DNA from: Candidatus Nomurabacteria bacterium RIFCSPLOWO2_12_FULL_40_42
GTDB taxonomy: Bacteria > Patescibacteriota > Minisyncoccia > Phycocordibacterales > UBA9973
Assembly: GCA_001786195.1 (NCBI GenBank)
Contig: MFVS01000008.1
Coordinates: forward strand, 21,057 to 85,056
Reading direction: 5' to 3'
DNA: 64,000 bases
The notes under the pieces were generated by a model that was not told where the DNA came from, ran no database searches, and worked only from the letters and a program-made list of their open reading frames with translations. Positions 1 to 64,000 of the stretch are shown here, one piece after another. The first letter of the stretch is position 1. The number at the start of each line of letters is the position of its first letter. The translations under genes and the position numbers were made by a program.

Positions 1-1281
1 TACCTCTTCTCCGCCACTTACACTCATCGGGTCGATTATGAGAGTTGCATTTCCGGTTTTCAGATCTATTTTCCAAAACTGGTCCGAAAATGATACTTCG
101 CCTTGATACCAAGAGTCGGGATATGCACCCGAGCTAATTGATTTAGGCACGGCGCAATAAATAGCATCGCTTGCTTTACCCCAAACGCATTTCTCTGGCA
201 GAGTTCGGAGTGAGAGAGTATCTGAATTTCGAGTGTCGGTATGATAAACCCGTAGCGATAGATTGCTATCGCTAAACAAAACCAATTTTCCGTTTGGACT
301 TCCCTTGGTGGTCAATCCATTGACGCCTCCCAATATTTTGGTTAAATTTTTGCCGGATCCGTCCATGCTGTACATATATCCGGGAGCGCTGGAGAAAGGT
401 TTGGTCGAAAGAGTAATCATATTATTATTTCCCCAAACAGACAGCCATTCAGTGAGGGGAGAATCAAACAGCTGCGTCTTTTTATTGTTTAATAAATTTA
501 AAGTTATTCCAATCATATTATCTCCCAAACTGCCACCACTGCTCCATAAATAAAATATTTTTGTGGTGTCGGGTGATATGCTTATATCTTGAATATTATC
601 CGGCAGAAAAACTCCTTTAACTTCGTTGTTTTCTGTGGTATCCCCTCCTAATAATTCTTTTGGTAGAGTGCCGACGAAAGTTTCGATTGTTTTTCCATTT
701 GCTTTCAAATATCGCATAATTACTGACTGTCCATGGTTGCCAAAATAAGCTTCATATACCTTGGGTATGACAGTCACCGAAAACTTTCGCTCTTCTATTT
801 TATCAGCGAAAGTTTGGTAAATGTTTCCAGTCTTCTTTTCTACATATCTTAAAGCAGGAGCAAATTCTGTTGGTGGTGGGGTGGGTTTGGTTCCCTTCCC
901 TTTGGGGAGGGTTAGGGTGGGGTTAGGAGTTACAGACCCCTCCCCACCTCCCCCAAGGGGAGGAGATATCGCTACTTCTTTTAGCCTTTCTTTACTAAAA
1001 ACTACAAATCCTGCCACGGGCATACTGGAAACTTTGGTTAGTTGCATTTTTACACCTGTCTCTACTGGGTTTGGCTGGTAATCCGACTCACCGGTCGCAG
1101 GCGTAGTAGCGCCTGGAACCGGCTTGCTGTCCCCAAATGGTTTAAATTGCGAAACAAAATTTGTGCCTGTCCCTGCATCTTCCGGAGCGATGGTTCCCGG
1201 GCGGAAATACCAAAAACCGAGAGCCGCGATTGCTCCTAGACCCAGAATTATTATTAAAAGTATAAAGTTTCTTTTGGACAT
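1..1281 (-). CDS. hypothetical membrane-anchored/exported protein, partial (continues beyond window start)
   Basis: Minus-strand frame open from ATG at 1279-1281 (MSKRNFILLIIILGLGAIAALGFWYF..., N-terminal hydrophobic anchor) to the window edge. It is absent from the ORF track because there is no stop in the window. Carries a GC-rich palindromic insert at 947-963 encoding PLGGGGEG. Confidence 0.5.
   Translation of the reverse strand, partial: MSKRNFILLIIILGLGAIAALGFWYFRPGTIAPEDAGTGTNFVSQFKPFGDSKPVPGATTPATGESDYQPNPVETGVKMQLTKVSSMPVAGFVVFSKERLKEVAISPPLGGGGEGSVTPNPTLTLPKGKGTKPTPPPTEFAPALRYVEKKTGNIYQTFADKIEERKFSVTVIPKVYEAYFGNHGQSVIMRYLKANGKTIETFVGTLPKELLGGDTTENNEVKGVFLPDNIQDISISPDTTKIFYLWSSGGSLGDNMIGITLNLLNNKKTQLFDSPLTEWLSVWGNNNMITLSTKPFSSAPGYMYSMDGSGKNLTKILGGVNGLTTKGSPNGKLVLFSDSNLSLRVYHTDTRNSDTLSLRTLPEKCVWGKASDAIYCAVPKSISSGAYPDSWYQGEVSFSDQFWKIDLKTGNATLIIDPMSVSGGEEV
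947..963. repeat. GC-rich C-tract/G-tract palindromic in-frame insert (family member)
   Basis: CCTCCCC-caa-GGGGAGG inside gene 1-1281, encoding PLGGGGEG. Confidence 0.5.
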
Positions 1282-1292
1282 AAAAATTTATT

Positions 1293-1859
1293 TTATATAC
1301 TAAAAGGTAACGGAACGATTGGCTCGGGCGCTACTGGAGTTGTAGGCTGGACGACTGGGGCTGGTATATCTATATCTGGTGGATTAATGTCGCTTTTTAG
1401 CAAGTCGGGATTTATGGTGTTTAAAAGCGCCCAAGAACCCAGAGCTATCAAGAGTCCCAAAATTGCGCCCGTAATTCTGTGTTTGCCGTCTTCTTTAGTG
1501 TGAGCAAGTTCGCTGGTCATAACTTCCAGACCGCCTACCACGATCATTATCACGGATAAGACGGCGGCCAGTCCGATGAATATTTTTATCATGAGATTCA
1601 GGTACTCACCCAGTTTTGTATTTTGACTATTACCACCGTCACTTGCAGGATTAAAAGAGGATATGCCAGGCAGTGGAGCTAACAAAACATATCTTCCACA
1701 AGGAGCATTCACTGCACTTCCCTCGTTGCTTACAGGCTTTCCGTTGCTATCTATACAAGGTTCTCCTGGCTTAAGATCCGATGCATACGTTTTTAACAAA
1801 GGACTAGAAAATCCAGCAATTATTATTAGTATTAAAATGTATGGTAAATATTTTTTCAT
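1293..1859 (-). CDS. TrbC/VirB2-like T4SS pilin candidate
   Basis: 188 aa. N-terminal signal, then two hydrophobic helices (MIKIFIGLAAVLSVIMIVVGGLEV...ITGAILGLLIALGSWALL) as in conjugative pilins. Lies immediately downstream of VirB4 in the same operon. Confidence 0.5.
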   Translation of the reverse strand: MKKYLPYILILIIIAGFSSPLLKTYASDLKPGEPCIDSNGKPVSNEGSAVNAPCGRYVLLAPLPGISSFNPASDGGNSQNTKLGEYLNLMIKIFIGLAAVLSVIMIVVGGLEVMTSELAHTKEDGKHRITGAILGLLIALGSWALLNTINPDLLKSDINPPDIDIPAPVVQPTTPVAPEPIVPLPFSI

Positions 1860-1999
1860 CCCAGTACTAAAATTTTACTTTTAATTTCTAATTTTGATTT
1901 GTTTTTATTTTTCATAATCATCTTTATCTTAACATTATTTAATCAAAAATTTAGTACGGGATGAGGAAAATCATATTCACTTTGTTCGTTGATTTTCAC

Positions 2000-2974
2000 T
2001 CAAAATTCTATATTTATTTCCTTGCTAGCTGTTTGAAAAATTTTGTCCTTACTTTCTATTTCCAGTCTCAATTTTGATGTTCCGTGCGTGCCAGCTTCTA
2101 CCTGAAGCGGCATCAAATTTTTCCTAAAACTTTGCAAATTTACCAAACCGTCATTAATAAACCACTTCCAGACGAGGGTCGGAGTTTGTATCTCTTTGGG
2201 TGAAATAAAATATGGCACGGCCTCTATGGTTTCCCCAGTTTGTATTTTATACGGATCCGGAATTGCTTGCTCCCAAATTGTTCCGAAATCACTGTCATTT
2301 TTGTAAAATAATATTTTCGGCGCCGTTGTCCCAATGTCTATACTTGCTTGAGATGAATACTTCTGGTCCAAAGTCGAGGCTACGACATTTATATTGTCGG
2401 AATCTTCCAGATAATCATTAGTATAAATGAAAAAGTTTTTACCATAGCCGGAGCCATCCACATTGTTGGTATAATCCTTTTTCCAGTAGTAGGTCATAGA
2501 GCGCCTTAGGCTCTCTGAAGAGCCTAAGGCGCTAATTTCCGGCATCGCCACCACTTTTATCTCGCTGCCTAAGGACGGCATCGCTTTGCCGCGATAAAAA
2601 GGGGGTACATATGAATCATTCGCCTGCCAGAGCAGGACCATGACGGAAGGTTTGATGGTTATTTTTGTCTCTACCACGCCGTCCGGGAGAGAGATCTTGG
2701 CTACAATATTCGTTTCAGCTCCGGCCGCCGGCGCGGTTACCGAAAATGATTTTTTCCCGATTCCTGAGAGAGCGACTTTGCCGTTTTGTGACCAAGATAT
2801 CAGCACGCTGTCTAAATTATAGGCATAGCTATTTAAGGTGATAATGGTTTCTTCATAGGGGTCTGGATTAGGAGGCGCTATATTAACCAAAATATCACTC
2901 GAAGCCGCCGAAACAACACTGACTGTTGCCCCAAAAAAGATGAGCGTTATAAGTGATAAAAATCGAAACTTCAT
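2000..2974 (-). CDS. secreted hypothetical protein
   Basis: 324 aa with a clear signal peptide (MKFRFLSLITLIFFGATVSVVSAASSD). No recognisable catalytic motifs. Confidence 0.5.
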   Translation of the reverse strand: MKFRFLSLITLIFFGATVSVVSAASSDILVNIAPPNPDPYEETIITLNSYAYNLDSVLISWSQNGKVALSGIGKKSFSVTAPAAGAETNIVAKISLPDGVVETKITIKPSVMVLLWQANDSYVPPFYRGKAMPSLGSEIKVVAMPEISALGSSESLRRSMTYYWKKDYTNNVDGSGYGKNFFIYTNDYLEDSDNINVVASTLDQKYSSQASIDIGTTAPKILFYKNDSDFGTIWEQAIPDPYKIQTGETIEAVPYFISPKEIQTPTLVWKWFINDGLVNLQSFRKNLMPLQVEAGTHGTSKLRLEIESKDKIFQTASKEINIEF

Positions 2975-3028
2975 GATTTAATTATAACATATCTACTTTA
3001 CAAACTTTATGACTTTCCATTTTATAAC

Positions 3029-4915
3029 TTAATTATCCAACCCCTGTCTGGTCATTGCCCCCATCACCTCCCCGGCTTCAGCTTCTTCCTTGGCTTTTCT
3101 GTTGGATAGTATTTGCGAAGGGTCGGAGGTAATGATTTGGTCTTCGGTGTACGAAGCGATGATTTTGATGGCCACATGTTTTAAGCCGGCGAAGAAAATT
3201 CCTTCCCCCACTCCGGATTCCAAAAGCAGATATTTTTCTTCATCGGTCAGGTTGAAAGTTTTTTGCAGAATATCTATTGTAGTCGGAGACTGTTTTAATA
3301 ATAATTGGATAGAGGAATTGGTAATGATCGGCACGCCATAAGGAGACTTCATAAAGTCTGCCGCGTCCTGAGTGATGGTGGAAAGGCCAAGATAGTATTT
3401 TCGGCCTCGCTTGGCGATCGAATACAGGAAAGAAGCGGTGTCCTCGGACTTCATCATCCACCAGGCCTCATCTATTACTAGCAGCCTTTTTTTAAGATTC
3501 TTGCGTATAGCGTTCCAAATGTAATGCATGATTATATACATGGCGACCGGTTTCAATTCATCTTCCATGTCGCGGACCGAAAACACAATAAATTTTTTAT
3601 TGATGTCCACATTCGAGGATCGGTTTAAGAAAGTGGCCCAAGAACCTTTGGTGTATTTCGCCAGACGCTGCACGACTGAATCGCTTCCGTCCATTCCCGA
3701 GAGCACCATTTCAAAATCAGAGAGGAGCGGCGGCTCGACATTGGAAAAATTCGATTCCGGGGTGATGTCTTTCATGGCATAAGTTTCAGAAATGGCCCGA
3801 TCCACCATGGAATCTTCCTCGGGAGAGAGCCCTCCCAACATCAGCCGAAAAAGCCCGACCAAGTTTATGGTATTGGATCGAAGCACGTCCTCGGCCGTTT
3901 CATCTTCGCGCGGGATCGGCAGATCAAACGGATTGATATGGTGGTCGGAAGAAAGCGCGATGTTGAAATATCTTCCGCCCACCGCTTCCGACAAGAATTC
4001 GTATTCTTTTTCCGGGTCGATGACGATCACATCGATATCAAACATGAGTGACCTCAAAATTTCCAATTTGGTCGCATAGGATTTTCCCGAACCGGATTTG
4101 GCAAAAGTCACAGAATTATAGTTCTCTAAACTGAATCTGTCGAAGATAACAAGGGATGAATTATGCCGGTTGATGCCATAGAGAATGCCTTTATTGTCGG
4201 TCAAGTCGAAAGAAATAAAGGGGAAAACACTGGATAACGGCTCCGAATTTAATTTTTGGTGGATAGCAAGCAAATCGGTATCGATCGGGATGACACTTTT
4301 GAAACCCGCTTCCTGTTGGAAAAGCGCCGGTTTGATATAGATAAGCTTGGATTCGAGCATGGATTTTATTTCGTTCTCGATCTTGAACAATTCCAAATCG
4401 TTGTCGGCATAAATCGTGATATAAATGCCCACGTCAAACATTTTTTCTTGCGCCTGGATTAAATTGTCGCGCAAGCCCTCGAGGTCGAGGTTCGCGGTAT
4501 CAAGCATCGGGTCGCGCACCATTCCCTTTTTCTCTCGAACATTTATCTGGCTTTGAACTTCGGCTACTTTTTTCTGGAATTGCCGTAGCACCAGCGAAGT
4601 ATCTATCGGATGAATAAATATGGAAATATCAAAAACTTTATCCAGATTGATTATCGGTGAAAACCAATTATCAGTCAGAAATCTTGGATAAGAGATGATA
4701 AAAAATGTGCGGGCGATTTTGTCGCCCAAGTTTATGGATTTCGATTCGATCTTTAGGGCTGACGGCGCTATCACATCCTGGAGTTCCAAGCTGGCGGATT
4801 CGTAAATTTGTTCCGGCAGTACCGCCAAAGTGGAAGCCTGGGCGCCACTTTCTCCATCCGAATTGAGTCCGCTGGCTTTATTTGTTTTTTTAAATAATTT
4901 GTCTAAAATGGACAT
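3029..4915 (-). CDS. virB4: VirB4/TrbE-family T4SS ATPase (ATPase portion)
   Basis: 628 aa. Walker A AKSGSGKSYA, then LLVIDEAWWMM and ITQDAADF motifs typical of VirB4/TraC/CagE ATPases. Confidence 0.8.
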   Translation of the reverse strand: MSILDKLFKKTNKASGLNSDGESGAQASTLAVLPEQIYESASLELQDVIAPSALKIESKSINLGDKIARTFFIISYPRFLTDNWFSPIINLDKVFDISIFIHPIDTSLVLRQFQKKVAEVQSQINVREKKGMVRDPMLDTANLDLEGLRDNLIQAQEKMFDVGIYITIYADNDLELFKIENEIKSMLESKLIYIKPALFQQEAGFKSVIPIDTDLLAIHQKLNSEPLSSVFPFISFDLTDNKGILYGINRHNSSLVIFDRFSLENYNSVTFAKSGSGKSYATKLEILRSLMFDIDVIVIDPEKEYEFLSEAVGGRYFNIALSSDHHINPFDLPIPREDETAEDVLRSNTINLVGLFRLMLGGLSPEEDSMVDRAISETYAMKDITPESNFSNVEPPLLSDFEMVLSGMDGSDSVVQRLAKYTKGSWATFLNRSSNVDINKKFIVFSVRDMEDELKPVAMYIIMHYIWNAIRKNLKKRLLVIDEAWWMMKSEDTASFLYSIAKRGRKYYLGLSTITQDAADFMKSPYGVPIITNSSIQLLLKQSPTTIDILQKTFNLTDEEKYLLLESGVGEGIFFAGLKHVAIKIIASYTEDQIITSDPSQILSNRKAKEEAEAGEVMGAMTRQGLDN

Positions 4916-4920
4916 AGAGT

Positions 4921-5562
4921 TTAGCTTTCCAGCTGAATTTTTCCCTCGACTTCTCCCGGATTAAAAACTTTATAAAATACTTCCACCACTTCTTCGGTGC
5001 CGAGCTGGGCTGATTTTATGCCGCAACGGGAGAGGCCTTGCTCGATGACGCTTACTCGCTCTTCCAATTGCGACCTCTTTTCCTCGAAATCTTCCTGTTT
5101 GGCCAGATTCACTTCTTCCTTGCTTCTTTTTCCGAACAAGCGTTTCAAGATTCCAGAATCTGATTTGAGGACTGTGTGCGTATAAGGGATCACCACAAAA
5201 AAAGTTTTGGTCATTATGCTGACACTCTCGGCAAAATTCCTGATAAAATCAATATATTCCTTGGTTTGTAACTTTAAGAGGGGCTCGCTCTGCACTTTCA
5301 TCCGGTTTTCCAAAAGCAAAAGATAAGGACGGATATCCAATCTGCGGCTCTGCACCGATATCTGGACGGCAAAATCTAAAGTATTCAGGAAACTTTGGAA
5401 TTGCAATATTGTGGCCTTCTGCTCGTCATCGGATTTGAGCGACAGGTTGACCGAATTGGCGAGCACGATGGCCCGCAGGTCGCCATCTTTGAGCACGATG
5501 ATTCCATCACGGACTTCCCTGATTGGCACAAACTCTTGAGTTGCTTTTGCGTTTAAAGGCAT
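4921..5562 (-). CDS. VirB4 N-terminal-domain-like protein (possible split or frameshifted VirB4)
   Basis: 213 aa soluble ORF ending 6 nt before the VirB4 ATPase ORF, in a different frame. 213+628 aa is about the canonical VirB4 length. Sequence (VPIREVRDGIIVLKDGDLRAIV...) resembles VirB4/PrgJ N-termini. Confidence 0.45.
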   Translation of the reverse strand: MPLNAKATQEFVPIREVRDGIIVLKDGDLRAIVLANSVNLSLKSDDEQKATILQFQSFLNTLDFAVQISVQSRRLDIRPYLLLLENRMKVQSEPLLKLQTKEYIDFIRNFAESVSIMTKTFFVVIPYTHTVLKSDSGILKRLFGKRSKEEVNLAKQEDFEEKRSQLEERVSVIEQGLSRCGIKSAQLGTEEVVEVFYKVFNPGEVEGKIQLES

Positions 5563-5595
5563 CTTTTTACTTTATGAACTTTATAACTTTCTACT

Positions 5596-6030
5596 TTATA
5601 ACTCATTTTGGTGTTTGTTTAAGTCCAAGACGTCCAAACTCCAGGCCAAATCCCGCAATTTATTCCCACCTAGCCGAACAGTATCTCGATTCATATTCTG
5701 AGTGACCACTTCTCCCTCTGGCTCCCCACTCTTTATTTTATCTTGATTCTTTTTCTGCCTTTTCCAGATATAAAGCTTGCTCTGTATCAGATAATTAAAT
5801 CCGGCTTCAATCATATTTAGAAAGGGCTTATTGTTGGGTCGATAGCGAGCGAGAGCAATGGCGAGAGCGGCGACGGCGAGGATGGGTATAGCTCCCCAAA
5901 AGAGCCCCAATAGTTTGTAAAGCACAAAACACAAGCCCGCGCCGCCGGCTAGATACACAAACTCTTTGAAAGTGAATGGTCCAAAGATTTTGTCTTCGAT
6001 ATCTAAAAATTGTGGTACTTTAAATTGCAT
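5596..6030 (-). CDS. PrgI/VirB3-like small membrane protein
   Basis: 144 aa. N-terminus MQFKVPQFLDIEDKIFGPFTFKEFVYLAGGAG matches the PrgI-family signature, followed by two TM helices. Positioned directly upstream of VirB4 as VirB3/PrgI usually is. Confidence 0.6.
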   Translation of the reverse strand: MQFKVPQFLDIEDKIFGPFTFKEFVYLAGGAGLCFVLYKLLGLFWGAIPILAVAALAIALARYRPNNKPFLNMIEAGFNYLIQSKLYIWKRQKKNQDKIKSGEPEGEVVTQNMNRDTVRLGGNKLRDLAWSLDVLDLNKHQNEL

Positions 6031-6153
6031 CCCGTACGAAATAGGACGCGTACGCGTACGCTTCGTTGTCCTTTTTATTATTTATAATATATTTAATCAA
6101 TTTCATAATTTTGTTTACTTTATGCGTCCGCGATTTCGTTCGGGATCGCATAC

Positions 6154-6861
6154 CTAAGCTTCCGGCGGCAGACGATACGGATCGGCATTTTTGGGGTAAG
6201 ATTTTGGAGTCTCGGATACGGGTTCCTTTATTTCGCTTGAGGTCCTAGTAATATTTTCGATTGCATGCTCGGTTTTTACGACCGGGGTTTGCACCGTGCT
6301 GGATAATTTTTGGGTCAAGATAGGATGCGCCCTCTCTATCTCTAATTTTCCCGTCTGCATCAGCTGTGCTGAAGGCACTGCGGACAGGTCGTGAATAATT
6401 TCAATACCCGCTGACTTTAACACATGGGTATCTGTATGTATTTCTGTGTTCGCTCTCTCCTTTGAATCACCACCCCCTGCCCCCTCCTCCGAAAGGAGGG
6501 GAGGAGAACTTTTCACGAATATTTTTTTCCTCTCAGTGTTTTTAATTAATTCTTCCCTTATCTTTTTGAAGACCAGGTTATTCATTTCATTCACCAATTC
6601 ATTCGTGGCAGTCTCCGATATTTTTATCCTATTCATTAATTCCTTCGGATAGTTTTCCGCGCTTGTGAGCCCGCAAAGTAAAAGCTCCGTCTCGAGCTCG
6701 AGGTCGCCCAGTTGTTCGAAGGTGTATCCGTACTTACTTCGCAGTGACAAAATAGCCGTTTTCCAATCCACTACGGCAATAGCGTTCACTGTTTCGGTTG
6801 GTAAACTTGCTTTGGCTTCTTGTATTTTTATTTCTAATAAATCTACTGTGTCGTTGACCAT
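6154..6861 (-). CDS. hypothetical protein
   Basis: 235 aa ORF in the T4SS-like operon. Carries GC-rich insert 6481-6504 (EEGAGGGD). Confidence 0.4.
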   Translation of the reverse strand: MVNDTVDLLEIKIQEAKASLPTETVNAIAVVDWKTAILSLRSKYGYTFEQLGDLELETELLLCGLTSAENYPKELMNRIKISETATNELVNEMNNLVFKKIREELIKNTERKKIFVKSSPPLLSEEGAGGGDSKERANTEIHTDTHVLKSAGIEIIHDLSAVPSAQLMQTGKLEIERAHPILTQKLSSTVQTPVVKTEHAIENITRTSSEIKEPVSETPKSYPKNADPYRLPPEA

Positions 6862-6880
6862 ATATTTTTTACTTTATAAC

Positions 6881-7519
6881 TCATTGTATTATATCATTAA
6901 CTGGTTTTATATCGGCAGCCTTTAAAGTTTCCGCATTTTTATTTTGCATTTTAGTTTGGATGTCGGCTAGGGAGAGAGTGGTGGCGGGCGGCACAGAAAA
7001 TACCGGGATGATTGTTTTTTTATTTCCCTCTTGAGGGGTGGCCCTGAGATTTTCTGGGCCGGGGTGGATGTATTGTCCACCTCCTCCTAGCGGGTACTCC
7101 TCAAGAGGAGAATTTGGGGTCATGAATGCCGAATAATCTCCGCCGGAGAGAATGAAATTTACATTTTGCATGGCGGTTGGATTTTTAATTTTCAGATTTT
7201 TCTTGATATTGTCTTCCAAAATTTTTCTAATTGGCTTAAATATCCTCTCTAAAGCCTCATCGGCCATGCTTTTCGCTCCATCCTTGGTAGTGCCGACATG
7301 ATTTTCGATGTTAATAGCGTAAAATTCGAAGTCGGCAGCGCCAATCAAAATTATTAAAGTTTCTAGAATAAAATCGTCAATCTCTTCTTCCGTCAGATTA
7401 TATTTAGCTCCTATTTCTTCGGCGATTTTAACCCAAGGCACAGCCGAAATGGCTTCCTGCCCTTCTTTAGGCAATTGTGCGATTTCCTCTTCAATTGTTT
7501 GTTTTAATTTTTCGGTCAT
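6881..7519 (-). CDS. hypothetical protein
   Basis: 212 aa ORF in the T4SS-like operon. Carries an 82-bp inverted-repeat-flanked GC-rich insert 7027-7109 (EEYPLGGGGQYIHPGPENLRATPQEG). Confidence 0.4.
   Translation of the reverse strand: MTEKLKQTIEEEIAQLPKEGQEAISAVPWVKIAEEIGAKYNLTEEEIDDFILETLIILIGAADFEFYAINIENHVGTTKDGAKSMADEALERIFKPIRKILEDNIKKNLKIKNPTAMQNVNFILSGGDYSAFMTPNSPLEEYPLGGGGQYIHPGPENLRATPQEGNKKTIIPVFSVPPATTLSLADIQTKMQNKNAETLKAADIKPVNDIIQ
7027..7109. repeat. 82-bp GC-rich element with 10-bp perfect terminal inverted repeats, in-frame in a CDS
   Basis: CCTCTTGAGG...CCTCAAGAGG termini. The interior contains GTCCACCTCCTCC. Encodes ...EEYPLGGGGQYIHPGPENLRATPQEG. Confidence 0.55.
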
Positions 7520-7648
7520 CCCGTTAGAGATAGGAAATCTTTAGATTTCCGTTCCCTTAATTATTATTAATATCTTATTTAAGTTTAACATTATTTTTTA
7601 CTTCTATTTTAGTTTTTAACTATTTGATCTCTAACGGGAGTCATTGTA

Positions 7649-8212
7649 TTATTTTGGTCTAAATCCTATCTGGGTTTTTGGTTTTTCTTCTTTTGGTTTT
7701 TCTTTTTTCAGCAGTTGTTTTAATATCTCAAAAACCTCTTTCAGTTGATAATTATATTTTTTCTCCATCTTTTCTATTTTTATTCGGAGCTTCGTATTGG
7801 TTGCGAGCAATTCTCTTAATTTTGTAAAAGTTCTGATTATCTGAATGTTTACAAGTATTGCTCTTTTGCTGTTTAAAACGCTAGATAACATGGCGACACC
7901 TTGTTCGGTAAATGCGTAAGGCAACTTGCGTGTTCCGCCATGACTTGATATCACAAATTGTGACATCAAGTTTGATGTTCCAAATTGGAATATCAAGTTT
8001 TCAAATTCCTCTTTTGTTAGTTGAAACATAAAATCATTTGGAAAACGCTCCATATTTCTTTTTACTGCCTGAATTAATACTCTTGTTTCAACTTGATAAA
8101 GATGTGCTAAATCTTTATCCAGCATTACTTTTTTACCGCGAATAAAAAGTATACCATTTAGGATTCTTTCACTCGGTATTAAACTTTTTGTTTGTTTTAA
8201 TTTTTTGGGCAT
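7649..8212 (-). CDS. ORF6N-domain protein
   Basis: ILFIRGKKVMLDKDLAHLYQVETRVLIQAVKRNMERFPNDFMFQLTKEEFENL...RKLPYAFTEQGVAMLSSVLNSKRA matches the ORF6N (KilA-N-like) domain common in mobile elements. Confidence 0.75.
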   Translation of the reverse strand: MPKKLKQTKSLIPSERILNGILFIRGKKVMLDKDLAHLYQVETRVLIQAVKRNMERFPNDFMFQLTKEEFENLIFQFGTSNLMSQFVISSHGGTRKLPYAFTEQGVAMLSSVLNSKRAILVNIQIIRTFTKLRELLATNTKLRIKIEKMEKKYNYQLKEVFEILKQLLKKEKPKEEKPKTQIGFRPK

Positions 8213-8227
8213 AGAATTTTAAGACTC

Positions 8228-10813
8228 TTAAGGATGTGGAGGGTGTGGAGGATGTTCAGGAGGACGACCACCTCCAATAAATGCTTCTGCTAAAGCTGCA
8301 GCTGCTAAGTCTCTGCCAAATTCTGCTCCTGGCGTATGTACGTCAGTTTTTTCTTCTTTTGGTTTTACTCCCATTCTTATTGCATGAGCAGACTCTCTAC
8401 GCGCGGCTTTGTTCCAAGGCCAGGCAAATGAATTTTCAATATCATTGGCAAATGCTCTTATTCTTTTCTCTCCAACTTCTTTTACCTTATGTTGAAGATC
8501 TGGAATTATTTTATCTTCAAGTTGATCCATTGATCTTCCGCCACCATGTTTGGCAGAAGCAAGTGCTGCCTTTGCTACTGCTGCTGCATTTTCCAATTCC
8601 GAAGCGTTGGAGGCTCCGGCTGTAATAGCTGCCAATGCCGCCGCCTCTGCTCTTTCCGCCTCTGCCTCTAATTCAGAGACCCTATTAACATCTCCTGTTG
8701 CCTTCTTTATCTTATCCTTGAATTCTTTTAACGTTGCCAGTTTATCATTTGCTGCTTTCTTAGCTGCAACTTTAGCAGGATCATTAACATCCATAGCCAT
8801 AGCCGATGCCAAAGTGTTTTGCTTAGCAGGATCGGTATCAGCCATTGCTCTTGCAGCACTTATGGCAGCTTCTCTAGTTGCAACCTTATTAGAATCAGTA
8901 GTATCTCTTGAATTTAAGTCACTTGCATTTTTTCTTGCCGACTCAATCTTTTTATTAAGTTGCTCAAGTTCGTGTGAACTTTCCAAGGAGAGGGCCTGAA
9001 TCGCGTCTTCAGCTGCATTTAATTCCTGTTTCTCTTTTTCGCCTTCCTTGGTTTTAAGTCCTGCAGCTCTCTTCTTTCTCTTTTCGTCTCGTCCCTTCAA
9101 ATCAGCCATGTATCCACCCTCTTCCGTTGAAAGGTATTTTCCTCCTCCTAAGTTGACCCCGGTTATTTTAGATACAGCACCAAAAGCTCCGCCAAACGCA
9201 CCCTTTCTTATATCAAAACTCGAACCCGCAAATCCTCCCTTGCCATCATCTCCACCTGCGATAGTTCTTCCCATACTAGCCAAACGTCTCTGGGCCCAAT
9301 TGCCCTTTGTTTCCCAATCTTGCATCTTTGTACTGTCAAAAACTTTTTTACCTAAATGCCCAGCAGTTCCCTGCAGGACTTTGGCCCCAACCATCATCGT
9401 TCCGCCGGTCGCTGCGCCGATGGCAAGTCCGGTGACCACCTTACCAATTCCTGATGCTATCTCTGCAATTTTTCCTCCTGCCGCTTTAGCAAAGTGGATC
9501 GCTTTGAGAAGCAGAAACATGCTTATTAATGCCGGCAATATTAAAGACAATATATACGGGATAAATCCTTCACCAGTCAGAAGTTTCATTTTCGAATATT
9601 CCTTCAATAACATAAATATCAAATACATAAAAAACATAAAAACTGGAGCCATAAAAGACATTTTAATCAAACGTTTATGCCAGGCGTTCCAGCCCAGATA
9701 TTCCACACCTTGAAGTGCCGGTAAGGCGAAAGACATAAAAGCGAAAGGGGCAAAAATGATCAAAGCCCAAAGTTCGAGCAACCTGCCCAAAAATGCGGCT
9801 CCGGCGACGAAAAAAGCGAAGGCAGCAAAGAACATGATAGATCCAGAGATGATCATTAATCCAAGTGTCAACCCGAAAGGAAGGTTTTCTTTTGATTCTG
9901 TTTTTTCGCCTAATACCGTTATTGTTTTCAGTTTTTTAAGTGTAGGAAAGTCTACCAGCTTAGTAGGGTTAAATGCCTCAACTATCTCGCCAGATATATC
10001 TTTTTCTGTACTGCCTGCAGATTGATCATACACTTTTTGTCTTCCTGGGTTAACTTTCAGTTTATTATAGAAAACCAAAGCCAGAATATTAGAAGAATCT
10101 ATAACCACTTTTGTGAAAAACATTGAAAAGTTTATAAGTAAAGCCATGATTATTACCCAAACTACCGCCTTTTTAGTTTCATGTCCTATCCCTAAAATTG
10201 TTTGAATCGCTACATAAAGTAAAATAAGGATGAAAAAAATATTAGAAAGATCACGCACTACAGCCCAAGCGCTAGATACGAAACCCGAGTCGGTCAAGAC
10301 CGCTAGCTTATTTATCCCAACAGACACCATGGCATTAAAGAAGTTTGCAGACAATATAAGCAGTAAATTTGGGAGTTGGAAGTAAGTGTAGTAAACAATC
10401 CATAAAAAACATCCCTTCACAAGTTGAGATAAATCAAAAGTAGCTCCGCAACCGTTATTAATTTCTCCTCTAAATGTATCAGCTTCTGTTTTTGGTGTTG
10501 TTCCTGTCGCCCCTGCTGCTAGGGTTGCTGGTGTTGCTGGCGCAGGATTGCTAGGGCTGTATGGAGTAAAAATACCTATACCACGACAGTTCTCTGGAGT
10601 GGAGGGGAAAGGTGCTATGTATGTTATTCCACTCGTGCGCTGACAAGTTCCCGTTGCTACCACAGGTGTTGGTGTAGGTGCTGGTTGCGCCTCCACTTGT
10701 TTCCCTCCCGGCCCAAAAAGTCCGACGAGGATAAGCAGTATCAATCCCGTTAGAAGCAATTTACGAATAGTTGGGGATTTTGTTGTATTTCGTGTTAAAT
10801 TATTTTGTGACAT
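8228..10813 (-). CDS. VirB6/TrbL-like polytopic membrane protein with long Ala/Lys-rich coiled-coil tail
   Basis: 861 aa. Signal peptide, Pro/Thr-rich linker, at least 6 predicted TM helices in the middle, then a C-terminal coiled-coil region ending in PPEHPPHPPHP. Heads the T4SS-like operon. Confidence 0.45.
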   Translation of the reverse strand: MSQNNLTRNTTKSPTIRKLLLTGLILLILVGLFGPGGKQVEAQPAPTPTPVVATGTCQRTSGITYIAPFPSTPENCRGIGIFTPYSPSNPAPATPATLAAGATGTTPKTEADTFRGEINNGCGATFDLSQLVKGCFLWIVYYTYFQLPNLLLILSANFFNAMVSVGINKLAVLTDSGFVSSAWAVVRDLSNIFFILILLYVAIQTILGIGHETKKAVVWVIIMALLINFSMFFTKVVIDSSNILALVFYNKLKVNPGRQKVYDQSAGSTEKDISGEIVEAFNPTKLVDFPTLKKLKTITVLGEKTESKENLPFGLTLGLMIISGSIMFFAAFAFFVAGAAFLGRLLELWALIIFAPFAFMSFALPALQGVEYLGWNAWHKRLIKMSFMAPVFMFFMYLIFMLLKEYSKMKLLTGEGFIPYILSLILPALISMFLLLKAIHFAKAAGGKIAEIASGIGKVVTGLAIGAATGGTMMVGAKVLQGTAGHLGKKVFDSTKMQDWETKGNWAQRRLASMGRTIAGGDDGKGGFAGSSFDIRKGAFGGAFGAVSKITGVNLGGGKYLSTEEGGYMADLKGRDEKRKKRAAGLKTKEGEKEKQELNAAEDAIQALSLESSHELEQLNKKIESARKNASDLNSRDTTDSNKVATREAAISAARAMADTDPAKQNTLASAMAMDVNDPAKVAAKKAANDKLATLKEFKDKIKKATGDVNRVSELEAEAERAEAAALAAITAGASNASELENAAAVAKAALASAKHGGGRSMDQLEDKIIPDLQHKVKEVGEKRIRAFANDIENSFAWPWNKAARRESAHAIRMGVKPKEEKTDVHTPGAEFGRDLAAAALAEAFIGGGRPPEHPPHPPHP

Positions 10814-10849
10814 AATTACAATTAATTTTCAATTTTCAATAATCAATTT

Positions 10850-11227
10850 TCATTTTCTAGCGGAACTTGCGATTTTTTGAAAAATAAGCGTTAACTCCTG
10901 GCACTCCTTCCATTGTTTTAGTAAGCCAAATTGCAGATCGGTATCACAAGTAGTCAACATTCTTAGCCAGTGCTTTGTTTCCTGCGTCTCTTTTTTGCAT
11001 ATAAATATTTTATTGATGAAATCTTTTTTAGAACTTGCGCCGTTTGCTTCCATATAGTTGGCTCCTATACTTGTGCCAGATCGAATTAGTTGAGAAATAA
11101 GAGGTCTGGTTATGGTATCTTGCTTTAACTTCTTGCACAATAATATCAAATTTTCACCAAATTTTGCAGTTCTTTCTTCTAAGTCGTAAACGCGAGAATT
11201 TGCAATTTTTGAATTTTCAGTTTTCAT
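10850..11227 (-). CDS. four-helix-bundle protein (TIGR02436 / 23S rRNA-intervening-sequence protein family; Avd homolog)
   Basis: 125 aa with the hallmark SIGANYMEANGASSKKDFINKIFICKKETQETKHWL motif. Confidence 0.8.
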   Translation of the reverse strand: MKTENSKIANSRVYDLEERTAKFGENLILLCKKLKQDTITRPLISQLIRSGTSIGANYMEANGASSKKDFINKIFICKKETQETKHWLRMLTTCDTDLQFGLLKQWKECQELTLIFQKIASSARK

Positions 11228-11316
11228 TGAATTTTTAATGTTTTAAAATTGATTCATTGGGTCTTGGTTGAAAATTGTAAATTAGAAATTGAAAATTTAT
11301 TCTGCATTTTAATTTC

Positions 11317-11631
11317 TTAAACCACCCGTATCCCAGTCTTTCTAATTTCGTAAGCAAGCGGATCAGCATTGTTTTTAAAATCTTCTTCAGTAAAACCGTG
11401 GAACTCAATACGATTATCTACCGCATCACGAAAATCCCAAAGTTTCTTATAATTCCTTCCAAAACGATTTCTAAATTTTGGAGAAATTACAGCGATATCT
11501 ATGTCGCTATCTTTATGATTTGTTCCTCTGGCTCGCGAGCCAAAAAAATATACAGAAGAAAATGGGAATTTCTCCTTTTTTAATTTTTTAGCAAATCGTC
11601 TTACAATTTTTATTGTTTCTGATTTTGACAT
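11317..11631 (-). CDS. nucleotidyltransferase (MNT-type antitoxin)
   Basis: FFGSRARGTNHKDSDIDIAVIS minimal nucleotidyltransferase motif. Overlaps the upstream HEPN gene by 22 nt. Confidence 0.75.
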   Translation of the reverse strand: MSKSETIKIVRRFAKKLKKEKFPFSSVYFFGSRARGTNHKDSDIDIAVISPKFRNRFGRNYKKLWDFRDAVDNRIEFHGFTEEDFKNNADPLAYEIRKTGIRVV

Positions 11632-12011
11632 AACGATTTATATAATTTAGTAATTTTTTCTAATTTATCCTTAGTATATTTTTCCGTACAAATTTTATAC
11701 AACTTCAATTTTTGTTCTGGATATCTAGCACGAATATTAAAAGCGCTAATAGTTTTTAATAGGTCTAATTCATTCTTGTTTAAAGAGATCTTTGTTAATT
11801 TTGCCAGCCTGATTAAATCATGAGTGAAAGGCGCTTGTTCTCCCGTTTCTTGAACGACCAGACCTTTCTGAGTTTTTTCCAAAACAATATGCCCAAAAAA
11901 CAAACTTTCTGGATAGCGCTTAATCTTAAAAAGACCGAGCATGGTGTCATAATCTCTTTTTGCAGTTATTTCCCAATATTTTACCGCTCCTCTTGTTTCT
12001 TTTTCAGTCAT
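11610..12011 (-). CDS. HEPN-domain protein (toxin partner of MNT)
   Basis: 133 aa helical protein encoded immediately upstream of and overlapping the MNT gene, the classic HEPN/MNT pair organisation. Rx4-6H-like C-terminal region. Confidence 0.65.
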   Translation of the reverse strand: MTEKETRGAVKYWEITAKRDYDTMLGLFKIKRYPESLFFGHIVLEKTQKGLVVQETGEQAPFTHDLIRLAKLTKISLNKNELDLLKTISAFNIRARYPEQKLKLYKICTEKYTKDKLEKITKLYKSLCQNQKQ

Positions 12012-12442
12012 ACCTTTATTTTAGCATTATTAAGTGTTTAATGCATGACCTAAAAGAGATTAAAAATACTTCACTAATAAATTTCCTCAAGTCAATCATT
12101 TCCTTGAAACAACAGGGTGTTTAGAGCTTTTATTTTTGCGGTTCAGCAGGCCTACCTGCTTACACCGGAGCTTCCCACCACTCAGGGTCTTTGCTCAAAA
12201 TGGGCTTTAATTTTCCCCAGTTGCAACTCGGTACTCATTAAAGTTATTCCCACTGGCTCGTTCACTTACTGGAGCCGCACTTCTAGTGTAGAAGAAGTTA
12301 ATTTTGTTTCTGTTGTACTATCGAAGCTAGCTCTGTTATCACTAGCCCCGATATGCACTACCCCCACTAAGGGTTATTATGCGAGGAAATTTATTAATGA
12401 ACTATTTATGCAGTATAACACAAAAAGAAAACACCACAAGAG

Positions 12443-14659
12443 TCAATTCACCGTAATATTAACCAGGAAGGTCTGCGGATGCGCGATCGATGCATCTTTG
12501 ACTAGTACCGAAGTTATGCCGGCTGTCCTATAATTGGTGATTCGGAGAGTTTTTCTGTTGATTATTTGAGCAGTGGCGATTCTGGAATCAGGCTCCGTTT
12601 GGATGCTATAATTTCCCATTCCGCCGGTGATAGTTAGGTCTCTAAAACAATAATTGTAAGTACTGTAAAGGCCGCAAATTCTGGTTGTATAATTCGATAG
12701 ACTTACGACCAAAGGATCGGTGACGATAATGCTAGTGTTATCGAATTTGGTGGCCAGGGATGAATCTTTGACCATGACTTGGGTCTCCCCTTGCTTCTTG
12801 CCAGTGATTGTAAGAGTGTCGAAATTTGGTCCGAGAATCTGAGCCGTTGCTATTTCGGGGTTGAATGTTGTTACGATTTTATAAGGAGCTGTGCCGCCTG
12901 TGATGGGCAGAGAGTTGACAATTGTACCGGTGATTACTGAAATATTTTGCGGTATGTTTAAGGCTCCGCGTTCTGTTGTCGAGATAATGGCGTTCACTCT
13001 GACAGTTTTGGCAGGTGTTGATGAATCTTTTATTTCAATAAAAGTTGATCCAGGCGCGACACCAGTTACAATTAAGTTTTCGCCAGCTAGGCCCGTCACC
13101 GCAACGGATTGATCTGGGTTTGTTAATATGGAATAAGGTTTTTCCCCGCCAGATATGGTGGTGGTGATTGGGTTGTCGGCGATAGTTACAACGCTTGCCG
13201 GAGTGACTGCTAAAACCCCGATAGCATTTATCGCTATATTAACTATGGCAGTGCATTGTGTCGACAGATTTTGCTCTGGGCAGGAAGTTGACGAGTCTCG
13301 AACTTTGACTTGGGTACTTCCTGGAGCTACGCCAGTAATAGAAAGAGTCGGTCCAGACAATCCAGAGACAGAAATTTCCGCTTTTGCCACTCTGTTGTCT
13401 GGTGGAATTAGAATGCTATAAGGCTGTGTACCGCCGGAAATAATTGTTCGAGTCGTCTCGTCAATTCTAGCTGAAACATTTTGTGGAATGCTTAACGGAG
13501 CAGGTGCACCATAGGTCGATGTTCCACTACTTAGAGTTTGGCCATTGTAGCTCCAGTTGTCTGCAGGAGGCGCGGGGCTGACGGTGCTTGCGAGCGCGCT
13601 CAAACCCGTATCCAAAAGTTTATTGATAAGCGCGTCAAAAATAGCTGCCAGGCTGTTACCTAAAGCTCCGTCGAGCGCAGTGGTAAGGAATGGAACGTTG
13701 AGCGCGTTGAATACTTGATTGGCCGCTACCGAGCCGGGAGTAGTCGAGACTAGACCCCCGGGGCAAGTGTTGTTTTTTGTCCATTCTGCCCTAGCCGCAT
13801 TATTTTCTCTTTCCCATTGCAAAGATCCGCTAGCTCCCGGATATTTTTCCGTATCAAAAGGAAGAGGTTTGTAACTCGGCCTCAAAAATTCATTTGCGCC
13901 ATTGTTGTATTTTGGATTGCTGGGGCAGGTTTGCGGAGAAAGAAATCCCAATCCTTGCTGAAGTTTATCTTTTACCATTTGGGCAGGAGTCATAATCGTC
14001 CCCTCCAGGCGACTTGCCAGGTTTTGCTGAATGAGCATGTTGAACCCTAAATAATTATTTTGCGGATACTGGGTGTTAATGAGGAATCCATTCCAACCCC
14101 CGATATTAAAATCATTTCGGTATTGGACCAAGAGGTCGGGGTCATTGATCACTTTGCTTAAAGTATATTGCGCGTTGATTTCGAGCTGGCTTTTGTAACT
14201 GTCTATTACTTGTAATGCGACTTCTTTGCCGAAGGGAAATCGAAAAGTATCGTAGCCGATCATATCCACTAAATTTTTAACTTGCGACTTGGCTATGTCT
14301 CGAAAGAAGGATTCTGGATTTTCCAGAAATAGCGGCGACCCATGAAAACCGGAGTTTATCCAGTTGATTGTGGCTTGGGTCATCTGTGCTAAGAGTCTCT
14401 TGGCAGCTAATTTAAGCAATTGTTCCAGAAGTTTTTGCATCCAACTTTTATTGTCAATAATAGAACTTGTTGTGGTATTAGTTGTTATTATCTTGAGATA
14501 TATTTGAGCTGGGAAATCATTAACCGGCACGCCGATCGGCGCAGTTTCTTGCGCTTCTGCCTTTTTTACCCCAAAAGACGAAAAAATAGCAGGTGTCAGT
14601 ATAGAAATAATCAAAAGACAAGGGATAAATTTTTGAATTATTTTATTTTTTGTTACCAT
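12443..14659 (-). CDS. secreted protein with four tandem Big_2-like Ig repeats
   Basis: 738 aa. Signal/anchor at the N-terminus. The C-terminal third holds 4 repeats of about 50 aa (SGGxxPYSI...ITGVAPGSTxVxVxDSS). Confidence 0.6.
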   Translation of the reverse strand: MVTKNKIIQKFIPCLLIISILTPAIFSSFGVKKAEAQETAPIGVPVNDFPAQIYLKIITTNTTTSSIIDNKSWMQKLLEQLLKLAAKRLLAQMTQATINWINSGFHGSPLFLENPESFFRDIAKSQVKNLVDMIGYDTFRFPFGKEVALQVIDSYKSQLEINAQYTLSKVINDPDLLVQYRNDFNIGGWNGFLINTQYPQNNYLGFNMLIQQNLASRLEGTIMTPAQMVKDKLQQGLGFLSPQTCPSNPKYNNGANEFLRPSYKPLPFDTEKYPGASGSLQWERENNAARAEWTKNNTCPGGLVSTTPGSVAANQVFNALNVPFLTTALDGALGNSLAAIFDALINKLLDTGLSALASTVSPAPPADNWSYNGQTLSSGTSTYGAPAPLSIPQNVSARIDETTRTIISGGTQPYSILIPPDNRVAKAEISVSGLSGPTLSITGVAPGSTQVKVRDSSTSCPEQNLSTQCTAIVNIAINAIGVLAVTPASVVTIADNPITTTISGGEKPYSILTNPDQSVAVTGLAGENLIVTGVAPGSTFIEIKDSSTPAKTVRVNAIISTTERGALNIPQNISVITGTIVNSLPITGGTAPYKIVTTFNPEIATAQILGPNFDTLTITGKKQGETQVMVKDSSLATKFDNTSIIVTDPLVVSLSNYTTRICGLYSTYNYCFRDLTITGGMGNYSIQTEPDSRIATAQIINRKTLRITNYRTAGITSVLVKDASIAHPQTFLVNITVN

Positions 14660-14670
14660 ATTTTTGTATT

Positions 14671-15624
14671 TTAGTTATTTAACTTTTGTTTTATTGCTTC
14701 GGTAAGCATATTACTAGCCAATCCCAGGTCCGTAGAATTTTTCCCGTATTGGTTTATCGCGCCTATTGCTGGTATGGCGTCTGTATCATAGAACTTAATG
14801 TCACTTATATTTTCCACTACCCGCTCTAGAGTGTTTATAACACTTAAATGCGGATCTGAGATAGGCCTCGGTACGTTTATTTTTGTCATGGCGTCTATTA
14901 TTTTATTTGTTTGTTCTATGATCGGGCCAAGTTTTTCTAGTTCGCTCGTATTAACGTTGTTTTCGTCAGCCATAAATTTTTGCAATATGTCAGGCACGGC
15001 ATAGTTCATTGGATATTTTTTGTAAATATTATTTAAAGCATAGTTATAATCTATAAAAGCTTGAGCATTATTTTCATTTGATATTTTTAGATCGGAAAGT
15101 GAGAACACTTTTCTAACAATTGGGTTTTTGATTCTTTCGGCCAAGGTTGTGCCCAAAGTTTCTATAGCGGTTTGATCCACCATTCCATTTTGGTTTCCAG
15201 CGGCGATGGTCGCGAAAAGTTCTCTGGAAAATTTATCAGTTTCTGTCAAATTTTCCGGGTCCTCGTTTTCTCCATTTTCATTTATTTTAGCATTAGCTCT
15301 TTGTTCTGCTTTGAGTTTGCTTATAGCGTTCTGGTCAGATACCCCGGGGGTGGTTTCTTTCTTGGTAGGGTCCAGTCCATACAAGCCTTCTTCCCAGTCT
15401 AGGATGCCGTCGCCATCGGTATCTTTGTTTACCAAATCTTCGAGAGTCGCACTGTTGTAAGCTAGTCCATTTTCTTGGCTTTTGGACGAGGAGTCGAGAG
15501 AATTTTTGAATGTGGTTTTATTTTTTACAAAAAAAAGCGCAACAACAAACGCAATCGCAAAAGCGATCAGAAGTATCTTTTTATTTTTTAACCAAATATT
15601 TTTGATTATGGAATAATTATACAC
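14671..15624 (-). CDS. membrane-anchored hypothetical protein with thrombospondin-3-like Ca-binding motif
   Basis: 317 aa with an N-terminal TM helix. Contains DTDGDGILDWEEGLYGLDP. Confidence 0.4.
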   Translation of the reverse strand: MYNYSIIKNIWLKNKKILLIAFAIAFVVALFFVKNKTTFKNSLDSSSKSQENGLAYNSATLEDLVNKDTDGDGILDWEEGLYGLDPTKKETTPGVSDQNAISKLKAEQRANAKINENGENEDPENLTETDKFSRELFATIAAGNQNGMVDQTAIETLGTTLAERIKNPIVRKVFSLSDLKISNENNAQAFIDYNYALNNIYKKYPMNYAVPDILQKFMADENNVNTSELEKLGPIIEQTNKIIDAMTKINVPRPISDPHLSVINTLERVVENISDIKFYDTDAIPAIGAINQYGKNSTDLGLASNMLTEAIKQKLNN

Positions 15625-15660
15625 CTTTCCTATAAAGGAAACTAGTTTTTAAAGCTTTTC

Positions 15661-16611
15661 TTGTGTATAATTCCCTTCATGAGGTCATTTTTCTTATTTA
15701 TTTTTATTATTTTATTATTTTATCCACAGACTCCTATAAAAGTTTTAGCGGCGGGAACTTATTCAGACTGCAATATCACTACTGTATTAAGGATGGGTTC
15801 TAAAGGGGCTGAAGTTCGATGTCTTCAGGGAAAAGTTGGGGTAGCTACCGACGGCAGTTTTGGTCCTTTGACCAATGCTGCAGTTAAGGTTTTCCAAACA
15901 AATAATAGATTAACGCCTGATGGAATAGTCGGCCCTATTTCTAGGCTGATACTTAATAGTTTTTTGGCAAATAATGGTATTTATCCGTCGGTTATCAATC
16001 ATCAAGGGTTGAAACCCATGCCTATGCCGAAAATTACAAATAACTCAACAAATGCTAGTCTTAATCCTGTGGATTTAGATCATTTTATATCTACCGTTGT
16101 AGAAGTAAATAGAAAAAATGGAAAGAGTGAACAAGAATTGGCGGTTATAGCAAATATTCTCCGAAAAACAATTACTGAGAGCAAGATTGATTACAATAAA
16201 GAATTTGAAAAGTTGCTTGTAAATGAAAGTCAACAATTAGGCATTAAATCAAATAACACTCCTCCACACCCTAGCATTTTTGATCGCATGATTAAAAAAC
16301 CCCTTTCCTTTTTAGATATTACTTCTTCTGTAGCTCAAGCTGCAACTGGGGCAGGTATAGGGTTCGGTGGCAAATTACTAGCCGCTACTCCTTGTGCCGG
16401 AAGTTGGATGTTGGAAATAACTCCTCTGCCTCCGACGAACGTAGTGCTTTTGAGTTATATTCCGGGCACTCAGGGTTTTGCAAGCTACAATATACCCTTT
16501 ACCACTAATCTACTTGGATTATATGTACCAGGTGGTAACTGTTCTTATGGTCCTGTTAATATAACAACCCAAGGCACTATTCTCCCAATGGTCGGTTCGT
16601 CTCCTCTCTAG
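15661..16611 (+). CDS. peptidoglycan-binding-domain protein
   Basis: Signal peptide. PG_binding_1-like segment GSKGAEVRCLQGKVGVATDGSFGPLTNAAVKVFQTNNRLTPDGIVGP. Confidence 0.6.
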   Translation: MCIIPFMRSFFLFIFIILLFYPQTPIKVLAAGTYSDCNITTVLRMGSKGAEVRCLQGKVGVATDGSFGPLTNAAVKVFQTNNRLTPDGIVGPISRLILNSFLANNGIYPSVINHQGLKPMPMPKITNNSTNASLNPVDLDHFISTVVEVNRKNGKSEQELAVIANILRKTITESKIDYNKEFEKLLVNESQQLGIKSNNTPPHPSIFDRMIKKPLSFLDITSSVAQAATGAGIGFGGKLLAATPCAGSWMLEITPLPPTNVVLLSYIPGTQGFASYNIPFTTNLLGLYVPGGNCSYGPVNITTQGTILPMVGSSPL

Positions 16612-17419
16612 AAGCCAAGACAATCCAGTCTTCCAGTGTTAAATCCTCCGCTCTTTTGTCTTGAAGTTGCTTTCTTTCGAGTTTTTCTGCCGAAATAACA
16701 TTTTTTAAGTTGCCAGAGAGCTTTTTTCGCTTATGGGCGAAGCCGGTTTTTACTATTTGCCAAAATTTAGTCTCGTCTATTTTATTATCTTCGAAAACTT
16801 TGCGGGAAATATTTTTTATGGCTATTATGGCCGAATTTACCTTGGGTACTGGCGAGAAATATCTTTTGTCCACCTTGGCGATCATTTTCGGCTCCCCGTA
16901 TGCTTTGACAGAAATGGAGAGGATGCTTTCTTTGCCGTTTTTGGCCAAAATTCTTGTCGCGACTTCGCGCTGAACCATGAGCACCATACCCTTTGGTTGG
17001 TTTTTTCCCGTTAAGAATTTTTTAAGTATCGCGCCGGTTATGTTGTAAGGAATATTCGCAATTACTTTGTAATTGCGTAATTCGTAATTCGTAATTTCAA
17101 ATTCCAATATGTCACCATGAACTAAATTTAGTTGTCCCGATGAAATTTCTTTTTCAAATTTTATTTTTAAAAATTCATAAAGTTCCCTGTCTTTCTCTAT
17201 CGCTAGAACCTCGCACCTAGTCTCTAGCAACTTATTTGTGAGCGCTCCCCTGCCCGGACCTATCTCTAAAATTATCTCGCCAGGTTTTATCTCCTCCGCT
17301 TCAATAATTTGCCAGAGAGCCTCTTCCGATTTTAAAAAATTTTGCCCTAAAGCCTTTTTGGCTCGGGCGAAAACATATTTGTTTTGTAGCCCCAAATGTT
17401 TTTTAGCTCTGTGTAACAT
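16577..17419 (-). CDS. rsmA: 16S rRNA (adenine1518/1519-N6)-dimethyltransferase
   Basis: LGQNFLKSEEALWQIIEAEEIKPGEIILEIGPGRGALT and ANIPYNIT motifs of KsgA/RsmA. Confidence 0.9.
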   Translation of the reverse strand: MLHRAKKHLGLQNKYVFARAKKALGQNFLKSEEALWQIIEAEEIKPGEIILEIGPGRGALTNKLLETRCEVLAIEKDRELYEFLKIKFEKEISSGQLNLVHGDILEFEITNYELRNYKVIANIPYNITGAILKKFLTGKNQPKGMVLMVQREVATRILAKNGKESILSISVKAYGEPKMIAKVDKRYFSPVPKVNSAIIAIKNISRKVFEDNKIDETKFWQIVKTGFAHKRKKLSGNLKNVISAEKLERKQLQDKRAEDLTLEDWIVLASREETNRPLGE

Positions 17420-17426
17420 AATATAT

Positions 17427-19481
17427 TTATATATAAATTGTTTTTATTATGTCTGTTTTACCTTCCTTTTCCAATAAATCTGCCGGAATATCAGAAATGA
17501 ATTCGGACGGAGCGTTGATCTGCCGGGATCCGAAAATTGTGCGAAAATTTGCGAACGACAAAAATAATTTCTCTTTGGCCCGAGTCACAGCCACATAAAA
17601 AAGCCGGCGCTCTTCCTCGCTATCCATATCTATTGTTTCACTGCTTTTCTCATGCGGGAAAAGTCTGTCTTCTAGACCTGTGATAAAAACATACTTAAAC
17701 TCAAGCCCTTTTGAGGCGTGCATGGTCATTAGCTTAACTGCATTCATTTCTTTTTTTCTTTCATTTGTAATCATCAAACTATCTTGATCAGAGGCGAGCG
17801 ATGCATCTTCTAGCAGCTTTTCAGTGCCCTGGCTACCCTCGAGACTGTCATACTTGAGCGCCAATGTGGCCAGCTCTTTTATGTTTTCCAATCTTTCGAT
17901 GCCTTCTTCGCCGTCACTGCCGAGTTCTGCTTCAATCCCGGATTTTTTTACCACGAATTTTATCACTTCGCTGATTTTGGAATTAGAGATTTTTTCTTTT
18001 ATGGCTTCCAGTGTTTTGTAAAAATTATTAATCTTAATTTTCATTTTTATCGGTAAGTTTTCCATATCATTGGCAAAAATTTTAAGCAAAGTAACTTTGC
18101 CGATGTCTCGCGCTGGAAAATTAATTATTCGTTTTATATCCGACAGACTTTGAGGGTTTAAAGCGGCGCGCAGATAGGCCAATGTGTCTTTTATTTCTTT
18201 TCTTTCAAAAAATTTTACACCCAAAACCTGGTATGGAATATTATACCGAAGCATAGCTTCTTCCAGCGCCCGGGATTGAAAGTTGGCGCGATAGAGAATA
18301 GCGATACCGGAAAAAATGCTTTCGGACTCACCACGAAAATTTTCTGCTGAAAATTTTCTCTGTCCGTCGCCGTTCAGAAAATGTGCTCCCAGCACATTTC
18401 TGCTTCCAAGGGTTCGCTCGAAAACATTTTTTCCAGTATCGCAGATCTCCAAAATTTTTGTGGCCACAAAATCAGCCTCATCATTTTCATCCAGCGCTTC
18501 ATATAGGCCGATTTTTTCACCCGTTACATTTTTTGTAAATAGGTTTTTATCCGGCCGATATTTATTTTTTTTGATTACTACATTCGCCGCCTCCAGAATA
18601 TTTTTGGTGGATCGATAATTTTCCTCCAGGAGTATCACTTTCGCTTCCGGATAATCTTTTTTAAAACTCAAAATGTTCTTTAAATTTGCCCCGCGCCAAG
18701 AGTATATATTTTGGTCCGCATCTCCGACCACGCAAATATTCTTATTATTCTCAACGAGCATTTTCGACATCAAATACTGCACCTCATTGGTGTCCTGATA
18801 TTCATCGATGTGGATATATTCCCATCTTTCTTGATAAATTTTCCGAATTTCTTCGTTTTCTTTTAGTAACTTTGTCGATTTGAGTAGCAGATCGTCAAAA
18901 TCCAGCGAATTTTCTTTCAATTTTTTCTTTTCATACAAATTCCAAACTTGCGTCACTATCTCGCCGTACACCCCCTTTTCTCGTTCAGAATAATCTGCTA
19001 AATGCACGAATTTTCCTTTTTCTCGCGAGATAATATTTTTTATTTTCTTTGGATCATATTGCTTTGGGTCTATGCCGAGTTCTTTTTGGATCTCTTTGAT
19101 GAGGGTTGTCGCGTCACGTTCGTCGAGAATCGTGAAATACTTCGTCAGCCCCAAAAGTCTTGCATTCTCTTTTATAATACAAACTCCGAGCGAATGAAAA
19201 GTACTGACAAATGGAATGCTATTTTGACCCGAAATAATTTCTTTGACATTTTTTTCTATTTCATAAATTATTCTTTCGCGCATTTCCTTGGCCGCTTTAT
19301 TAGTAAAGGTAACGGCTAAAATGCGCTCCGGAGCGACTCCTTGCTTTATCAGATTCACTATTCGATGCGTTATCGTCTTGGTTTTCCCCGCGCCTGCTCC
19401 GGCAACGATCAAAAGTGGACCATGCACATGAACCGCGGCTTCTTTTTGCGCTGTATTTAGCTCTTTGAGATGATTTTCCAT
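17427..19481 (-). CDS. pcrA: ATP-dependent DNA helicase PcrA/UvrD
   Basis: LNTAQKEAAVHVHGPLLIVAGAGAGKTKTITHRIV (motif I), TFH, DEYQDTN and the remaining SF1 motifs. Contains a palindromic in-frame segment at 18375-18402. Confidence 0.9.
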   Translation of the reverse strand: MENHLKELNTAQKEAAVHVHGPLLIVAGAGAGKTKTITHRIVNLIKQGVAPERILAVTFTNKAAKEMRERIIYEIEKNVKEIISGQNSIPFVSTFHSLGVCIIKENARLLGLTKYFTILDERDATTLIKEIQKELGIDPKQYDPKKIKNIISREKGKFVHLADYSEREKGVYGEIVTQVWNLYEKKKLKENSLDFDDLLLKSTKLLKENEEIRKIYQERWEYIHIDEYQDTNEVQYLMSKMLVENNKNICVVGDADQNIYSWRGANLKNILSFKKDYPEAKVILLEENYRSTKNILEAANVVIKKNKYRPDKNLFTKNVTGEKIGLYEALDENDEADFVATKILEICDTGKNVFERTLGSRNVLGAHFLNGDGQRKFSAENFRGESESIFSGIAILYRANFQSRALEEAMLRYNIPYQVLGVKFFERKEIKDTLAYLRAALNPQSLSDIKRIINFPARDIGKVTLLKIFANDMENLPIKMKIKINNFYKTLEAIKEKISNSKISEVIKFVVKKSGIEAELGSDGEEGIERLENIKELATLALKYDSLEGSQGTEKLLEDASLASDQDSLMITNERKKEMNAVKLMTMHASKGLEFKYVFITGLEDRLFPHEKSSETIDMDSEEERRLFYVAVTRAKEKLFLSFANFRTIFGSRQINAPSEFISDIPADLLEKEGKTDIIKTIYI

Positions 19482-19720
19482 TTACCCATGTTAGCATACA
19501 AATATTTTGTCCAATTTTGGCCCAAAATCAGTTATCCACACCCCTATTGACCTTGGTTGACTTTTACCTCTTTTTGGACTACTCTATGAACCATAGCTCT
19601 GAAGAGAGGTATGGTGCAAGTTGACCGAACGCTAGAGATGATAGTAACCATCGTGAGAACCTTTTGTTTGCAGTACTATTTGGTCGTCCTGTAATTCTAC
19701 CCTTATTTTTCAATGCATAA

Positions 19721-20869
19721 TTGGGGTCGGAAAGGCAATCTCTCGGTATTTCGTTTGTTTTTATAAAACCTAAACTCAAAATTTTAATCTCCGCCCCATT
19801 TTTGCCCTTATTTTTAGGACTTTTTTGGTTGTTAGCTATATCTACCCAGGCGGAAGCCGGATTCCCCTCTTCTATTTTTTTGGGCCCGGATGCTAATGCG
19901 CAGGTAAACTTAGATTCGGCTCAATCCAGTAAAAACCTCCAGCTCAATTCGCAAACCATGGATCTTCTTCGGGCCAATGTTTCTTCCGCCTCCATTCTGG
20001 AAAATAAAAACGATAAAAAGGGGGATAACAAAGATCAAATAGATCCAAGTGCCAACATAAATATTGTTTCTGATACCGCTATGCTTCCGGCGACCGGACC
20101 AATGGGCGTATCAGGCGGCAGGGACGTTCCTGATACCTCTTCTCTAGAAACTAGTGTGTATGTAATAAGAAAGGGTGACACTTTGTCTAGTATTGCCGAG
20201 ATGTTTGGAGTTTCGGTAGATACCATTTTGTCCGCTAACGATATGAATAAAGGAGACAAGTTAAAAGAAGGTGACACATTACTAATTTTGCCTTTTGATG
20301 CGGTGGAACATCCTGTCGCAAAAGGTGAAACTTTGAATGGAATAGCCATTAAATATAAAGTTGATCTGGAAGATATTTTAGATGCTAATAATATTGATGC
20401 AAATACAAAGCTTGTTGTTGGTGAAAGATTGATAATTCCTGGGGCGGAAATGCTAAGTGAAAATGCTCCAAGATCGGTAAATCCGAGCGTAACGCGCGGC
20501 GGGTCTCAAATTTACACCGTAGCTCCAGGATACTTTGTAAATCCAGTTCCAGGAGCTAGGAGAACTAGAGGAATTACCAAAGCGCACAACGGAGTGGATT
20601 TGGCTGCGCCGAAAGGGACTCCGATTCTTGCGGCTGCTTCCGGGACGGTTGTTATTGCTAGAAATGGTTATAATGGTGGTTTCGGAAATTATGTTGTAAT
20701 TCAGCACCCCAACGGTACAAAAACTCTCTATGCTCACATGTCTAAACTAGGAACTACTCCCGGTGCGCAAGTTTCCCAAGGAGAAATGATTGGTCGTGTT
20801 GGGAACACCGGTCGTTCTCGGGGAGATCATGCACATGTTGAAGTGTTGGGAGGCAAAAATCCTTTATAA
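19721..20869 (+). CDS. LysM-domain M23 family peptidase
   Basis: Two LysM repeats (YVIRKGDTLSSIAEMFGVSVDTIL; HPVAKGETLNGIAIKYKVDLEDIL). M23 motifs HNGVDLAAPKGTPILAAASGTV and HAHVEV. Start codon uncertain. Confidence 0.85.
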   Translation: MGSERQSLGISFVFIKPKLKILISAPFLPLFLGLFWLLAISTQAEAGFPSSIFLGPDANAQVNLDSAQSSKNLQLNSQTMDLLRANVSSASILENKNDKKGDNKDQIDPSANINIVSDTAMLPATGPMGVSGGRDVPDTSSLETSVYVIRKGDTLSSIAEMFGVSVDTILSANDMNKGDKLKEGDTLLILPFDAVEHPVAKGETLNGIAIKYKVDLEDILDANNIDANTKLVVGERLIIPGAEMLSENAPRSVNPSVTRGGSQIYTVAPGYFVNPVPGARRTRGITKAHNGVDLAAPKGTPILAAASGTVVIARNGYNGGFGNYVVIQHPNGTKTLYAHMSKLGTTPGAQVSQGEMIGRVGNTGRSRGDHAHVEVLGGKNPL

Positions 20870-20870
20870 T

Positions 20871-21620
20871 TTACTCCAAATAAGTTAAAGCGACCATCAC
20901 GCTAACACCAACCACGACTGCCACTATTTGCAACAGAGAATATTTTATTTCTTTTGTTTTATGAAGTTCAGGTATCAAGTCTGCCACGGCAACATAGATA
21001 AATCCTCCAGCGGCAATTGGCAAAAACCAAGAGGTTGAAGTTTCAGCTATGTTGCCTAAGGCAAAAAATATGATAGCACCAAGGACCGCGGCTAAGGCAG
21101 ATAAAAAATTAAGCCATAGCGCGCGGGCTTTTGTGTATCCAGAATGTATAAGCACTGCAAAGTCCCCTATCTCTTGCGGGATTTCGTGTAAAAGTACCGC
21201 TAGGGTGGTAGCTATTCCTATTGGCACGCTTACCAAAAAACTTGCTCCAATAATTATTCCGTCCATAAAGTTGTGCACTCCGTCAGAAAATAAAATTAAT
21301 TTACCCATCGGATGAAGGTGATTTTGTGCTGTATCATCTTCATGATGGTGCCAGTGTAGAAATTTTTCCACAATAAAAAAGAAAAGAATGCCGCCAATCA
21401 CCAAAATACTAGTCAGGGTTGTGTTTGCCGACTCTGCTATGGCTTCGGGTATTATATGGATGAAAGCGTCTCCGAGAAGAGCTCCTACCGCTAAACTTAT
21501 AAGCAAAAAAATGTATTTTTTCAGGATCTCTTCTCTTAAGCTCAGAGTAAAAATCCCCACAAATGAAATCAAACTTACCACCAGAACGCTTATGAATGTG
21601 TATAAATATGCTGTTGTCAT
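20871..21620 (-). CDS. zupT: ZIP-family metal transporter
   Basis: HNFMDGIIIGASF and LLHEIPQEIGDFAVL ZIP signatures, 8 TM helices. Confidence 0.8.
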   Translation of the reverse strand: MTTAYLYTFISVLVVSLISFVGIFTLSLREEILKKYIFLLISLAVGALLGDAFIHIIPEAIAESANTTLTSILVIGGILFFFIVEKFLHWHHHEDDTAQNHLHPMGKLILFSDGVHNFMDGIIIGASFLVSVPIGIATTLAVLLHEIPQEIGDFAVLIHSGYTKARALWLNFLSALAAVLGAIIFFALGNIAETSTSWFLPIAAGGFIYVAVADLIPELHKTKEIKYSLLQIVAVVVGVSVMVALTYLE

Positions 21621-21621
21621 G

Positions 21622-21692
21622 TGCGGGATGGGAGAATCGAACTCCCAACATCTGTTTGGAAAACAGAAATTTTACCATTAAACTAATCCCGC
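21622..21692 (-). tRNA. tRNA-Gly(UCC)
   Basis: Reverse complement GCGGGATTAGTTTAATGGTAAAATTTCTGTTTTCCAAACAGATGTTGGGAGTTCGATTCTCCCATCCCGCA folds as a cloverleaf. Anticodon loop TTTCCAA gives anticodon UCC. T-loop TTCGATT. No encoded CCA. Confidence 0.8.
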
Positions 21693-21702
21693 CTCGCATC
21701 AT

Positions 21703-21773
21703 TCGGGCTGCTGGGAGTCGAACCCAGCCTAAATGCTCCCAAAGCACTTGTACAACCGATATACTACAGCCCG
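21703..21773 (-). tRNA. tRNA-Pro(UGG)
   Basis: Reverse complement CGGGCTGTAGTATATCGGTTGTACAAGTGCTTTGGGAGCATTTAGGCTGGGTTCGACTCCCAGCAGCCCGA. Anticodon loop TTTGGGA gives UGG with G37. 7-bp acceptor stem and canonical T-arm. No encoded CCA. Confidence 0.8.
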
Positions 21774-21844
21774 CTTTACTTTAGACCAATCTAATATATC
21801 ATGGTTCTATTTTATTCACCATGACCCTGAGCCTGTCGAACGGG

Positions 21845-22249
21845 TCATAAAATTATATCTTTTACTACTTTTATTTTTGCGCTTCTGTCCTTTAAACTCA
21901 AAAACACCACTAGTAGATCTACTTGCCATTCTTCATCCAGATGTTTCGACAAAATATAAGTTTGAATCGCTCGAGCTAGCCTTTTTAGTTTCCATGGATG
22001 CATATTGTCCTCGGGATGATATTGATCTAAGGTTTCACGATTAACATTCTCCAATGTCTCCCGAGAAACACTTTTTACTTCAATAAAATATATCTTGTTA
22101 TCTTTTTCAGCGACAATATCTATTTCACCCCATTTTTTTGTGTAATTTCTTTCTCTTATTAAAAAGCCGTGTTTCACAAGAAACTTTACTGCTACATTTT
22201 CGCCTATCTCTCCTATTTTTTGTTTTTCTGAAGTGAAAACTTTTGGCAT
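21845..22249 (-). CDS. yraN: YraN/UPF0102-family endonuclease
   Basis: GEIGENVAVKFLVKHGFLIRERNYTKKWGEIDIVAEKDNKIYFIEVKS is the typical YraN PD-(D/E)xK core. Confidence 0.75.
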   Translation of the reverse strand: MPKVFTSEKQKIGEIGENVAVKFLVKHGFLIRERNYTKKWGEIDIVAEKDNKIYFIEVKSVSRETLENVNRETLDQYHPEDNMHPWKLKRLARAIQTYILSKHLDEEWQVDLLVVFLSLKDRSAKIKVVKDIIL

Positions 22250-22477
22250 GGCATTGTGAGTTTCACGAATAACATTCTAAATATGTTTCACATGAAACGT
22301 TTTTATTAAATTTTGTGTCTTTTATATAAATATCCTTATTTATCAACATATTTTGAATAAAATTGTTTTAAAAGACAATCTTCCACTATGTCCTTTATGA
22401 ACATTACTAACATAGTTATCCACAGTTTTTAACAAAAGCTTTATGTAATAAAGGTTTCACTAAAGGACATTATTTTG

Positions 22478-22549
22478 TGCGGCCAAGGAGAATCGAACTC
22501 CTATCTCAACCTTGGCAAGGTCGTGTTATAGCCATTAAACCATGGCCGC
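22478..22549 (-). tRNA. tRNA-Gly(GCC)
   Basis: Reverse complement GCGGCCATGGTTTAATGGCTATAACACGACCTTGCCAAGGTTGAGATAGGAGTTCGATTCTCCTTGGCCGCA. Anticodon loop TTGCCAA gives GCC. No encoded CCA. Confidence 0.8.
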
Positions 22550-22680
22550 AAATTAGTATACGATTCAAAAAAATCAAAATTATTTTTTACATTTTCATTA
22601 TAGTATTTTATTGGAAGTTATGCAATATTTACTTCGGAATTTAATTGTTTTCCGAAGTTTATTGTGTTACAATTAGTGTA

Positions 22681-23208
22681 ATGAAAAAATGTACTAAATG
22701 TAAGAAAGAAAAACCAGCTAATGAATTTAACTTCAAAATAAAGTCTTTAGGATTGCGGCAAGGTCAATGTAAAGAATGCACTAGGTTATTTGTAAAAAAT
22801 CATTATAATAAGAACAAGAGTTATTATTTGAAAAAAGCAAGGAAAAGAAATACCAAACTAGAGTTAGAATTGCTTGAGTATCTTAAAGATTATTTTTTAA
22901 AACATCCTTGCATAGATTGTGGAGAGTCTGATATAACAGTTTTGGAATTTGATCATATGGGGAAAGTCCCAAAATTTAAGGCGGTTTCTTATCTGATGAA
23001 ACATCGCTATAAATTAGAAAAAATCATAGACGAAATTAATAAGTGTGAAGTTAGATGTGCTAATTGTCATAGGAGGAAAACGGCTAAACAATTTAAGTGG
23101 TTAAAAAGTAATAATGCGCTCGTAGCTCAACGGATAGAGCACTTGTCTTCGGAACAAGGGGTTGTGGGTTCGATTCCCTCCGAGCGCACAAAAATAAGGA
23201 TAATATGA
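22681..23208 (+). CDS. HNH endonuclease-like protein; ORF reads through tRNA-Arg
   Basis: N-terminal CxxC...CxxC zinc ribbon, then LEFDHMGKVPKF...VRCANCHRRKT (HNH motif). The frame has no stop until 23208 and runs over the tRNA-Arg gene at 23116-23188, so the true C-terminus is unclear. Confidence 0.55.
   Translation: MKKCTKCKKEKPANEFNFKIKSLGLRQGQCKECTRLFVKNHYNKNKSYYLKKARKRNTKLELELLEYLKDYFLKHPCIDCGESDITVLEFDHMGKVPKFKAVSYLMKHRYKLEKIIDEINKCEVRCANCHRRKTAKQFKWLKSNNALVAQRIEHLSSEQGVVGSIPSERTKIRII
23116..23188 (+). tRNA. tRNA-Arg(UCG)
   Basis: GCGCTCGTAGCTCAACGGATAGAGCACTTGTCTTCGGAACAAGGGGTTGTGGGTTCGATTCCCTCCGAGCGCA. Anticodon loop CTTCGGA gives UCG. One T·T mismatch in the T-stem. No encoded CCA. 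Confidence 0.75.
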
Positions 23209-24842
23209 AGGATGCACTCAAAAATTTAATATCAAAAATCCCTAAAGAAGTTTCACATGTAACTGACGCGCTCGAAAAAGCTGGTTTTGAGGCATATTTG
23301 GTTGGTGGATGTGTTAGAGATCTAGTGATGGGCAGGGAACCCAAAGACTGGGATGTGACAACTAATGCTAAACCAGAACAAATAATGGAACTTTTTGAGA
23401 AGACCGTATATGAAAATACCTTTGGAACAGTAGCAGTATGTGTTCCATATGAAACACAAGACAATAATGTTTCACAAGAAACAAATTTGAATAACGTTAT
23501 TCGTGAAACGTCGAAATACAAGATAATTGAAGTGACTCCTTACAGAATTGAGGCAAAATATAGCGATCTTAGACATCCCGATGAGGTAAAATTTAGTAAT
23601 AAACTCGAAGATGATCTTCAGAGACGTGACTTTTCCATAAACGCCATGGTTTTAAACCCTAAAGGACACCTAACGGACATGTTTGGAGGTATAAAGGACA
23701 TAGAATCTAAAACATTAAGGATAGTAGGGAAGCCCGAAGATCGTTTTCGGGAAGATGCGCTTCGAATGTTGCGAGCAGTACGCTTTGCTTGCCAACTTGA
23801 TTTTTTTGTGTCATATGAAACAACTGAAAGTATTTTAAAAAATGCAGATTTAATAAAAAAAATATCCTTTGAAAGAATCCGGGATGAGTTTGAAAAAATA
23901 ATAACTAGTGCCAATCCTTCTTCTGGGTTGGTGATGCTTCAGAAATTTGGCTTGTTGAAAAATATTATTCCAGAATTAGAGGAGGGGATAGGTTGCGAAC
24001 AATTAGGAGAGCATATTTATGACGTTTGGGATCATTTACTGCATGCCCTCCAGCATGCCGCCGACAAGAATTGGTCTTTAGAAATAAGGCTGGCAGCACT
24101 TTTTCACGATATTGGTAAGTCAAAGACTAGACGATTAGCAACGCCTTCCCCGACGAAAAATTCTGGCGCCTTCGCCCTCGGAGACAAGAGGACAGGGGAC
24201 CCACGACGCATAGAATTTTTGTCGGGGCAGGCATCCATCTCAACCAAGAAGAAATACACTTTCTACGGGCATGAAGTAGTTGGCGCGCGAATGGCGAGAA
24301 AAATAATGGAGCGGTTAAAATTTCCCAAAAAAGAAATTGAATTGGTGGAAAAATTGGTTCGCAACCATATGTTCTTCTCGGATACTGAATTGATCACGCT
24401 CTCTGCGGTACGAAGAATTATTGTAAAAGTTGGTCAAGAAAATATCTGGGCCTTGATGAATGTGCGTGAGTGCGATCGAGTCGGAATGAAGAAAAAAGAA
24501 GCGCCGTACCGCTTGCGAAAATATTTTGCCATGATCGAAGAGGCCTTGCGAGACCCGATTTCTGTCGGGCAGTTAAAAATTGATGGGGAATTTATGATTA
24601 AAGAGCTTGGGATCAAGCCGGGACCTCGAATGGGGTGGATTTTGAGTGCCTTACTGGAAGAAGTATTGAACACTCCCAATAGAAACACCGTAGAAGAATT
24701 GTCTAAATTGGTTGAATCTCTAAATCTGCTCGGCGATAAAGAACTCAAAGCTCTCGGTGACAAAGGAAAAGAAAAAAAAGAAGAGCTCGAAGAAGAAGAA
24801 ATTGCCAAACTGCACCAAAAGCATGGAGTAAGAATAAATTAG
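23205..24842 (+). CDS. cca: CCA-adding tRNA nucleotidyltransferase with HD domain
   Basis: LVGGCVRDLVMGREPKDWDVTTNAKPEQIMELF polymerase head. HD motif HLLHALQHAADKNWSLEIRLAALFHDIGK. Contains an 80-bp inverted-repeat-flanked insert 24148-24227 inside the HD domain. Confidence 0.85.
   Translation: MKDALKNLISKIPKEVSHVTDALEKAGFEAYLVGGCVRDLVMGREPKDWDVTTNAKPEQIMELFEKTVYENTFGTVAVCVPYETQDNNVSQETNLNNVIRETSKYKIIEVTPYRIEAKYSDLRHPDEVKFSNKLEDDLQRRDFSINAMVLNPKGHLTDMFGGIKDIESKTLRIVGKPEDRFREDALRMLRAVRFACQLDFFVSYETTESILKNADLIKKISFERIRDEFEKIITSANPSSGLVMLQKFGLLKNIIPELEEGIGCEQLGEHIYDVWDHLLHALQHAADKNWSLEIRLAALFHDIGKSKTRRLATPSPTKNSGAFALGDKRTGDPRRIEFLSGQASISTKKKYTFYGHEVVGARMARKIMERLKFPKKEIELVEKLVRNHMFFSDTELITLSAVRRIIVKVGQENIWALMNVRECDRVGMKKKEAPYRLRKYFAMIEEALRDPISVGQLKIDGEFMIKELGIKPGPRMGWILSALLEEVLNTPNRNTVEELSKLVESLNLLGDKELKALGDKGKEKKEELEEEEIAKLHQKHGVRIN
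24148..24227. repeat. 80-bp inverted-repeat-flanked GC-rich in-frame insert in the cca HD domain
   Basis: CCCCGACGAAAAATTCT ... AGAATTTTTGTCGGGG terminal inverted repeats. Encodes RRLATPSPTKNSGAFALGDKRTGDPRRIEFLSGQ. Confidence 0.5.
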
Positions 24843-24880
24843 ATTTCAGCAATAAGAAGCGGTCGCGTACTATTGCTAAA

Positions 24881-26590
24881 TTAGTATACCTCTCGCTGAT
24901 AGCAAGTCTCGCAGTAAACTGTTTCGGGACGATCGGGGGAGTAGGAAGACATTATTTCTTTTCCACATTTGGCGCAGTTACGATTCCAAAGTTTTTGGGG
25001 ATTGCGGGATTCCATGCGCTTGCCATGGCGGCAATTAGGGCAAAGGATTGGCAAGGGGATACTGTGTTTTTTATAAAAAATCAGTTCTTCTTTGGTTATG
25101 CGAAAAGCGGTAGTGCATTGATGTCTGCATTTTCCATTATCAAAGCAAGCGATAATTTCATTAGTAATTGTGTCCGGAACATCATTTATTGAATTCGGGA
25201 CATTTACTGGGATAAGAGTCGGCGTATAGGACCGATGAATGTCTTTTTTCCATTTGAATCCGAGGCCCCGCGCCTCCTTGTCTGTTAGGGGATAATATTT
25301 TCCGGCTATGCTTTCGTTGTAAGAAGTAGAACATAATTCATTTGGGAAAAATTCTCCATATTTATAAATAATTTCTCTGGCGTCAACATATGGCAAGTCA
25401 GACATATCTTTTTTAATTTGTTCCGTTAGATTTTGGTACTCTTCTTTACTGTATGCCCTATTGAGAATCATATATTCTCCGCTTCGAACACCGACGCAAC
25501 CAAACAAATTGGACGAGCTTTGGCAAAAAGCGGTATATTCGCAGTCATGGGAAGAGTCAGTCAGAAAAACAAATTTACAATTGCGAATGTCTTCGGGGCT
25601 GATGGCCTCGTAGATGAGCTCGCTACCGCCCATGCCGAAGCAGTCGGAGATATCCTTGCTTCCAAATACCCAAGAGCTATATCTGGCTTTCTCTAAGTCC
25701 CATCCGTCAAAAACATAGTAGCAATCTTTGGAATTTTCCAAATGATCGCCTACGCAATTTACACATTTTATCTGTTCTGTATTTTTGACGATTGATTTTG
25801 ATTTTATTTCATTAAATTTCTTATCGATTTTATCCCGAACGCTTCTCTGGTCGAGTTTCAGGTTATCAATCTTCGCAAGATATGCTTCTTTTGAGAGTTG
25901 TTCTCCGAAGAAAATATTTTTTCCAGAACGCAAATTTACAACCCCAAAAACATTCTCGCAGTTGCGGCAGGCAAATGCGTAATTTGAATCAACCATGCCA
26001 ACGCACTCTTGCAGATACGAACTATTGTAATTTTTACCAGCATTTATTGTTTCGTAGCACTGTTCCGAATCGAGAACATAAGAACTATCCAAGGTTTGCC
26101 TGCAATTTTTGGCATATTGCAGGTAGGCTACATCTTCGCAGTCGCGCAAAGCAAAAGAAAGATACGCATTTTTATTAAAATAAGACTGATTGGTATATTC
26201 CGAATTTTTACAGCCGACAGTCCATATTCCCATTCGTGGCACTGTATCAAGTAGTTTTTTTATTTGAGTGAAAAAAGGAGCAGATCTATCGTATTTGAAA
26301 CCAAATGATTTGGGATCCCACTTGTCGGATAAATAACATTCGCGACAATAGACAGGGAAAGGAGTATCCTTGTCATAAATAAAAATAAAATCTTTCTTGC
26401 ATAAATCACAGGGGCGTTTGTAAAGATTACGTTCATTGCGCCAAATAAATCTCCTTTGCGCCCGGCAGTCCGGGCAGAAAGATGGCGCTGGAACTTTAAT
26501 CTTTTCGTAAAAATTTAAGTCTTCTTGCTCGATTTCAAATTTCTTCTTACAGTTTTGACAGGTTTTATTTTCCACAAACAAATTATACAC
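24881..26590 (-). CDS. Cys-rich protein with homologous N- and C-terminal tandem zinc-ribbon modules
   Basis: 569 aa. The N-terminus (CQNCKKKFEIEQEDLNFYEKIKVPAPSFCPDCRAQRR...CDLCKKDF...YCRECY) and C-terminus (CRHQC...EELIFYKKHSIPLPILCPNCRHGKR...CAKCGKEI...YCETCY) share the same pattern. More CxxC pairs lie in the central region. Confidence 0.5.
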   Translation of the reverse strand: MYNLFVENKTCQNCKKKFEIEQEDLNFYEKIKVPAPSFCPDCRAQRRFIWRNERNLYKRPCDLCKKDFIFIYDKDTPFPVYCRECYLSDKWDPKSFGFKYDRSAPFFTQIKKLLDTVPRMGIWTVGCKNSEYTNQSYFNKNAYLSFALRDCEDVAYLQYAKNCRQTLDSSYVLDSEQCYETINAGKNYNSSYLQECVGMVDSNYAFACRNCENVFGVVNLRSGKNIFFGEQLSKEAYLAKIDNLKLDQRSVRDKIDKKFNEIKSKSIVKNTEQIKCVNCVGDHLENSKDCYYVFDGWDLEKARYSSWVFGSKDISDCFGMGGSELIYEAISPEDIRNCKFVFLTDSSHDCEYTAFCQSSSNLFGCVGVRSGEYMILNRAYSKEEYQNLTEQIKKDMSDLPYVDAREIIYKYGEFFPNELCSTSYNESIAGKYYPLTDKEARGLGFKWKKDIHRSYTPTLIPVNVPNSINDVPDTITNEIIACFDNGKCRHQCTTAFRITKEELIFYKKHSIPLPILCPNCRHGKRMESRNPQKLWNRNCAKCGKEIMSSYSPDRPETVYCETCYQREVY

Positions 26591-26638
26591 CTAAGACATA
26601 AACTTTCAATTTTTTTAGAAATATTGTATTATTGTAAG

Positions 26639-27184
26639 ATGAAACAGCAATCTTCTATCACGGAAACACCAGAGATTTACTTGAGGCTTGAACAATATAG
26701 CGACATTTTTTCCGACTTTGATATACGTCCATATAGAGAACGCGCGCTTTCAATTGATTTCCTTGATGAGATTAAACGGGCGGCGAGTGATAAAGATGGA
26801 AGTGGAATAGAGCTTATGTTGCACATTCCGGAAAAAGATCGCAATGAGGCTGAAGAGGAAGTAATTAAGGAACGCCTAACAACACACTTTAAAAGGCATT
26901 ATCATTTACTCTCGAAAGAAAAAAGACGAGTTATGAAACTTGGTTTAACTATGGTATTTCTAGGTATTATTTCTATGATAGCGGCTACATTGATTATTTT
27001 TAAAGATCCTGCAGACGATTTATTCTTGTCATTTTTGGTTGTTTTCTTAGAGCCGGCAGCGTGGTTTTTGCTCTGGGAAGGGATGGATCAAATAGTGTTT
27101 AACTCGAAGAACATAAACCCAGATTTCAATTTTTATCGCAAGATGTCCAACTCCCGGGGACAAATCCATTTTAAATCGTATTAA
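26639..27184 (+). CDS. hypothetical membrane protein
   Basis: Start moved to ATG 26639 (MKQQSS...) because the track start at 26525 overlaps the convergent upstream gene. Two TM helices near the C-terminus. Confidence 0.45.
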   Translation: MKQQSSITETPEIYLRLEQYSDIFSDFDIRPYRERALSIDFLDEIKRAASDKDGSGIELMLHIPEKDRNEAEEEVIKERLTTHFKRHYHLLSKEKRRVMKLGLTMVFLGIISMIAATLIIFKDPADDLFLSFLVVFLEPAAWFLLWEGMDQIVFNSKNINPDFNFYRKMSNSRGQIHFKSY

Positions 27185-27993
27185 ATTTCAACCAATACTG
27201 GGCAGTGGTCGGAGCCGAGAACTTCGGACAGGATCTCTGCTTTTTTTACTTTTTTCGCCAGTCCGGCGCTCACAAAAATGTAATCAATTCTCCAGCCAAT
27301 GTTTCGCGCTCGGGCATTGGCGAAATGGCTCCACCAAGTGTAATGTCCCGGACCTTTAGTGAAAATTCGAAAAGTGTCCACAAAACCAGCATCAATCATT
27401 TGTTGGATGCCCTCGCGTTCTTCTTTGGTAAACCCTTTTAGTCCTTCATTTTCTTTCGGTCGTGCCAGATCGTCTGGCGTATGGGCCACATTTAGGTCTC
27501 CACAGAAGATAACGGGCTTTCCTGCCCTGAGCGAAGTCGAAGGGTTTTCTAATTCCTTTACATAGGCAAGAAAGGCGGGGTCCCATTGCTTGTGGCGCAA
27601 AGGGATACGGCTCAAATCATCTTTGGCATTGGGTGTGTAGACGGTAACAACATAAAAATCTTTAAATTCGGCAGTAATGACCCGGCCTTCAGTCCTAGGA
27701 TCACCATAAGTATCAGCTACAAGACCAAATTTTTCCGAGATTTTCTCTGGCAAACCAAGAACAATAGAAAGCGGTTTTGTTTTGGTAAAAATGGCAGTGC
27801 CGGAATATCCTTTTTTGACGGCGGAGTTCCAATATTCTTCGTAATCCGGTAAATCGATAGGTGACTGGTGTTGTTCGGCCTTGGTTTCCGGCAGACACAA
27901 AATATCCGGCTGATATTTTTCGACAAACGGCACAAAAAGTCCCTTTTTATGCACTGCCCGTATGCCGTTTACATTCCAACTGATGATTTTCAT
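27181..27993 (-). CDS. xth: exodeoxyribonuclease III
   Basis: MKIISWNVNGIRAVHKKG...LCLPETK...WWSHFANARARNIGWRIDYIFVS...SDHCPV are Xth/APE1 family signatures. Confidence 0.9.
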   Translation of the reverse strand: MKIISWNVNGIRAVHKKGLFVPFVEKYQPDILCLPETKAEQHQSPIDLPDYEEYWNSAVKKGYSGTAIFTKTKPLSIVLGLPEKISEKFGLVADTYGDPRTEGRVITAEFKDFYVVTVYTPNAKDDLSRIPLRHKQWDPAFLAYVKELENPSTSLRAGKPVIFCGDLNVAHTPDDLARPKENEGLKGFTKEEREGIQQMIDAGFVDTFRIFTKGPGHYTWWSHFANARARNIGWRIDYIFVSAGLAKKVKKAEILSEVLGSDHCPVLVEI

Positions 27994-28002
27994 CCGATTA
28001 TT

Positions 28003-28653
28003 TTATTTAGGTTTCTGAAAAAGCGATTCCAATAAGCCTAATTCCACTGGTTTTTTTATGAATTCAATTTCTTGCGAAATTAATGTTAATTTTTTATCAA
28101 AAATCTGCGCCATTTCTTTGTCCTCAAAAAAATGATAGTGAATACCGTGTTTTTCTAGTTCGCCATCCGGTGAAGCTATCGGGGAGAAATTTATAAAATT
28201 TATTGTTTTGCGCGAGAAGGACATATTCAAATAAAATCCTCCGGGCTTTAGCACTCGTCTAATTTCGTCAGCATATTTCGGCCAGTCTTTCTTGTGCAGA
28301 CTCTCCATCAGCCCAAAAGCGCAGACGCCATCGAAGCTGTTGTCCACAAAAGGTAACTTCAAAGCGTCGGCGGTGACAAATTTCAATTTACCCTCCAGCC
28401 CCCAATGTTTTATTTCTCCGTTGACCTTGGACACGATCTGGTCTTCAAAATCAATGCCGATCACCTTGAAGCCCATGTCGGCTAATTGTTTGGCAAAAAG
28501 GCCGCGGCCGCTCCCGACATCCAAGATCGAAGCCCCGGCTGGAAGTTTTTTTATGAGTTTGGTTCCCCGGAGCGGTATGGTTAAAGGCGTCCAGATATCG
28601 GTGCCAGTTGCATAAGCTTTATTAAAATGATCTTTGTGTGCGTGATAATCCAT
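28003..28653 (-). CDS. class I SAM-dependent methyltransferase
   Basis: ILDVGSGRGLFAKQLADMGFKVIGIDFE (motif I). Start taken at in-frame ATG 28651-28653 (MDYHAHKDHF), which sits inside the conserved 15-mer shared with the PrgI gene start. Confidence 0.7.
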   Translation of the reverse strand: MDYHAHKDHFNKAYATGTDIWTPLTIPLRGTKLIKKLPAGASILDVGSGRGLFAKQLADMGFKVIGIDFEDQIVSKVNGEIKHWGLEGKLKFVTADALKLPFVDNSFDGVCAFGLMESLHKKDWPKYADEIRRVLKPGGFYLNMSFSRKTINFINFSPIASPDGELEKHGIHYHFFEDKEMAQIFDKKLTLISQEIEFIKKPVELGLLESLFQKPK

Positions 28654-28848
28654 CCCGTACGAAATTTCATTAAATTGATAAATTGACCCATCCCTTATAC
28701 GAAACTTTTTTAGCAAGATTTCGTACGGGATCCATGGGTGAATTATAACACTGCTTTGTTTTTTAGACTATACGGGAACCAAAGTTTATATCAACCGCTC
28801 ACATTGGAAACCAATCCATCAAGGAGCGGTTTTCATTTTGTGTTATGA

Positions 28849-29139
28849 TTGGGGTATATGACAAAATATTTAACAAGCATTAATTTATCTATTACCAGTC
28901 TTGGAATTGCAGTTTTGTATTATATTTCAAATTTTTTTCTTATTATACCGATAGCATCGATACAATTCGTTGACGATATGTTGGCTATAATTGAATCTGT
29001 TATAGTTATTTACGCACTGATTTTAGCTATTAAAGAAAAGAACAAACCAGCCATTACTTTGGCAGTTCTTTTGTTGATTATGTTTTTGAAACCTTTTACT
29101 TGGGCTATTGCAGCAAAGATATATTGGTACATTCAGTAG
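28849..29139 (+). CDS. small hypothetical membrane protein
   Basis: 96 aa with three hydrophobic helices. No recognised family. Confidence 0.35.
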   Translation: MGYMTKYLTSINLSITSLGIAVLYYISNFFLIIPIASIQFVDDMLAIIESVIVIYALILAIKEKNKPAITLAVLLLIMFLKPFTWAIAAKIYWYIQ

Positions 29140-29146
29140 GTATTTT

Positions 29147-31345
29147 TTATATTAATTTTTTATTATGAAACTTCTTGTGTATATCTCGCAGATGTTTGTC
29201 GGTCACATGGGTGTAGATCTGGGTGGTGCCGATGTTGGCATGGCCGAGCATGGCTTGGACAGAACGGATATCAGCACCGTTGCTTAACAAGTCGGTCGCG
29301 AAGCAATTATGAGAGATAAAGCCATCAGTAATTAAGTTTTCGTATTTATCCACGGCAAAATCATAGACCAATCCTTTATATTTTTGTTTATTAATTTTAT
29401 TAACCCGTAGCCACTGTATATTATTACTTTCAATAAGATTTTCTAAAAAATTTAACCTCTTATCTTTACAATGCGCACCTCGTAAGTATTTTATAATCTT
29501 TTTAAGCACCTCTTTTGTGGGGATAATAGAGGTAGTAGTTCCAACATATCGATATATGTCAATCCCTTCTTCTATTTTAAGATATCGAGCAAAATTATGC
29601 CATTTATTATCAAGTGAATGATAGATGTCTCGCAATATTTCTCTAACTGGAATTTTTTCTCCTTCAAATATATCGTTTGGCGTTGTTTTTTTTAAAGTTG
29701 GAATAATTTTCTTAAATAATTCTTGGTCTGGTTTGTGCAATATCTGTAAATTATACATAACATGATCAATTAATTTTCCACCAGGCAATCTGACTCTTCT
29801 TGATCTAGTGTACAGATGAGAGTCAATGCCAAGAGTAAGTAGCAACATTTGTATATCTTTGAGAAGCATTTTGCTGGTGGAGAAAAATTTTACTGATGAA
29901 CCCTCATTTCCTTCAGCATCATAATAGCCGGCTATAAAATGCGCGATCGTCGCTTTATTTTGGGAAAAAAGAGACTTCGGGACCCTTCGGAATGGCGATT
30001 TTTCTGTAATACCAATTTTTCTTAAGTATGCTATAAATGATTTTGAATAAAAATTTAAAAGATAACTATTCACACTGTTTTTTTTTATTATTGTTGGCTG
30101 ATGTTTGTATTCAGATACTATTATGTTTTTATAATGATTAACGAAAGACAGATTTTTATCCGCGATAATTACACCCCTCCTTTTTTCACTAATAGTTCCA
30201 TCTCCTAAAATATATCCAATAAGACGCCACTTATCTTTACTTTCTGATTTATTGGAACTATCCATTCTTGCTTTTCTTATGCCAGCCACGAATTGTCCAA
30301 TCTTTAGATTTTTTGCGAAAACTTCCTCGACTCCATTTATCCCAATAGTAAAAAATAGGTGATCCTTTGTGGTTGAGATTGTATATCCATTGGCTGAAAT
30401 ATTGATCAAGTCAACAAATCGATGATTAGTTTTTTGAATAATTTTGGATTTTATAGTTTTACCTTTTTTAAAGTCTACCGCGGTGATGTTTTTTGAGGAT
30501 GATTCGAACAGTTCCTTGGCTGACATTATTGTGTGTGGTAAGAAGATTAATGTGTCTGGATGAAGACAATGCCTTATCACGTGCGGAGTTACTTTTTTCG
30601 AAATACCGGCGATGGTGGCGTATCTTTTGACAATTCTTTCTATTGACCGGCGAGTCAGACCTTCATCGGTCGGTTTCTTTGAAATTTCATCAGCGATTTT
30701 TACAAACAGAGCGTCGGACATATCCTTGCGCAGGGCGAGGTAAGCTTTGACCGCAGCCTTGGCTTCATCGGAGAGGAAAACTACCCGCACTTTACCTCCT
30801 TTGCCGCGAATGGGAAATTCATCTAAACGCAAATCTAGATCATTGGTAAGCGAACAGAGTTCGGAAACCCGCAGACCGGTGGAAAAAAGCATCTCCATGA
30901 TGGCTTTATCCCGAGCTTTCCTTTCCGGATTCTTTTCTTTGTTGGGAGCATCCAAAAGCCGTTTCAATTCTTCCTGCGAAATGACATCAATTTGTCTTTC
31001 ACCGACTTTCGCTAGTTCGATTTGATCGGCAGGTAGGGAAGTGATATTTCTTTTTGCCAGAAATTTAAGAAAACTTCGCAGGGCGATCATGTAATAATTT
31101 TGAGTTTTCTTTTTTATGGTCTCTCCGGTTGCGCGATTGTTTCCGGTTGTCTGACGATTAAGCCAAATGCGAAAATCTCGGACTTTTGCATCTGTGATTT
31201 CGCTGGGGTCAGTAACTTTTGTTTGTTCGAGAAAGACGGTTAAGTAATGATCATAATTTTCTACAGTTCTAATGGCGCGACCTTTTTCGATCTCGACATA
31301 TTCCAAAAATTGAGTTTTGAGTTGTTTGAGGGAGGCCATAAACAT
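29147..31345 (-). CDS. XerC/XerD-family tyrosine recombinase interrupted by an intein
   Basis: N-terminal SAM-like domain. Catalytic LRVSEL...HVIRH|[intein]|[34 protein letters not shown]. Extein residues R, HxxRH and Y are all present once the intein is removed. Confidence 0.8.
29306..30568 (-). mobile_element. intein (421 aa) with LAGLIDADG homing-endonuclease domain inside the recombinase gene
   Basis: Begins CLHPDTLIF immediately after HVIRH. Ends ...FISHN followed by the +1 Cys of CFATDLL. Internal LAGLIDADG-like motifs [11 protein letters not shown] and [10 protein letters not shown]. Inserted exactly at the conserved HxxRH-S/C site. Confidence 0.75.
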
Positions 31346-31432
31346 ATTTTAACACAATACTTGCCCCGCCATGGCGGGGTTAATGCGACACGGCTGGGCC
31401 TGTCCCGTACCAAGCTACGCTTTGGTTCGGGA

Positions 31433-31461
31433 TTGCAATTTGGCCCACTTTATGCTAATAT
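31433..31461 (+). promoter_or_regulatory. sigma70-like promoter for rpsO
   Basis: TTGCAA, 17-nt spacer, TAATAT. AAGGA Shine-Dalgarno 6 nt upstream of ATG 31468. Confidence 0.5.
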
Positions 31462-31467
31462 CAAGGA

Positions 31468-31731
31468 ATGTTAGCAACCAAGAAAAAGCAAGGAATTATC
31501 AAGAAAAATCAGATTCACGACAAGGATACTGGTTCCCCAGAGGTGCAAGTGGCCGTGATTTCTGCGGCGATTGATGAGCTGGCGAAACATTTAAAGAAGC
31601 ACAAAAAGGATAATCATTCTCGCCGAGGGCTTATCAAGATGGTGGCCGATCGACGCACTCATTTGAAATATTTAGAGCGCACCAGCAAAACTCGTTACAA
31701 CGCCCTCATGAAGAAAATCGAATTGGTTTAG
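31468..31731 (+). CDS. rpsO: 30S ribosomal protein S15
   Basis: DTGSPEVQVAVISAAIDELAKHLKKHKKDNHSRRGLIKMVADRRTHLKYL is a near-consensus S15. Confidence 0.92.
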   Translation: MLATKKKQGIIKKNQIHDKDTGSPEVQVAVISAAIDELAKHLKKHKKDNHSRRGLIKMVADRRTHLKYLERTSKTRYNALMKKIELV

Positions 31732-31775
31732 ATATTAAAATTCTTTCTTGGCATACTTTTTATAAAGCAATCTAT

Positions 31776-31793
31776 CTGGCGGTGCTCCGCCAG
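31776..31793 (+). terminator. hairpin downstream of rpsO (possible terminator)
   Basis: CTGGCGG-TGCT-CCGCCAG, a 7-bp perfect stem, 45 nt after the rpsO stop. It is not followed by a U-tract, hence low confidence. Confidence 0.3.
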
Positions 31794-31876
31794 CGAACTG
31801 CTCGGCTCGTCAGCCTGCGCAAGGCTTTCTAAAAAGTACGCCTGCAACGAATTTTAATATCTGCTATAATAAACAC

Positions 31877-32389
31877 ATGACAGTCATAAAACATAAAGAG
31901 CAAAGAGTTGGAGTTTTTATTGATACCCAAAATCTATATCACAGCGCTCGGAATTTATATAAGGCGCGAGTAAATTTCGGCACGGTTTTGAAAGACGCGG
32001 TGGCGGGGCGAAAGCTAGTGCGGGCGGTGGCGTATGTTATCACCACCGAAGCCGGCGACGAGAAGAATTTCTTTGAGGCCTTGACCAAGCTCGGCATCGA
32101 AACTAAAACAAAAGATTTGCAAATTTTTGCCGGTGGAGCAAAAAAAGCGGATTGGGATGTCGGGCTCGCAGTGGATGTTATGAAAATGGCGAGCAAGCTG
32201 GATGCGGTGATAATAGTATCCGGAGATGGAGATTTTATTCCTCTGGTGCAGTATTTACAAAGTTATTTGGGGGTACAAGTGGAAGTCGTTTCTTTCGGGC
32301 AGTCAACTTCCGGCAAGTTGCGCGAGGTGGTAGATGATTTTGTGGATCTCTCCGAAAATCCGAGAAAATATTTGATGGGGGTTAAATAG
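31877..32389 (+). CDS. NYN/LabA-like domain protein
   Basis: VGVFIDTQNLYHSA...AVIIVSGDGDFIPLVQYLQSYLGVQVEVVSF is the NYN (LabA/limkain) nuclease-fold signature. Confidence 0.7.
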   Translation: MTVIKHKEQRVGVFIDTQNLYHSARNLYKARVNFGTVLKDAVAGRKLVRAVAYVITTEAGDEKNFFEALTKLGIETKTKDLQIFAGGAKKADWDVGLAVDVMKMASKLDAVIIVSGDGDFIPLVQYLQSYLGVQVEVVSFGQSTSGKLREVVDDFVDLSENPRKYLMGVK

Positions 32390-32508
32390 TGAATAATAAA
32401 AAATGAAAAAAGACCTTTTGAGATATATTTGGGAAGCAAAATATTCAAAAGATGTGCTGATATTGCAAGAATTAGGGAATTGCATTGGTTTTTTGTTATA
32501 ATATATAA

Positions 32509-34284
32509 ATGCAAATCGATGAAGAGCAGTTCAAGAAATTTATTTTAGAAGGAGGACTGGTTTCCAAAAAAGATCTGGACTCGGCCATCAAGGTGGCCGA
32601 GGCAAAGAAGCAAAAGATTGGAAACATTTTACTAAGTGAAGGAAAAATATCAGAAACAGATTTGAAACGAACGGAGGCTTTTGTTTTAGGGATTCCTTTT
32701 GTCAGTTTACTTAATCAGAAGATTGATTTTTCAGTGCTCTCTCTCATTCCGGAGCCGATCGCCCGCAATGACAACATTGTGGCTTACACCAAAAGCGAGC
32801 ACGGGCTTGAAGTGGCCATGCTTGACGTCGATGATTTGCCGGTGATTGATTTCATCAAGAAGCGCTCCGGGCTGAAAATTTTGCCTCGACTCACCGATAG
32901 CGCTTCGATCAAGGCGGTCTTGATGCAATATCGGCAAAGTTTGACTTTCGAATTCCAGAACATTATCCAAAAAGAATCGAATACCATCGGTAAGGCGGCG
33001 AGTGAAGAGGACCAGCCGCAGGCAGGCGAAAAGGTAGCCGAAAAGTCCGAGAAAGAACTGAAAGAAATGGCGGAAGATTTGCCGGTGGTCAAGATCGTGG
33101 ATTCCCTGATTGTTCACGCGATTTTGCAAAATGCCTCGGATATTCATATCGAGCCGGGGGAGCGGGAGCTTACGGTGCGTTACAGGATCGACGGTATTTT
33201 ACACGATGCCATGGTCTTGGACAAAAATGCCGGCGCGGGAATCACGGCGCGCATCAAAGTGCTTTCGAACTTGAAGCTAGATGAAAAAAGACTGCCGCAG
33301 GACGGTCGATTTAAAAAAGAACAAGATGGAGAGAAAATTTCCTTCCGTGTTTCCACCTTGCCTACCTTTTTCGGAGAAAAAACCGTGATGAGAATTCTGA
33401 AAGAAAATGCGCATGGGTTTTCGCTGGAGACTCTCGGCTTTCATGGCGAAGCTTTGGAGCGAATTCACAATTCCCTCAAACAAAAAACGGGGATGGTGCT
33501 AGCCACTGGGCCGACCGGAAGCGGAAAGACCACGACGCTTTACACCATGCTAGATATTTTGAACAAGCCGGAGGTGAATATTTCAACCGTCGAAGATCCG
33601 ATTGAGTATCAGATGCCGCGGGTCAACCAAACCCAGGTCAAGCCGGAAATCGGATTATCTTTTGCCAATGGGCTTCGTTCGCTTCTGCGCCAAGACCCGG
33701 ACATCATCATGGTGGGCGAGATCCGCGACGGCGAGACGGCGGGGCTTGCGGTCAATGCTTCCCTTACCGGACACTTGGTGCTCTCAACTATTCACACCAA
33801 TTCCGCCGCAGGAGCTATTCCGCGATTGATAGACATGGGCGTGGAGCCTTTCCTCATTACGGCGACGGTCAAAACAATTATCGCCCAGAGATTGGTGCGC
33901 CGGCTTACACCAAATAAGGAAAAATATTTTTTGTCGCCGGCGGAAATAAAAAATTTGGCGAAAATTGTGGATTTGGACCGGATGCTTTCACTGTTCAAAG
34001 AAGAAAAATTAATCGGCACCAAAGACACCTGGGATAAAATTCCTTTTTATAAAGCAGTCAAGTCGAGCGAGTTTGAAGACGGATATTCCAATCGTATCGG
34101 CATGCATGAAGTGCTCTATGTCAACTCGGCTATCAAGGAGATGATCCTCGCGGGCAAGTCCCAAGACGACATCGAGATCCAGGCCAAGAAAGACGGAATG
34201 ATGACGATGCTCGAAGACGGAGTGTATCAGGCGGTCTTGGGCGTGACGACTCTCGAAGAAGTGTTCCGAGTGGTTTCGGAGTAA
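32509..34284 (+). CDS. pilB: type IV pilus assembly ATPase PilB / GspE family
   Basis: N-terminal GSPII_E_N-like domain. Walker A LATGPTGSGKTTTLYTML, Asp box, His box TIHTNSAAGAIPRL. Confidence 0.9.
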   Translation: MQIDEEQFKKFILEGGLVSKKDLDSAIKVAEAKKQKIGNILLSEGKISETDLKRTEAFVLGIPFVSLLNQKIDFSVLSLIPEPIARNDNIVAYTKSEHGLEVAMLDVDDLPVIDFIKKRSGLKILPRLTDSASIKAVLMQYRQSLTFEFQNIIQKESNTIGKAASEEDQPQAGEKVAEKSEKELKEMAEDLPVVKIVDSLIVHAILQNASDIHIEPGERELTVRYRIDGILHDAMVLDKNAGAGITARIKVLSNLKLDEKRLPQDGRFKKEQDGEKISFRVSTLPTFFGEKTVMRILKENAHGFSLETLGFHGEALERIHNSLKQKTGMVLATGPTGSGKTTTLYTMLDILNKPEVNISTVEDPIEYQMPRVNQTQVKPEIGLSFANGLRSLLRQDPDIIMVGEIRDGETAGLAVNASLTGHLVLSTIHTNSAAGAIPRLIDMGVEPFLITATVKTIIAQRLVRRLTPNKEKYFLSPAEIKNLAKIVDLDRMLSLFKEEKLIGTKDTWDKIPFYKAVKSSEFEDGYSNRIGMHEVLYVNSAIKEMILAGKSQDDIEIQAKKDGMMTMLEDGVYQAVLGVTTLEEVFRVVSE

Positions 34285-34291
34285 AAATAAT

Positions 34292-35509
34292 ATGCTTTTT
34301 TTATATAAGGCAAAATCTAAAACGGGGGAAATTTTTGAAAGCGCGATGGACGCTCCCGACCGTTATTCGCTGGCGAAAGAGATAAAATCTCACGGAGATT
34401 TTCCTCTGTCTATTGCGGAGAAAAATCAATTTTTTACGGATTTAAAATCTCTCTTTCAGAATTTTTTTACGAAAGTCAGCGTCAATGAACAGATTATTTT
34501 TACTAAAAATCTAAGCGGAATGCTCAAGGCCGGGCTATCTTTGTATCGGGCTCTGTCGGTTTTGAAAAAGCAGACCCAAAATTCTAAATTGAATTCTATT
34601 TTAACTTCTCTGTCTGAAGAAATAAATTCAGGCGGGACACTTTCGGAAGGGCTGGGTAAATTCCCAAATGTTTTTTCCAAACTTTTTGTATCAATAGTAA
34701 AGGCAGGCGAGGAGTCCGGTAATCTCGCGGGAGCGCTTTCGGATCTCGGGATAAATTTAGAGAAAGCCCATTCGCTGACCAAGAAAATACGCGGCGCCCT
34801 TATTTATCCGGGCATCATTCTCTCGGCCATGGTGGTTATTGGGGTTTTAATGTTTGCCTTTGTGGTGCCGACTTTGGCCGGAACTTTTAAAGAGCTCGGT
34901 GTGACCTTGCCGCTTTCCACCCGCATTCTGATTTTTGCCGGTAATTTTTTCTCGAATCACTTGATTTTGACCTTTGTGATTATTATTGGAACAGCCTTTG
35001 GCTTGTTCTCGCTTTTTCGCGCTAAATTTGCTGCAAAGTATATTGATTACATTCTTATCCGCATTCCAGTCATCGGAATTTTAGCCAAAGAATTGAATAC
35101 CGCCCGCACTGCCCGCACCATGTCATCACTTCTCCTTGCGGGGGTTTCAATCATCCGCGCGGTGGAAATTACAACTGACGTGGTGCAAAATATTTATTAT
35201 AAAAAAGTCTTAGCGGACGCCACTATCTCAATCGAAAAAGGAGCTCCGTTTTCTAAAACTTTTGCCGACAACAATAAGCTTTACCCGGTAATGATGTCGG
35301 AGATGATCCAAGTCGGGGAAGAAACCGGAAAATTGTCGGATATGCTGCTCGAGATCGCTTTGTTTTATGAAGGAGAAATTGAAAATAAAACTAAGAATCT
35401 TTCTACGATTATCGAGCCGGTTTTAATGGTTGTCATCGGCGCCGGAGTTGGATTTTTCGCGATTTCGATGATCTCGCCGCTTTATTCAATTTTGGGCAAT
35501 ATAGAATAG
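34292..35509 (+). CDS. pilC: type IV pilus inner-membrane platform protein PilC (GspF family)
   Basis: Two T2SSF repeats (...GLSLYRALSVL...; ...GAPFSKTFADNNKLYPVMMSEMIQVGEETGKL), 3 TM helices. Confidence 0.85.
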   Translation: MLFLYKAKSKTGEIFESAMDAPDRYSLAKEIKSHGDFPLSIAEKNQFFTDLKSLFQNFFTKVSVNEQIIFTKNLSGMLKAGLSLYRALSVLKKQTQNSKLNSILTSLSEEINSGGTLSEGLGKFPNVFSKLFVSIVKAGEESGNLAGALSDLGINLEKAHSLTKKIRGALIYPGIILSAMVVIGVLMFAFVVPTLAGTFKELGVTLPLSTRILIFAGNFFSNHLILTFVIIIGTAFGLFSLFRAKFAAKYIDYILIRIPVIGILAKELNTARTARTMSSLLLAGVSIIRAVEITTDVVQNIYYKKVLADATISIEKGAPFSKTFADNNKLYPVMMSEMIQVGEETGKLSDMLLEIALFYEGEIENKTKNLSTIIEPVLMVVIGAGVGFFAISMISPLYSILGNIE

Positions 35510-35558
35510 ATTACTTATTCCCGTCTTGTTTTTGAAGATATTTAGAATAAGTGATACA

Positions 35559-36350
35559 ATGTTTAATATGAATCCCTGGATCCAATTAAGTATTGATTAT
35601 GCAAACCAAAGAAGCTCCTTAGACGATCTTTTTAAGGTATACCCAACTATCCCCGATGGCATCCGCGAACTTGATGAAAAACTTTGGAAAAATATAGAAG
35701 GTTCATTTAAAAAAAAAGATAATGCGGAGTTAATAGAAAATCTAGTAAAATTAAATTTGTTTCCCATAAAAGATTCTTATGTTGCTTATTTAAAAAGAGA
35801 CAAAAAGGCTTCTGAAAGAAATCCGCAAACAATTGCTAGGCTTGTGGGACGATTATATGAGATGGGTTTAGACACAATATATGCTCGCTGTTCCGAACCA
35901 AAAGAAACAAACCGACAAATCGGTCCATTATTTATTTCGACGCTGGTTAAACAATTATTATTTACAGATATGAAACTTATCAATCTTATTATTGACATTC
36001 TGGAGAAATCTGAAGTTCCTTTAAAACAAGGTGAGATTCTTGCTTTGGCAGAAAAACATCCTGCTTACATGGATTGCATTGAATTGCAAAAAGTTCAGGT
36101 TCCTTTATCTGCTGTGGCAAGATGTTTGACAAAATACTCCGGTGGTAGTAAGCCAGTTTTTGGTGTTTATTTTGAAGGAAGAGATAAGAAAAGTCAAAAG
36201 CGTTTTTTCTTAAAAACAAAAGACATTCCTGAAGTAAAGAATATTCCAGAATCTAGCCTGCATCCGTACTTTTATAGGTTTGTTGAGACATCATCAAGTA
36301 TAATTTCTGACAAGAGGATTAAAAAGGAAAGTTTTGATCTAATTATATGA
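35559..36350 (+). CDS. hypothetical protein in pilus operon
   Basis: ORF following pilC. Start set at the internal Met MFNMNPW. No recognisable domain. Confidence 0.35.
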   Translation: MFNMNPWIQLSIDYANQRSSLDDLFKVYPTIPDGIRELDEKLWKNIEGSFKKKDNAELIENLVKLNLFPIKDSYVAYLKRDKKASERNPQTIARLVGRLYEMGLDTIYARCSEPKETNRQIGPLFISTLVKQLLFTDMKLINLIIDILEKSEVPLKQGEILALAEKHPAYMDCIELQKVQVPLSAVARCLTKYSGGSKPVFGVYFEGRDKKSQKRFFLKTKDIPEVKNIPESSLHPYFYRFVETSSSIISDKRIKKESFDLII

Positions 36351-36610
36351 CACTAACGACGAAAAATCTTTTAATACTAGAAAAAAAGATCAGTACGATG
36401 GATTATCGATTTATTCAAAAAAATAGACATCGATTATCTTATCACAATCCTTATTTTCTTGTTTGTATTAACGAGGTTATTTTTCGCTTAATAAGTAATA
36501 ATACAATCAAAGAAAAGAATCTGGATACGAGTGATATTTTAAATATTCTCAATAAAGATGCTGAAAAACTTTATCTTAATTCTAACATCTCCGAATGTTT
36601 AAAAATATGA
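36347..36610 (+). CDS. hypothetical protein
   Basis: 87 aa ORF overlapping the previous stop by 4 nt (ATGA). Confidence 0.3.
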   Translation: MTLTTKNLLILEKKISTMDYRFIQKNRHRLSYHNPYFLVCINEVIFRLISNNTIKEKNLDTSDILNILNKDAEKLYLNSNISECLKI

Positions 36611-36653
36611 AATCGCTAAAGAATACTGAAATTAATGTGAGTGTATAAAATTA

Positions 36654-37112
36654 ATGAAAAATTTTTACCAACGGGGGATCGGCATCATCGAAATATTGAT
36701 TGTTATCGCCGTGCTTGGCCTTCTAGTGGCGATTGTTGTGCCGCAATTTTCTAAAATGCGGGAAAATCAGGCGCTGAAAAACGCCGTCGGAGAGGTATTG
36801 TCCTCGATAGACAAAGCGCGATCCCAGACTCTTTCGTCATTAAATTCTTTTTCCTACGGAGTGCGTTTTGAGTCTGATAAAGTTATAATTTTCAAAAGCA
36901 CAGCTTTTAATCCTAACGCCACCGATAACGAAACTATAAACATCGTAGCGCCCGCGAGCATTTCAACTATTGCTCTTTCTGGCGGGGGTTCTGATATATA
37001 TTTCAACCGCCTTTCCGGAATTCCAAGTAAGACCGGTAATATAACCATTTCCACTCCAAATTATTTCAAAGTTATTAATATAAGCGCCACCGGTATAGCG
37101 AGTGTTAATTAA
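36654..37112 (+). CDS. type IV pilin (prepilin-type N-terminal cleavage/methylation domain)
   Basis: MKNFYQRG|IGIIEILIVIAVLGLLVAIVVP: cleavage after G, Glu at +5, hydrophobic helix. Confidence 0.7.
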   Translation: MKNFYQRGIGIIEILIVIAVLGLLVAIVVPQFSKMRENQALKNAVGEVLSSIDKARSQTLSSLNSFSYGVRFESDKVIIFKSTAFNPNATDNETINIVAPASISTIALSGGGSDIYFNRLSGIPSKTGNITISTPNYFKVINISATGIASVN

Positions 37113-37550
37113 ATGCCAAAAGAAAAATTACAAAAAAAATTCACTACCGGGTTTATGGTGATTGAGGTATTGATTGCCTCTTCGATTATTACTGTTTCTA
37201 TTTTGGCGGCGATGGCGGTGGCGCAAAAGTCGGTTTATGTCTCCCGCCAGGCTTTCCATGTGAGCCAAGCCGCTTTCTTGCTCGAAGAAGGCGCAGAGAA
37301 TGCGCGGATTGCTCGGGATAATGCCTGGAGCAATGTGACAGCTCTTAATTCTTCGGAAACGGTCGGTATTTTTACCAGGACAGCGGTCGCTTCGAGCGTT
37401 AATCGGGACAATGCAACCAAAGATATCGTAACTTCGGGCGGGACATCCGACGCCGGCACAAAATTAATTACTGTGACGGTGTCTTGGAAGGAAGGCGGTA
37501 CGACTGTTACTAAAACATTACAATTTTATTTAACCGATGTTTTTTCTTAA
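37113..37550 (+). CDS. minor pilin/pseudopilin
   Basis: ...KKFTTG|FMVIEVLIASSIITVSILA prepilin N-terminus. Confidence 0.6.
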   Translation: MPKEKLQKKFTTGFMVIEVLIASSIITVSILAAMAVAQKSVYVSRQAFHVSQAAFLLEEGAENARIARDNAWSNVTALNSSETVGIFTRTAVASSVNRDNATKDIVTSGGTSDAGTKLITVTVSWKEGGTTVTKTLQFYLTDVFS

Positions 37551-37556
37551 AAGATA

Positions 37557-38066
37557 ATGAAAATTATAAAATTGAAAATTAAAAATTTTAAAAAAGGCTA
37601 CGCGATTCTCGAACTACTTTTTTATATTTCTTTTTTTACAGTTCTCGCCTTGGTGGTGATCAATGCCATGATAGCGATGGCGAAGTCCTTTCGGGAAACG
37701 GCGATTTATGCGGAATTGGACCAAAGCGCAAATATTATGGAGCGCATGTCTCGAGAAATCAGGCAAGCTAACAGTATCAGTTCAATCAGTCCAACTAACT
37801 TGATTTTAAATACTAAAGATGAGGATGATAATGACAAAACAGTGGAATTTAAATTTGTTAGTCCCAATATCCAGTTTTGGAATGACGGCAGCAATGTCGG
37901 AGATTTAAATTCACCTAAGATAATTGTCACTGGACTTACTTTTACGGAGATAACGACTGCTAAAGGAAAAGCGGTGAAAATAGTTCTTTCGATCCGTTCC
38001 GTGAATGACAGTTTGAGTCGCACAGTCGATTTTTATGATACCATTGTGCTTCGAGGTAGCTATTAA
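37557..38066 (+). CDS. minor pilin/pseudopilin
   Basis: ...NFKKG|YAILELLFYISFFTVLALVV prepilin-like N-terminus. Confidence 0.55.
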   Translation: MKIIKLKIKNFKKGYAILELLFYISFFTVLALVVINAMIAMAKSFRETAIYAELDQSANIMERMSREIRQANSISSISPTNLILNTKDEDDNDKTVEFKFVSPNIQFWNDGSNVGDLNSPKIIVTGLTFTEITTAKGKAVKIVLSIRSVNDSLSRTVDFYDTIVLRGSY

Positions 38067-38067
38067 G

Positions 38068-39318
38068 ATGAAAAATAATTTTAAAAAAATTAAAAAAAAT
38101 GGTGGCGCGGCGATGCTTATCTCCGTAATTTTCTTCTTGTTTATCTCCCTGGCTATAATTTCCGGGCTGGTGGGCCCGACTCTGCGGGAATTTCGAAATG
38201 CCGATATTAATTTAAAATCCAAACAGTCATATTTCTTGGCAGAGTCGGGAGTCGAGGATGCTTTTTATAGGATTAAAAATAATATGGCAATTGGAAGTAG
38301 CGAAAGTCTTACTCTAAGTTCCAACCAAGTCACTACCGCAATTACCAATGTTTCAGGCGGTGGCAAAAATATCACTTCTCTAGGCGATGTCTTAAATTAT
38401 GAACGCAAGATTTCTGTATCGTTGATCCCGGGCGAGGGTGTTTCGTTTAATTACGGAATGCAAATAGGGAATGGCGGATTGACGATGACAAATCATGCAA
38501 GAATAAATGGGAACGTGTATGTAAATGATGATGTTACAGGCGTAAACGATGCGCGGGTGACAGGCACCGCCATAGCCACTGGCACAATCAGCGGTATGGA
38601 TATCGGGGAGTTCGGGGTCGGCAATGCCTGGGCGCACACTGTAAATAATTCCAACATTGCCGGCAGTTTATACTGTCAAACAGGCAGCGGGAACAATAAA
38701 AGCTGCAATACATCGCAGGGAGATCCGGCCATGATTGATTTTCCCATTTCCGATGAACAAATCCGATCATGGAAAGATGAAGCACTCACCGGCGGAACAC
38801 AGACTGGAAATGTTAATTTGTCCGGAGGAGATACTATGTCGATTGGTCCCCGAAAAGTAGTCGGCAATTTAAATTTAAGCAATAACGGCACAACTCTCAC
38901 AGTTTTGGGTACGCTGTGGGTGATTGGAAATATTAGTTTATCAAATGAGTCGCAAATCAGGCTTTCCAGTTTTTACGGAGGAGGTAGTGGAGTTATTATT
39001 GCTGACGGAACTATTTCCATGTCAAATGATTCTTCTTTGGCGGGTTCAGGAACTACCGGTAGTTACCTAATGGCAGTTACCACTTCCACGTCAGCTTCAG
39101 CAATTAATCTATCAAATAATGCCACAACCACTATTCTTGTTGCTCCGTACGGAAAAATAAGTTTTTCCAATCATGCCTCGGTGAAAGAAGTGATAGCGAG
39201 AGCCGTGGATATTTCAAATGATGCAACTCTTACCTATGAATCTGGCTTAATTAACGTTAATTTTACAAGCGGCCCATCAGGTGGCTATAATATCTCTAGC
39301 TGGAAGGAGGCAAAGTAA
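38068..39318 (+). CDS. large minor-pilin-like/pilus-associated protein
   Basis: Start at ATG 38068 (MKNNFKKIKKNGGAAMLISVIFFLFISLAIISGLV: N-terminal TM). Thr/Ser/Gly/Asn-rich beta-rich remainder. Last gene of the pilin set. Confidence 0.45.
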   Translation: MKNNFKKIKKNGGAAMLISVIFFLFISLAIISGLVGPTLREFRNADINLKSKQSYFLAESGVEDAFYRIKNNMAIGSSESLTLSSNQVTTAITNVSGGGKNITSLGDVLNYERKISVSLIPGEGVSFNYGMQIGNGGLTMTNHARINGNVYVNDDVTGVNDARVTGTAIATGTISGMDIGEFGVGNAWAHTVNNSNIAGSLYCQTGSGNNKSCNTSQGDPAMIDFPISDEQIRSWKDEALTGGTQTGNVNLSGGDTMSIGPRKVVGNLNLSNNGTTLTVLGTLWVIGNISLSNESQIRLSSFYGGGSGVIIADGTISMSNDSSLAGSGTTGSYLMAVTTSTSASAINLSNNATTTILVAPYGKISFSNHASVKEVIARAVDISNDATLTYESGLINVNFTSGPSGGYNISSWKEAK

Positions 39319-39339
39319 ATATGCTATACTTTTCGTAGC

Positions 39340-40104
39340 ATGAAGAAGATAATTATCGGCAATTGGAAAATGAATCCGCCCACGCTCAAAGAAGCGGAGC
39401 AGTTGTTTTCAGTTCTAGCCAAAGGCGCCTCTTCCAGCAAAAAAACAGAAATTGTGATCTGTCCGCCGTTTGTCTACTTAGAAAAATTGAGTAAAATTCG
39501 AACTAGCAAAATAAAACTTGGGGCCCAGGATGCTTTTTATGAAGAGGTGGGGGCTTTCACTGGAGAAATTTCCGGAGAGATGCTTGATAACCTCCGCGTT
39601 AAATATGTAATTTTGGGCCACTCGGAAAGGCGGGCACTCGGAGAGACCAATGAAATGGTGAATCAAAAAATTAAAGCGGTACTTGCGGCGGGATTGATAC
39701 CGATTCTCTGTGTCGGAGAAACTGCGCGCGACGAAAGCCATGATTATTTTAATCTGGTCAAAATACAGCTCGAGGAATGCCTGGCCGGAGTTAAAAAAAC
39801 TTTTATTTCCAAAATAATTATTGCTTATGAACCCGTCTGGGCGATTTCTACTACGCCCAATCGCAAAGACGCAACTTCGGCTGATTCTCTGGAGATGGCC
39901 ATTTTTTTCAAGAAAATTCTCTCGGACAAATTTGGCCGCGAGGCGTCCCGCGGGAGAATTATTTACGGCGGCTCGGTGAGTGGAAAAGATGCCGGCGATT
40001 TTCTGCAAAACGGCGGCGTGGACGGGCTCCTGCCTGGCCGCGCCAGCTTGGATGCCAAGAAGTTTGTGGAGATTATAAAGATATGCGAAGTATTAAGCAA
40101 ATAG
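39340..40104 (+). CDS. tpiA: triosephosphate isomerase
   Basis: IIGNWKMNPP...ILGHSERR...AYEPVWAIST...GGSV are TPI signatures. Confidence 0.9.
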   Translation: MKKIIIGNWKMNPPTLKEAEQLFSVLAKGASSSKKTEIVICPPFVYLEKLSKIRTSKIKLGAQDAFYEEVGAFTGEISGEMLDNLRVKYVILGHSERRALGETNEMVNQKIKAVLAAGLIPILCVGETARDESHDYFNLVKIQLEECLAGVKKTFISKIIIAYEPVWAISTTPNRKDATSADSLEMAIFFKKILSDKFGREASRGRIIYGGSVSGKDAGDFLQNGGVDGLLPGRASLDAKKFVEIIKICEVLSK

Positions 40105-41147
40105 AAAATATTGAAGGTAAAACCGTGCTTCTGCGTGTAGATTTTAACGTGCCGATTAAAAATGGAAAAGTCGAAGATGATTTTCGGATAATTAAATCCC
40201 TACCCACGATAAGTTTTGTATTAGAAAAAGGTGCGAAAATTGTTTTAATTACTCATTTGGGTAAAGATGGGAGTGATAGTTTGGAGCCGGTTATTAAGCG
40301 TTTTTGGGAAGTAGCTAAGTTTCCAAAAGACAAAATAGAATTTTATGAAAATGTGCGAAAATTTCCTGGAGAAGAAAAAAATGACCCTAGTTTTGCTAAA
40401 AAACTAGCCGCCTTGGGCGATATTTATGTTAATGATGCTTTTCCCGTTTCTCACCGCCCCCACGCATCTATCGTTGGCATTCCGAAATATTTACCCTCTT
40501 ACGCCGGGCTTCAACTCGAGGAAGAAGTAAAAAATTTATCTCGCGCTTTTCAAAAACCAGAGCATCCATTTTTATTTATCCTGGGCGGAGCCAAATTTTC
40601 CACCAAAATTCCCTTAATAGAAAAATATTTAGAACTAGCCGACCAGGTTTTTATCGGCGGTGCTTTAGCGAATGATTTTTTAAAGGCCACCGGCTACGAA
40701 GTGGGGAAGTCTCTAGTGGACGACACGAATTATGGCATTGAAAAAGTATTAAAGAATAAAAAGTTAATTTTACCGGTTGATGTTGTAGTGAAATCCGGTG
40801 AAATTTTAATAAACAAAAAGTCGGATGAGGTCGGTAAAGAGGAAAATATTTTAGATATTGGCTCGGAAACAGTAAAAAATCTGGCATCACTTATCCAAGA
40901 TTCAAAGTTTATTCTTTGGAACGGGCCTCTCGGCAAATATGAAGAAGGCGGGGGAAATTCTACTAAAGAAATATTAAAATTAGTCGCAGATTCCAAAGCT
41001 CTTAGTATTATCGGGGGAGGAGATACAGTAGCTTTGATATCAGAAATGAATATGGAAGATAAATTTTCATCTGTCTCTACTGGCGGTGGCGCTACTCTTG
41101 AATTTCTCGCCAATGGCACTCTGCCAGGCATCAAAGCGCTTGAGTGA
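40083..41147 (+). CDS. pgk: phosphoglycerate kinase (short form)
   Basis: VLLRVDFNVPIKNGKVEDDFRI N-terminal signature. GGGDT...GGGATLEFL C-terminal motifs. 354 aa. Confidence 0.88.
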   Translation: MRSIKQIENIEGKTVLLRVDFNVPIKNGKVEDDFRIIKSLPTISFVLEKGAKIVLITHLGKDGSDSLEPVIKRFWEVAKFPKDKIEFYENVRKFPGEEKNDPSFAKKLAALGDIYVNDAFPVSHRPHASIVGIPKYLPSYAGLQLEEEVKNLSRAFQKPEHPFLFILGGAKFSTKIPLIEKYLELADQVFIGGALANDFLKATGYEVGKSLVDDTNYGIEKVLKNKKLILPVDVVVKSGEILINKKSDEVGKEENILDIGSETVKNLASLIQDSKFILWNGPLGKYEEGGGNSTKEILKLVADSKALSIIGGGDTVALISEMNMEDKFSSVSTGGGATLEFLANGTLPGIKALE

Positions 41148-41180
41148 TTTAAGCTTTTATTTATAAGGGTTTTTCTGGTA

Positions 41181-41209
41181 TTGACATAGAGGGTTTTTGG
41201 GTGTATAAT
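41181..41209 (+). promoter_or_regulatory. perfect-consensus sigma70 promoter driving the DGR target gene
   Basis: TTGACA, 17-nt spacer, TATAAT, about 95 nt upstream of the target ORF start. Confidence 0.6.
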
Positions 41210-41304
41210 TTAAAGGTATACAAACGGCAGAAATCTCTGCAACCTGTCCGAGGCATTCGGAATATACCTGTGAGCAACGGGTGAATGTTCAATGAAAAGA
41301 AAGG

Positions 41305-41700
41305 TTGGGTAAAATCGTGAGTAGCGAAAAAATTGTCGACGGAGCCACTGGGGTGAAGGTCTATCTCAGGCGGTTGTTTGCGGACGAGACGATAACTTAT
41401 GGCGATGTGAAAGTTGTCATTTTCGAACTCGTTCAAAATGGCAATTTCCAGAAAATGTTTGGAGAGCTCGGCGAAAAGCGCCGATGTTGGAAAAACAAGG
41501 AGGAGGCGCTGGCTTTCGCCGAGCAAAATACGGAAAAGCTCGGTCCCAACAGCAACTTCTTCGAGCTTGAAGGCGGCTTCGTTGCCAACGTGAACCTCGA
41601 CGGGGACGGTCAGCCCTATGTGAACTTCGTGAGCCCGCTTTCGAACGACTCCGCTTGGTACGCCGGGTTTCAGCCTCGAGTGTTCTACCCGCAACAGTAA
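41305..41700 (+). CDS. DGR target (variable) protein, small, VR at C-terminus
   Basis: 131 aa ORF; start is either TTG 41305 or GTG 41317. Markedly GC-rich relative to its surroundings. Its last 40 codons are the variable repeat. Followed by a hairpin plus T-tract at 41727-41790. Confidence 0.6.
   Translation: MGKIVSSEKIVDGATGVKVYLRRLFADETITYGDVKVVIFELVQNGNFQKMFGELGEKRRCWKNKEEALAFAEQNTEKLGPNSNFFELEGGFVANVNLDGDGQPYVNFVSPLSNDSAWYAGFQPRVFYPQQ
41577..41697 (+). repeat. DGR variable repeat (VR)
   Basis: 119-bp repeat pairing with 42068-42186. 10 substitutions, 9 of them where the template repeat has A (template AAC codons become TTC/AGC/TCC/TAC here). Confidence 0.8.
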
Positions 41701-42067
41701 CTTGGTTACTCGTTGCAAAAAATCACAACCGTTCTCAACCGGAAAAATCGCGTGGAGGACGGTTTTTCTTTTGCCACTTTGAAACTTTTTCTCTTTGACC
41801 CTTTGTTTTTATATTTTTGATATACTGGTTATGTAATCGGGAAATGCTTACGGCTAAGGCTCTAAGCCATGATTATTTAAAAACGAGTTTGAGAATTTTG
41901 CCGGAAATTTTTCTTGCGAAAGAGTGAATTCTTTTTTAAAAACAAAAAAACATAAAAGTTGGTGCGATGAACTCGTAGGCTTCTACGCCTCAAATAATAT
42001 ACAGCACGATCTTTGGTATTAAATTATGCTCAGATCGGCAGTGCCATAGATGGTTCATCGCACAATT

Positions 42068-42188
42068 CTTCGTTGCCAACGTGAACCTCGACGGGGACGG
42101 TCAGCCCTATGTGAACAACGTGAACCCGCTTTCGAACGACAACACTTGGAACGCCGAGTTTCAGCGTCGAGTGTTCTACCCGAAACTA
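42068..42188 (+). repeat. DGR template repeat (TR)
   Basis: Non-coding copy of the VR with adenines at the variable positions (5 AAC codons in the VR reading frame). Preceded by a TTGACC...TATACT promoter-like sequence at about 41795-41830. Confidence 0.8.
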
Positions 42189-42201
42189 TTAAGTTTCTCC
42201 T

Positions 42202-42595
42202 TCATTTATGTGGAGGAGTTTTCTTTTCGAGACCTTTCTTCCAACCACCCAGCATTCTGCCTATTTCCTGCAAGTGTTCGGATAGAGCAGAATACTTTTC
42301 ATTCGGGATGCATTTATTTCCCCAAGCTATCTGCAGAAAGAATTTTATGCCGTCGAGTTTGGAAATCGCGATGATGAGACGAGGTATTTTAGTTTCCGGC
42401 GGGAGATATATTGAAACAAAAATATTTTCCAAAAGGCCGAGGAAATAATCTTCTATCTTTCCACCTAGGGTGTAGCGGTGCGCCTTTGGAAAATCATTGT
42501 ATATTTTAAACCAAAGAGAATAGGCTGTTTTTGTCTTTAAAAGCGCTGAAGGCGCTGCGGGGGGGGGTCCCGGAAATATGAAACAATTTATTCAT
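42202..42595 (-). pseudogene. avd: Avd (accessory variability determinant; four-helix-bundle family), antisense to the TR/RT, apparently frameshifted
   Basis: Minus-strand frame encodes ...YSLWFKIYNDFPKAHRYTLGGKIEDYFLGLLENIFVSIYLPPETKIPRLIIAISKLDGIKFFLQIAWGNKCIPNEKYSALSEHLQEIGRMLGGWKKGLEKK, matching the TIGR02436/Avd consensus. There is no in-frame ATG/GTG/TTG upstream. ATG 42593-42595 is in the -1 frame and terminates at 42506, implying a frameshift near the A5/G9 homopolymers. Confidence 0.5.
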
Positions 42596-43588
42596 ACTTA
42601 CGATAGTACCATAACAATAGAAAAACTGCTCAAGGCATGGCAGGAATTCGTGCGCGACAAGAAAAACAAAAAAGATGTGATTTTATTCCAGGCCAAGCTG
42701 ATGGATAACATATTCGATCTTTTTAATGATCTTAAAAACAAAACTTACAAGCACGGCGGTTATATCGCTTTTAATATATCAGATCCTAAACCTAGGCAAA
42801 TACACAAGGCAACAGTTCGAGATAGGTTGCTGCATCATTTGATATATCGAGAACTTTACGAACATTTTAATTCAAAATTTATCCACGACTCATATTCCTG
42901 CCGATTAAACAAAGGAACCCACAAAGCGATCAACAGATTCCGCGATTTTTTCCGAAAAGTTTCCAAAAATCACGCAAAGACGTGCTTTGTTCTCAAGTGC
43001 GATATCAAGAAATTCTTTGCCAACATTGATCATCAAATTTTAAAGCAAATTTTAGAAAAACACATCGAAGACAAAAATATTATCTGGCTTCTTTCACAAG
43101 TTATAAATAGTTTTTATACTCAACTAAATACTAAAAACTCTGCGATAGCAGAAAGTTTAGTAAAAGGTTTGCCATTAGGGAATCTAACTTCCCAACTTCT
43201 GGTAAATGTTTACATGAATGAATTTGACCAGTTTATGAAAAGAGAATTGAAAGTAAGGTATTATATACGATACGCAGACGATTTTGTAATATTGAGTGAT
43301 AATAAAAATTATCTTGAAGACTTACTTCTAAAGGTCTCTAGCTTCTTAGAAAAAGAATTAAAATTACAATTACACCCAGACAAAGTTTTTATGAAAACTT
43401 TCGCTTCCGGTGTTGATTTTCTAGGCTGGGTACATTTTTCAAAGTATAGAGTTTTGAGGACGAGTACAAAAAGAAAGATGTTGAGGAATCTTGAAAAAAA
43501 TTTTAAAGAAGAGTCACGACAGTCATATTTAGGAATGTTGAAACACGGGAATGCTTATAAGCTCAAAAGTGAGATTGAAAACTTATAA
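42578..43588 (+). CDS. DGR reverse transcriptase
   Basis: 336 aa. Motif 2 VLKCDIKKFFANIDHQIL. Motif 4 GLPLGNLTSQLLVNVYM, the DGR-diagnostic [ILV]GxxxSQ in place of QGxxSP. Motif 5 RYADDFVIL. Confidence 0.9.
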   Translation: MKQFIHTYDSTITIEKLLKAWQEFVRDKKNKKDVILFQAKLMDNIFDLFNDLKNKTYKHGGYIAFNISDPKPRQIHKATVRDRLLHHLIYRELYEHFNSKFIHDSYSCRLNKGTHKAINRFRDFFRKVSKNHAKTCFVLKCDIKKFFANIDHQILKQILEKHIEDKNIIWLLSQVINSFYTQLNTKNSAIAESLVKGLPLGNLTSQLLVNVYMNEFDQFMKRELKVRYYIRYADDFVILSDNKNYLEDLLLKVSSFLEKELKLQLHPDKVFMKTFASGVDFLGWVHFSKYRVLRTSTKRKMLRNLEKNFKEESRQSYLGMLKHGNAYKLKSEIENL

Positions 43589-43615
43589 AAATTTTAATCA
43601 AAGCGCTTGAGTGAT

Positions 43616-44092
43616 TTACTTGGTAATTTTTTTAGCTGTTTCCTTTAGTTTCTCGTCAGACTCTTTTTTATAGTCATGCGAAGAAATATAACCTTCGTAT
43701 TTTTTAAAATATTTATCTATTTTTGATTCAAGTGGCTTCCAATTTTCCATATCTGCAGTTCCATGCATGGGATATAATTTAGAATGAACATGATTGATTC
43801 CAAATCCTTCAAAGACCATCGCTGTTCTACCTACATCTTTAAGTTTTGAATCCAAAAGTTTTGCAACTTTTTTTGTGGCTGTTATTAATCCACGAAGTAT
43901 TTCATCGGGCAAATCAAAAGCATAACTTGAGTAATGAGTTTTTGGTATTACAACAGTTACTCCTTCGGTATTTGGGAAAGGTGTCAGAAAAGCCATATGT
44001 AAAGAGTCTTCCCAGATTTTATAAGCAGGTGCCTCTCCTTTTATTATTTTGCAAAAAATGCAGTTTTCCATAATTTCGTTATTATATCTCAT
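43616..44092 (-). CDS. HIT-family protein
   Basis: CIFCKII...EGVTVVIPKTHY...GFGINHVHSKLYP is a HIT-like fold with a degenerate HxHxH triad. Confidence 0.6.
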   Translation of the reverse strand: MRYNNEIMENCIFCKIIKGEAPAYKIWEDSLHMAFLTPFPNTEGVTVVIPKTHYSSYAFDLPDEILRGLITATKKVAKLLDSKLKDVGRTAMVFEGFGINHVHSKLYPMHGTADMENWKPLESKIDKYFKKYEGYISSHDYKKESDEKLKETAKKITK

Positions 44093-44111
44093 TTATGCTA
44101 AAATTTCTTCC

Positions 44112-45797
44112 ATGTCTCTATTACTTGATGTTTTGCTTGAAAAAAGAAGTATTACGTCTGACCAGAAAGATATTTTTTTGAACCCGGATTACAAACGCGA
44201 TTTGCACGACCCTTTTTTAATGCGAGATATGGAAAAAGCTTGTGTTCGAATTTTTGAAGCGATCGAGAATAAAGAAAAAATAATTATTTACGCGGACTAT
44301 GATTGTGACGGTATACCCGGCGCCGTTATTTTAAATGACTTATTTATTTTTTTAGGATATAAAAATTACGAAGTCTATATTCCCAAAAGAAATTCGGAGG
44401 GCTATGGGCTGAATTTGGATGCGATAAAACAATTTGCCGATTCTGGAGTCAAACTTATTATTACCATTGACCTCGGTATTACGGCGGTAGCCGAGGTGGC
44501 GCAAGCGGAAGTGGATGGTATTGACGTGATTATTACCGATCACCACTTGCCTCGCCAAAGCGTCATCAGCGGCGGGCTTGCCTTCGACCTGCCTAGGGCT
44601 TATGCCATCTTGAATCCCAAGACTGATGAGTATTCAGAAAAAATGTTATGCGGGGCCGGAGTGGTTTTTAAATTTGCCCAGGGTTTCCTAAAAAAATACG
44701 GCGAATATTTTAAGGTTAAAGTTGGCGCGGAAAAATGGATGCTGGATATGGCGGGTCTGGCCACGCTCTCAGACATGGTGCCGCTCACGGGTGAGAATCG
44801 AGCCATTGCCTATTTCGGAATGAAAGTTCTGAAAAAATCTCCCAGGCCGGGATTGCAAAAACTTTTGGCTAAAATGAACATCGAGCAGAAATATTTATCC
44901 GCGGACGATATTGGTTTTATGGTAACTCCGCGGCTTAATGCTGCTTCCCGGATGGATGACCCGATGCGGGCTTTTGAGCTTCTTTCCACCGAGGATGAAG
45001 CCAAAGGGGGAATGCTAGCCGACCATCTGTCTAAAATAAATGATGAAAGAAAGAATATCGTTAAAGGAATAATGCGGGAGATAAATAAAAATTTCGAGAA
45101 ACGCAAACTTGAAAAAGTGATCGTGATCGGCAATCCTGCTTGGCTGGTGGGAGTCTTGGGACTTGTAGCTGGGAAGATTTGCGATGAATATGCAAAGCCG
45201 GTTTTTGTCTGGGGCAAGGACGAGAATGACTGCATCAAAGGGTCTTGCCGCAGCGACGGCTCGGTATCGGTGGTGGAGCTTATGACAGCAACCCGGGAAT
45301 CATTCATAGATTTTGGCGGACATGAGCTCGCGGGTGGGTTCACTGTTCACACCGAAAAAATTCATTTTTTGGAAGAAGCATTGTCGGTTTCTTTTAATCA
45401 AATTACCACCGCGGCCTCTGGTCACCTCCCCTCAATTGAGAAGGGGGAAGGGGGTGGTGATATGAAATTATCTCTTTCCGATATCAATCTGAATACTTGG
45501 CGACAAATAGAGAAACTCGAGCCTTTTGGTTTAGGCAATCCAAAGCCAATCTTTCTGTTTGAGGGCATAAAGATAGAGAAAATAAAAAAGTTTGGCAAAA
45601 ATGGTTCGGGCGAACATCTGGAAATTATTTTTTCTGACGCTTCCGGCAGAGCCAAGGCTGTTTCTTTTTTTTCCAGCGTTGACTCTTTTAAAAATACTTT
45701 GTCGGAGGGGCTTGGCGTGAATTTGCTCGCCACTTTTGATTTGTCTCGCTTTCGCGGCAGGGAAGAGTTAAGATTAAGAATTACTGATATAATATAG
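44112..45797 (+). CDS. recJ: single-stranded-DNA-specific exonuclease RecJ
   Basis: DHH motifs ADYDCDGIPGAVIL, IITIDLGIT, VIITDHHLP; DHHA1 C-terminal domain. Start set at ATG 44112. GC-rich palindromic insert at 45422-45460. Confidence 0.85.
   Translation: MSLLLDVLLEKRSITSDQKDIFLNPDYKRDLHDPFLMRDMEKACVRIFEAIENKEKIIIYADYDCDGIPGAVILNDLFIFLGYKNYEVYIPKRNSEGYGLNLDAIKQFADSGVKLIITIDLGITAVAEVAQAEVDGIDVIITDHHLPRQSVISGGLAFDLPRAYAILNPKTDEYSEKMLCGAGVVFKFAQGFLKKYGEYFKVKVGAEKWMLDMAGLATLSDMVPLTGENRAIAYFGMKVLKKSPRPGLQKLLAKMNIEQKYLSADDIGFMVTPRLNAASRMDDPMRAFELLSTEDEAKGGMLADHLSKINDERKNIVKGIMREINKNFEKRKLEKVIVIGNPAWLVGVLGLVAGKICDEYAKPVFVWGKDENDCIKGSCRSDGSVSVVELMTATRESFIDFGGHELAGGFTVHTEKIHFLEEALSVSFNQITTAASGHLPSIEKGEGGGDMKLSLSDINLNTWRQIEKLEPFGLGNPKPIFLFEGIKIEKIKKFGKNGSGEHLEIIFSDASGRAKAVSFFSSVDSFKNTLSEGLGVNLLATFDLSRFRGREELRLRITDII
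45422..45460. repeat. GC-rich palindromic in-frame insert in recJ
   Basis: TCACCTCCCC-TCAATTGA-GAAGGGGGAAGGGGGTGGTGA encoding HLPSIEKGEGGGD. Confidence 0.55.
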
Positions 45798-45801
45798 GGC
45801 A

Positions 45802-46335
45802 ATGAAAGATAAAATTGTAGTTTATACGGACGGAGCAGCTAAGAGAAATCCTGGGAACGCTGGCTGGGGAGCTGTTTTCATAATTCACCCCTACCCGGCC
45901 TCCCCCTTGATAAGGGGGAGGAGTCAGGAGGGGGTCTTCGAAATTGGCGGGGGAGTAGAACACGCTACCAATAATATTATGGAACTAACTGCGCCGATAG
46001 AGGCATTGAAATATTTAAAGACACTTTTCCCTAGTGAAGTCCCTAGGGATATCACTAGGGAAAGAAATATAGAAATTATTTCTGATTCTAAATATGTGAT
46101 TTTGGGAATCACTGAGTGGATTTTTAATTGGCAAAAAAATAATTGGCGCAATGCCAACAAAAAACCTGTTTTGAATCGCGAGCTTTGGGAGGAGCTATAC
46201 AAACTGACCGAAGAGTTAAAGCCAAAATGGACGTATGTAAAAGGACATAATGAAAATAAATACAATGACCGCGCTGACTTGATTGCCACAAGTTTTGCAG
46301 AGGGCGCTCAAGTGGAACTTAAAAGTAAAAAATAA
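45802..46335 (+). CDS. rnhA: ribonuclease HI
   Basis: VVYTDGAAKRNPGNAGWGAV...TNNIMELTAPIEAL...ISDSKYV...KGHNENKYNDRADLIA. GC-rich palindromic insert at 45899-45921. Confidence 0.85.
   Translation: MKDKIVVYTDGAAKRNPGNAGWGAVFIIHPYPASPLIRGRSQEGVFEIGGGVEHATNNIMELTAPIEALKYLKTLFPSEVPRDITRERNIEIISDSKYVILGITEWIFNWQKNNWRNANKKPVLNRELWEELYKLTEELKPKWTYVKGHNENKYNDRADLIATSFAEGAQVELKSKK
45899..45921. repeat. GC-rich palindromic in-frame insert in rnhA
   Basis: CCTCCCCCTT-gat-AAGGGGGAGG, a perfect 10+3+10 palindrome inside an extended imperfect palindrome 45887-45940. Encodes ...SPLIRGRSQEGVFEIGGGVE. Confidence 0.6.
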
Positions 46336-46353
46336 TTTTAGTATATTTTAAAA

Positions 46354-47859
46354 ATGCGAGATAGGATTTTTTATGCGATATGTTTTGGTTTTATCTTTGG
46401 GGTGTTTTTGCGCTCTTTTTTATTTTTCAATTTATATTTTGCTGTTTGGGTCGCAGTGGTCAGTGTGGCCTTAGCTTTATTTTTCTCTCTAATTTCTAAA
46501 AACAAGTGGGGCATCATATTCTCCATTTTTATTTTAACTTTTTGCTTAGGAATTTTCAGATTTCATGCGGCAGATGTTCCATCACCTAGTGTTTTCGAAT
46601 CGCAGGTGGGTCAAAAAGTATTTTTCACTGGAAAAATTATAGATGAACCGGATATAAGGGAAAATAATCAAAAACTGACTATTGAAGCGCAAATTGGACA
46701 AGACCCACGTCAGGGCGGGGCAAGCAAAACTAAAATTTTAGTCACTGTAAATTTCGGTCAGGATTTTAAATACGGCGACGAGGTAAAATTTTCGGGAAAA
46801 TTACAGAAACCGGAAAATTTTATGACGGATCAGGGTAAAAAGTTTGATTATGTAAATTATTTAAGGAAGGACGGGATTTATTACGTAATGAATTATGTAA
46901 ATGTCGAGGTCATCTCAGGGGGGAATGGCAACATAATTAAAAGCGCGCTGTTTTTCGTAAAAGAAAAGTTCTTAGCGAAAATGGATTTTGCTATAAAAAC
47001 TCCTGAATCGCTTCTCATGGGTGGTTTGATATTGGGCGAGCGTTCTTCTTTTAATAATGAAATGCGAGAGAAGTTTATAAATACTGGCACGATCCATATC
47101 GTGGCTCTCTCGGGATACAATGTGACAATCGTCGCCGAATGGATTATGAAACTATTTTCTGGAGTGCCTTATGTAGCTAAAAATTTCGGCATTGGGATGG
47201 GTATTTTCACTATTTTGCTTTTTGTGTTGATGACGGGTGGGAGTTCGACTGCGATCCGGGCGGGGATAATGGCGACCTTAGCGCTAATTGCCCGCGCGAC
47301 CGGGAGAAATTATGACGTCGCGCGGGCTCTCATGCTCGCCGGGGTGGGAATGATTTTACTAAATCCTTTTGTGCTAGTTTACGACGTATCTTTTCAGCTT
47401 TCTTTTATCGCGACAGTGGCGGTAATATTTTTTACCCCTAGAATTGAAAAATATTTTTTATGGGCGCCAGATGTTTGCAAACTGCGGGACATCATTTCCG
47501 TCTCCTGTGCCGCCTATATTTTTGTCTTGCCATTTATCCTCTACAAAATGGGCAATCTTTCTCTAGTCGCCCTGCCGGCCAATATTTTAATTCTACCGTT
47601 TATCCCGTTTACCATGTTGCTCGGGTTTCTGACTGGTTTTGTCGGGCTTATTTCATATATATTGGCTGTACCCATAGGCTATATTTCCTATCTCATGCTT
47701 CATTATGAACTCGGAGTGATAAATTTTTTCTCCAGTCTGCCCTTTGCCGCTTTTTCTGTTCCGAATTTTCCGCTCATTCTAACAACTTTAATTTACATCT
47801 ATTTTATTTATAGACTTTTTGGCAGAAATATAAAGAGTTTCTTTACTGCGTCCCAATAA
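46354..47859 (+). CDS. comEC: ComEC/Rec2 competence channel (membrane domain only)
   Basis: About 10 TM helices. ALSGYNVTIVA and FQLSFIATVAV are competence-domain signatures. No beta-lactamase domain in this ORF. Confidence 0.75.
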   Translation: MRDRIFYAICFGFIFGVFLRSFLFFNLYFAVWVAVVSVALALFFSLISKNKWGIIFSIFILTFCLGIFRFHAADVPSPSVFESQVGQKVFFTGKIIDEPDIRENNQKLTIEAQIGQDPRQGGASKTKILVTVNFGQDFKYGDEVKFSGKLQKPENFMTDQGKKFDYVNYLRKDGIYYVMNYVNVEVISGGNGNIIKSALFFVKEKFLAKMDFAIKTPESLLMGGLILGERSSFNNEMREKFINTGTIHIVALSGYNVTIVAEWIMKLFSGVPYVAKNFGIGMGIFTILLFVLMTGGSSTAIRAGIMATLALIARATGRNYDVARALMLAGVGMILLNPFVLVYDVSFQLSFIATVAVIFFTPRIEKYFLWAPDVCKLRDIISVSCAAYIFVLPFILYKMGNLSLVALPANILILPFIPFTMLLGFLTGFVGLISYILAVPIGYISYLMLHYELGVINFFSSLPFAAFSVPNFPLILTTLIYIYFIYRLFGRNIKSFFTASQ

Positions 47860-48448
47860 CTTTAGAAAAGTTTTTCTCTACAACCTCCCAGTTAACATTA
47901 TCCAAAAAAGCATCAACATATTTTTTCTTATCTGTCGCATAATCCAAATAAAAGGAATGTTCCCACATATCAATTCCAAAAATCCAAGCAAGTCCGGTAA
48001 GGTGTCCTAGATGTTGTTCGTCAATCCAAGCATTGAGAAGTTTTTTATTAATGGGGTCATAATAAAGCACTGCCCAGCCAATACCTCGCGTCATAGCAAT
48101 TGTTTTGAAGCGAGCGAACCAAAGGTCAACGCTACCCCATTCTTCCGTCATCGCTTTTTTAAGCGGACTTTCTCCTTTCACGATTTTTGCTCCACCTTCT
48201 AAACTTTTGAAATAATATTCGTGATTTCTCATTCCATCAAACTCAAAAGCGAAGCGGCGCTGAATTTCATCTACGACATAGGGTGCAAAAGTATCTTCCT
48301 TCGTATAACCTTGATATTCAGGAATTTTTTCTAAAATAAGATTCGCATTTTTAACATAGCCAGCATAAAGTTTTAGGTGTTCTTCAATTGTTTTTTTTGA
48401 TATTCCTTTTAATTCTCCGATATTGAATTTTATTTCTTCAAATTTCAT
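47843..48448 (-). CDS. Fe/Mn superoxide dismutase
   Basis: C-terminal DMWEHSFYLDYATDKKKYVDAFLDNVNWEVVEKNF matches the SOD DVWEHAYYL...VNW signature. Start at MKFEEIKF (48448). Confidence 0.8.
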   Translation of the reverse strand: MKFEEIKFNIGELKGISKKTIEEHLKLYAGYVKNANLILEKIPEYQGYTKEDTFAPYVVDEIQRRFAFEFDGMRNHEYYFKSLEGGAKIVKGESPLKKAMTEEWGSVDLWFARFKTIAMTRGIGWAVLYYDPINKKLLNAWIDEQHLGHLTGLAWIFGIDMWEHSFYLDYATDKKKYVDAFLDNVNWEVVEKNFSKVIGTQ

Positions 48449-48466
48449 GTGTGCTACTATTATATC

Positions 48467-49336
48467 ATGTGGCGTAAAAAGCAAAAGTATACTCTGTGGA
48501 TACTAGTCATTGGTTTAATTATTGTAAATATTTTTCTTTTCCGCTTAGATTGGAAGAATTCTCACCGAGGTCTCACTTTTGCAATGCTGGACATCGGGCA
48601 GGGTGACGGGCTTTTTATTGAGTCGCCAACTGGAACGCAGATATTAGTGGACGCTGGTCCGCCTAGAAAAATATTAAGTGCTCTTGCGCGTATGATGTCG
48701 CCATTTGATCGGCACATAGATGCGATTGTGATTACCAATCCGGATGCGGATCATATCGGTGGATTTCTGGATGTTTTAAAAGTTTATAAAGTAGATAGAG
48801 TATTTGAGCCCGGCACATATAATGATTCTAAAACTTATCAGAATTTAGAGAATGAAATAAAAAATAAAAATATTCCGGATATTTTGGCAAAAAAAGGTAT
48901 GAGGCTGGATATCGGAGGCGGAGCAGTGATTGATATTTTGTTTCCAGACAGAGATGTTTCATTGTGGGACAGCAATGACGGATCAATTGTAGCAAAATTA
49001 ACTTATGGCAAGACTTCCGTCATGCTTACTGGGGATGCAACTGCCGAAACAGAAAAAATAATTCTCGAGGAATTTTCCTCGCTGCAACTTTGGAGCACTA
49101 TTTTAAAAGTTCCACATCACGGCTCGCGGACTTCTTCTTCGGTTGCTTTTGTAAAAGCTGTTTCACCCTCGTATGCCCTAATTTCGGATGGTAAAGACAA
49201 TAAATATGGTCATCCACATCAAGATACATTGGATACTCTAACTTTATTCGGCGCAAAGATTTTTAGAACTGATTTACTCGGGACCATTATTGTAAAGTCG
49301 GACGGGAAAAGTGAAAAAATTCAACCTTTGCATTAA
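48467..49336 (+). CDS. MBL-fold metallo-hydrolase (ComEC C-terminal-domain-like), separately encoded
   Basis: N-terminal TM helix. GQGDGLFIESPTG, ITNPDADHIGG, MLTGDAT and LKVPHHGSR are the metallo-beta-lactamase motifs found at ComEC C-termini. Confidence 0.75.
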   Translation: MWRKKQKYTLWILVIGLIIVNIFLFRLDWKNSHRGLTFAMLDIGQGDGLFIESPTGTQILVDAGPPRKILSALARMMSPFDRHIDAIVITNPDADHIGGFLDVLKVYKVDRVFEPGTYNDSKTYQNLENEIKNKNIPDILAKKGMRLDIGGGAVIDILFPDRDVSLWDSNDGSIVAKLTYGKTSVMLTGDATAETEKIILEEFSSLQLWSTILKVPHHGSRTSSSVAFVKAVSPSYALISDGKDNKYGHPHQDTLDTLTLFGAKIFRTDLLGTIIVKSDGKSEKIQPLH

Positions 49337-49502
49337 AATGTAGCCCTTTCCTAGCCCAGTAGATTTTTTCATACTAGGGTCTGGAAGGGAATCCGCGCGG
49401 GTTTCGGCTTTTTGTTTTGGCGGGATTTGGGTGGGCTTTTAATTTAAAACATGGCCTCCTATAAATAATATAACAGAAAAGAAATGTGCTAGAATAAAAA
49501 CT

Positions 49503-49958
49503 ATGTTTTCCGTATTCAGAGAATGGTGGATTTTAAGACAATTAACAAAGCGTTGTATGAAAAAAGACGTGAGAATTTTATCTAATGGAGGGGACATAAA
49601 TGAATATGGCCATATTTCAAAAGAGAAGTTCTTAAATGAGATTTCAGCAAAGTTTTTGGGGATAATACCTAGAACAAAATATTGGCAAATGCGTTTAATT
49701 CGCAAATATAGAGGGACTCTTGAAATAAGTAAGAAAAGAAATCCCTATTATGCAGTTGAAGGTTTTGATGGAACAGAAAAATGGATAAAAATTTCGGCAC
49801 ATGGAGATGATTTTAAACTTTTAGTTGCTTTTAGAGAATGGTTAACATTATGGAAAGGAGTGTTGATTCTTATAATTACAGTTTTTGGTTCCCCTTATCT
49901 TCTTATTTTTAGAAATTGGTTCATTAAAATTACTACACCTTATTTTCCTTTGTGGTGA
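49503..49958 (+). CDS. hypothetical protein (islet)
   Basis: 151 aa with a C-terminal hydrophobic helix. No recognised family. Confidence 0.3.
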   Translation: MFSVFREWWILRQLTKRCMKKDVRILSNGGDINEYGHISKEKFLNEISAKFLGIIPRTKYWQMRLIRKYRGTLEISKKRNPYYAVEGFDGTEKWIKISAHGDDFKLLVAFREWLTLWKGVLILIITVFGSPYLLIFRNWFIKITTPYFPLW

Positions 49959-50016
49959 TTGTGATATAATAAGTACAAGAATACAAAAAAATTATTAATT
50001 AACAAGAGGAAATAAT

Positions 50017-50211
50017 ATGAATAATTTAACTGGTTTTGATTATAAGCGGGTTGGGATATTACTAATTTCCGTGTTGGTTGGTTATTTTGTGGTAATTTTG
50101 ACCGCGCCAATGTTTGAAAGTTCAGGAGTAAGTGGTATAGGCGGTCTTCTAGGACTTCTCTGTGCGATAGTAGTTTATAAAAGATTAACAAAAAAAGAAA
50201 TTAAAAGTTAA
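50017..50211 (+). CDS. small membrane protein
   Basis: 64 aa with two hydrophobic helices. Confidence 0.3.
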   Translation: MNNLTGFDYKRVGILLISVLVGYFVVILTAPMFESSGVSGIGGLLGLLCAIVVYKRLTKKEIKS

Positions 50212-50541
50212 GAAAAAGTAAAATGGACTACGAAGACTTGCAAGAAGAAAACTTAAATTTTGACGAAAGACTAACCAACCTTGAACATCAATTTAGCAAA
50301 CTCAGTAGAAGTTTGGATTTTTTTCTTCCATTAATGGGTGGGGCTATTCTTATTATTCTGTGGAAGATTTTTTTCTAGAGCAATTAAGTATATAGTTCCC
50401 AATATTTATATAATACCCAAAATAATAGATTTTTTCAAGGTGTATTGCTTATTTTAACAAGCTTGAATTTTGCTTGACCTCGTTTGTTTGCTATATTGAC
50501 ATGAGTTTGCTCTTGATCTCAATTTTTAGTATCATATAGGT

Positions 50542-51024
50542 ATGTCTCTACATCGGAAAAAGTACCAAAATGCTGTCTTGTACTTGTGCCAAAAACTAAA
50601 AGGTGAAGTACGGGGAAAGAAAAAATTGGCGAAATTATTATATTTTGCTGATTTTGACTTGTACGAAAAAATTCAAAAATCAATAACTGGAGATGTGTAT
50701 AATGCCCTTCCTATGGGGCCAGTTCCTTCGGCGTTGGAAGAAATCACCAAAGAAATGGTTAAAAATAAAATTCTTGGAATTAAGCAAGTTCCCGAGCGTG
50801 AAGGATACAATGCAACAGAAGTTTATAAATGTCTTACTGAACCAGATTTGTCTGTTTTTGATGAAGAAGAAAAAAAAATGCTTGATCGAATTGTGGTCAA
50901 ATACGGTCATTTGAACGGAAAACAATTGGAAGAGTTGTCTCACGCAGAAGCGCCCTACATTGGCACAGAATTACGAAAGGAAATTCCGTATGAGTTAGCT
51001 TTCTATCGTGGTACTGAATTTTAA
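50542..51024 (+). CDS. Panacea-domain (DUF4065, SocA-like) antitoxin-type protein
   Basis: KKLAKLLYFADFDLYEKIQKSITGDVYNALPMGPVPS matches the Panacea/SocA signature. Confidence 0.65.
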   Translation: MSLHRKKYQNAVLYLCQKLKGEVRGKKKLAKLLYFADFDLYEKIQKSITGDVYNALPMGPVPSALEEITKEMVKNKILGIKQVPEREGYNATEVYKCLTEPDLSVFDEEEKKMLDRIVVKYGHLNGKQLEELSHAEAPYIGTELRKEIPYELAFYRGTEF

Positions 51025-51030
51025 TGATTT

Positions 51031-51399
51031 ATGATTGAATTTTTCTACCATGACGGCATTCAGAAAGAAATCGTCGATCTAGAGCGACGATTTCGCACTA
51101 TACGCCAGGGTTTAGCTTCTTTTGAGAGATTGTGTGAAGTTCAATTTAATCCAACGCAACCGAAACAGGTTATTGCTCCGGCTAAATTACATCGCGTCAC
51201 TCAAAATGATATCTGGACACTCTGGAAAACCGAACTTGTTATCCCAAATTCTGGATTGAGACCAAATCAATGGCCAAGAGTTTGGTTTGTTGTAAAAGGA
51301 GACATGATAGCTTTTTTGTGTATTTCTTCTCATGTTGATAATTATAACGACGAAGACATAAGCAACCTGGCTATTTCCCGAGTGTCTGATTTTTTTTAG
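51031..51399 (+). CDS. hypothetical protein, candidate toxin partner of the Panacea protein
   Basis: 122 aa ORF 6 nt downstream of the Panacea gene. Confidence 0.35.
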   Translation: MIEFFYHDGIQKEIVDLERRFRTIRQGLASFERLCEVQFNPTQPKQVIAPAKLHRVTQNDIWTLWKTELVIPNSGLRPNQWPRVWFVVKGDMIAFLCISSHVDNYNDEDISNLAISRVSDFF

Positions 51400-51404
51400 C
51401 TCGC

Positions 51405-51460
51405 CAAGATTTTCCGGACGGACTTACTCGGCACTATTATTGTAAAATCAGACGGGTCTG
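51405..51460 (+). pseudogene. degenerate duplicate of the 3' end of the MBL gene (insertion scar)
   Basis: About 80% identical to 49250-49305. Would encode AKIFRTDLLGTIIVKSDG, as does the real gene end. Confidence 0.45.
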
Positions 51461-51475
51461 TGTTAAGATGGCAGT

Positions 51476-52732
51476 ATGCCAAGTAAAATGTTAGACAAAC
51501 TAGTAGAAAAATTAATCAAATCGGAAGAAAAGAGACAGCGGGAAGGGTTGGAGCTTATCCCTTCGGAGAATTATGTCTCCGAAGATGTGCTCACGGCAAA
51601 CGGTTCGGTTTTTACCAATAAATATTCCGAAGGCTATCCGGGGCGCAGATATTATGGTGGGCAAGAAAATACAGATGCGATCGAGCGGCTCGCCATAGAG
51701 CGGGCTTGTAAATTATTCAATTGTAAATTTGCCAATGTCCAGCCGCACTCTGGCGCTCCGGCCAACTTGGCTGTATACGCGGCCCTGCTCGAACCAGGGG
51801 ACACAGTTTTGGGAATGGATCTTTCCCATGGCGGGCATTTGACGCATGGTCACCCGATGACGCTTCCAGCCAAGATTTATAATTTCGTCCGATATAAAAT
51901 GAAGGATCCGGAGACTGGCGAGATCGACTACGAAGACCTCCGCCGGGTGGCAATCGAAAAGAAACCAAAAATAATTCTGGCTGGTTTCTCCGCCTATTCT
52001 CGCACACTAGATTATAAAAAATTTGTGGAAATTGCGCGGGAAGTGGGGGCAATCACTATGGCCGATATGGCACACATCGCCGGGCTGATCGCGGCCGGGG
52101 CGCTTCGCAATCCGTTTGATGACGGTTTTGATATTATTACTTCGACGACGCACAAGACTCTGCGTGGCCCGCGCGGTGGCTTAATCCTTACTCGTGAGAA
52201 TGAAGAAATTGCCAAGAAAATTGATAAAACAGTTTTCCCAGGCATCCAAGGCGGCCCACATATGCATACGATTGCCGGGAAGGCTGTGGCTTTCGGCGAA
52301 GCTCTGACGCCAAAATTTAAAAAATACGCGGTCCAGGTTTTAAAAAATGCCAAAGCTATGGAAGAAGTTTTAAGAAAGAATAATATTCGCATGATCGGCG
52401 GTGGCACCGACAATCACCTAATTTTGGCTGATGTTTTCGGCTCTCTGGGGGTGACCGGCAAAGAGGCCCAGACGGTTTTCGACGAAGTCGGGATTACGCT
52501 CAATATGAATATGATCGCGGACGATCCGAGGAAGCCGATGGATCCGTCCGGAATTAGGTTCGGTACGCCAGCTATTACCACCAGAGGTTTCAAAGAGAAA
52601 GAATGCAAGCGGGTGGCGGAGCTTATGATTTCTGTCCTCAAAAACAAAGATGATAAAAAATTAAAAGAATCAGTACATAAAGAAATCAAAGCGCTGGCCA
52701 AAAAGTTTCCGATACCAAAGAAGTTTGTGTAA
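51476..52732 (+). CDS. glyA: serine hydroxymethyltransferase
   Basis: LELIPSENYVS...GYPGRRYYGG...TTHKTLRGPRGG PLP-lysine motif. Confidence 0.92.
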   Translation: MPSKMLDKLVEKLIKSEEKRQREGLELIPSENYVSEDVLTANGSVFTNKYSEGYPGRRYYGGQENTDAIERLAIERACKLFNCKFANVQPHSGAPANLAVYAALLEPGDTVLGMDLSHGGHLTHGHPMTLPAKIYNFVRYKMKDPETGEIDYEDLRRVAIEKKPKIILAGFSAYSRTLDYKKFVEIAREVGAITMADMAHIAGLIAAGALRNPFDDGFDIITSTTHKTLRGPRGGLILTRENEEIAKKIDKTVFPGIQGGPHMHTIAGKAVAFGEALTPKFKKYAVQVLKNAKAMEEVLRKNNIRMIGGGTDNHLILADVFGSLGVTGKEAQTVFDEVGITLNMNMIADDPRKPMDPSGIRFGTPAITTRGFKEKECKRVAELMISVLKNKDDKKLKESVHKEIKALAKKFPIPKKFV

Positions 52733-52735
52733 AAC

Positions 52736-53200
52736 ATGTCTCACATTCACGAAAAAATTGATTTTACGGTAGAAGTTTTCATTGTCTATAAAAACAAAGT
52801 GCTGCTTCGCATGCACGACAAGCATCACCGCTGGCTTTCGGTCGGCGGGCATATCGAGCTCGATGAAGACCCAATCCAGGCGGCGATGCGGGAAGTGAAA
52901 GAAGAAGTGGGGCTTAAGGTAGAAATTATCGGTTCCAAGCCGGAAATTAAAGATGAGTCTGATTACAAACATCTGGTTAGTCCCAAATACCTCGGGTGCC
53001 ACATTGTAAATGAGACCCATAAGCATATTACTTTTGTGTATTTCGCTCTTTCTTCTTCCGATACAATAGTGGATTCTCTAATGGAGCACGAGCGAATGGA
53101 GACCCGTTGGGCAACCAAGGAAGAATTGAAAGCAATGGGCCTGCGGCCAAATATTTTATTTTACGCCACAGAGGCGTTGAAAGAATTAGGTAAAATGTAG
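52736..53200 (+). CDS. NUDIX hydrolase
   Basis: Nudix box GGHIELDEDPIQAAMREVKEEVGL. Confidence 0.8.
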   Translation: MSHIHEKIDFTVEVFIVYKNKVLLRMHDKHHRWLSVGGHIELDEDPIQAAMREVKEEVGLKVEIIGSKPEIKDESDYKHLVSPKYLGCHIVNETHKHITFVYFALSSSDTIVDSLMEHERMETRWATKEELKAMGLRPNILFYATEALKELGKM

Positions 53201-53220
53201 AATTGCAGATTAGAAAAATT

Positions 53221-53259
53221 AAATGATACAATCTTTGCCATGGCAGAATATGTATCACT
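53221..53259. repeat. about 39-bp hairpin repeat, copy 1 (TGATACA..TGCCATGGCA..TGTATCA)
   Basis: Nested palindrome between two convergent genes. About 80% identical to the copy at 53759-53797. Confidence 0.5.
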
Positions 53260-53734
53260 CAATATACGACCTAGCTAGCTTAAAAATTCTAATACATTTG
53301 TCGAGTTTTATTTCTTCAAGATATTTTTTGAATTCTGCCGGCAGGGGAGATGGTCCGACCCAAACACTTTTTTGAATCATCATGTAGTCAAATTTTTTGA
53401 GGTGCCATCGGAGCCATTCTCTTTCCGGCTTTCTTTCCGTTGGTACATCAAACATTAAAAGAAGATTTTTATCTTTAGAAATATTTTTTGGCTTACTAAA
53501 TTGTTTGAGAGAATCAATTTTTCTTCTGACATATTCTTTTCCGTTTTTTGAAAGAATAACACCGGTTAATTGTTTTTCGATGATATTTTTTCGTTTTAAA
53601 CGATCAATCACTGTTCGGATGCTCCTTTGTGAGTATTTTTTGAAACGAGGAATGCCAAAAATATTCACGGACGTTCCTTTGTATTTGATTTCTGTATCCC
53701 AAAGCTCTCTCAGGATCTCTTTTGCAATAGACAT
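53255..53734 (-). CDS. hypothetical wHTH protein with Cas2/VapD-like C-terminal fold
   Basis: N-terminal winged-helix-like region. C-terminal NLLLMFDVPTERKPEREWLRWHLKKFDYMMIQKSVWV has a Cas2-like beta-alpha-beta pattern with a conserved Asp. No CRISPR array in the window. Confidence 0.4.
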   Translation of the reverse strand: MSIAKEILRELWDTEIKYKGTSVNIFGIPRFKKYSQRSIRTVIDRLKRKNIIEKQLTGVILSKNGKEYVRRKIDSLKQFSKPKNISKDKNLLLMFDVPTERKPEREWLRWHLKKFDYMMIQKSVWVGPSPLPAEFKKYLEEIKLDKCIRIFKLARSYIE

Positions 53735-53758
53735 GCAATGTATTGTAATTCAAAGACA

Positions 53759-53797
53759 AAAATGACACAAGCTCTGCCATGGCAGAAAGTGTGTCAT
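53759..53797. repeat. about 39-bp hairpin repeat, copy 2
   Basis: AAATGACACAAGCTCTGCCATGGCAGAAAGTGTGTCATT lies in the divergent intergenic region. Compare with copy 1. Confidence 0.5.
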
Positions 53798-53871
53798 TGG
53801 GAATAAATATAACAAAGGTGTATAATGAAAAATGTTATACGCTAGAAATTTATCCAGGCTAAAAATTAACT

Positions 53872-54276
53872 ATGAAAATATATTTTGCAGTATCAGTCAG
53901 GGCAGGACGAAATGATGCCCCTATATATCCAGAGATTATAAAACTTCTTAAAAAATACGGTGAAGTTTTGAGTGAGAGAAATGGAGACCCATCTTTTCAC
54001 GGAGAAATAAATATGACTGATAAAGAAATATTTGATCGAGATATGGATTGGTTAAGGTCAGCCGATGTATTGGTTGCTGAAGTTACAACCCCAAGTCTTG
54101 GGGTAGGTTATGAAATTGCCGCTGCTTCTAATATAAGAAAACCAGTTCTTTGCTTGTATCGAAAAGTCCCAGGCAAAAAAATTTCTGCTATGATTAATGG
54201 AGATACAAAATTGACAGTAAAAATTTATAAAACAGTAGCAGATTTGCCGGAGATTTTAAAAGAATTTTTTAAGTAA
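53872..54276 (+). CDS. 2'-deoxynucleoside 5'-phosphate N-hydrolase-like (DNPH1/Rcl family)
   Basis: MKIYFAVSVRAGRND...ADVLVAEVTTPSLGVGYEIAAA...ISAMINGD closely follows the DNPH1 consensus. Confidence 0.7.
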   Translation: MKIYFAVSVRAGRNDAPIYPEIIKLLKKYGEVLSERNGDPSFHGEINMTDKEIFDRDMDWLRSADVLVAEVTTPSLGVGYEIAAASNIRKPVLCLYRKVPGKKISAMINGDTKLTVKIYKTVADLPEILKEFFK

Positions 54277-54324
54277 TTTCCAAACAGTTTTTCATTTTGG
54301 CCTTTTTTTTGATATAGTTCTGTC

Positions 54325-55017
54325 ATGGTCAAAAAAGGCAAACTTATCGTAATAGACGGCACAGATGGTAGCGGCAAGACCACTCAGGCAAATTTGCTTG
54401 TAAAACATCTTCGTAAGGATGGCCGCAAGGTCAAGTTTATTCATTTTCCACGTTACGAAGATAATTTTTTTGGAAAATTTATCGCGCACTGCCTCTCCGA
54501 GCAATATTATAATTGGGTAAATATCCATCCGAAGATCGCTTCGGTTATATATGCCGCCGACCGCTTTGAATCCAAAGAAAAAATACAAGGATGGTTAAAA
54601 CAAGGCTATACCGTGGTTATGGACAGATATATTTCTTCGAACCAGATCCACCAGGGCGGCAAGATCGCGAATCTTAAAAAACGCGAGGCTTTTATCAAAT
54701 GGCTGGCTCAAATGGAATATGAAGTTTTGAAAATTCCGGCGCCAAACTTGACCATTTATTTATCCCTGCCTGTTCAGATGGTTTTGAAATTGATCCGGGA
54801 TCGCAATTACAAGGGCGCTCGCGCTTATTTGGGCAGCAAAAAAGATGTTCATGAAAAGGATAAAAACTTTTTAAAAAATTCTATCAAAAGCGCTCTCTGG
54901 CTCACTCGCACCCAAAAAAATTGGATCAAAATCGAATGTATGAAGGGAAGCAAGCTTCGAAGTTTTCCTGATATTCATGAAGAAATTTATGAAAAAGTTA
55001 AGAAGGTTTTGAAATAA
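54325..55017 (+). CDS. tmk: thymidylate kinase
   Basis: GKLIVIDGTDGSGKTTQ P-loop. DRY motif MDRYISS. Confidence 0.9.
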   Translation: MVKKGKLIVIDGTDGSGKTTQANLLVKHLRKDGRKVKFIHFPRYEDNFFGKFIAHCLSEQYYNWVNIHPKIASVIYAADRFESKEKIQGWLKQGYTVVMDRYISSNQIHQGGKIANLKKREAFIKWLAQMEYEVLKIPAPNLTIYLSLPVQMVLKLIRDRNYKGARAYLGSKKDVHEKDKNFLKNSIKSALWLTRTQKNWIKIECMKGSKLRSFPDIHEEIYEKVKKVLK

Positions 55018-55043
55018 TTACATATATGTGATATACTCCTTGT

Positions 55044-55385
55044 ATGAATAAAAAACAAAATGTCAAAAATAAATACGTTTTTACCAAGGAAGAGATTGGC
55101 GAATTTAGACCAGTTAGTTTTAGGAAACATTTTAAAGAATCAATGAAAGATCAAAAGTTTCATGAAGGATATAAAAAGATTGAGCCAGAATATGCAATTA
55201 TCCGGGCTATTATCGAAGCTCGCATCAAGAAAAATATCTCTCAAAAAATGCTTGCCAAAAGACTTGGCACTGGACAGTCTGCAATTTCGCGTTTGGAATC
55301 TGGTACTTATAATCCAACTTTTAAATTTGCCCAAAAACTTGCCAAAGCGCTTGAGACCGACCTGACTTTTACCTTCAGCAAGTAA
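55044..55385 (+). CDS. XRE-family HTH protein (HigA-like)
   Basis: ISQKMLAKRLGTGQSAISRLESG helix-turn-helix. Confidence 0.7.
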   Translation: MNKKQNVKNKYVFTKEEIGEFRPVSFRKHFKESMKDQKFHEGYKKIEPEYAIIRAIIEARIKKNISQKMLAKRLGTGQSAISRLESGTYNPTFKFAQKLAKALETDLTFTFSK

Positions 55386-55386
55386 A

Positions 55387-55809
55387 ATGCAAATCAAAAT
55401 CAAAAAACTAAAAAGTAATGCGAAATTGCCGAAGTATCATCATCCGGGGGATGTGGGGATGGATCTTTATGCCATGGAGACGGTGACGGTCAAGCCCGGA
55501 GAGCATTACCATTTCTGGCACGGGTTTGCTTTAGAATTTCCGGAAGGCTACGGGGCGATAATTATGGATAAAAGTGGTATTTCCAAAGCGGGGTTGAAAA
55601 GCATGGGTGGAGTTTATGATGCAGGATACAGAGGAGAATATAATACACATTTAGTAAATTTATCTGATAAGAGTTATACTTTTGAAGAAGGTGACAAAGT
55701 TGCGCAATTGGTGATCGTGCCGGTGGTGATTGCAAAATTAAAAGAGGTTCAGAAATTGAGCGATTCCGCTCGCGGTGAAGGAAAATTTGGGAGCACCGGA
55801 AGAAAATAA
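55387..55809 (+). CDS. dut: dUTP diphosphatase
   Basis: GDVGMDLYA...IIMDKSGISKAGL...AGYRGE...VAQLVI...SARGEGKFGSTG are the dUTPase motifs. Confidence 0.85.
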   Translation: MQIKIKKLKSNAKLPKYHHPGDVGMDLYAMETVTVKPGEHYHFWHGFALEFPEGYGAIIMDKSGISKAGLKSMGGVYDAGYRGEYNTHLVNLSDKSYTFEEGDKVAQLVIVPVVIAKLKEVQKLSDSARGEGKFGSTGRK

Positions 55810-55810
55810 A

Positions 55811-57604
55811 ATGCAAGATAAAATTAAAAATTTAATCAAAGACGCTCTACAAAATCTCGGTATTGAAGCGAGCGAGATTGCCTTGGAACACCCGGCGGAT
55901 TTGAAGATGGGAGACTATTCGACGAATGTCGCCATGGCCATCGCCAAAAATGTCAAAAGTAACCCAAAAGATCTCGCCAAAAAAATAGTTACTGAAATAT
56001 TGAGGTTAAATTTGGATAAGTATATCGAAAAAGTGGAAGTCGCCGGCGCGGGCTTCATAAATTTTTATTTGTCGCGTAAATTTTTCGGCAATAGCATTGA
56101 AGAAATTTTAAATCAAGGAGAAAATGTCGGCAAGAATGAAATTTTGGCCAAGGAAAAAACAAAAGAAAAAATAATGGTTGAATATACCGATCCGAATCCT
56201 TTCAAACCCTTCCATATTGGCCACTTGATGACGAACGCTATTGGTGAATCGGTGGCGAGAATTCTGGAACACTCCGGCGCCGAGGTAACACGCGCCAATT
56301 ATCAAGGCGATATCGGTTTGCATGTGGCCAAGGCTATCTATGGGCTTTTGAAAAACCCCCTCCGCCCAGAAAATTCTGGGCACCTCCCCCTTGGCAAGGT
56401 GGAGGAAGGTGGGGGTGAATCTGTATCAGTATTGGCTCAGCATATCGGCAAAGCTTACGCAGAAGGCGCTTTGCTTTATGAAACTGATGAAGCAGTTAAA
56501 GCCGAAATAGATGAAATAAATAAAAAAATATATAACAGAGGGGATGAAAAAATAAATAAAATATATGATTGGGGTTTCAAGGTGACGATGGATGCCTTCG
56601 AAGATCTTTATAAATTACTCGGCACCAAATTTGATTTCTATTTTTTGGAGAGCCAGATGGCGCCGATTGGGGAAGAGATCGTGCGCGCGAATATGGGAAA
56701 AGCCAGAGATCCTGAGCATGGTCGAAGGATATTTGAAGAGTCCGATGGAGCAGTGGTGTTCAAGGCTGAAAAGCATGATCCAAAACTTCATACCCGAGTT
56801 TTCATCACGAGCGGAGGCTTACCGACTTACGAGACCAAGGAGCTAGGATTGACCGAAGATAAATTTCGAACCGAACCAAATCTAGATCTTTCGATTATCG
56901 TCACCGCCAATGAACAAATGGACTATATGAAAGTCGTCGCCAAGGCTGTTTCTCTAATCAAACCGGAACACGAGAAAAAAATGTTTCATATTTCGCACGG
57001 CATGATGCGGCTCTCGGGAGGTAAAATGAGTTCCAGGAAGGGCAATGTAGTGACTGGAGAATCCTTGATTCGCGATACGATTGCTTTAATTGGAGAAAAA
57101 ATGCGGGAGCGTGATTGGGACGAAAAGGAGAAAAGTAAGGTGGCCGAGATGGTTGGCGTGGCGGCGATAAAATATTCGATTCTGCGTTCAGCCTCTGGGA
57201 GCGATATCGTCTACAACGTCGAAGAATCAATTTCCGTCGATGGAGATTCCGGCCCGTATTTGCAATATTCCTTTGCCCGCGCCAATTCGGTTTTAGAAAA
57301 AGCGAAAGTAGAAAATATCTTGCCGGACCCGCATGCATTTCCGGGAGAGGTTTTTGAAGTGGAAAAATTGTTGTATAAATTTCCGGAAGTTGTCTTGCGC
57401 TCTGCCAAGGAATATGAGCCGCACTATATTGCCAACTATTTAATCGAAGTCGCCCGGGTCTTTAATAGTTTTTATGGCAATAATTTAATTGTGAGTAAAG
57501 AAGATAAAAATTCGGGGTATAAAGTGGCTCTAACTTTTGCCTTTTCTTTTGTGATGAAAACTGGTTTGTATCTCTTGGGTATTCAAGCGCCAGCGAAAAT
57601 GTAA
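55811..57604 (+). CDS. argS: arginine--tRNA ligase
   Basis: DPNPFKPFHIGHLMTNAIGE HIGH region, DALR anticodon-binding C-terminus. Start at ATG 55811. GC-rich insert at 56381-56417 (HLPLGKVEEGGGES). Confidence 0.9.
   Translation: MQDKIKNLIKDALQNLGIEASEIALEHPADLKMGDYSTNVAMAIAKNVKSNPKDLAKKIVTEILRLNLDKYIEKVEVAGAGFINFYLSRKFFGNSIEEILNQGENVGKNEILAKEKTKEKIMVEYTDPNPFKPFHIGHLMTNAIGESVARILEHSGAEVTRANYQGDIGLHVAKAIYGLLKNPLRPENSGHLPLGKVEEGGGESVSVLAQHIGKAYAEGALLYETDEAVKAEIDEINKKIYNRGDEKINKIYDWGFKVTMDAFEDLYKLLGTKFDFYFLESQMAPIGEEIVRANMGKARDPEHGRRIFEESDGAVVFKAEKHDPKLHTRVFITSGGLPTYETKELGLTEDKFRTEPNLDLSIIVTANEQMDYMKVVAKAVSLIKPEHEKKMFHISHGMMRLSGGKMSSRKGNVVTGESLIRDTIALIGEKMRERDWDEKEKSKVAEMVGVAAIKYSILRSASGSDIVYNVEESISVDGDSGPYLQYSFARANSVLEKAKVENILPDPHAFPGEVFEVEKLLYKFPEVVLRSAKEYEPHYIANYLIEVARVFNSFYGNNLIVSKEDKNSGYKVALTFAFSFVMKTGLYLLGIQAPAKM
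56381..56417. repeat. GC-rich palindromic in-frame insert in argS
   Basis: CACCTCCCCCTTGGCAAGGTGGAGGAAGGTGGGGGTG, preceded by the CCCAGAAAATTCTGGG palindrome. Encodes HLPLGKVEEGGGES. Confidence 0.55.
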
Positions 57605-57607
57605 TTT

Positions 57608-59350
57608 ATGACCCAAGATCAGGCTTTAAATATTTTAAAAACCGGTGCCAATGTTTTTCTAACTGGCGAGCCGGGGGCGGGGAAGACGCATACCATAAAT
57701 AATTTTGTAAATTATCTGCGCGACTGCGATATTGAGCCGGCGATCACAGCTTCGACCGGTATCGCAGCGACGCATATCGGCGGAATGACGATTCATTCTT
57801 GGAGCGGCATTGGCATTCGGACCAAACTCGACAAATATGACTTGGATAAAATCGCGAGCAGTGAATATATTGTAAAGCGGGTCAATCGAACCAAGGTTTT
57901 GATTATTGATGAGATTTCCATGCTCTCGACGAATATGCTCGAGATGGTGGATCTGGTTTGCCGGGAAATCAGACAGAGCAGCGAGCCCTTTGGTGGTATT
58001 CAAATTATTCTGGTTGGCGATTTTTTCCAGCTGCCACCGATTACTAAAAGAGACGAAAGTGTTAAACAAAATTCACTGATTGCGGAAGTCGGATTTCCGC
58101 GTTTTGCTTACCATTTCGGAGCTTGGGAGCGCTCGCGGCTCGTAGTGTGCTATTTGAGCGAACAACACCGCCAGGATGATGCGGATTTTCTTTCCGTGCT
58201 TTCGGGCATCCGGGCGAACAATGTTTCGGAAATGCATCGGAATCATCTCCAGACTCGGCATATTCGCACGGATAAGCTTCCAGAAAACATTCAGAATATT
58301 ACCAAACTTTTTTCGCACAATGTGGATGTGGATCGGGTCAACAACGAAGAGCTAGCCAAATTGAATACCGAAAGGAAATTATTCCGAATGTCCGGGAGTG
58401 GAAATGAAAAAGTAGTCGAGACTCTCAAGAAGGGCTGCTTGTCGCCGGAGAATTTGGAACTCAAAATCGGCGCGGTGGTGATGTGCACCAAGAATAATCC
58501 GAAAGAGAGGTTTGTAAATGGCACTCTCGGCATTGTGGTTGGTTACGAAGAATTTAGCGGCTATCCGATTATCAAAACTCGAAATGGACGGAGCATCAAG
58601 GTGGCGCCGATGGATTGGAGCGTGGAAGAAAACGGCAAAATTCGGGCGCAGATTACCCAGGTGCCGCTCCGGCTGGCCTGGGCGATCACCGTGCACAAGA
58701 GCCAGGGGATGAGCATGGACGCCGCGGTGATGGATTTGTCGCAAGTGTTTGAGTTTGGGCAGGGGTATGTGGCGCTCTCGCGGGTGCGCCGGCTCTCGGG
58801 CCTGTATCTTCTCGGCATAAATGCTCACGCGCTCAAAGTGCATCCGGAAATTTTGCAAAAAGATATCGATTTTAAAAATAAATCAGATGAAGCGGTAAAA
58901 GTTTTCGGTAAAATTTTGGAAGCGGATTTAAAAAAGATGCATGAAAGTTTTGTGGTGACTTGCGGAGGAAAGATCAAAACTAAATCCGGAGGAAAACACC
59001 ACTTGGAGGCAAGGCCTCCAAGTGGTGTAAATATAAAAAAAGAAAGAAGATGGGAACAAACTCTATCCTTCATACAAGATGGTAAAAGTATTTTAGAAGT
59101 AGCACATTTGCGTGGTAGAAAAGAAGAAACAATTATAGAACATCTAGAAGAATTAAAAAAGATTGGAAAGTTGACGGAAGAAACGAAGAATATTTTAAAG
59201 TTAAAAATTACCAAAGAGCAAGAAGATCAAATAAACAAAGTTCGTTTATCTATGCTTTTGCTGGGTGCGGAGCTACTTAAACCAATATATGATCACTTTG
59301 GTGGGAAAATTTCATATGAGAATATTCGTTTGGCTCGACTTTTGTCCTAA
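57608..59350 (+). CDS. Pif1/RecD-like SF1 DNA helicase
   Basis: VFLTGEPGAGKTHTI Walker A, LIIDEISML Walker B, ITVHKSQGM motif. C-terminal helical extension. Confidence 0.7.
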   Translation: MTQDQALNILKTGANVFLTGEPGAGKTHTINNFVNYLRDCDIEPAITASTGIAATHIGGMTIHSWSGIGIRTKLDKYDLDKIASSEYIVKRVNRTKVLIIDEISMLSTNMLEMVDLVCREIRQSSEPFGGIQIILVGDFFQLPPITKRDESVKQNSLIAEVGFPRFAYHFGAWERSRLVVCYLSEQHRQDDADFLSVLSGIRANNVSEMHRNHLQTRHIRTDKLPENIQNITKLFSHNVDVDRVNNEELAKLNTERKLFRMSGSGNEKVVETLKKGCLSPENLELKIGAVVMCTKNNPKERFVNGTLGIVVGYEEFSGYPIIKTRNGRSIKVAPMDWSVEENGKIRAQITQVPLRLAWAITVHKSQGMSMDAAVMDLSQVFEFGQGYVALSRVRRLSGLYLLGINAHALKVHPEILQKDIDFKNKSDEAVKVFGKILEADLKKMHESFVVTCGGKIKTKSGGKHHLEARPPSGVNIKKERRWEQTLSFIQDGKSILEVAHLRGRKEETIIEHLEELKKIGKLTEETKNILKLKITKEQEDQINKVRLSMLLLGAELLKPIYDHFGGKISYENIRLARLLS

Positions 59351-59496
59351 TATAGGTTTCCATAAACTAGCATACTGGTATGCTAATATTAAAAGAAAAT
59401 AGGAATGTGCAAGAATCGTTCTTGCGCAAACTTGTGTAAAGAAAAATAGTTATCCACAGCTATTTCTTGAATAATTTAAACCCAATAATATAATTA

Positions 59497-62400
59497 TTGA
59501 TAATGCCCACAATTAAACGCTTGCGTTTTTTGTTTCTCATTATCATTATTTTTATCAGCGTTTTTTATTTCTCTTCTTCCCCTTCGAAAGTTTTTGCTTC
59601 GACTATAGTGGAGGCGGATATCATCGCAGATACCACTTGGACGAAAGGAAATAGCCCGTATGTTATAAGTAATTACATTGATGTGGTTGCGGGCGCTACC
59701 TTAACAATCGATCCGGGTGTCATAGTAAAATTTGATTACGATAGTAGTCTGGATGTTTTGGGTTCGATTGAAGTGAATGGCACTGCTTCAGAGAAAGTTT
59801 CTGTGAGTTCGCTGTATGATTCGATCGGGGTGGATCTGTACAACGACTGCCTGGAATACATGCCGGACCTCGTCCCCGAAGAGGGAGTTGAGCCTTGCGC
59901 CAATACCAATCAAGATGAAGTTGATTTTCCGTGGCTGTTTGAAGCTGGCGGAATATATTTAGACGGCGCTTCAGATTCTTCTTTTCAAAGTGTTTTATTC
60001 TCCCACTTGGAATATGGTCTATATTTTGATAACACTCCCGGTACCGTGGAGAACATAGAAATTGCAGATAGCCCTTACGGAATCACTGTATACGGTTCTG
60101 ATGTAAGTATATCAGATTCAACCTTTGAAAATATTTACGACGAGGATGCCATTGTGTTGGATAGCCGCGGTATTGCCGAGATCTCTAATATTCAGGTCAA
60201 AAGCAGTTTCGACTACGGAGCTTTAACTTTGTATGGGAGTAAAGCGCATATCGTTGATTCCGTTTTCGAAGGCGTGAGAGAGGTGGATGAAGACGGCTAT
60301 ATCAGTCAAAGCGACAGCGCCATAGAAATATATGATGAGGAAACTTATGATCGTGTGTTGCGCGCGCGAGTGGTAACTTATCAGTCGGAATTAAACGCTT
60401 CTGGCTTAAAAATAAGCGGTCATGAGACTGGTCTTGAGTTTTACGGCGGCATGGTAAATATAGAAAAAACAAAAATTTTTCAAAATTATTATGGACTGGA
60501 AGCATATTTAAACGATGGATCGATAGTGACTATAACAGAGAGTAGCATTGTGGACAATGATTATGCTACTTATATTTCGAGAGAGGGCACAATAAATGCT
60601 ATTAATAATTATTGGGGCGATCCGACCGGGCCGTTTGAAGATGAGCTCAACCCAGGGGGCTTGGGCGGTGTCATTGAACACTATGAAAATAATATAACTT
60701 TTATTCCTTGGCTTACGAGCGATCCGCTCGAGAAGCCGGTCTGTTGCTCCAGTGTGCTGTTTTTGCCGGGCATCAAGGGAAGCATTCTCGAAAAAGGTTC
60801 CGATATGCTTTGGCCACCGACTGCATTTAGTTTAAATGATGTAAACCAACTAGCGCTCACAAGCGATGGCGCAAGTGTTAACGACATTCACACGGATGGC
60901 GTTCTAAATACCTTTAAAGGCACTCCTATATATGCTCCTTTTTCAAACTTCATGGATGGGCTGGTTGCCGATAACACAATTAAAGAATGGTTGCCCCTTG
61001 CCTATGATTGGAGATTTTCGCCAGAGACAATTCTAGCAGACGGCATAAAAACAAAAAATGAAACGATAAATGTCATTGAAAAAATAAAAACACTTGCTCA
61101 AAATTCAAAAAACGGAAAAATCACAATTGTTGCCCATTCTATGGGTGGTCTTTTAGGAAAAGCGATTATTAAAAAACTCTCGGAAGAGGGAAAAGATAAT
61201 TTGATCGATTCTTTTGTGATGGTTGGCTCACCCCAGCTCGGCACGCCGCAAGCCATCGCTTCAATACTGCATGGCGACGATGAAGGCATTCCGCCAGTTG
61301 CTGGGTTCATAGTGAATCCGATAGGCATACGCCGAATAGCGCAGAATATGCCGAGCGCCTACAACTTGCTTCCTTCTCCGCAATATTTTTCTTCAGTGTC
61401 GGATCCAGTAATTAAGTTTAATTCCGAGGCGTCGTTTACCAAGCCTTGGCGGGATTTCTGGGGAGCAACCATTAGTACTTATCCGAAGTTTTTGGAATTT
61501 ATGACTGGCACGGGCGTGACGCGCGCCAAACCAGTGGAACAAAAGCTACCGGATCCGGAAGTTTTGAGCTCTATATTTATGACCAATGCAGCTAATTTTC
61601 ATAACCTATATGACAATTATCAATTCCCCGATCATATCCGCGTAGTGCAAGTCGCAGGGTGGGGCAGCCCGACGGTAAAAGCTGTTGAGTATAAAAATTA
61701 TCACGGATATCCGAGTTATGAAGTGAGTTTTACTCGTGAAGGAGACAGGACGGTTGTTTATCCGAGCGCAATTTCCTCCGTGGCTGATGAGACATATTTT
61801 TTCAATCTTTTTGAATACAATAAACTTTTAAATTCTAATACTCAGCATCGAGACCTATTAAGTGCTAGTCCAGTTCAAACTCTTTTTACTTCTATAGTCA
61901 AGAAAGAAGATGTTTTGGAAAATAATTTCATCCTAACTGCAAAACCACAAGTTGTAGATTTAACAGATCAACTTGTTGTTAGCACTCATTCTCCCGTCAT
62001 TCTCGGCGCATACGATCAACTTGGAAATTTCACTGGAATTAATCCAAACCAAAATCTATCTGCTGACTTTCTTTCTATCTCCGAGAATATACCAGGAAGC
62101 GCATTTATCTATACCAGCGAAAGCCAGAATATCTTTCTGCCGAAAGAAGGCAATTACAATTTTGTTTACAAAGGAACTGGCAATGGATCAACTACCGTAG
62201 AAATTGATAATTTTTCTGCAGATATGTCGACTCCAGTAGCTTCGTATACAGACATTCCAACAACTTCAAATACTAAAGCGGCTTTTACGGTACAAAGCTC
62301 TGCACCGGAGAATACTGAGATAGCGCTTGATGCAAATGGCGACGGCACAACAGATGAAGTAGTTCTGGCAGACGGCGTTGAATTATCTCTAAACCAGCTC

Positions 62401-62883
62401 ATTACGCTTATTAAAGAAAAAATCTCTACGCTTAGCATCAAAGACAAACTCAAGCAAAATCTCTTAAAGCAAATAGCCAACCTCGAGAAAAAAATTGAGA
62501 ATAAAAAGCAAAAGAATATAAAAATACTTGCCAATTTGGACAAGAAAATATCTAAACAAGAAATGAAGGGGAAAATAAGCACGGCTGATGCTGCTGAAAT
62601 CACCAACTTACTTGACCTTCTAGAAGCGCAATCGGAAAACATTGCGCTTGACCCTACGATACTTGCTAGTTTGAAGACAAAGATACAATCTCTTAACGTC
62701 AAGGCTAATTTGAAGAATGATCTATTGAAGCGGGTCGAAAAACTTGAAAAGAAAGGAGTAATTATTAAAACTCTTTCCAATTTGTCAAAGAATATTATCA
62801 AGAAAGCCGGAAATGGTAAAATTGCCGACGCCGACGCGCAGGCGCTGATTGATCTGCTTAATCAAATTGAAGGCGTGATATAA
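59497..62883 (+). CDS. large secreted protein: parallel beta-helix region plus lipase-like alpha/beta-hydrolase domain plus coiled-coil repeats
   Basis: Signal peptide. Repetitive right-handed beta-helix-like N-terminal half. VAHSMGGLLGKAI (GxSxG lipase motif). Two C-terminal coiled-coil repeats ending ...IDLLNQIEG. Confidence 0.5.
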   Translation: MIMPTIKRLRFLFLIIIIFISVFYFSSSPSKVFASTIVEADIIADTTWTKGNSPYVISNYIDVVAGATLTIDPGVIVKFDYDSSLDVLGSIEVNGTASEKVSVSSLYDSIGVDLYNDCLEYMPDLVPEEGVEPCANTNQDEVDFPWLFEAGGIYLDGASDSSFQSVLFSHLEYGLYFDNTPGTVENIEIADSPYGITVYGSDVSISDSTFENIYDEDAIVLDSRGIAEISNIQVKSSFDYGALTLYGSKAHIVDSVFEGVREVDEDGYISQSDSAIEIYDEETYDRVLRARVVTYQSELNASGLKISGHETGLEFYGGMVNIEKTKIFQNYYGLEAYLNDGSIVTITESSIVDNDYATYISREGTINAINNYWGDPTGPFEDELNPGGLGGVIEHYENNITFIPWLTSDPLEKPVCCSSVLFLPGIKGSILEKGSDMLWPPTAFSLNDVNQLALTSDGASVNDIHTDGVLNTFKGTPIYAPFSNFMDGLVADNTIKEWLPLAYDWRFSPETILADGIKTKNETINVIEKIKTLAQNSKNGKITIVAHSMGGLLGKAIIKKLSEEGKDNLIDSFVMVGSPQLGTPQAIASILHGDDEGIPPVAGFIVNPIGIRRIAQNMPSAYNLLPSPQYFSSVSDPVIKFNSEASFTKPWRDFWGATISTYPKFLEFMTGTGVTRAKPVEQKLPDPEVLSSIFMTNAANFHNLYDNYQFPDHIRVVQVAGWGSPTVKAVEYKNYHGYPSYEVSFTREGDRTVVYPSAISSVADETYFFNLFEYNKLLNSNTQHRDLLSASPVQTLFTSIVKKEDVLENNFILTAKPQVVDLTDQLVVSTHSPVILGAYDQLGNFTGINPNQNLSADFLSISENIPGSAFIYTSESQNIFLPKEGNYNFVYKGTGNGSTTVEIDNFSADMSTPVASYTDIPTTSNTKAAFTVQSSAPENTEIALDANGDGTTDEVVLADGVELSLNQLITLIKEKISTLSIKDKLKQNLLKQIANLEKKIENKKQKNIKILANLDKKISKQEMKGKISTADAAEITNLLDLLEAQSENIALDPTILASLKTKIQSLNVKANLKNDLLKRVEKLEKKGVIIKTLSNLSKNIIKKAGNGKIADADAQALIDLLNQIEGVI

Positions 62884-62892
62884 TATAAACAC

Positions 62893-63294
62893 ATGAATAC
62901 AAAAAAAATCAATTTCGTTTTATTTATTTTTTCTTTAGTGGGTTTGTTGGCAGCTTATCTTATTTTACATTCTGATTTAAATGCTAGCGCTACTGGTGAT
63001 ATCTTAGTAAGATTAGGAAAGAGTTTTTTCTACGGCATGTCTGCCCTAGCACTCATATTCTTAATACTCGCATTTTTACCGCAAGCTTTTCCCGCCTGGA
63101 AAAAATTTGCTATCTGGTTTATACCTCTAGCCACTCTACTTTTTATTTTTTATCCCAACCCCGGCTCCGGCGACTATTTCTCTCCGTATCCTGAACAAGT
63201 TTTCCGATGGGTGAGTATCCTGTATGTGGTTGTCAGTGTTGCGATTATTGCAGTATCTCTTAAAAACAAAAAACAATCTAATTTAGTGCAGTAA
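62893..63294 (+). CDS. small membrane protein
   Basis: 133 aa, 4 hydrophobic helices. Confidence 0.35.
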   Translation: MNTKKINFVLFIFSLVGLLAAYLILHSDLNASATGDILVRLGKSFFYGMSALALIFLILAFLPQAFPAWKKFAIWFIPLATLLFIFYPNPGSGDYFSPYPEQVFRWVSILYVVVSVAIIAVSLKNKKQSNLVQ

Positions 63295-63376
63295 CAGTTA
63301 TGTAATCAATTACGTAATTAAATACGTATTCTAATATTTTCTTGCATCGTAACCCCAAAAATGATCTAATGGAAAA

Positions 63377-64000
63377 GTGAATTTAATTTTAGATGAAAAT
63401 TTAGCAAAACTATATAATAGTAATTCTCAAAAAATGAGAGTTTTGAGCGAGCAGTGGGTGGGTAGTCAGATATATTGTCCAAATTGCGGAAAAGTCGATA
63501 TTGATAAATATTTAAACAACAAACCTGTCGCTGATTTTTACTGCAAAAATTGTTCTGAAGATTTTGAGTTAAAATCCAAGAAAGGAAAAATTGGCAACAA
63601 AGTTTCTGCTGGTGCATATTCAAAAATGATTGAAAGAATAAACTCTACATCAAAGCCCAATTTTTTCTTTATGGGTTATTTAGAATCTCTGTTTGTAAAT
63701 GATTTCTTTGTAATACCCAAACACTTTTTTCTTTCTGAAATAATCGAGAAAAGAAAACCCCTTAAAGAAACTGCGCGTCGAGCAGGATGGATTGGTTCAA
63801 ATATTTTGTTTTCCAAGATACCCAAAGCAGGTCAGATATTTTATATTGAAGACGGAAAAGAAATATCTAAAAAAGAAGTTTTAGAGAAATGGCAAAAAAC
63901 TATTTTTCTAAAAGGAATTAAAAAAGCCGATGCAAAAGGATGGATTTTAGATATTATGAATTGTATTGATTTTTTGAATAAAAAAGAATTTTCTCTGCAA
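63377..64000 (+). CDS. DpnI-like methyl-directed (GmATC) restriction endonuclease, 3'-partial
   Basis: GTG start. NSNSQKMRVLSEQWVGSQIYCPNCG...KPVADFYCKNCSEDFELKSKKG...PNFFFMGY...RKPLKETARRAGWIGSNI tracks S. pneumoniae DpnI almost motif for motif. Runs off the window end. Confidence 0.75.
   Translation, partial: MNLILDENLAKLYNSNSQKMRVLSEQWVGSQIYCPNCGKVDIDKYLNNKPVADFYCKNCSEDFELKSKKGKIGNKVSAGAYSKMIERINSTSKPNFFFMGYLESLFVNDFFVIPKHFFLSEIIEKRKPLKETARRAGWIGSNILFSKIPKAGQIFYIEDGKEISKKEVLEKWQKTIFLKGIKKADAKGWILDIMNCIDFLNKKEFSLQ

Follow-up and report, generated by a model that had tools for sequence, protein, structure and literature searches.

A predicted class 1 intein with a LAGLIDADG homing endonuclease in the active site of a Xer-type tyrosine recombinase from Candidatus Nomurabacteria

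A canonical class 1 intein with a LAGLIDADG endonuclease very probably lies in frame within a chromosomal gene for a Xer-type tyrosine recombinase, and both its splicing and its homing are predicted from the sequence. The gene was identified on the minus strand of the window, which is the whole stretch of DNA that was analysed (64 kb).

Precursor gene, insertion point and host recombinase

The gene, its parts and the residues discussed below were as follows.

29147..31345, minus strand: Xer-type tyrosine recombinase precursor gene with intein (732 codons plus stop)
30569..31345, minus strand: N-extein (aa 1-259, ending in ...HVIRH), with the catalytic residues Arg-I R159, Lys K182, His-I H255 and Arg-II R258
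29306..30568, minus strand: intein (aa 260-680, 421 aa; starting with CLHPDT and ending in ...FISHN)
30530..30568, minus strand: intein block A (13 residues; Cys1, which is Cys260, as first nucleophile)
30350..30388, minus strand: intein block B (13 residues; T-x-x-H, which is T326-K-D-H329)
30188..30229, minus strand: LAGLIDADG motif 1 (14 residues; catalytic Asp382)
29906..29938, minus strand: LAGLIDADG motif 2 (11 residues; catalytic Glu478)
29306..29371, minus strand: intein blocks F and G (22 residues; Asp662, penultimate His679 and terminal Asn680)
29147..29305, minus strand: C-extein (aa 681-732 plus stop), with Cys681 (the +1 nucleophile of splicing) and the catalytic residues His-II H702 (in LGH) and Tyr711 (in IYTH)
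Junction DNA of the intein-free allele: ...CCGCACGTGATHMGNCAY followed directly by KSNTTYGCNACCGAY...

The host is a tiny groundwater bacterium belonging to Candidatus Nomurabacteria (Patescibacteria/CPR), and the window was taken from a metagenome-assembled genome. The Rfam scan of the window revealed four tRNAs only, so neither rRNA genes nor introns were present in it.

The reading frame was open throughout the precursor, and the database copy of the protein (P0001) starts two codons downstream of the start of the open reading frame in the window. The initial annotation had described an insert of 421 residues between Cys1 (CLHPDT) and ...HN before a +1 Cys, and this proved exact to the base. 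The junctions were flanked as ...TPHVIRH/C...N/CFATDLL, both in frame and with perfect splice motifs, so that the insert was placed, as had been claimed, between the HxxRH motif and the next S/C of the recombinase. The point of insertion is between the His which follows the catalytic Arg-II and the next residue (Cys+1). A SAM-like N-terminal domain was followed on the N-extein by the first three quarters of the catalytic domain, in which R159, K182, H255 and R258 lay, while H702 and Y711 were left on the C-extein; the insert does split the catalytic site.

A recombinase gene joined to an unrelated intein-bearing fragment during metagenome assembly could give the same picture, and a short related contig (L087) appeared chimeric or recombinant exactly at the intein site, in addition to the metagenomic origin of the window. 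However, 36 contigs, drawn from several independent assemblies and sources, encoded a protein 100% identical to the window precursor, which means that the insert is not an assembly artefact. The in-frame junctions with their splice motifs, and at least 118 diverged homologues that are built alike and have their intein at the same position of the model, also speak against a chimera, which is extremely improbable.

For the host protein, the R-K-H-R-H/W-Y residues of tyrosine recombinases were present in order, and R159, K182, H255, R258, H702 and Y711 were invariant in 77 sequences. In the precursor, PF02899 was matched at residues 12-99 and PF00589 at residues 121-260, the Phage_integrase match being split (1.1e-35). 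After removal of the intein in silico, the spliced extein covered positions 2-172 of 172 of PF00589 (3.8e-42) and positions 2-289 of 290 of TIGR02225 XerD (5.8e-73), and could be aligned with the sequence of the E. coli XerD crystal structure (1a0p) without a gap over the junction (8.7e-39). The Xer-type host named in the initial annotation was borne out by this colinearity with the XerD, XerC and XerA profiles and with the XerD crystal sequence. The equivalog cut-offs of XerD (TIGR02225, 245.7 vs 329.6 bits) and XerC (TIGR02224, 236.5 vs 335.15 bits) were not reached by the spliced extein, and only the XerA-type model NF040815 XerA_Arch was passed (233.3 bits vs a cut-off of 220; model positions 2-261 of 263). 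On these profile scores the extein is Xer-type, with neither XerC nor XerD specifically supported. Intein-free homologues are named 'site-specific tyrosine recombinase/integron integrase' by NCBI. The same two-domain layout, the R-K-H-R-H-Y set and end-to-end colinearity are shared with the chromosome-dimer-resolution recombinases E. coli XerD (1a0p), archaeal XerA (5hxy, NF040815) and XerH (5jjv). Such Xer systems work with one Xer or a Xer pair per genome, at a dif site close to the terminus of replication. To our knowledge, none of the described Xer proteins contains an intein.

For the spliced extein, the AlphaFold model reached a pLDDT of 58, with an alignment of 29 close homologues that was too shallow and too similar for a good model, so this model was kept out of the fold search, and the fold of the spliced product is taken from the colinearity of its sequence with Xer proteins of solved structure.

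Splicing domain and homing endonuclease

In the intein, a LAGLIDADG homing endonuclease and a helical region interrupt the HINT splicing domain. The identity of the insert was to be judged on profile comparison by blocks A, B, F and G, all of which were present and conserved. Pfam Intein_splicing was matched at 5.4e-20, TIGR01445 intein_Nterm at residues 260-333 (29.1 bits vs a curated cut-off of 24.5) and TIGR01443 intein_Cterm at residues 660-681 (above the curated cut-off). Within the 118 homologues, which diverged down to 43% identity, Cys1, the block B His, the block F Asp and the terminal Asn were kept in all, and the penultimate His in 117. The first position of T-x-x-H was Thr in 77 and Ser in 41, and the +1 residue was Ser in 104 and Cys in 14, with Cys681 in the window.

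Sequence comparison of the intein with the PDB gave only weak matches (E 5e-5 or worse), so a structure-based search was needed. In the AlphaFold model of the precursor, pLDDT exceeded 90 over the intein, and the C-extein was undocked and of low confidence. With this model, Foldseek returned the TliVMA intein first (7qss, 1.3e-23), then 1dq3 (PI-PfuI), 2cw7 and 1ef0 (PI-SceI); endonuclease-bearing inteins came first in order, XerA and XerD next and I-DmoI after them. The HINT fold was thus recognized from matches to intein crystal structures, together with the Intein_splicing match. The sequence and fold features of a class 1 intein were found: Cys1, TxxH, block F Asp, His-Asn followed by Cys or Ser at +1, the HINT fold, and colinear intein-free homologues.

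Both LAGLIDADG-like blocks announced in the initial annotation were recovered within the insert with conserved acidic residues: the position of Asp382 was Asp in 116 of 118 homologues, and position 478 was Glu in 113 and Asp in the other 5. PF14528 (LAGLIDADG_3) matched the intein in two stretches (3.2e-17), and the alpha-beta-beta-alpha-beta-beta-alpha core was aligned by Foldseek to I-DmoI and I-Tsp061I with target-normalised TM-scores of 0.59-0.72. The intein carries a single-chain, two-motif LAGLIDADG homing endonuclease, for which cleavage activity is predicted. As judged from sequence, the profile matches to the intein, LAGLIDADG and Phage_integrase models are far beyond chance.

Protein splicing by the standard pathway takes four steps. 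In the window protein these would be an N-S acyl shift at Cys260, trans-thioesterification onto Cys681, cyclisation of Asn680 and an S-N shift, by which the precursor would yield a Xer recombinase of 311 residues, in which the HVIRH-CFATDLL sequence is normal, and a free endonuclease of 421 residues. The 732-aa precursor itself would be unable to form the recombinase active site, because R-K-H-R and His-II/Tyr lie 421 residues apart. Recombinase activity should therefore depend on splicing, as far as the position of the insert tells.

The closest structural relatives were TliVMA/PhoVMA (7qss, 7qst), PI-PfuI (1dq3), PI-PkoII (2cw7) and PI-SceI (1vde, 1ef0), the best Foldseek matches with E-values of 1.3e-23 to 1e-10. 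They share with the window intein the HINT domain, the two-motif LAGLIDADG endonuclease and the helical region, the chemistry of Cys1, TxxH, block F Asp and His-Asn with Cys/Ser, and likewise a place in a conserved active-site motif of the host. They differ in sequence, being only 9-19% identical to the window intein, and in their hosts, which are V-ATPase, ribonucleotide reductase and DNA polymerase rather than a tyrosine recombinase in a CPR bacterium. Among inteins of hosts other than Xer, those closest in sequence (~30% identity) were in radical-SAM/B12-binding, RadA and MCM proteins.

Distribution, transfer and selection

Related genomes were to be searched for intein-free alleles, and close relatives had such alleles at the locus orthologous to that of the window, with 92-95% extein identity. 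The recombinase locus adjoins rpsO in a housekeeping neighbourhood; the intein-free orthologue P0122 (92% extein identity) and the intein-bearing P0002 both had the same rpsO-NYN / methyltransferase-ExoIII surroundings. The closest intein-free alleles had, for the most part, a non-nucleophilic Val or Met as the +1 residue. The list from the extein-only protein search lacked the window's own precursor (P0001), so occupancy was taken from the genome scan instead, in which, of the 80 best Xer loci in species-representative genomes, a single one carried the intein. The intein family was seen in Patescibacteria with ~30 clusters at 50% identity. Family-built HMMs matched this open reading frame alone in the 64-kb window, which held neither a second intein nor a second Xer gene.

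Signs of horizontal spread of the intein were given by several comparisons. The inteins of the window and P0002 were 83% identical in protein and 79% in DNA, vs 65% at both levels for their exteins, and the nearest neighbour by intein was also the nearest by extein in only 35 of 117 sequences. The GC content of the intein was 31.6%, vs 43.6% for the extein, and the difference had the same direction at two other loci. For the intein, dN/dS against the closest relative (locus L004) was 0.065 overall and 0.08 in the endonuclease core, rough values because dS between the compared inteins was near saturation. By the substitution patterns, both intein and extein are under strong purifying selection.

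An intein which splices and is inherited vertically, with its endonuclease inactive or kept for another reason, would agree with part of these data. Identities of intein and extein were positively correlated (r = 0.59), so much of the family history was vertical, and the family is old enough to have formed its ~30 clusters. A phage or viral carrier was also missing, as no relative of the intein was found in the viral contigs scanned, a weak negative on phage vectors since a single-protein query finds close relatives only. Against such an immobile intein stand the near-invariant acidic residues of both LAGLIDADG motifs and the low dN/dS of the endonuclease core (~0.08), the likeness of the window and P0002 inteins beyond that of their exteins (83% vs 65%), the GC content 12 points under that of the extein, and the occupancy of about one in 80 species representatives with close relatives free of the intein. 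An immobile intein is consequently unlikely, and the intein is probably still mobile.

A second alternative is that the insertion does not splice, the recombinase being inactivated and the gene decaying as a pseudogene. The undocked, low-confidence C-extein in the AlphaFold precursor model would suit such a state. However, the 732 codons ran without interruption, all splicing residues and six catalytic residues were kept in homologues diverged to 43% identity, purifying selection on extein and intein was strong, and within the window no second Xer gene could compensate for the loss; a pseudogene is very improbable.

The preferred explanation, a splicing and homing class 1 intein, would account for the distribution as follows. 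Xer alleles free of the intein would be cut by the endonuclease where the conserved motif is encoded, and repair from the intein-bearing copy would then copy the intein into them. Homing of this kind would explain both the rare, patchy occurrence and the mismatch in relatedness between intein and extein.

Further roles may be proposed for the intein. Because it splits the window's only Xer-type recombinase at the active site, splicing could serve as a gate, that is, as post-translational control of chromosome-dimer resolution or of site-specific recombination in ultra-small bacteria. Conditional inteins with a redox-sensitive trap are known, and by analogy the Cys1/Cys+1 pair of the window allele could act as such a trap. 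The +1 Val or Met could mark immunity alleles, in which the endonuclease target would be altered and an uncorrected invasion would be lethal. Taken together, these three proposals are unlikely.

Known recombinase inteins and meaning for the Xer family

Neither the full-text literature searches nor the matching passages of the main intein surveys described an intein that occurs naturally in a Xer recombinase or any other tyrosine recombinase; the matches for intein and recombinase were engineered split-intein recombinases only. Some database entries automatically label a Xer-borne intein. The initial annotation had called a recombinase host less usual. This stood as far as the searchable literature goes, but the host is not conceptually surprising, since conserved motifs of DNA-handling enzymes are the typical sites of inteins (PMC4760082). 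The element is of a textbook kind, an ordinary intein in a new host protein.

Engineered split-intein Cre and phiC31 integrase are active only after splicing (PMC3973285, PMC6868429). The window protein is likewise predicted to be inactive until its two parts are rejoined. The engineered designs are synthetic, trans-splicing and placed at other positions, some of them in serine integrases, whereas the window intein is natural, would splice in cis, and lies at HxxRH/S/C of a tyrosine recombinase. Unlike in those designs, its presence in the recombinase is probably due to selfish mobility and not to regulation.

In CPR bacteria, LAGLIDADG homing endonucleases were reported from rRNA insertion sequences (PMC11270868). 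These enzymes are of the same superfamily and from the same radiation, and also target highly conserved sequence, but they are removed at the RNA level, while the window endonuclease is embedded in an intein and would be removed at the protein level. In the searchable literature on CPR homing endonucleases, rRNA insertions were discussed and inteins were not.

The concepts of intein and recombinase mechanism are unchanged by the finding, which involves no new mechanism. As a naturally tolerated insertion point in a tyrosine recombinase, the site could guide the design of intein-gated Cre- or Xer-like tools. With this intein, site-specific tyrosine recombinases of the Xer family join the natural intein hosts, and a new insertion site is added directly after the HxxRH motif with the catalytic Arg-II. 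The Xer intein is consistent with, and extends, the rule by which inteins take up the best-conserved active-site motifs of enzymes that handle DNA, and through this intein an apparently still-mobile intein family is documented in the Candidate Phyla Radiation.

The intein and the divided recombinase

The precursor gene lies on the minus strand, and translation of its ORF placed the insert of 421 residues where the initial annotation had put it, to the base.

29147..31345, minus strand: precursor ORF, 732 residues
29306..30568, minus strand: intein, 421 residues, starting with CLHPDT at residue 260 and ending with FISHN at residue 680

The intein comes directly after ...VTPHVIRH and is followed by [14 protein letters not shown]... 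of the C-extein. Identical proteins were collected in cluster P0001 (including GenBank KKR62798.1, OGI62042.1 and others) from Candidatus Nomurabacteria and Parcubacteria MAGs, under the names "hypothetical protein", "tyrosine recombinase XerC" or "XerD". The cluster occurs on 36 contigs drawn from several independent assemblies, so the structure of the precursor gene is no assembly accident.

The Pfam matches of the precursor were an N-terminal SAM-like integrase domain, a split Phage_integrase domain (1.1e-35), Intein_splicing (4.8e-19) and two LAGLIDADG_3 stretches (1e-16), and the NCBIfam models of the N-terminal and C-terminal intein splicing regions both scored over their curated cut-offs. 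The reading of the insert as an intein with a LAGLIDADG endonuclease was thereby borne out.

Deletion of the 421 residues in silico gave a spliced extein of 311 aa, which matched three models almost end to end: PF00589 (positions 2-172 of 172, 3.8e-42), XerD (2-289 of 290, 5.8e-73) and XerC (2-292 of 295). It passed the XerA-type model NF040815 with 233 bits (cut-off 220) but neither of the equivalog cut-offs for XerC and XerD, so it should be named at the level of "Xer-type". Against E. coli XerD (1a0p) it aligned over residues 8-290 (8.7e-39) with a gap-free junction, sPHVIRH-CFATDLL in the spliced extein and SPHVLRH-AFATHLL in 1a0p, which together with the near full-length model matches confirmed the expected colinearity with XerC/XerD. 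The solved structures of XerA, an XerD-FtsK fusion, IntI4 and XerH were matched as well.

The intein is inserted immediately C-terminal to the His next after the catalytic Arg-II. R159, K182, H255 and R258 are carried by the N-extein, while the C-extein supplies His-II (H702) and the nucleophilic Tyr (Y711), in agreement with the active site being split as first described; all six catalytic residues were invariant in an alignment of 77 sequences. There is good ground to hold that recombinase activity would depend on splicing, and both the first observation on this gene and its interpretation are supported.

The precursor was modelled with AlphaFold from 77 sequences, giving a mean pLDDT of 84.5, with the intein above 90 throughout. 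In the Foldseek comparison with the PDB, the top group comprised, in order, the endonuclease-associated TliVMA intein (7qss, 1.3e-23), PI-PfuI (1dq3), the PhoVMA intein, PI-PkoII and PI-SceI, followed by XerA (5hxy), XerD (1a0p), IntI4 and XerH, and lastly by the free-standing LAGLIDADG enzymes I-DmoI and I-Tsp061I (target-normalised TM-scores 0.59-0.72).

In the same model the N-extein and the intein were both confident, and C-extein residues 682-732 (29150..29302, with His-II and the catalytic Tyr) had pLDDT below 50 and no confident docking on the catalytic domain. This predicted arrangement would be compatible with an inactive precursor and proves nothing. A model of the spliced extein (pLDDT 58) was set aside for its low confidence, which is due to the shallow alignment.

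Conservation and family of the intein

Searching with the full-length protein gave at least 219 clusters (90% identity, E <1e-10), and the 120 matches listed all had integrase, intein and LAGLIDADG domains, with 43-75% identity to the query. They were named from Nomura-, Azam-, Wolfe-, Kaiser- and Moranbacteria and other Patescibacteria. Residues were counted in an alignment of 118 of these 120 matches listed. The intein blocks that the first reading implied were present, with Cys1, the block B His, the block F Asp and the terminal Asn each in 118/118, a Thr or Ser three residues upstream of the block B His, and the penultimate His in 117/118. The +1 residue, the first of the C-extein, was a nucleophile in every case (Ser 104, Cys 14). 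For the two acidic residues of LAGLIDADG, one was Asp in 116/118 and the other Glu (113) or Asp (5) in 118/118.

The closest intein with DNA obtained, that of P0002 (locus L004), was used for Nei-Gojobori dN/dS, which gave rough values of about 0.065 (whole intein) and 0.08 (endonuclease core), dS being near saturation. Judged from these sequence comparisons, selection has clearly been maintaining splicing as well as endonuclease function, and the intein looks functional. Endonuclease activity can be predicted on good grounds.

When the intein alone was searched exhaustively with phmmer against 1.84 billion 50%-identity representatives, 28 hits were obtained at E <1e-30, and those of them tested were all tyrosine recombinases with the intein at Pfam model position ~134-135 of 172. 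The next matches came after a clear drop, at about 30% identity, and were inteins in a radical-SAM/B12-binding protein, RadA and MCM; thus the Xer intein is a distinct allele family. Four recombinases from this search (P0257, P0262, P0265 and P0266, 600-650 aa) had Phage_integrase from residue 10-17 and the intein at the usual position in the catalytic domain; they are either without the N-terminal SAM-like domain or truncated gene calls.

Inteins typically sit in highly conserved motifs of DNA-handling enzymes (PMC4760082). Compared with inteins in general, the standard class-1 type, the LAGLIDADG endonuclease and the conserved-motif site are all alike, and the mechanism is not new. A natural intein in Xer or another tyrosine recombinase was not found in the full-text-searchable part of the literature, main intein surveys included, where engineered split-intein Cre and phiC31 systems were the sole intein-recombinase cases (PMC3973285, PMC6868429). 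For CPR bacteria, LAGLIDADG endonucleases have been discussed in rRNA insertions (PMC11270868), and no discussion of their inteins was found in the searchable literature. The host protein and insertion site therefore appear undescribed. The sequences have been public since about 2015-2016, going by accession series, and JGI's automatic annotation already gives the product as "site-specific recombinase XerD/intein/homing endonuclease".

Chromosomal locus and intein-free alleles

Thousands of insert-free recombinases, about 300-320 aa long, were retrieved with the spliced extein, the best being P0121 (95% identity) and P0122 (92%), the latter from another Candidatus Nomurabacteria MAG. P0122 is bordered by rpsO(S15)-NYN and, at its other end, by a methyltransferase and ExoIII; the same neighbours surround the recombinase gene in the window.

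27181..27993: ExoIII
28003..28716: methyltransferase
31468..31731: S15
31877..32389: NYN

The intein-bearing P0002 locus also has rpsO-NYN and ExoIII, with no methyltransferase listed. These common neighbours identify a single orthologous housekeeping locus on the chromosome that exists with and without the intein, and P0122 provides the intein-free allele looked for in relatives. A mobile-element integrase is ruled out by the rpsO-NYN/ExoIII neighbourhood common to both forms.

Occupancy was scanned with one genome per species, in the best 80 of at least 595 Xer hits, and the intein-bearing form of about 2.2 kb was seen at 1 of these 80 loci (L007, a Kaiserbacteria MAG). With the intein in the query, loci bearing it should rank high, and occupancy is low, of the order of a percent.

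Beyond S15-NYN, the window carries a PilB-like T2SSE ATPase (591 aa) and a T2SSF platform protein (405 aa) of type IV pilus/type II secretion (32509..35509, plus strand). The intein-free L001 and the intein-bearing L004 have a PNPase gene there, so synteny is conserved in part. Other features observed in the window were the following.

3029..4915, minus strand: protein with a TraG-like P-loop domain
8228..10813, minus strand: 861-aa ORF with no Pfam match at E <=1e-5; regional GC skew strongly negative (-0.17)
12443..14659, minus strand: 738-aa protein whose single match is a pilus-formation N-terminal domain
21622..23188: four clustered tRNA genes on both strands, the sole Rfam gathering-score matches in the window
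57608..59350, plus strand: Pif1-family helicase with a C-terminal HTH domain

The genes at 3029..4915 and 12443..14659 may relate to conjugation or pili.

Signs of intein transfer, and the +1 position

Several comparisons gave signs of horizontal spread by homing. The inteins of the window and P0002 share 83% protein and 79% DNA identity, against 65% at both levels for their exteins; the window's extein and intein-free P0122 share 92% protein and 79% DNA identity. Among the matches listed, nearest neighbours of extein and intein coincided in 35 of 117 intein-bearing proteins, and intein and extein identities were correlated (r = 0.59, the same 117). Such sequence relationships indicate that vertical descent and transfer are mixed in the history of the family. 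The intein was AT-richer than its extein at all three loci compared: GC content of intein and extein was 31.6% and 43.6% in the window, 34% and 50% in L004, and 48% and 55% in L007. Intein GC partly follows that of the host genome in these three, which suggests amelioration after transfer. The junction codons CAT|TGC TTC GC were found in both the window and L004, and CAC|GTT TTT GC in intein-free L001; the matching flank codons are consistent with a short co-conversion tract.

L087 (JGI 3300009031), an intein-free contig of 1.8 kb, was compared over positions 1-1799 with 30579..32112 and 29195..29302 of the window. Identity was 99.9% over 1534 nt from S15 through the N-extein and ended 11 nt before the insertion point; its C-extein had about 67-74% nucleotide identity to that of the window and stood apart from those of all clade members, and the 3' flank was unrelated to the window. 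Either genuine recombination at the endonuclease target exchanged the intein and 3' end for the sequence of a diverged intein-free allele, or L087 is a chimera that arose at the conserved motif during metagenome assembly.

Polymorphism at +1 was read at 29303..29305 (the Cys681 codon), in proteins P0121-P0240 and in loci L008-L086. In intein-free Patescibacteria Xer genes the residue after HxxRH was Ser in 56/79, Cys in 10/79 and Thr in 4/79, so most alleles are pre-adapted to host the intein. Cys+1 of the window was common to its closest intein relatives among the matches listed, and thus probably arrived with the intein or preceded it as a requirement. Val predominated, alongside Cys, among the intein-free alleles of the window's own clade, and the closest of them had Met; alleles with Val or Met might be "immune", being resistant to the endonuclease, or non-permissive for functional insertion.

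Follow-up and report, generated by a model that had tools for sequence, protein, structure and literature searches.

Contigs of a Candidatus Nomurabacteria (CPR) genome from Rifle aquifer datasets match the window analysed here, a stretch of 64,000 nucleotides. Between pgk and a HIT-family gene the window carries a diversity-generating retroelement (DGR), whose parts follow one another in the order target with variable repeat (VR), template repeat (TR; plus strand), avd (minus strand) and reverse transcriptase (RT; plus strand). The following features are referred to below.

41130 to 41151, plus strand: left copy of a 22-nt direct repeat (ATCAAAGCGCTTGAGTGATTTA), made up of the last five pgk codons, the stop codon and 4 nt
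41181 to 41209, plus strand: target promoter, TTGACA-17 nt-TATAAT
41226 to 41286, plus strand: conserved three-hairpin 5' leader of the target mRNA, with the 3' end CGGGTGAAT
41317 to 41700, plus strand: target gene, 127 aa from GTG 41317
41577 to 41695, plus strand: VR, the last 39 codons of the target (repeat search and alignment)
41691 to 41714, plus strand: hairpin across the target stop codon, CAACAGTAAC-TTG-GTTACTCGTTG
41729 to 41772, plus strand: terminator-like stem (41729-41736 with 41755-41762) and T-run after the target, read from the sequence
41795 to 41826, plus strand: candidate promoter of the TR RNA, extended -10 TGATATACT (41818-41826) with TTGACC 20 nt upstream
41887 to 42063, plus strand: structured 5' domain of the TR RNA, about 180 nt, six helices and 33 bp with covariation
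42068 to 42186, plus strand: TR, the sole other repeat copy in the window
42197 to 42228, plus strand: terminator-like hairpin after the TR, CTCCTTCA-TTTATG-TGGAGGAG followed by TTTTCTTTTC
42202 to 42591, minus strand: avd open frame, 129 residues
42542 to 42567, plus strand: hairpin AGCGC-TGAAG-GCGCT followed by G9 (42559-42567), at the avd/RT junction
42578 to 43588, plus strand: DGR reverse transcriptase, 336 aa
43597 to 43618, plus strand: right copy of the 22-nt repeat; the final 3 nt double as the HIT stop codon
43616 to 44092, minus strand: HIT gene, convergent with the RT

The RT (Pfam RVT_1, 1.8e-26) contains all three of the motifs that had been read from it at the outset, DIKKFFANIDH, LGNLTSQ and YADD, and so has the [I/L]GxxxSQ motif 4 and the YxDD of the DGR clade. 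Its best solved relative is 8ub7_A (E = 8e-33, as opposed to 7e-16 for group II RTs). We infer that 8ub7_A is the Bordetella phage bRT, since its D138, I181, G182, Q187, D215 and D216 carry the same numbers as the residues that Handa et al. discuss (bioRxiv 10.1101/2023.10.23.563531).

Pairwise alignment recovered the 119-nt repeat pair at the predicted positions, with 92% identity between VR and TR, and a BLAST search of the TR against the whole window for remote VRs gave no additional copies. On recount, nine of the ten differences fall on TR adenines, as had been claimed, and the tenth on a G (42166 G->C); with 29 A in the 119 nt of the TR, the hypergeometric probability of at least 9 of 10 at A is 8.7e-6. 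In the target frame, all nine A-site changes affect the first or second base of a codon. The changed AAC codons number four (now TTC, AGC, TCC and TAC) and not five as first stated, the remaining codon changes from TR to VR being ACT->GCT, GAG->GGG, AAA->CAA and CGT->CCT. Together with 51 related CPR loci, which have 11-27 A-only mismatches per TR/VR pair, the A-site statistics support the proposed signature of adenine-directed mutagenic retrohoming. Only 9 of the 29 TR adenines are altered in the VR, below the range of these relatives, and this counts against the assignment. The last A->C change (TR 42183) looks like a fixed difference at the TR/VR boundary rather than a product of mutagenesis, judging from the contrast of CGAAAC (TR) with CGCAAC (VR), which recurs, by eye, in roughly half of 52 sequences. 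TR/VR homology stops at CCG(C/A)AAC, where an IMH/IMH* boundary difference is present. The target/TR block is also GC-rich, as noted originally (VR 59.7%, TR 55.5% and target 51.8%, versus 39.9% for the window).

An ordinary duplication with a chance A-bias, next to an RT from a group II intron or a retron, is an extremely improbable account of these data. It could appeal to the best NCBIfam RT model, a group II intron RT/maturase that scores 145.9 bits and thus far below its cutoff of 300, and to the protein name in the NCBI records, 'Retron-type reverse transcriptase'. However, the A-bias is strong and the same pattern is found in 51 relatives, the LGxxxSQ motif is of the DGR type, the best solved match is a DGR RT, and a scan of 40900-43800 against Rfam at E <= 1 gave no match, be it to an intron or retron RNA or for the TR RNA domain and target leader described below.

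The target protein, which would have 131 aa if translation began at the alternative start TTG 41305, has no recognised signal peptide or Pfam domain; its fold is predicted to be C-type-lectin-like and it is probably cytoplasmic. Its promoter agrees with the consensus at 12 of 12 positions, the perfect match reported before, and is kept in four related loci (L004, L009, L019 and L023). By motif search, the three-hairpin leader is limited to the window, L004, L019 and L023, with compensatory changes in all three stems; a MAFFT alignment of these four sequences misplaced one stem. The stem and T-run at 41729-41772, whose loop was too long for our terminator scan, have homologues in L004 and L009 and may serve as terminator of the target gene, as their sequence suggests. 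The hairpin across the stop codon (10 bp with one bulged base; DNA fold -7.8 kcal/mol, z = -3.27) has counterparts in L004, L009 and L029 and differs from the hairpin after the TR. By analogy, it could function like the inverted repeat that follows the IMH. A separate candidate, L010 / P0012, was considered as a VR x TR recombinant (target joined to TR, 491 nt gone); it is probably an assembly collapse, since a second gap in the same scaffold splits recJ.

Upstream of the TR, the -10 columns of the candidate promoter are invariant in an alignment of 18 relatives, and this sequence presumably drives the TR RNA. The structured domain that follows ends in a 12-bp long-range helix (41962-41973 / 42052-42063) closing 4 nt before the TR. 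Pairing is retained in 95.4% of alignment cells, compared with 66.6% in shuffled and 40-53% in slid controls, double changes occur at 29 of the 33 pairs, and the single-sequence fold agrees (z = -3.65). Many of the pairs are G-U, which makes the domain specific to the plus strand. Read on the opposite strand, the 3' arm and T-run of the hairpin after the TR encode the KKTPP at the Avd C-terminus. This hairpin covaries across 51 aligned sequences and is probably an analogue of the Avd-binding stem-loop just downstream of the Bordetella TR (Handa et al.). If its U-tract is an efficient terminator, there would be no obvious 3' priming segment like the Bordetella Sp, a second point that counts against our assignment. 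The conserved AGTTGGTG motif was considered as a priming partner of CGAAACT, at the 3' end of the TR, and discarded, as the duplex comprises only 4 bp and does not covary by eye. The papers that we surveyed contain no experimental study of a CPR DGR, and the covarying domain upstream of the TR offers a defined construct for in vitro reconstitution of such an element.

An avd gene had been claimed without coordinates. We find its frame on the minus strand, where it covers the Avd profile (positions 6-104 of 104) and scores 52.5 bits with Pfam bAvd (cutoff 40) and 63.9 bits with NF033474 (cutoff 80), but no ATG, GTG or TTG is available for the full length. The first canonical in-frame start is TTG 42432, which leaves 76 aa; none occurs before residue 54. 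The nearest ATG (42595), on the far side of the C9 run, is off the frame by one base, and in-frame ATA codons lie at 42579 and 42591. The retroelement was originally described as complete: a DGR-clade RT, an adenine-specific TR/VR pair and an Avd frame are indeed all present, yet the term is generous for an element whose avd lies on the strand opposite to everything else and lacks a canonical start for its full length. Among the database matches, none is a full-length Avd more than 92% identical to the window's frame, and the nearest full-length cluster-mate (P0159) differs at several residues. Ahead of the repeat, a canonical start in frame is likewise missing from about two thirds of the relatives. 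For the 39 codons that precede the TTG, pN/pS is 0.02-0.11 at pS of 0.43-0.92, a range that includes five other start-less relatives; by this measure of codon change, the start-less avd frames are under strong purifying selection.

The G9 run, whose end is 10 nt from the RT ATG and which on the minus strand encodes Pro-Pro-Pro of the Avd N-terminus, is the only G or C run of at least 8 in the window. A simple-sequence repeat (SSR) sits exactly at the 5' junction of avd and RT in 75 of 78 relatives, as G6-13 or as GA, TC or GT repeats; (GA)n, (TC)n or (GT)n replaces the G-run in 10 of them, giving four repeat types overall. As expected of a contingency locus, a slippage-prone repeat thus occupies the 5' coding region of an otherwise intact avd. 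The repeat at the junction and the purifying selection on start-less avd frames together suggest that Avd is phase-variable, and the G9 run before avd may act as an on/off switch. Extended to the whole CPR DGR clade, this reading holds that the junction repeat toggles the Avd frame or the spacing of divergent promoters, so that hypermutation itself would be phase-variable, and that the template RNA bears its large protein-binding structure 5' and not 3' of the TR. We put this joint proposal forward tentatively and rate its chances at somewhat below even.

A different reading needs no switch: the junction repeat would be a 5'-UTR or ribosome-binding element of the RT, or a non-B-DNA spacer separating the divergent genes, with Avd starting at ATA, ATT or further downstream and the DGR being constitutively competent. 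We consider this rather unlikely, although several observations fit it. A spacing similar to the 10 nt between G9 and the RT ATG is common in close relatives, and pairs of the adjacent hairpin are G-U in 62 of 320 cases on the plus strand as opposed to 24 of 264 on the minus strand, an excess that suggests a plus-strand RNA element. Moreover, an in-frame ATA stands where several relatives have ATG, and the NCBI annotation of one relative (P0147, locus L029) begins at an in-frame ATT; Avd could start at ATA 42579, which would make the switch unnecessary. On the other hand, tract length varies from 7 to 11 among the closest relatives despite nearly identical flanks. The notion that the G-run is the Shine-Dalgarno site of the RT is weakened by the genome, which is largely leaderless and hardly uses such sites (missing in 43 of 47 long ORFs), and by the (TC)n and (GT)n repeats found at the same spot in relatives, which cannot be Shine-Dalgarno sites.

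The DGR would be expected to operate as follows. Transcription from the extended -10 promoter near 41820 would yield a TR RNA of about 380 nt, consisting of the structured domain, the TR and the stem-loop. RT and Avd would bind this RNA and copy the TR into cDNA, with misincorporation opposite TR adenines during synthesis, and the cDNA would then replace the VR and thereby rewrite roughly the C-terminal 40 residues of the target. The VR is identical in the seven contigs that we compared base by base, five of which belong to distinct sample accessions while the other two duplicate ENA and NCBI records among them; no VR heterogeneity in the population is seen in these assemblies, which report the consensus only. 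The TR/VR differences accordingly document past activity, current activity not being demonstrated. All seven contigs also carry G9, again as assembly consensus, and tract-length polymorphism is not seen among them. With one tract length and one VR throughout, no switching is shown in the population. Given that the full-length frame has no canonical start and that the closest ATG is shifted by one base, we infer that most cells have little or no Avd and hence little or no mutagenesis, both being dependent on slippage of G9/C9. The identical VR of all contigs fits this state: if the switch exists, the G9 allele would be its OFF state and would explain the clonal VR.

The same observations could describe a frozen relic, in which the avd start was lost, retrohoming ended and the VR now evolves as an ordinary gene end. 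In addition to the missing start and the invariant VR (the five full-length members of the cluster, which together account for 93 contigs, all have one VR peptide), the small number of A-site differences, only 9, would be in keeping with it. Nevertheless, RT, TR and the RNA domain are intact, as is the Avd frame over its whole length, and the low pN/pS of the 39 N-terminal codons argues that the missing start is old and tolerated rather than a recent decay. A canonical start is also missing from about two thirds of the relatives, as noted above. We therefore regard this alternative as improbable.

The 22-nt perfect repeat that flanks the cassette occurs exactly twice in the 64 kb, where shuffled sequences predict 0 copies. 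Such flanking copies, together with an empty site elsewhere, would be expected of a mobile insertion that duplicated its target site. Comparable flanking repeats are absent from 46 related loci (the best, in L073, measures 14 nt). In L034 and L025, a DGR occupies the same pgk-proximal site and has no such repeat. A search of metagenome contigs for a pgk/HIT junction without the cassette gave 0 matches; the occupied G-run junction gave 0 as well, so that the strain is absent from this contig set and the empty-site result is uninformative.

Taken together, we are highly confident that the locus is best explained as a DGR on the chromosome, with a single target in front, pgk and a HIT-family gene as neighbours, and the B3 architecture, TR-(avd)-RT, that is specific to CPR. 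It is a genuine and ordinary member of a compact class that recodes the tip of one small binding protein and is hosted by ultra-small groundwater bacteria. In the window, avd lies on the reverse strand between TR and RT, both on the plus strand, which is the published B3 layout and makes the element one of a known kind; this architecture, described by Wu et al. (2018, PMC5758913), is the one reported in 90% of DGRs from CPR. Roux et al. (2021, PMC8144416) describe a 'DGR clade 2' that is restricted to Patescibacteria and is probably the equivalent of the CPR B3 DGRs. More than 550 RT relatives are found in GTDB species genomes, the best 80 of which share 59-76% identity and come nearly all from CPR/Patescibacteria MAGs. 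The layout is shared: avd is on the minus strand and directly upstream of the RT in all 77 related loci with an Avd match, 51 of which have an A-biased TR/VR pair upstream.

The DGR as such adds little, as it is already known that cassettes of just this kind abound in CPR genomes, and the Rifle aquifer datasets, from which the matching contigs come, have been surveyed for DGRs. Its regulation could matter. The DGR literature that we surveyed leaves unexplained how cells control mutagenesis, and no paper in the library that we searched connects SSRs with DGRs. Three observations, the tract conserved in place but not in sequence, the start-less avd frames under selection and the identical VR, together make it a concrete and testable proposal that slippage of the repeat controls how much Avd is available. 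If true, a stochastic and heritable on/off switch would be placed on top of a diversity generator.

Compared with other CPR B3 DGRs, the element is structurally no different, except that its target is short (127 aa versus about 200-250 aa in most relatives) and that its cassette is flanked by a 22-nt direct repeat, unlike those of the relatives. The DGR of Bordetella phage BPP-1 has the order mtd-avd-TR-brt and forms a bRT-Avd-RNA complex (Handa et al., bioRxiv 10.1101/2023.10.23.563531). The two share a homologous RT (E = 8e-33) with catalytic and template-contacting residues kept, an Avd four-helix-bundle protein (here an open frame), adenine-specific substitutions, a stem-loop directly after the TR and a hairpin after the VR. 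Unlike in BPP-1, avd is antisense and separates TR from RT, and the post-TR hairpin is followed by a U-tract. The large conserved RNA structure precedes the TR, whereas the segments needed in BPP-1 are 20 nt upstream of the TR and the 140-nt Sp downstream of it. The host is a cell and not a phage, and the target is a small protein without recognisable export signal instead of a tail-fibre tip.

With regard to the proposed switch, the closest parallels are contingency loci governed by SSRs. In Haemophilus influenzae, for example, a (TA)n repeat separates the divergent hifA and hifB promoters. Poly-G tracts of Campylobacter belong to the same category (PMC8437040). As in these, a G8-G13 or dinucleotide repeat here lies between two divergently oriented genes, at the 5' end of an ORF that is otherwise intact; roughly one locus in three is in frame, and close relatives differ in tract length. 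In contrast to these loci, length variation within the population is not seen in our consensus contigs, and what is controlled would be a system of mutagenesis and not, as there, a surface structure.

Our analysis confirms the original observation and supports its reading as a diversity-generating retroelement (DGR). Repeat detection in the window recovered the 119-nt direct repeat at the coordinates initially proposed (VR, 41577-41695; TR, 42068-42186; 92% identity), and tabulation by TR base placed nine of the ten mismatches at adenine and one at guanine (42166 G to C; hypergeometric P = 8.7e-6 for the adenine bias, with 29 A in the 119 nt of the TR). In the frame of the ORF ending at 41700, all A-site changes fall at codon positions 1 or 2. 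The AAC to TTC, AGC, TCC, and TAC changes in the VR are as had been described, which amounts to four such codons rather than the five claimed; the other VR codon changes are ACT to GCT, GAG to GGG, AAA to CAA, and CGT to CCT. The last A to C difference (TR 42183) is better read as a fixed, IMH/IMH*-like boundary difference than as a product of mutagenesis, given that the same contrast, CGAAAC in the TR versus CGCAAC in the VR, recurs by eye in about half of 52 relatives. The block is indeed GC-rich (59.7% G+C in the VR and 55.5% in the TR versus 39.9% in the window), and a hairpin located 3' of the VR spans the stop codon of the target gene (z = -3.27).

The RT (42578-43588, plus strand) contains the predicted motifs and matches Pfam RVT_1 (1.8e-26). 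Its top solved match is 8ub7_A (E = 8e-33, residues 8-319), followed by group II intron RTs (7e-16). Since the residues in the 8ub7_A alignment (D138, I181, G182, Q187, D215, and D216) bear the same numbers as those named for Bordetella phage bRT (Handa et al., bioRxiv 10.1101/2023.10.23.563531), we infer that 8ub7_A is this prototype DGR RT. The RT has over 550 relatives in GTDB species genomes; the top 80 are 59-76% identical and come nearly all from MAGs of the CPR (Patescibacteria). Avd is matched in 77 of these 80 loci, in all 77 on the minus strand and directly upstream of the RT, and 51 loci have a TR/VR pair upstream, each with 11-27 mismatches that are nearly all at A. One related locus, L066, has an additional VR located 3' of the RT (3213-3326), which matches the same TR with 16 A-only mismatches, and one MAG (RIFCSPLOWO2_01_FULL_39_17) holds two separate DGR cassettes (L021 and L022).

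Comparison with these relatives brings out a noteworthy feature of the template RNA, that is, a covarying RNA domain upstream of the TR. The ~220 nt from an extended -10 box to the TR are non-coding, yet strongly conserved. The elements before and after the TR are the following:

41818-41826, plus strand: extended -10 box TGATATACT, conserved in relatives
41887-42063, plus strand: covarying RNA domain of ~180 nt, directly upstream of the TR and kept in 51 CPR DGR loci
42197-42228, plus strand: post-TR hairpin and U-tract, from the alignment and also detected by a terminator scan

RNAalifold analysis of the 51 sequences yielded six helices comprising 33 pairs, 29 of which display double compensatory changes. 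Paired cells account for 95.4%, versus 66.6% in shuffled alignments (none of 500 as high as observed) and 40-53% with slid partners, and the covariation score is 0.886 versus 0.29 and 0.12-0.24, respectively. The structure is specific to the plus strand because G-U pairs are frequent. A long-range helix of 12 bp (41962-41973 / 42052-42063) closes 4 nt before the TR, and single-sequence folding of the 5' domain recovers the same helices (z = -3.65); an Rfam search with this domain returned no match. Directly 3' of the TR, the 51-sequence alignment contains a CTCC..GGAG hairpin, whose distal stem covaries, and then a U-tract. Read in reverse complement, the 3' arm of this hairpin and the U-tract are the conserved KKTPP codons at the Avd C-terminus (42202-42225, minus strand); one stretch serves both strands, as RNA hairpin on the plus and as Avd KKTPP on the minus strand.

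The avd gene (42202-42591) is located on the minus strand and appears in the ORF listing with 76 aa only, starting from TTG 42432 and matching just the C-terminal half of Avd profiles. Its frame is open to 42591, and translation over this full length aligns with profile positions 6-104 of 104, scoring 52.5 bits with Pfam bAvd (above cutoff) and 63.9 bits with NF033474 (below the cutoff of 80). Between TTG 42432 and 42591, the avd frame contains no further ATG, GTG, or TTG; ATA codons occur in frame at 42579 and 42591, and ATG 42595, on the other side of a C9 run (G9 on the plus strand, 42559-42567), is out of frame by one base. The 39 Avd codons without a canonical start are nevertheless under strong purifying selection (pN/pS 0.02-0.11 at pS 0.43-0.92 when compared with ten relatives, five of which are start-less themselves). 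Avd homologues in the databases vary in their start, using several ATGs that precede the Pro-Pro-Pro stretch, and many others are called as truncated proteins of 75-93 aa.

This G9 run is the only G/C homopolymer of at least 8 nt in the 64-kb window, and the conserved position of the tract at the start of avd also emerges as noteworthy from the comparison with relatives. Runs of G6-G13 (mode 9) occupy the same place in 65 of 78 relatives, and 10 of the other 13 carry a dinucleotide repeat there, either (GA)8-16, (TC)8-10, or (GT)8-10. A slippage-prone repeat, of one of four sequence types, therefore marks the junction between the 5' ends of the divergent avd and RT genes at 75/78 loci. Among the closest relatives, tract length varies from 7 to 11 within nearly identical flanks. 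In about one third of the loci with a G-run (21/65), the run is preceded in frame by a canonical avd start, 20/65 have a near-cognate codon only, and 24/65 have neither. Given that an intact, constrained ORF combined with a repeat-dependent frame is the signature of phase variation, the tract probably acts as an on/off (or low/high) gate on Avd and may be a phase-variation switch for the DGR. In the literature searched, no paper connects DGRs with simple-sequence repeats. Speaking against this reading, the contigs compared show no tract-length polymorphism in this strain. It is possible that Avd initiates at an in-frame ATA, which would argue against a switch. Another possibility is an RNA function of the junction on the plus strand, as the covarying hairpin adjoining the tract forms more G-U pairs on this strand. 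A role of the G-run as a Shine-Dalgarno site is unlikely, because the genome is almost free of such sites and relatives carry (TC)n or (GT)n instead. Nothing resembling a Shine-Dalgarno motif precedes 43 of the 47 long ORFs in the window, and the ATG of many genes follows a TATAAT box at a distance of 7-10 nt, indicating that mRNAs in this genome appear to be largely leaderless.

The target gene (41317-41700, plus strand) is preceded by the perfect promoter that had been predicted (TTGACA-17-TATAAT at 41181-41209; 12/12 consensus positions) and encodes 127 aa if started at GTG 41317, a start favoured by the leader alignment (cf. P0008). Pfam and NCBIfam searches with the protein gave no match, and its homologues form only six other clusters (42-64% identity) among 5.8 billion proteins. 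An AlphaFold model based on seven sequences (pLDDT 85.9, pTM 0.81) produced no significant match in a Foldseek search; the protein may plausibly adopt a minimal lectin-like fold. VR-bearing ORFs of relatives are usually 200-250 aa long, and many share the motif FF.L.G..FVA.V...VW.A...R.V.PQ. The target also has a three-hairpin 5' leader ending in CGGGTGAAT, which is common to four loci:

Window 41226-41286, plus strand: target leader, 5' UTR
L004 1360-1420: target leader, 5' UTR
L019 3375-3438: target leader, 5' UTR
L023 2300-2367: target leader, 5' UTR

Compensatory changes occur in each of the three stems, Rfam contains no match to the leader, and it may constitute a cis-regulatory RNA.

Target homologues are also found on their own amid unrelated housekeeping genes, namely P0002 (L004-L008) between sua5 and murB, and P0005 (L009) between ruvA and rpsT. 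These orphan cassettes (L004 1313-2060, also L005-L008; L009 2290-3100) have kept the promoter, VR, post-stop hairpin, and terminator, and their contigs (0.7-5.7 kb) contain no TR, avd, or RT. In L004, an A9 run separates the conserved GTG start from the main ORF, and the two are in different frames. In L010 (6001-6531, encoding P0012) and likewise in P0010, the target continues straight into the TR and downstream sequence, with exactly 491 nt absent from L010 relative to the window. Such fusions probably arose when the assembly collapsed at the repeat, although a genuine VR x TR recombinant is possible. The homologue P0006 (192 aa, on a 1.1-kb contig) has a C-terminal tail, QSYLGLLKHGNTYKLSEKLKS, resembling the C-terminus of the window RT, QSYLGMLKHGNAYKLKSEIENL, and this sequence similarity suggests a deleted or chimeric cassette.

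The entire 2.4-kb cassette is flanked by a perfect 22-nt direct repeat, ATCAAAGCGCTTGAGTGATTTA, with exactly two copies in the window (0 expected):

41130-41151: left copy, end of pgk including the stop codon
43597-43618: right copy, immediately 3' of the RT stop; the convergent HIT gene has its stop codon in the final three bases

The copies duplicate the pgk-stop/HIT-stop junction. We infer an empty site in which both stop codons are 1 nt apart, and duplication would therefore preserve both genes. No comparable flanking repeat was present in the relatives examined. L034 and L025 (pgk only 55-63% identical to that of the window) have their DGR in the same position near pgk, with no such repeat, and in other relatives the DGR is located next to recJ or rnhA. 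In a metagenome contig collection, neither a pgk/HIT junction lacking the cassette nor the occupied junction gave a hit. The simplest reading would be a recent insertion or re-insertion accompanied by duplication.

Identical pgk, RT, and target protein sequences are present on many public contigs. Seven contigs match the window exactly over 6.4-13 kb except for one N; these derive from GCA_001786885.1 (MFUD01000011.1), JGI 3300025174, JGI 3300002104, and two ENA assemblies, and two of the seven duplicate ENA and NCBI records that are also among the other five. By their source names they belong to Candidatus Nomurabacteria (Parcubacteria, CPR), and the genome labels (RIFCSP and GW2011) are those of the Rifle aquifer studies. 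Base-by-base comparison of the contigs showed no difference in the VR, and the same VR peptide occurs in five cluster members (93 contigs). In this population, the DGR is probably quiescent: the compared contigs reveal no current VR diversification, and low-level variation could remain since assemblies report consensus only.

The TR-(avd)-RT layout corresponds to the published B3 architecture, which accounts for 90% of CPR DGRs (Wu et al. 2018, PMC5758913), and DGR clade 2 is restricted to Patescibacteria (Roux et al. 2021, PMC8144416). Within the known CPR B3 class, the window element is therefore an ordinary case, and it may already be catalogued. In other phyla, an Avd-binding stem-loop, commonly of 9 bp plus a tetraloop, is located just downstream of the TR (Handa et al., bioRxiv 10.1101/2023.10.23.563531), and the post-TR hairpin is likely its counterpart. 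While the Bordetella element has its large functional RNA segment (Sp, 140 nt) 3' of the TR, the large conserved structure described here is located on the 5' side.

What the first reader, a model, noticed from the sequence alone, without database searches (positions are those of the whole stretch)
41305..41700. Unusually small, probably cytoplasmic DGR target protein
The diversified protein is only about 130 aa. It has no signal peptide or TM helix, unlike the large surface-displayed ligand-binding proteins usually targeted by DGRs. The VR is the extreme C-terminus (...NDSAWYAGFQPRVFYPQQ). Its start codon is ambiguous (TTG 41305 or GTG 41317), and there is a roughly 95-nt leader after the consensus promoter. 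One of the ten VR/TR differences is a non-adenine change (TR G versus VR C at about 41674/42165).
Basis: inference. Interest (0 to 1): 0.5.

Follow-up and report, generated by a model that had tools for sequence, protein, structure and literature searches.

The report
Minimal lectin-like DGR target protein
This is a real but very small target of a mutagenic retroelement (DGR) in a Candidatus Nomurabacteria (CPR) genome: a single lectin-like binding domain with no export signal, the cut-down member of a large CPR protein family. Targets like this are already known in outline.

Summary
A 118-bp VR (41578-41695) ends the ORF and matches a TR 491 bp downstream (42069-42186). Nine of the 10 differences sit at TR adenines (P about 2.5e-5). 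An Avd gene (minus strand) and an RT follow.

Corrections:
- The start is GTG 41317, giving 127 aa, not TTG 41305.
- The non-adenine mismatch is at 41675/42166.

The ORF is not a 3' fragment of a longer gene. However, it lacks a roughly 35-aa N-terminal helical module that its closest relatives carry.

The protein has no signal peptide or TM segment. About 20 relatives do have an N-terminal hydrophobic anchor or signal peptide, so "cytoplasmic" is plausible, not shown.

Small CPR DGR targets without TM or known domains are already published (Wu 2018; Roux 2021), so this is a new member of a known kind.

Two side findings may be new:
- A covarying four-hairpin 5' leader that encloses the start codon.
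- A structured RNA domain 5' of the TR.

Neither matches any Rfam family.

The parts
41181..41209 (+). Consensus sigma-70-type promoter (TTGACA-17-TATAAT) of the target gene
   Evidence: 12 of 12 matches. The -10 region aligns with relatives.
41216..41327 (+). Structured 5' leader with four hairpins: H1 41227-41240, H2 41247-41261, H3 41265-41283, H4 41315-41327. H4 encloses the GTG start. H3 and H4 share a GU-GAG(C/U)A-(A/G)C stem-loop.
   Evidence: 13 distinct homologous leaders. 98.9% of cells are paired. 7 pairs show compensatory changes, against 2.4 in shuffles (0 of 500) and 0-2 in slid controls. Coordinates checked. No Rfam match at E<=1.
41317..41700 (+). DGR target gene: 127 aa from GTG 41317 (TTG 41305 gives the 131-aa annotation). 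A single lectin-like domain with no signal peptide or TM segment.
41578..41695 (+). Variable repeat (VR), residues 88-127 of the 127-aa protein. Mismatches to the TR lie at 41626-41666, then 41675 (non-A) and 41692. The segment 41677-41691 (RVFYP) is invariant and IMH-like.
41727..41764 (+). Inverted repeat followed by a T-run, 27 nt after the stop codon (AACCGTTCTC...GAGGACGGTT TTTTCTTTT). It could be the target-gene terminator, the post-IMH hairpin, or both.
   Evidence: Sequence. Conserved, with base changes that keep pairing, in L021 and L009. A role in homing is inferred by analogy with BPP-1 (PMC5758913).
41815..41826 (+). Extended -10-like element TTTTGATATACT, conserved in five DGR loci. 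Probable promoter of the TR RNA.
   Evidence: Promoter function is inferred.
41838..42068 (+). Conserved structured RNA domain immediately 5' of the TR
   Evidence: 70 pairs in 7 helices across 5 loci. 95.7% of cells are paired. 27 compensatory pairs, against 11.1 in shuffles (0 of 500) and 2-7 in slid controls. No Rfam match.
42069..42186 (+). Template repeat (TR): 29 A in 118 nt, 8 AAC codons
42197..42218 (+). Hairpin plus T-run directly after the TR, overlapping the avd stop region
42202..42579 (-). avd (accessory variability determinant) on the opposite strand. No canonical start: ATA 42579-42577 stands where L009 has ATG.
   Evidence: bAvd PF22296 7e-14, NF033474 1.3e-17, phrog_3206 5.8e-15. 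Start analysis.
42578..43588 (+). DGR reverse transcriptase, 336 aa. Contains the LGNLTSQ and YADD motifs.
   Evidence: RVT_1 1.8e-26. phrog_1423 8.5e-100. Sequence.

Best explanation
**What it is.** The ORF encodes the variable protein of a chromosomal DGR in a Candidatus Nomurabacteria (CPR) genome. The cassette order is target(+), TR(+), avd(-), RT(+).

**Expression (partly inferred).**
- The gene is transcribed from a consensus promoter.
- It carries a roughly 100-nt structured leader.
- It is translated from GTG 41317, which sits inside a small hairpin.

**The protein.**
- The 127-aa product is one compact alpha/beta domain of the C-type-lectin-like kind. This fold is predicted, and its similarity to known structures is weak.
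- Its last 40 residues are the VR: two strands, a loop around the invariant Trp, and an invariant final strand RVFYP.

**Diversification (mechanism inferred from the BPP-1 paradigm).**
- A separately transcribed TR RNA is copied by the RT-Avd complex, with random incorporation opposite adenines.
- The cDNA replaces the VR up to an IMH-like 3' boundary.
- This recodes up to 8 AAC codons and about 11 other A-bearing codons, roughly 10^16 possible sequences.
- The result is a changed ligand-binding surface.

**How this copy differs from relatives.** It is the minimal form of a CPR-wide family. It lost the N-terminal helical module and lacks the central insert of typical 200-225-aa members.

**Location.** With no export signal, it most likely acts as a soluble intracellular binder. 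This is inference only.

**Current activity.** This particular cassette may be quiescent.
For: **DGR parts**
- VR/TR repeat with 9 of 10 mismatches at TR adenines.
- Avd and RT are recognised by Pfam, NCBIfam and PHROGs.

**Same cassette in other CPR phyla**
- The same cassette order occurs in three other CPR loci.
- Their VR/TR mismatches are 27/27, 21/21 and 18/18 at adenines.

**Family**
- 696 representatives at E<=1e-3, all small and all with a C-terminal VR-like end.
- Sister clusters (P0004/14/15/16 and P0006/17/18) differ only inside the VR, apart from one residue in P0017 and the assembly-chimera tails of P0006/P0017. The differences fall at codons that are A-bearing in the TRs.

**Fold**
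- AF2 pLDDT 89.1, pTM 0.81.
- A full-length relative hits TvpA over 120 residues, and also the FGE paralogue, EgtB and PvdO.
- The invariant Trp and the invariant last strand parallel Mtd, TvpA and AvpA (PMC5006420).

**Start codon and absence of an upstream extension**.

**No hydrophobic N-terminus**.
Against: - **Localisation rests on hydropathy only.** Some relatives have TM-like or signal-peptide N-termini.
- **No sign of current diversification here.** The VR is identical on more than 90 contigs.
- **avd has no canonical start codon**.
- **The TR carries a non-adenine difference** at 41675/42166.
- **Only 9 of 29 TR adenines differ** in the VR.
- **No ligand or function is known** for any family member.
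Confidence: 0.62

Rival explanations
1. The locus is a decaying DGR. The target is an internally deleted remnant, the retroelement no longer homes, and the protein is on its way to loss or has a fixed, non-diversifying function.
For: - There is a roughly 35-aa deletion relative to the closest full-length relatives (L019 162 aa, L021 159 aa).
- The VR is identical on more than 90 contigs.
- avd has ATA where L009 has ATG, and the next canonical start gives only 76 aa.
- The TR has G where three relatives have A, and the VR was not overwritten afterwards.
- The syntenic locus L001 kept the target but lost TR, avd and RT.
Against: - The ORF, promoter and leader are intact and conserved.
- An independent lineage with an even shorter target (L007, 115 aa) shows VR-only variation among four sequences.
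- L021, whose VR differs from its TR at 19 positions (17 at adenines), also has ATA in place of the avd ATG. The missing ATG is therefore shared and tolerated.
- The RT is full length with its catalytic motifs.
- Consensus assemblies hide minority variants.
Confidence: 0.25
2. The protein is not cytoplasmic. It reaches the cell surface without a classical signal, for example through a partner or a CPR-specific route, and binds host or particle ligands like classical DGR targets.
For: - Homologous domains in about 20 relatives follow an N-terminal hydrophobic 19-mer (KD 1.6-2.4).
- P0146 has a Sec-type signal peptide.
- Most cellular DGR targets are membrane-anchored binders (PMC8144416).
- Pilin-like genes lie 2-4 kb upstream.
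Against: - This protein, and most of the family, have hydrophilic N-termini.
- This copy lacks even the helical N-terminal module that could act as a docking element.
- No partner gene is conserved next to it.
Confidence: 0.2
3. The scaffold is a new fold that only superficially resembles C-type lectin-like domains.
For: - Foldseek against the PDB gave no significant match.
- There is no profile match to the PDB or Pfam.
- Wu 2018 left the CPR 'UVR' classes unassigned.
Against: - AvpA likewise could not be predicted from sequence, yet it proved to have the lectin fold (PMC5006420).
Confidence: 0.15

Closest known systems
CPR DGRs (Roux 2021 clade 2; the Wu 2018 'CPR set', where the B3 architecture predominates and VR classes UVR1-6 are unassigned; Paul 2017)
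   Same: - Groundwater CPR host.
- The avd/TR arrangement differs from BPP-1.
- The target has no TM segment, signal peptide or known domain.
- The VR is at the C-terminus.
- The source genome, a Rifle RIFCSP MAG, comes from a groundwater CPR dataset of the kind those surveys analysed.
   Different: - I could not confirm that this exact cassette, or its VR class, is listed. The supplements and Paul 2017 are not held.
- The predicted fold, the family size and the two RNA elements are not mentioned in the texts I could read.
Lectin-fold DGR variable proteins with solved structures: Mtd (phage BPP-1), TvpA (Treponema denticola), AvpA (Nanoarchaeota), TaqVP (Thermus aquaticus)
   Same: - The VR lies at or near the C-terminus.
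- AAY codons occur in the TR.
- An invariant aromatic residue sits inside the VR.
[quoted passage not shown]
   Different: - It is much smaller: 127 aa, against 277 residues in the TvpA chain (2y3c_A) and 256 aa for AvpA. Mtd is about 380 aa, from my own knowledge.
- It has no inserts or extra domains.
- There is no detectable sequence similarity.
- The fold match is weak.
Cytoplasmic DGR targets of cyanobacteria and multicellular bacteria (lectin domain fused to STAND NTPase, kinase or MoxR-type systems)
   Same: - No export signal.
- A C-terminal lectin-like VR (PMC10907252).
   Different: - Those targets are large multidomain sensors with a transducer domain.
- This one is a bare binding domain with no effector or NTPase, and no conserved neighbouring gene.
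RT-10 and other 'RT' RNA motifs (Weinberg 2017); the BPP-1 DGR RNA spacer
   Same: A structured non-coding RNA that is part of the TR transcript of a DGR (PMC5737381).
   Different: [quoted passage not shown]
- It matches no Rfam family.

Membership tests
Diversity-generating retroelement (DGR) cassette | A TR/VR near-repeat whose differences fall at TR adenines | tested here: met
   118-bp repeat with 9 of 10 differences at TR A, P = 2.5e-5.
Diversity-generating retroelement (DGR) cassette | An adjacent reverse transcriptase of the DGR type | tested here: met
   RVT_1 1.8e-26. phrog_1423 8.5e-100. LGNLTSQ and YADD motifs are present in the sequence. Orthologous RTs in L009, L011 and L013 sit in cassettes whose mismatches are 100% at adenines.
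Diversity-generating retroelement (DGR) cassette | Avd accessory gene | tested here: met
   PF22296 7e-14, NF033474 1.3e-17 (below its curated cutoff), phrog_3206 5.8e-15. Caveat: there is no canonical start codon.
Diversity-generating retroelement (DGR) cassette | An invariant IMH-like 3' end of the VR, with a fixed IMH/IMH* difference and a downstream inverted repeat | tested here: inconclusive
   - 41677-41691 is identical in VR and TR.
- The 41692 difference (VR C, TR A) recurs identically in L011 and L021.
- Nearly all family members encode Gln there.
- A hairpin lies at 41727-41764.
- Function was not tested.
Diversity-generating retroelement (DGR) cassette | Ongoing diversification of the VR in the population | tested here: not met
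   The VR is identical in every non-chimeric member of the 90% cluster, on more than 90 contigs. Sister clusters do vary in the VR. Read-level data were not available.
C-type-lectin-fold DGR variable proteins | C-type lectin-like fold of the VR-bearing domain | tested here: inconclusive
C-type-lectin-fold DGR variable proteins | Sequence membership in FGE-sulfatase, DUF1566 or Lectin_C | tested here: not met
   No Pfam or NCBIfam hit for the protein. No Pfam lectin or FGE hit for 100 relatives. No PDB profile hit.
Surface-displayed or secreted DGR targets | N-terminal signal peptide, lipobox or TM helix | tested here: not met
   Maximum KD19 is 0.84, with no hydrophobic N-terminal stretch. Present in about 20 of 271 relatives. 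No dedicated predictor was available.
CPR-type cassette (Wu 2018 'B3') | Order target - TR - avd (reverse strand) - RT | tested here: met
   Seen in the window and in L009, L011 and L013. The text says B3 makes up 90% of the CPR set, but the figure that defines B3 is not held. The label itself is therefore an inference.
Known RNA families (Rfam 15), for the leader and the TR 5' domain | A covariance-model match | tested here: not met
   No match at E<=1 in 41100-42650 on either strand.

The most novel reading that the evidence does not exclude
The window shows the smallest working form of a DGR scaffold: a bare lectin-like domain of about 110 aa acting inside a CPR cell as a diversifiable binder.

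In this reading, two undescribed RNA elements govern the system:
- **A four-hairpin leader.** Its twin GU-GAGUA-AC stem-loops, one of which encloses the start codon, would be the operator of a translational repressor.
- **A structured 5' domain of about 230 nt on a discrete TR RNA.** It would replace the avd/spacer RNA elements of the BPP-1 paradigm in CPR DGRs.
Probability: 0.25. Interest if true: 0.6.

Novelty: new member of a known kind. Interest (0 to 1): 0.35.

Why it matters
**Open question.** CPR bacteria are the lineages richest in DGRs, yet nobody knows what their diversified proteins bind or where they act. Roux 2021 states explicitly that it is unresolved whether these are true non-membrane targets.

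**What this locus offers.**
- **A tractable test case.** It is a 127-aa single-domain target with a confident model. That makes it suitable for structure determination, localisation and ligand fishing.
- **Family context.** Relatives show the domain with three kinds of N-terminus: a helical module, a hydrophobic anchor or a signal peptide. This suggests one binding scaffold deployed in different compartments.
- **Regulatory handles.** The two covarying RNA elements would give experimental access to how CPR DGRs and their targets are regulated.

**What is not new.** The basic claim, a small DGR target without an export signal, is already in the literature.

Tried and rejected
1. **Upstream extension of the ORF.** P0004's N-terminus (…EYTCEQRVNV…) matches the in-frame translation of the window's leader. 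I first read this as a lost coding extension. I rejected it because the similarity comes from the conserved RNA leader. P0004's call is a spurious read-through, and all 13 leaders place the start at the MSN codons.
2. **Frameshift in the G9 run (42559-42567) truncating avd.** Rejected. The run encodes the conserved PGPPP in frame, as in L009. The upstream minus-strand ATG is simply the antisense of the RT's His codon.
3. **avd start loss as proof of inactivity.** Weakened. L021 shares the ATA, yet its VR is diversified relative to its TR.
4. **The search for related loci with the 118-sequence alignment.** It failed because no conserved stretch was found. I used a DNA pattern from the leader instead.
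5. **The leader motif in distant family members (L006, L009, L011, L013).** Absent. It is restricted to a sub-clade that is mostly Nomurabacteria.
6. **Other copies of GTGAGYARC in the window, as a hint of a regulon.** None apart from the two in the leader.
7. **Database searches with the target protein.** Rfam, Pfam, NCBIfam, PADLOC, PHROGs and the PDB sequence profile all returned nothing.
8. **Literature.** Paul 2017 and the Wu 2018 supplements are not held.
9. **Second targets of this TR in the window.** None.

Full report
**1. What is in the sequence**

The window comes from a Candidatus Nomurabacteria (CPR) MAG of the Rifle aquifer. The 131-aa product is 100% identical to OGI70269.1 and related entries.

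Gene order around the finding:
- Downstream of tpiA and pgk (pgk ends at 41147) lies a 12/12 consensus promoter at 41181-41209.
- The ORF follows at 41305/41317-41700 (+).
- Next comes a conserved non-coding stretch, then the TR at 42069-42186 (+).
- An Avd gene lies on the minus strand at 42202-42579.
- A 336-aa reverse transcriptase lies at 42578-43588 (+).

The last 118 bp of the ORF (41578-41695) repeat 491 bp downstream. No other copy exists in the 64 kb. Ten positions differ. Nine are at TR adenines, and one is TR G to VR C at 41675/42166. With 29 A in 118 TR bases, this bias has P = 2.5e-5.

**2. Start codon, leader and the 'fragment' question**

Four homologous loci, later 13 distinct ones, share a leader that is better conserved than the coding sequence. 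All end in (A/G)TG AG(T/C) AA(C/T), read as Met-Ser-Asn (L016 alone has GGT, Gly, at codon 2). The window's equivalent is GTG 41317 AGT AGC.

- The protein is therefore 127 aa (MSSEK...), as called on 63 contigs (P0008).
- TTG 41305 directly abuts the only SD-like GAAAGG.
- In frame upstream there is a TGA at 41293-41295 and no usable start.
- The ORF is therefore not the 3' part of a longer gene.

The apparent N-terminal extension of P0004 is a gene call that reads through the conserved leader.

The window protein is nonetheless shorter than its nearest full-length relatives (L019 162 aa, L021 159 aa). After codon 5 it lacks about 35 residues. These form the helical module ...NVYERLWKLWAMICKMIMDGVRDPEKVAxxLQTIVD. 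A second lineage lost this module independently (L007, 115 aa).

**3. The family**

| Search | Result |
|---|---|
| Word-indexed protein search | 7 clusters |
| Exhaustive profile search | 696 representatives at E<=1e-3; 144 at <=1e-10 |
| Profile search of the 5.8-billion set | 239 hits at E<=1e-5 |

- The named hits are 'hypothetical proteins' of Uhr-, Buchanan-, Taylor-, Nealson-, Falkow- and Nomurabacteria.
- None has a Pfam domain.
- Median length is 212 aa. The conserved core is the C-terminal 100 or so residues.
- Three distant members (L009, L011, L013) sit in the same cassette order: target - TR - avd(-) - RT. Their VR/TR mismatches are 27/27, 21/21 and 18/18 at TR adenines.
- In two sister clusters, members differ only in the VR, apart from one residue in P0017 and the assembly-chimera tails of P0006/P0017. 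The VR differences fall at codons that carry A in the TRs. This indicates active diversification in the Hainich aquifer.
- By contrast, the window's VR is identical on more than 90 contigs.
- Several leader-bearing members have no RT within the DNA fetched on the downstream side, 2.5-9 kb.
- L001 is syntenic with L009 (DUF1003-Sua5-target-[avd-RT]-MurB-SIMPL-SecE-NusG) but lacks TR, avd and RT. The target can therefore outlive its retroelement.

**4. Fold**

With a 118-sequence alignment, AlphaFold2 gives pLDDT 89.1 and pTM 0.81. Residues 17-131 are confident: nine secondary-structure elements, with the VR covering the last four strands and a loop.

- Foldseek finds nothing significant.
- No sequence-level link to any solved structure exists.

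I conclude that the domain is a very divergent, insert-free lectin-like domain. Three features fit this: the invariant Trp inside the VR, the invariant terminal strand RVFYP encoded by the 3' invariant segment, and the AAC-rich TR. These parallel what is described for Mtd, TvpA and AvpA (PMC5006420). The assignment remains weak.

**5. The non-adenine mismatch and the 3' end**

- At the mismatched codon (TR CGT, VR CCT), the TRs of L009, L011 and L013 have CAT. Their VRs have CGT, CCT and CAT. The family varies there (H/R/P/F/Y).
- The simplest history is an ancestral TR adenine, an A-to-C change in the VR by homing, and a later A-to-G substitution in the TR that has not been copied into the VR since. 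This is inference.
- Non-A changes do occur in this lineage: 2 of 19 in L021.
- The difference at 41692 (VR C, TR A) recurs identically in L011 and L021, and nearly all family members encode Gln there. It looks like a fixed IMH/IMH*-type mark rather than mutagenesis.
- This leaves eight clear A-to-N events, at 41626-41666.

**6. Is this cassette active?**

- avd has no canonical start. L009 reads ATG ATT CCC GGA where the window reads ATA TTT CCG GGA.
- A stop lies five codons upstream, and the next canonical start yields 76 aa.
- The G9 run is in frame (PGPPP), so it is not a frameshift.
- L021 has a well-diversified VR and shares the ATA. The lesion is therefore old and apparently tolerated.
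- Taken with the fixed VR and the TR substitution, quiescence is possible but unproven.

**7. Localisation**

- The protein has no hydrophobic segment (maximum KD19 0.84).
- Most relatives have hydrophilic helical N-termini.
- About 20 of 271 relatives have a strongly hydrophobic 19-mer at residues 6-17. P0146 has a Sec-type signal peptide.
- The scaffold is therefore used with different N-terminal modules. The window copy has none.
- 'Cytoplasmic' is the most economical reading but rests only on absence of signals.

**8. Comparison with the literature**

- Wu 2018 reports targets of 44-2697 aa, the smallest being a bare lectin or Ig fold. A CPR set is dominated by one architecture (B3) and by VR classes of unknown fold.
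- Roux 2021 states that CPR clade-2 targets typically lack TM or other domains. The paper calls it unresolved whether they are genuine non-membrane targets, and predicts new lectin-fold variants in CPR.
- Cytoplasmic DGR targets are described in multicellular bacteria.

The finding is therefore a new, minimal member of a known kind. It is not a surprise to a DGR specialist.

**9. Side findings**

*(a) The leader (41216-41327).*
- It forms four hairpins. Across 13 distinct sequences, 98.9% of cells pair.
- Seven pairs show compensatory changes, against 2.4 in shuffles (0 of 500) and 0-2 in slid controls.
- Helix 3 is invariant, partly because it was the search pattern.
- Helix 4 encloses the start codon. 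GUG...AAC covaries with AUG...AAU.
- Helices 3 and 4 share GU-GAGUA-AC.
- The motif always lies 21-29 nt upstream of a gene that starts with the family's MSN codons and, where present, the N-terminal helical module. It was found in 4 GTDB genomes and 11 metagenome contigs.
- It also precedes one protein (L018) that has the N-terminal module but a different C-terminal domain.
- It is absent from distant family members and from Rfam.
- I suspect a protein-bound translational operator. This is speculation.

*(b) The region 5' of the TR (41838-42068).*
- It is conserved across Nomura-, Uhr- and Buchananbacteria cassettes.
- It folds into 7 helices and 70 pairs, 95.7% paired.
- It has 27 compensatory pairs, against 11.1 in shuffles and 2-7 in slid controls. 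This rests on only five sequences, and the structure was derived from them.
- It is preceded by a conserved extended -10-like box. The TR is followed by a hairpin and T-run.
- This suggests a discrete TR RNA of about 390 nt. It is not one of the Rfam 'RT' motifs.

**Verdict**

| Question | Answer |
|---|---|
| Observation | Confirmed, with corrected start codon and mismatch coordinates |
| Novelty | New member of a known kind |
| Interest | Modest; raised somewhat by the two RNA elements and by the value of a 127-aa test case |

Noticed in passing
window 41216-41327: Conserved four-hairpin 5' leader of the target gene.
- Compensatory changes occur in helices 1, 2 and 4.
- The start codon sits inside helix 4.
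- Helices 3 and 4 carry the same GU-GAGUA-AC stem-loop.
- Found upstream of family members in 4 GTDB genomes and 11 metagenome contigs.
- It matches no Rfam family.
   Followed up: yes
window 41815-42068 (with L009 6745-7019, L011 6725-6967, L013 6700-6934, L021 5527-5770 minus strand): The non-coding stretch between the target gene and the TR is conserved across distant CPR DGRs.
- It has an extended -10-like box.
- It folds into a 7-helix structure of about 230 nt with many compensatory pairs.
- It is probably the 5' domain of a separately transcribed TR RNA.
- It matches no Rfam family.
   Followed up: partly
window 42577-42579 (minus strand), with L009 about 7529-7531 and L021: avd has ATA where the orthologue in L009 has ATG, and no other canonical start before TTG 42432 (76 aa). 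L021 shares the ATA. avd and RT start back-to-back, and their start codons overlap.
   Followed up: partly
window 42197-42218: A terminator-like hairpin plus T-run lies directly after the TR and overlaps the stop region of the convergent avd gene. It could end both transcripts.
   Followed up: no
L001-L005 (gene at L001 1509-1937) compared with L009 6001-8573: A syntenic locus (DUF1003-Sua5-target-MurB-SIMPL-SecE-NusG) keeps the target and its leader but lacks TR, avd and RT. The identical protein occurs on 6 contigs from several samples. The target has outlived its DGR.
   Followed up: partly
P0010, P0012, P0006, P0017 (members of the 90% clusters): Some database 'proteins' are assembly chimeras in which the VR was joined to the TR. 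The product then continues into TR-downstream sequence. One even runs into the RT C-terminus.
   Followed up: partly
Family members P0225, P0187, P0212, P0237, P0146 and others: The same C-terminal domain occurs behind three kinds of N-terminus:
- a hydrophilic helical module (most members);
- a strongly hydrophobic 19-mer (about 20 of 271);
- a classical signal peptide (P0146).
   Followed up: partly
L018 4562-5270 (and L025): The leader motif also precedes a 220-aa protein that has the N-terminal helical module, twice, but an unrelated C-terminal domain. No RT, Avd or VR-like match was found in that 8-kb locus.
   Followed up: partly
window 37557-39318: Two genes 2-4 kb upstream encode proteins with pilin-like or TM N-termini (169 aa with a KKGYAILELLFYISFF... 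start; 427 aa). I tested no link to the DGR target.
   Followed up: no
window 40083-41147 and L013 8577-9803: pgk lies directly next to the DGR cassette both here (upstream of the target) and in the Buchananbacteria locus L013 (downstream of the RT). This could be coincidence or a preferred insertion neighbourhood.
   Followed up: no
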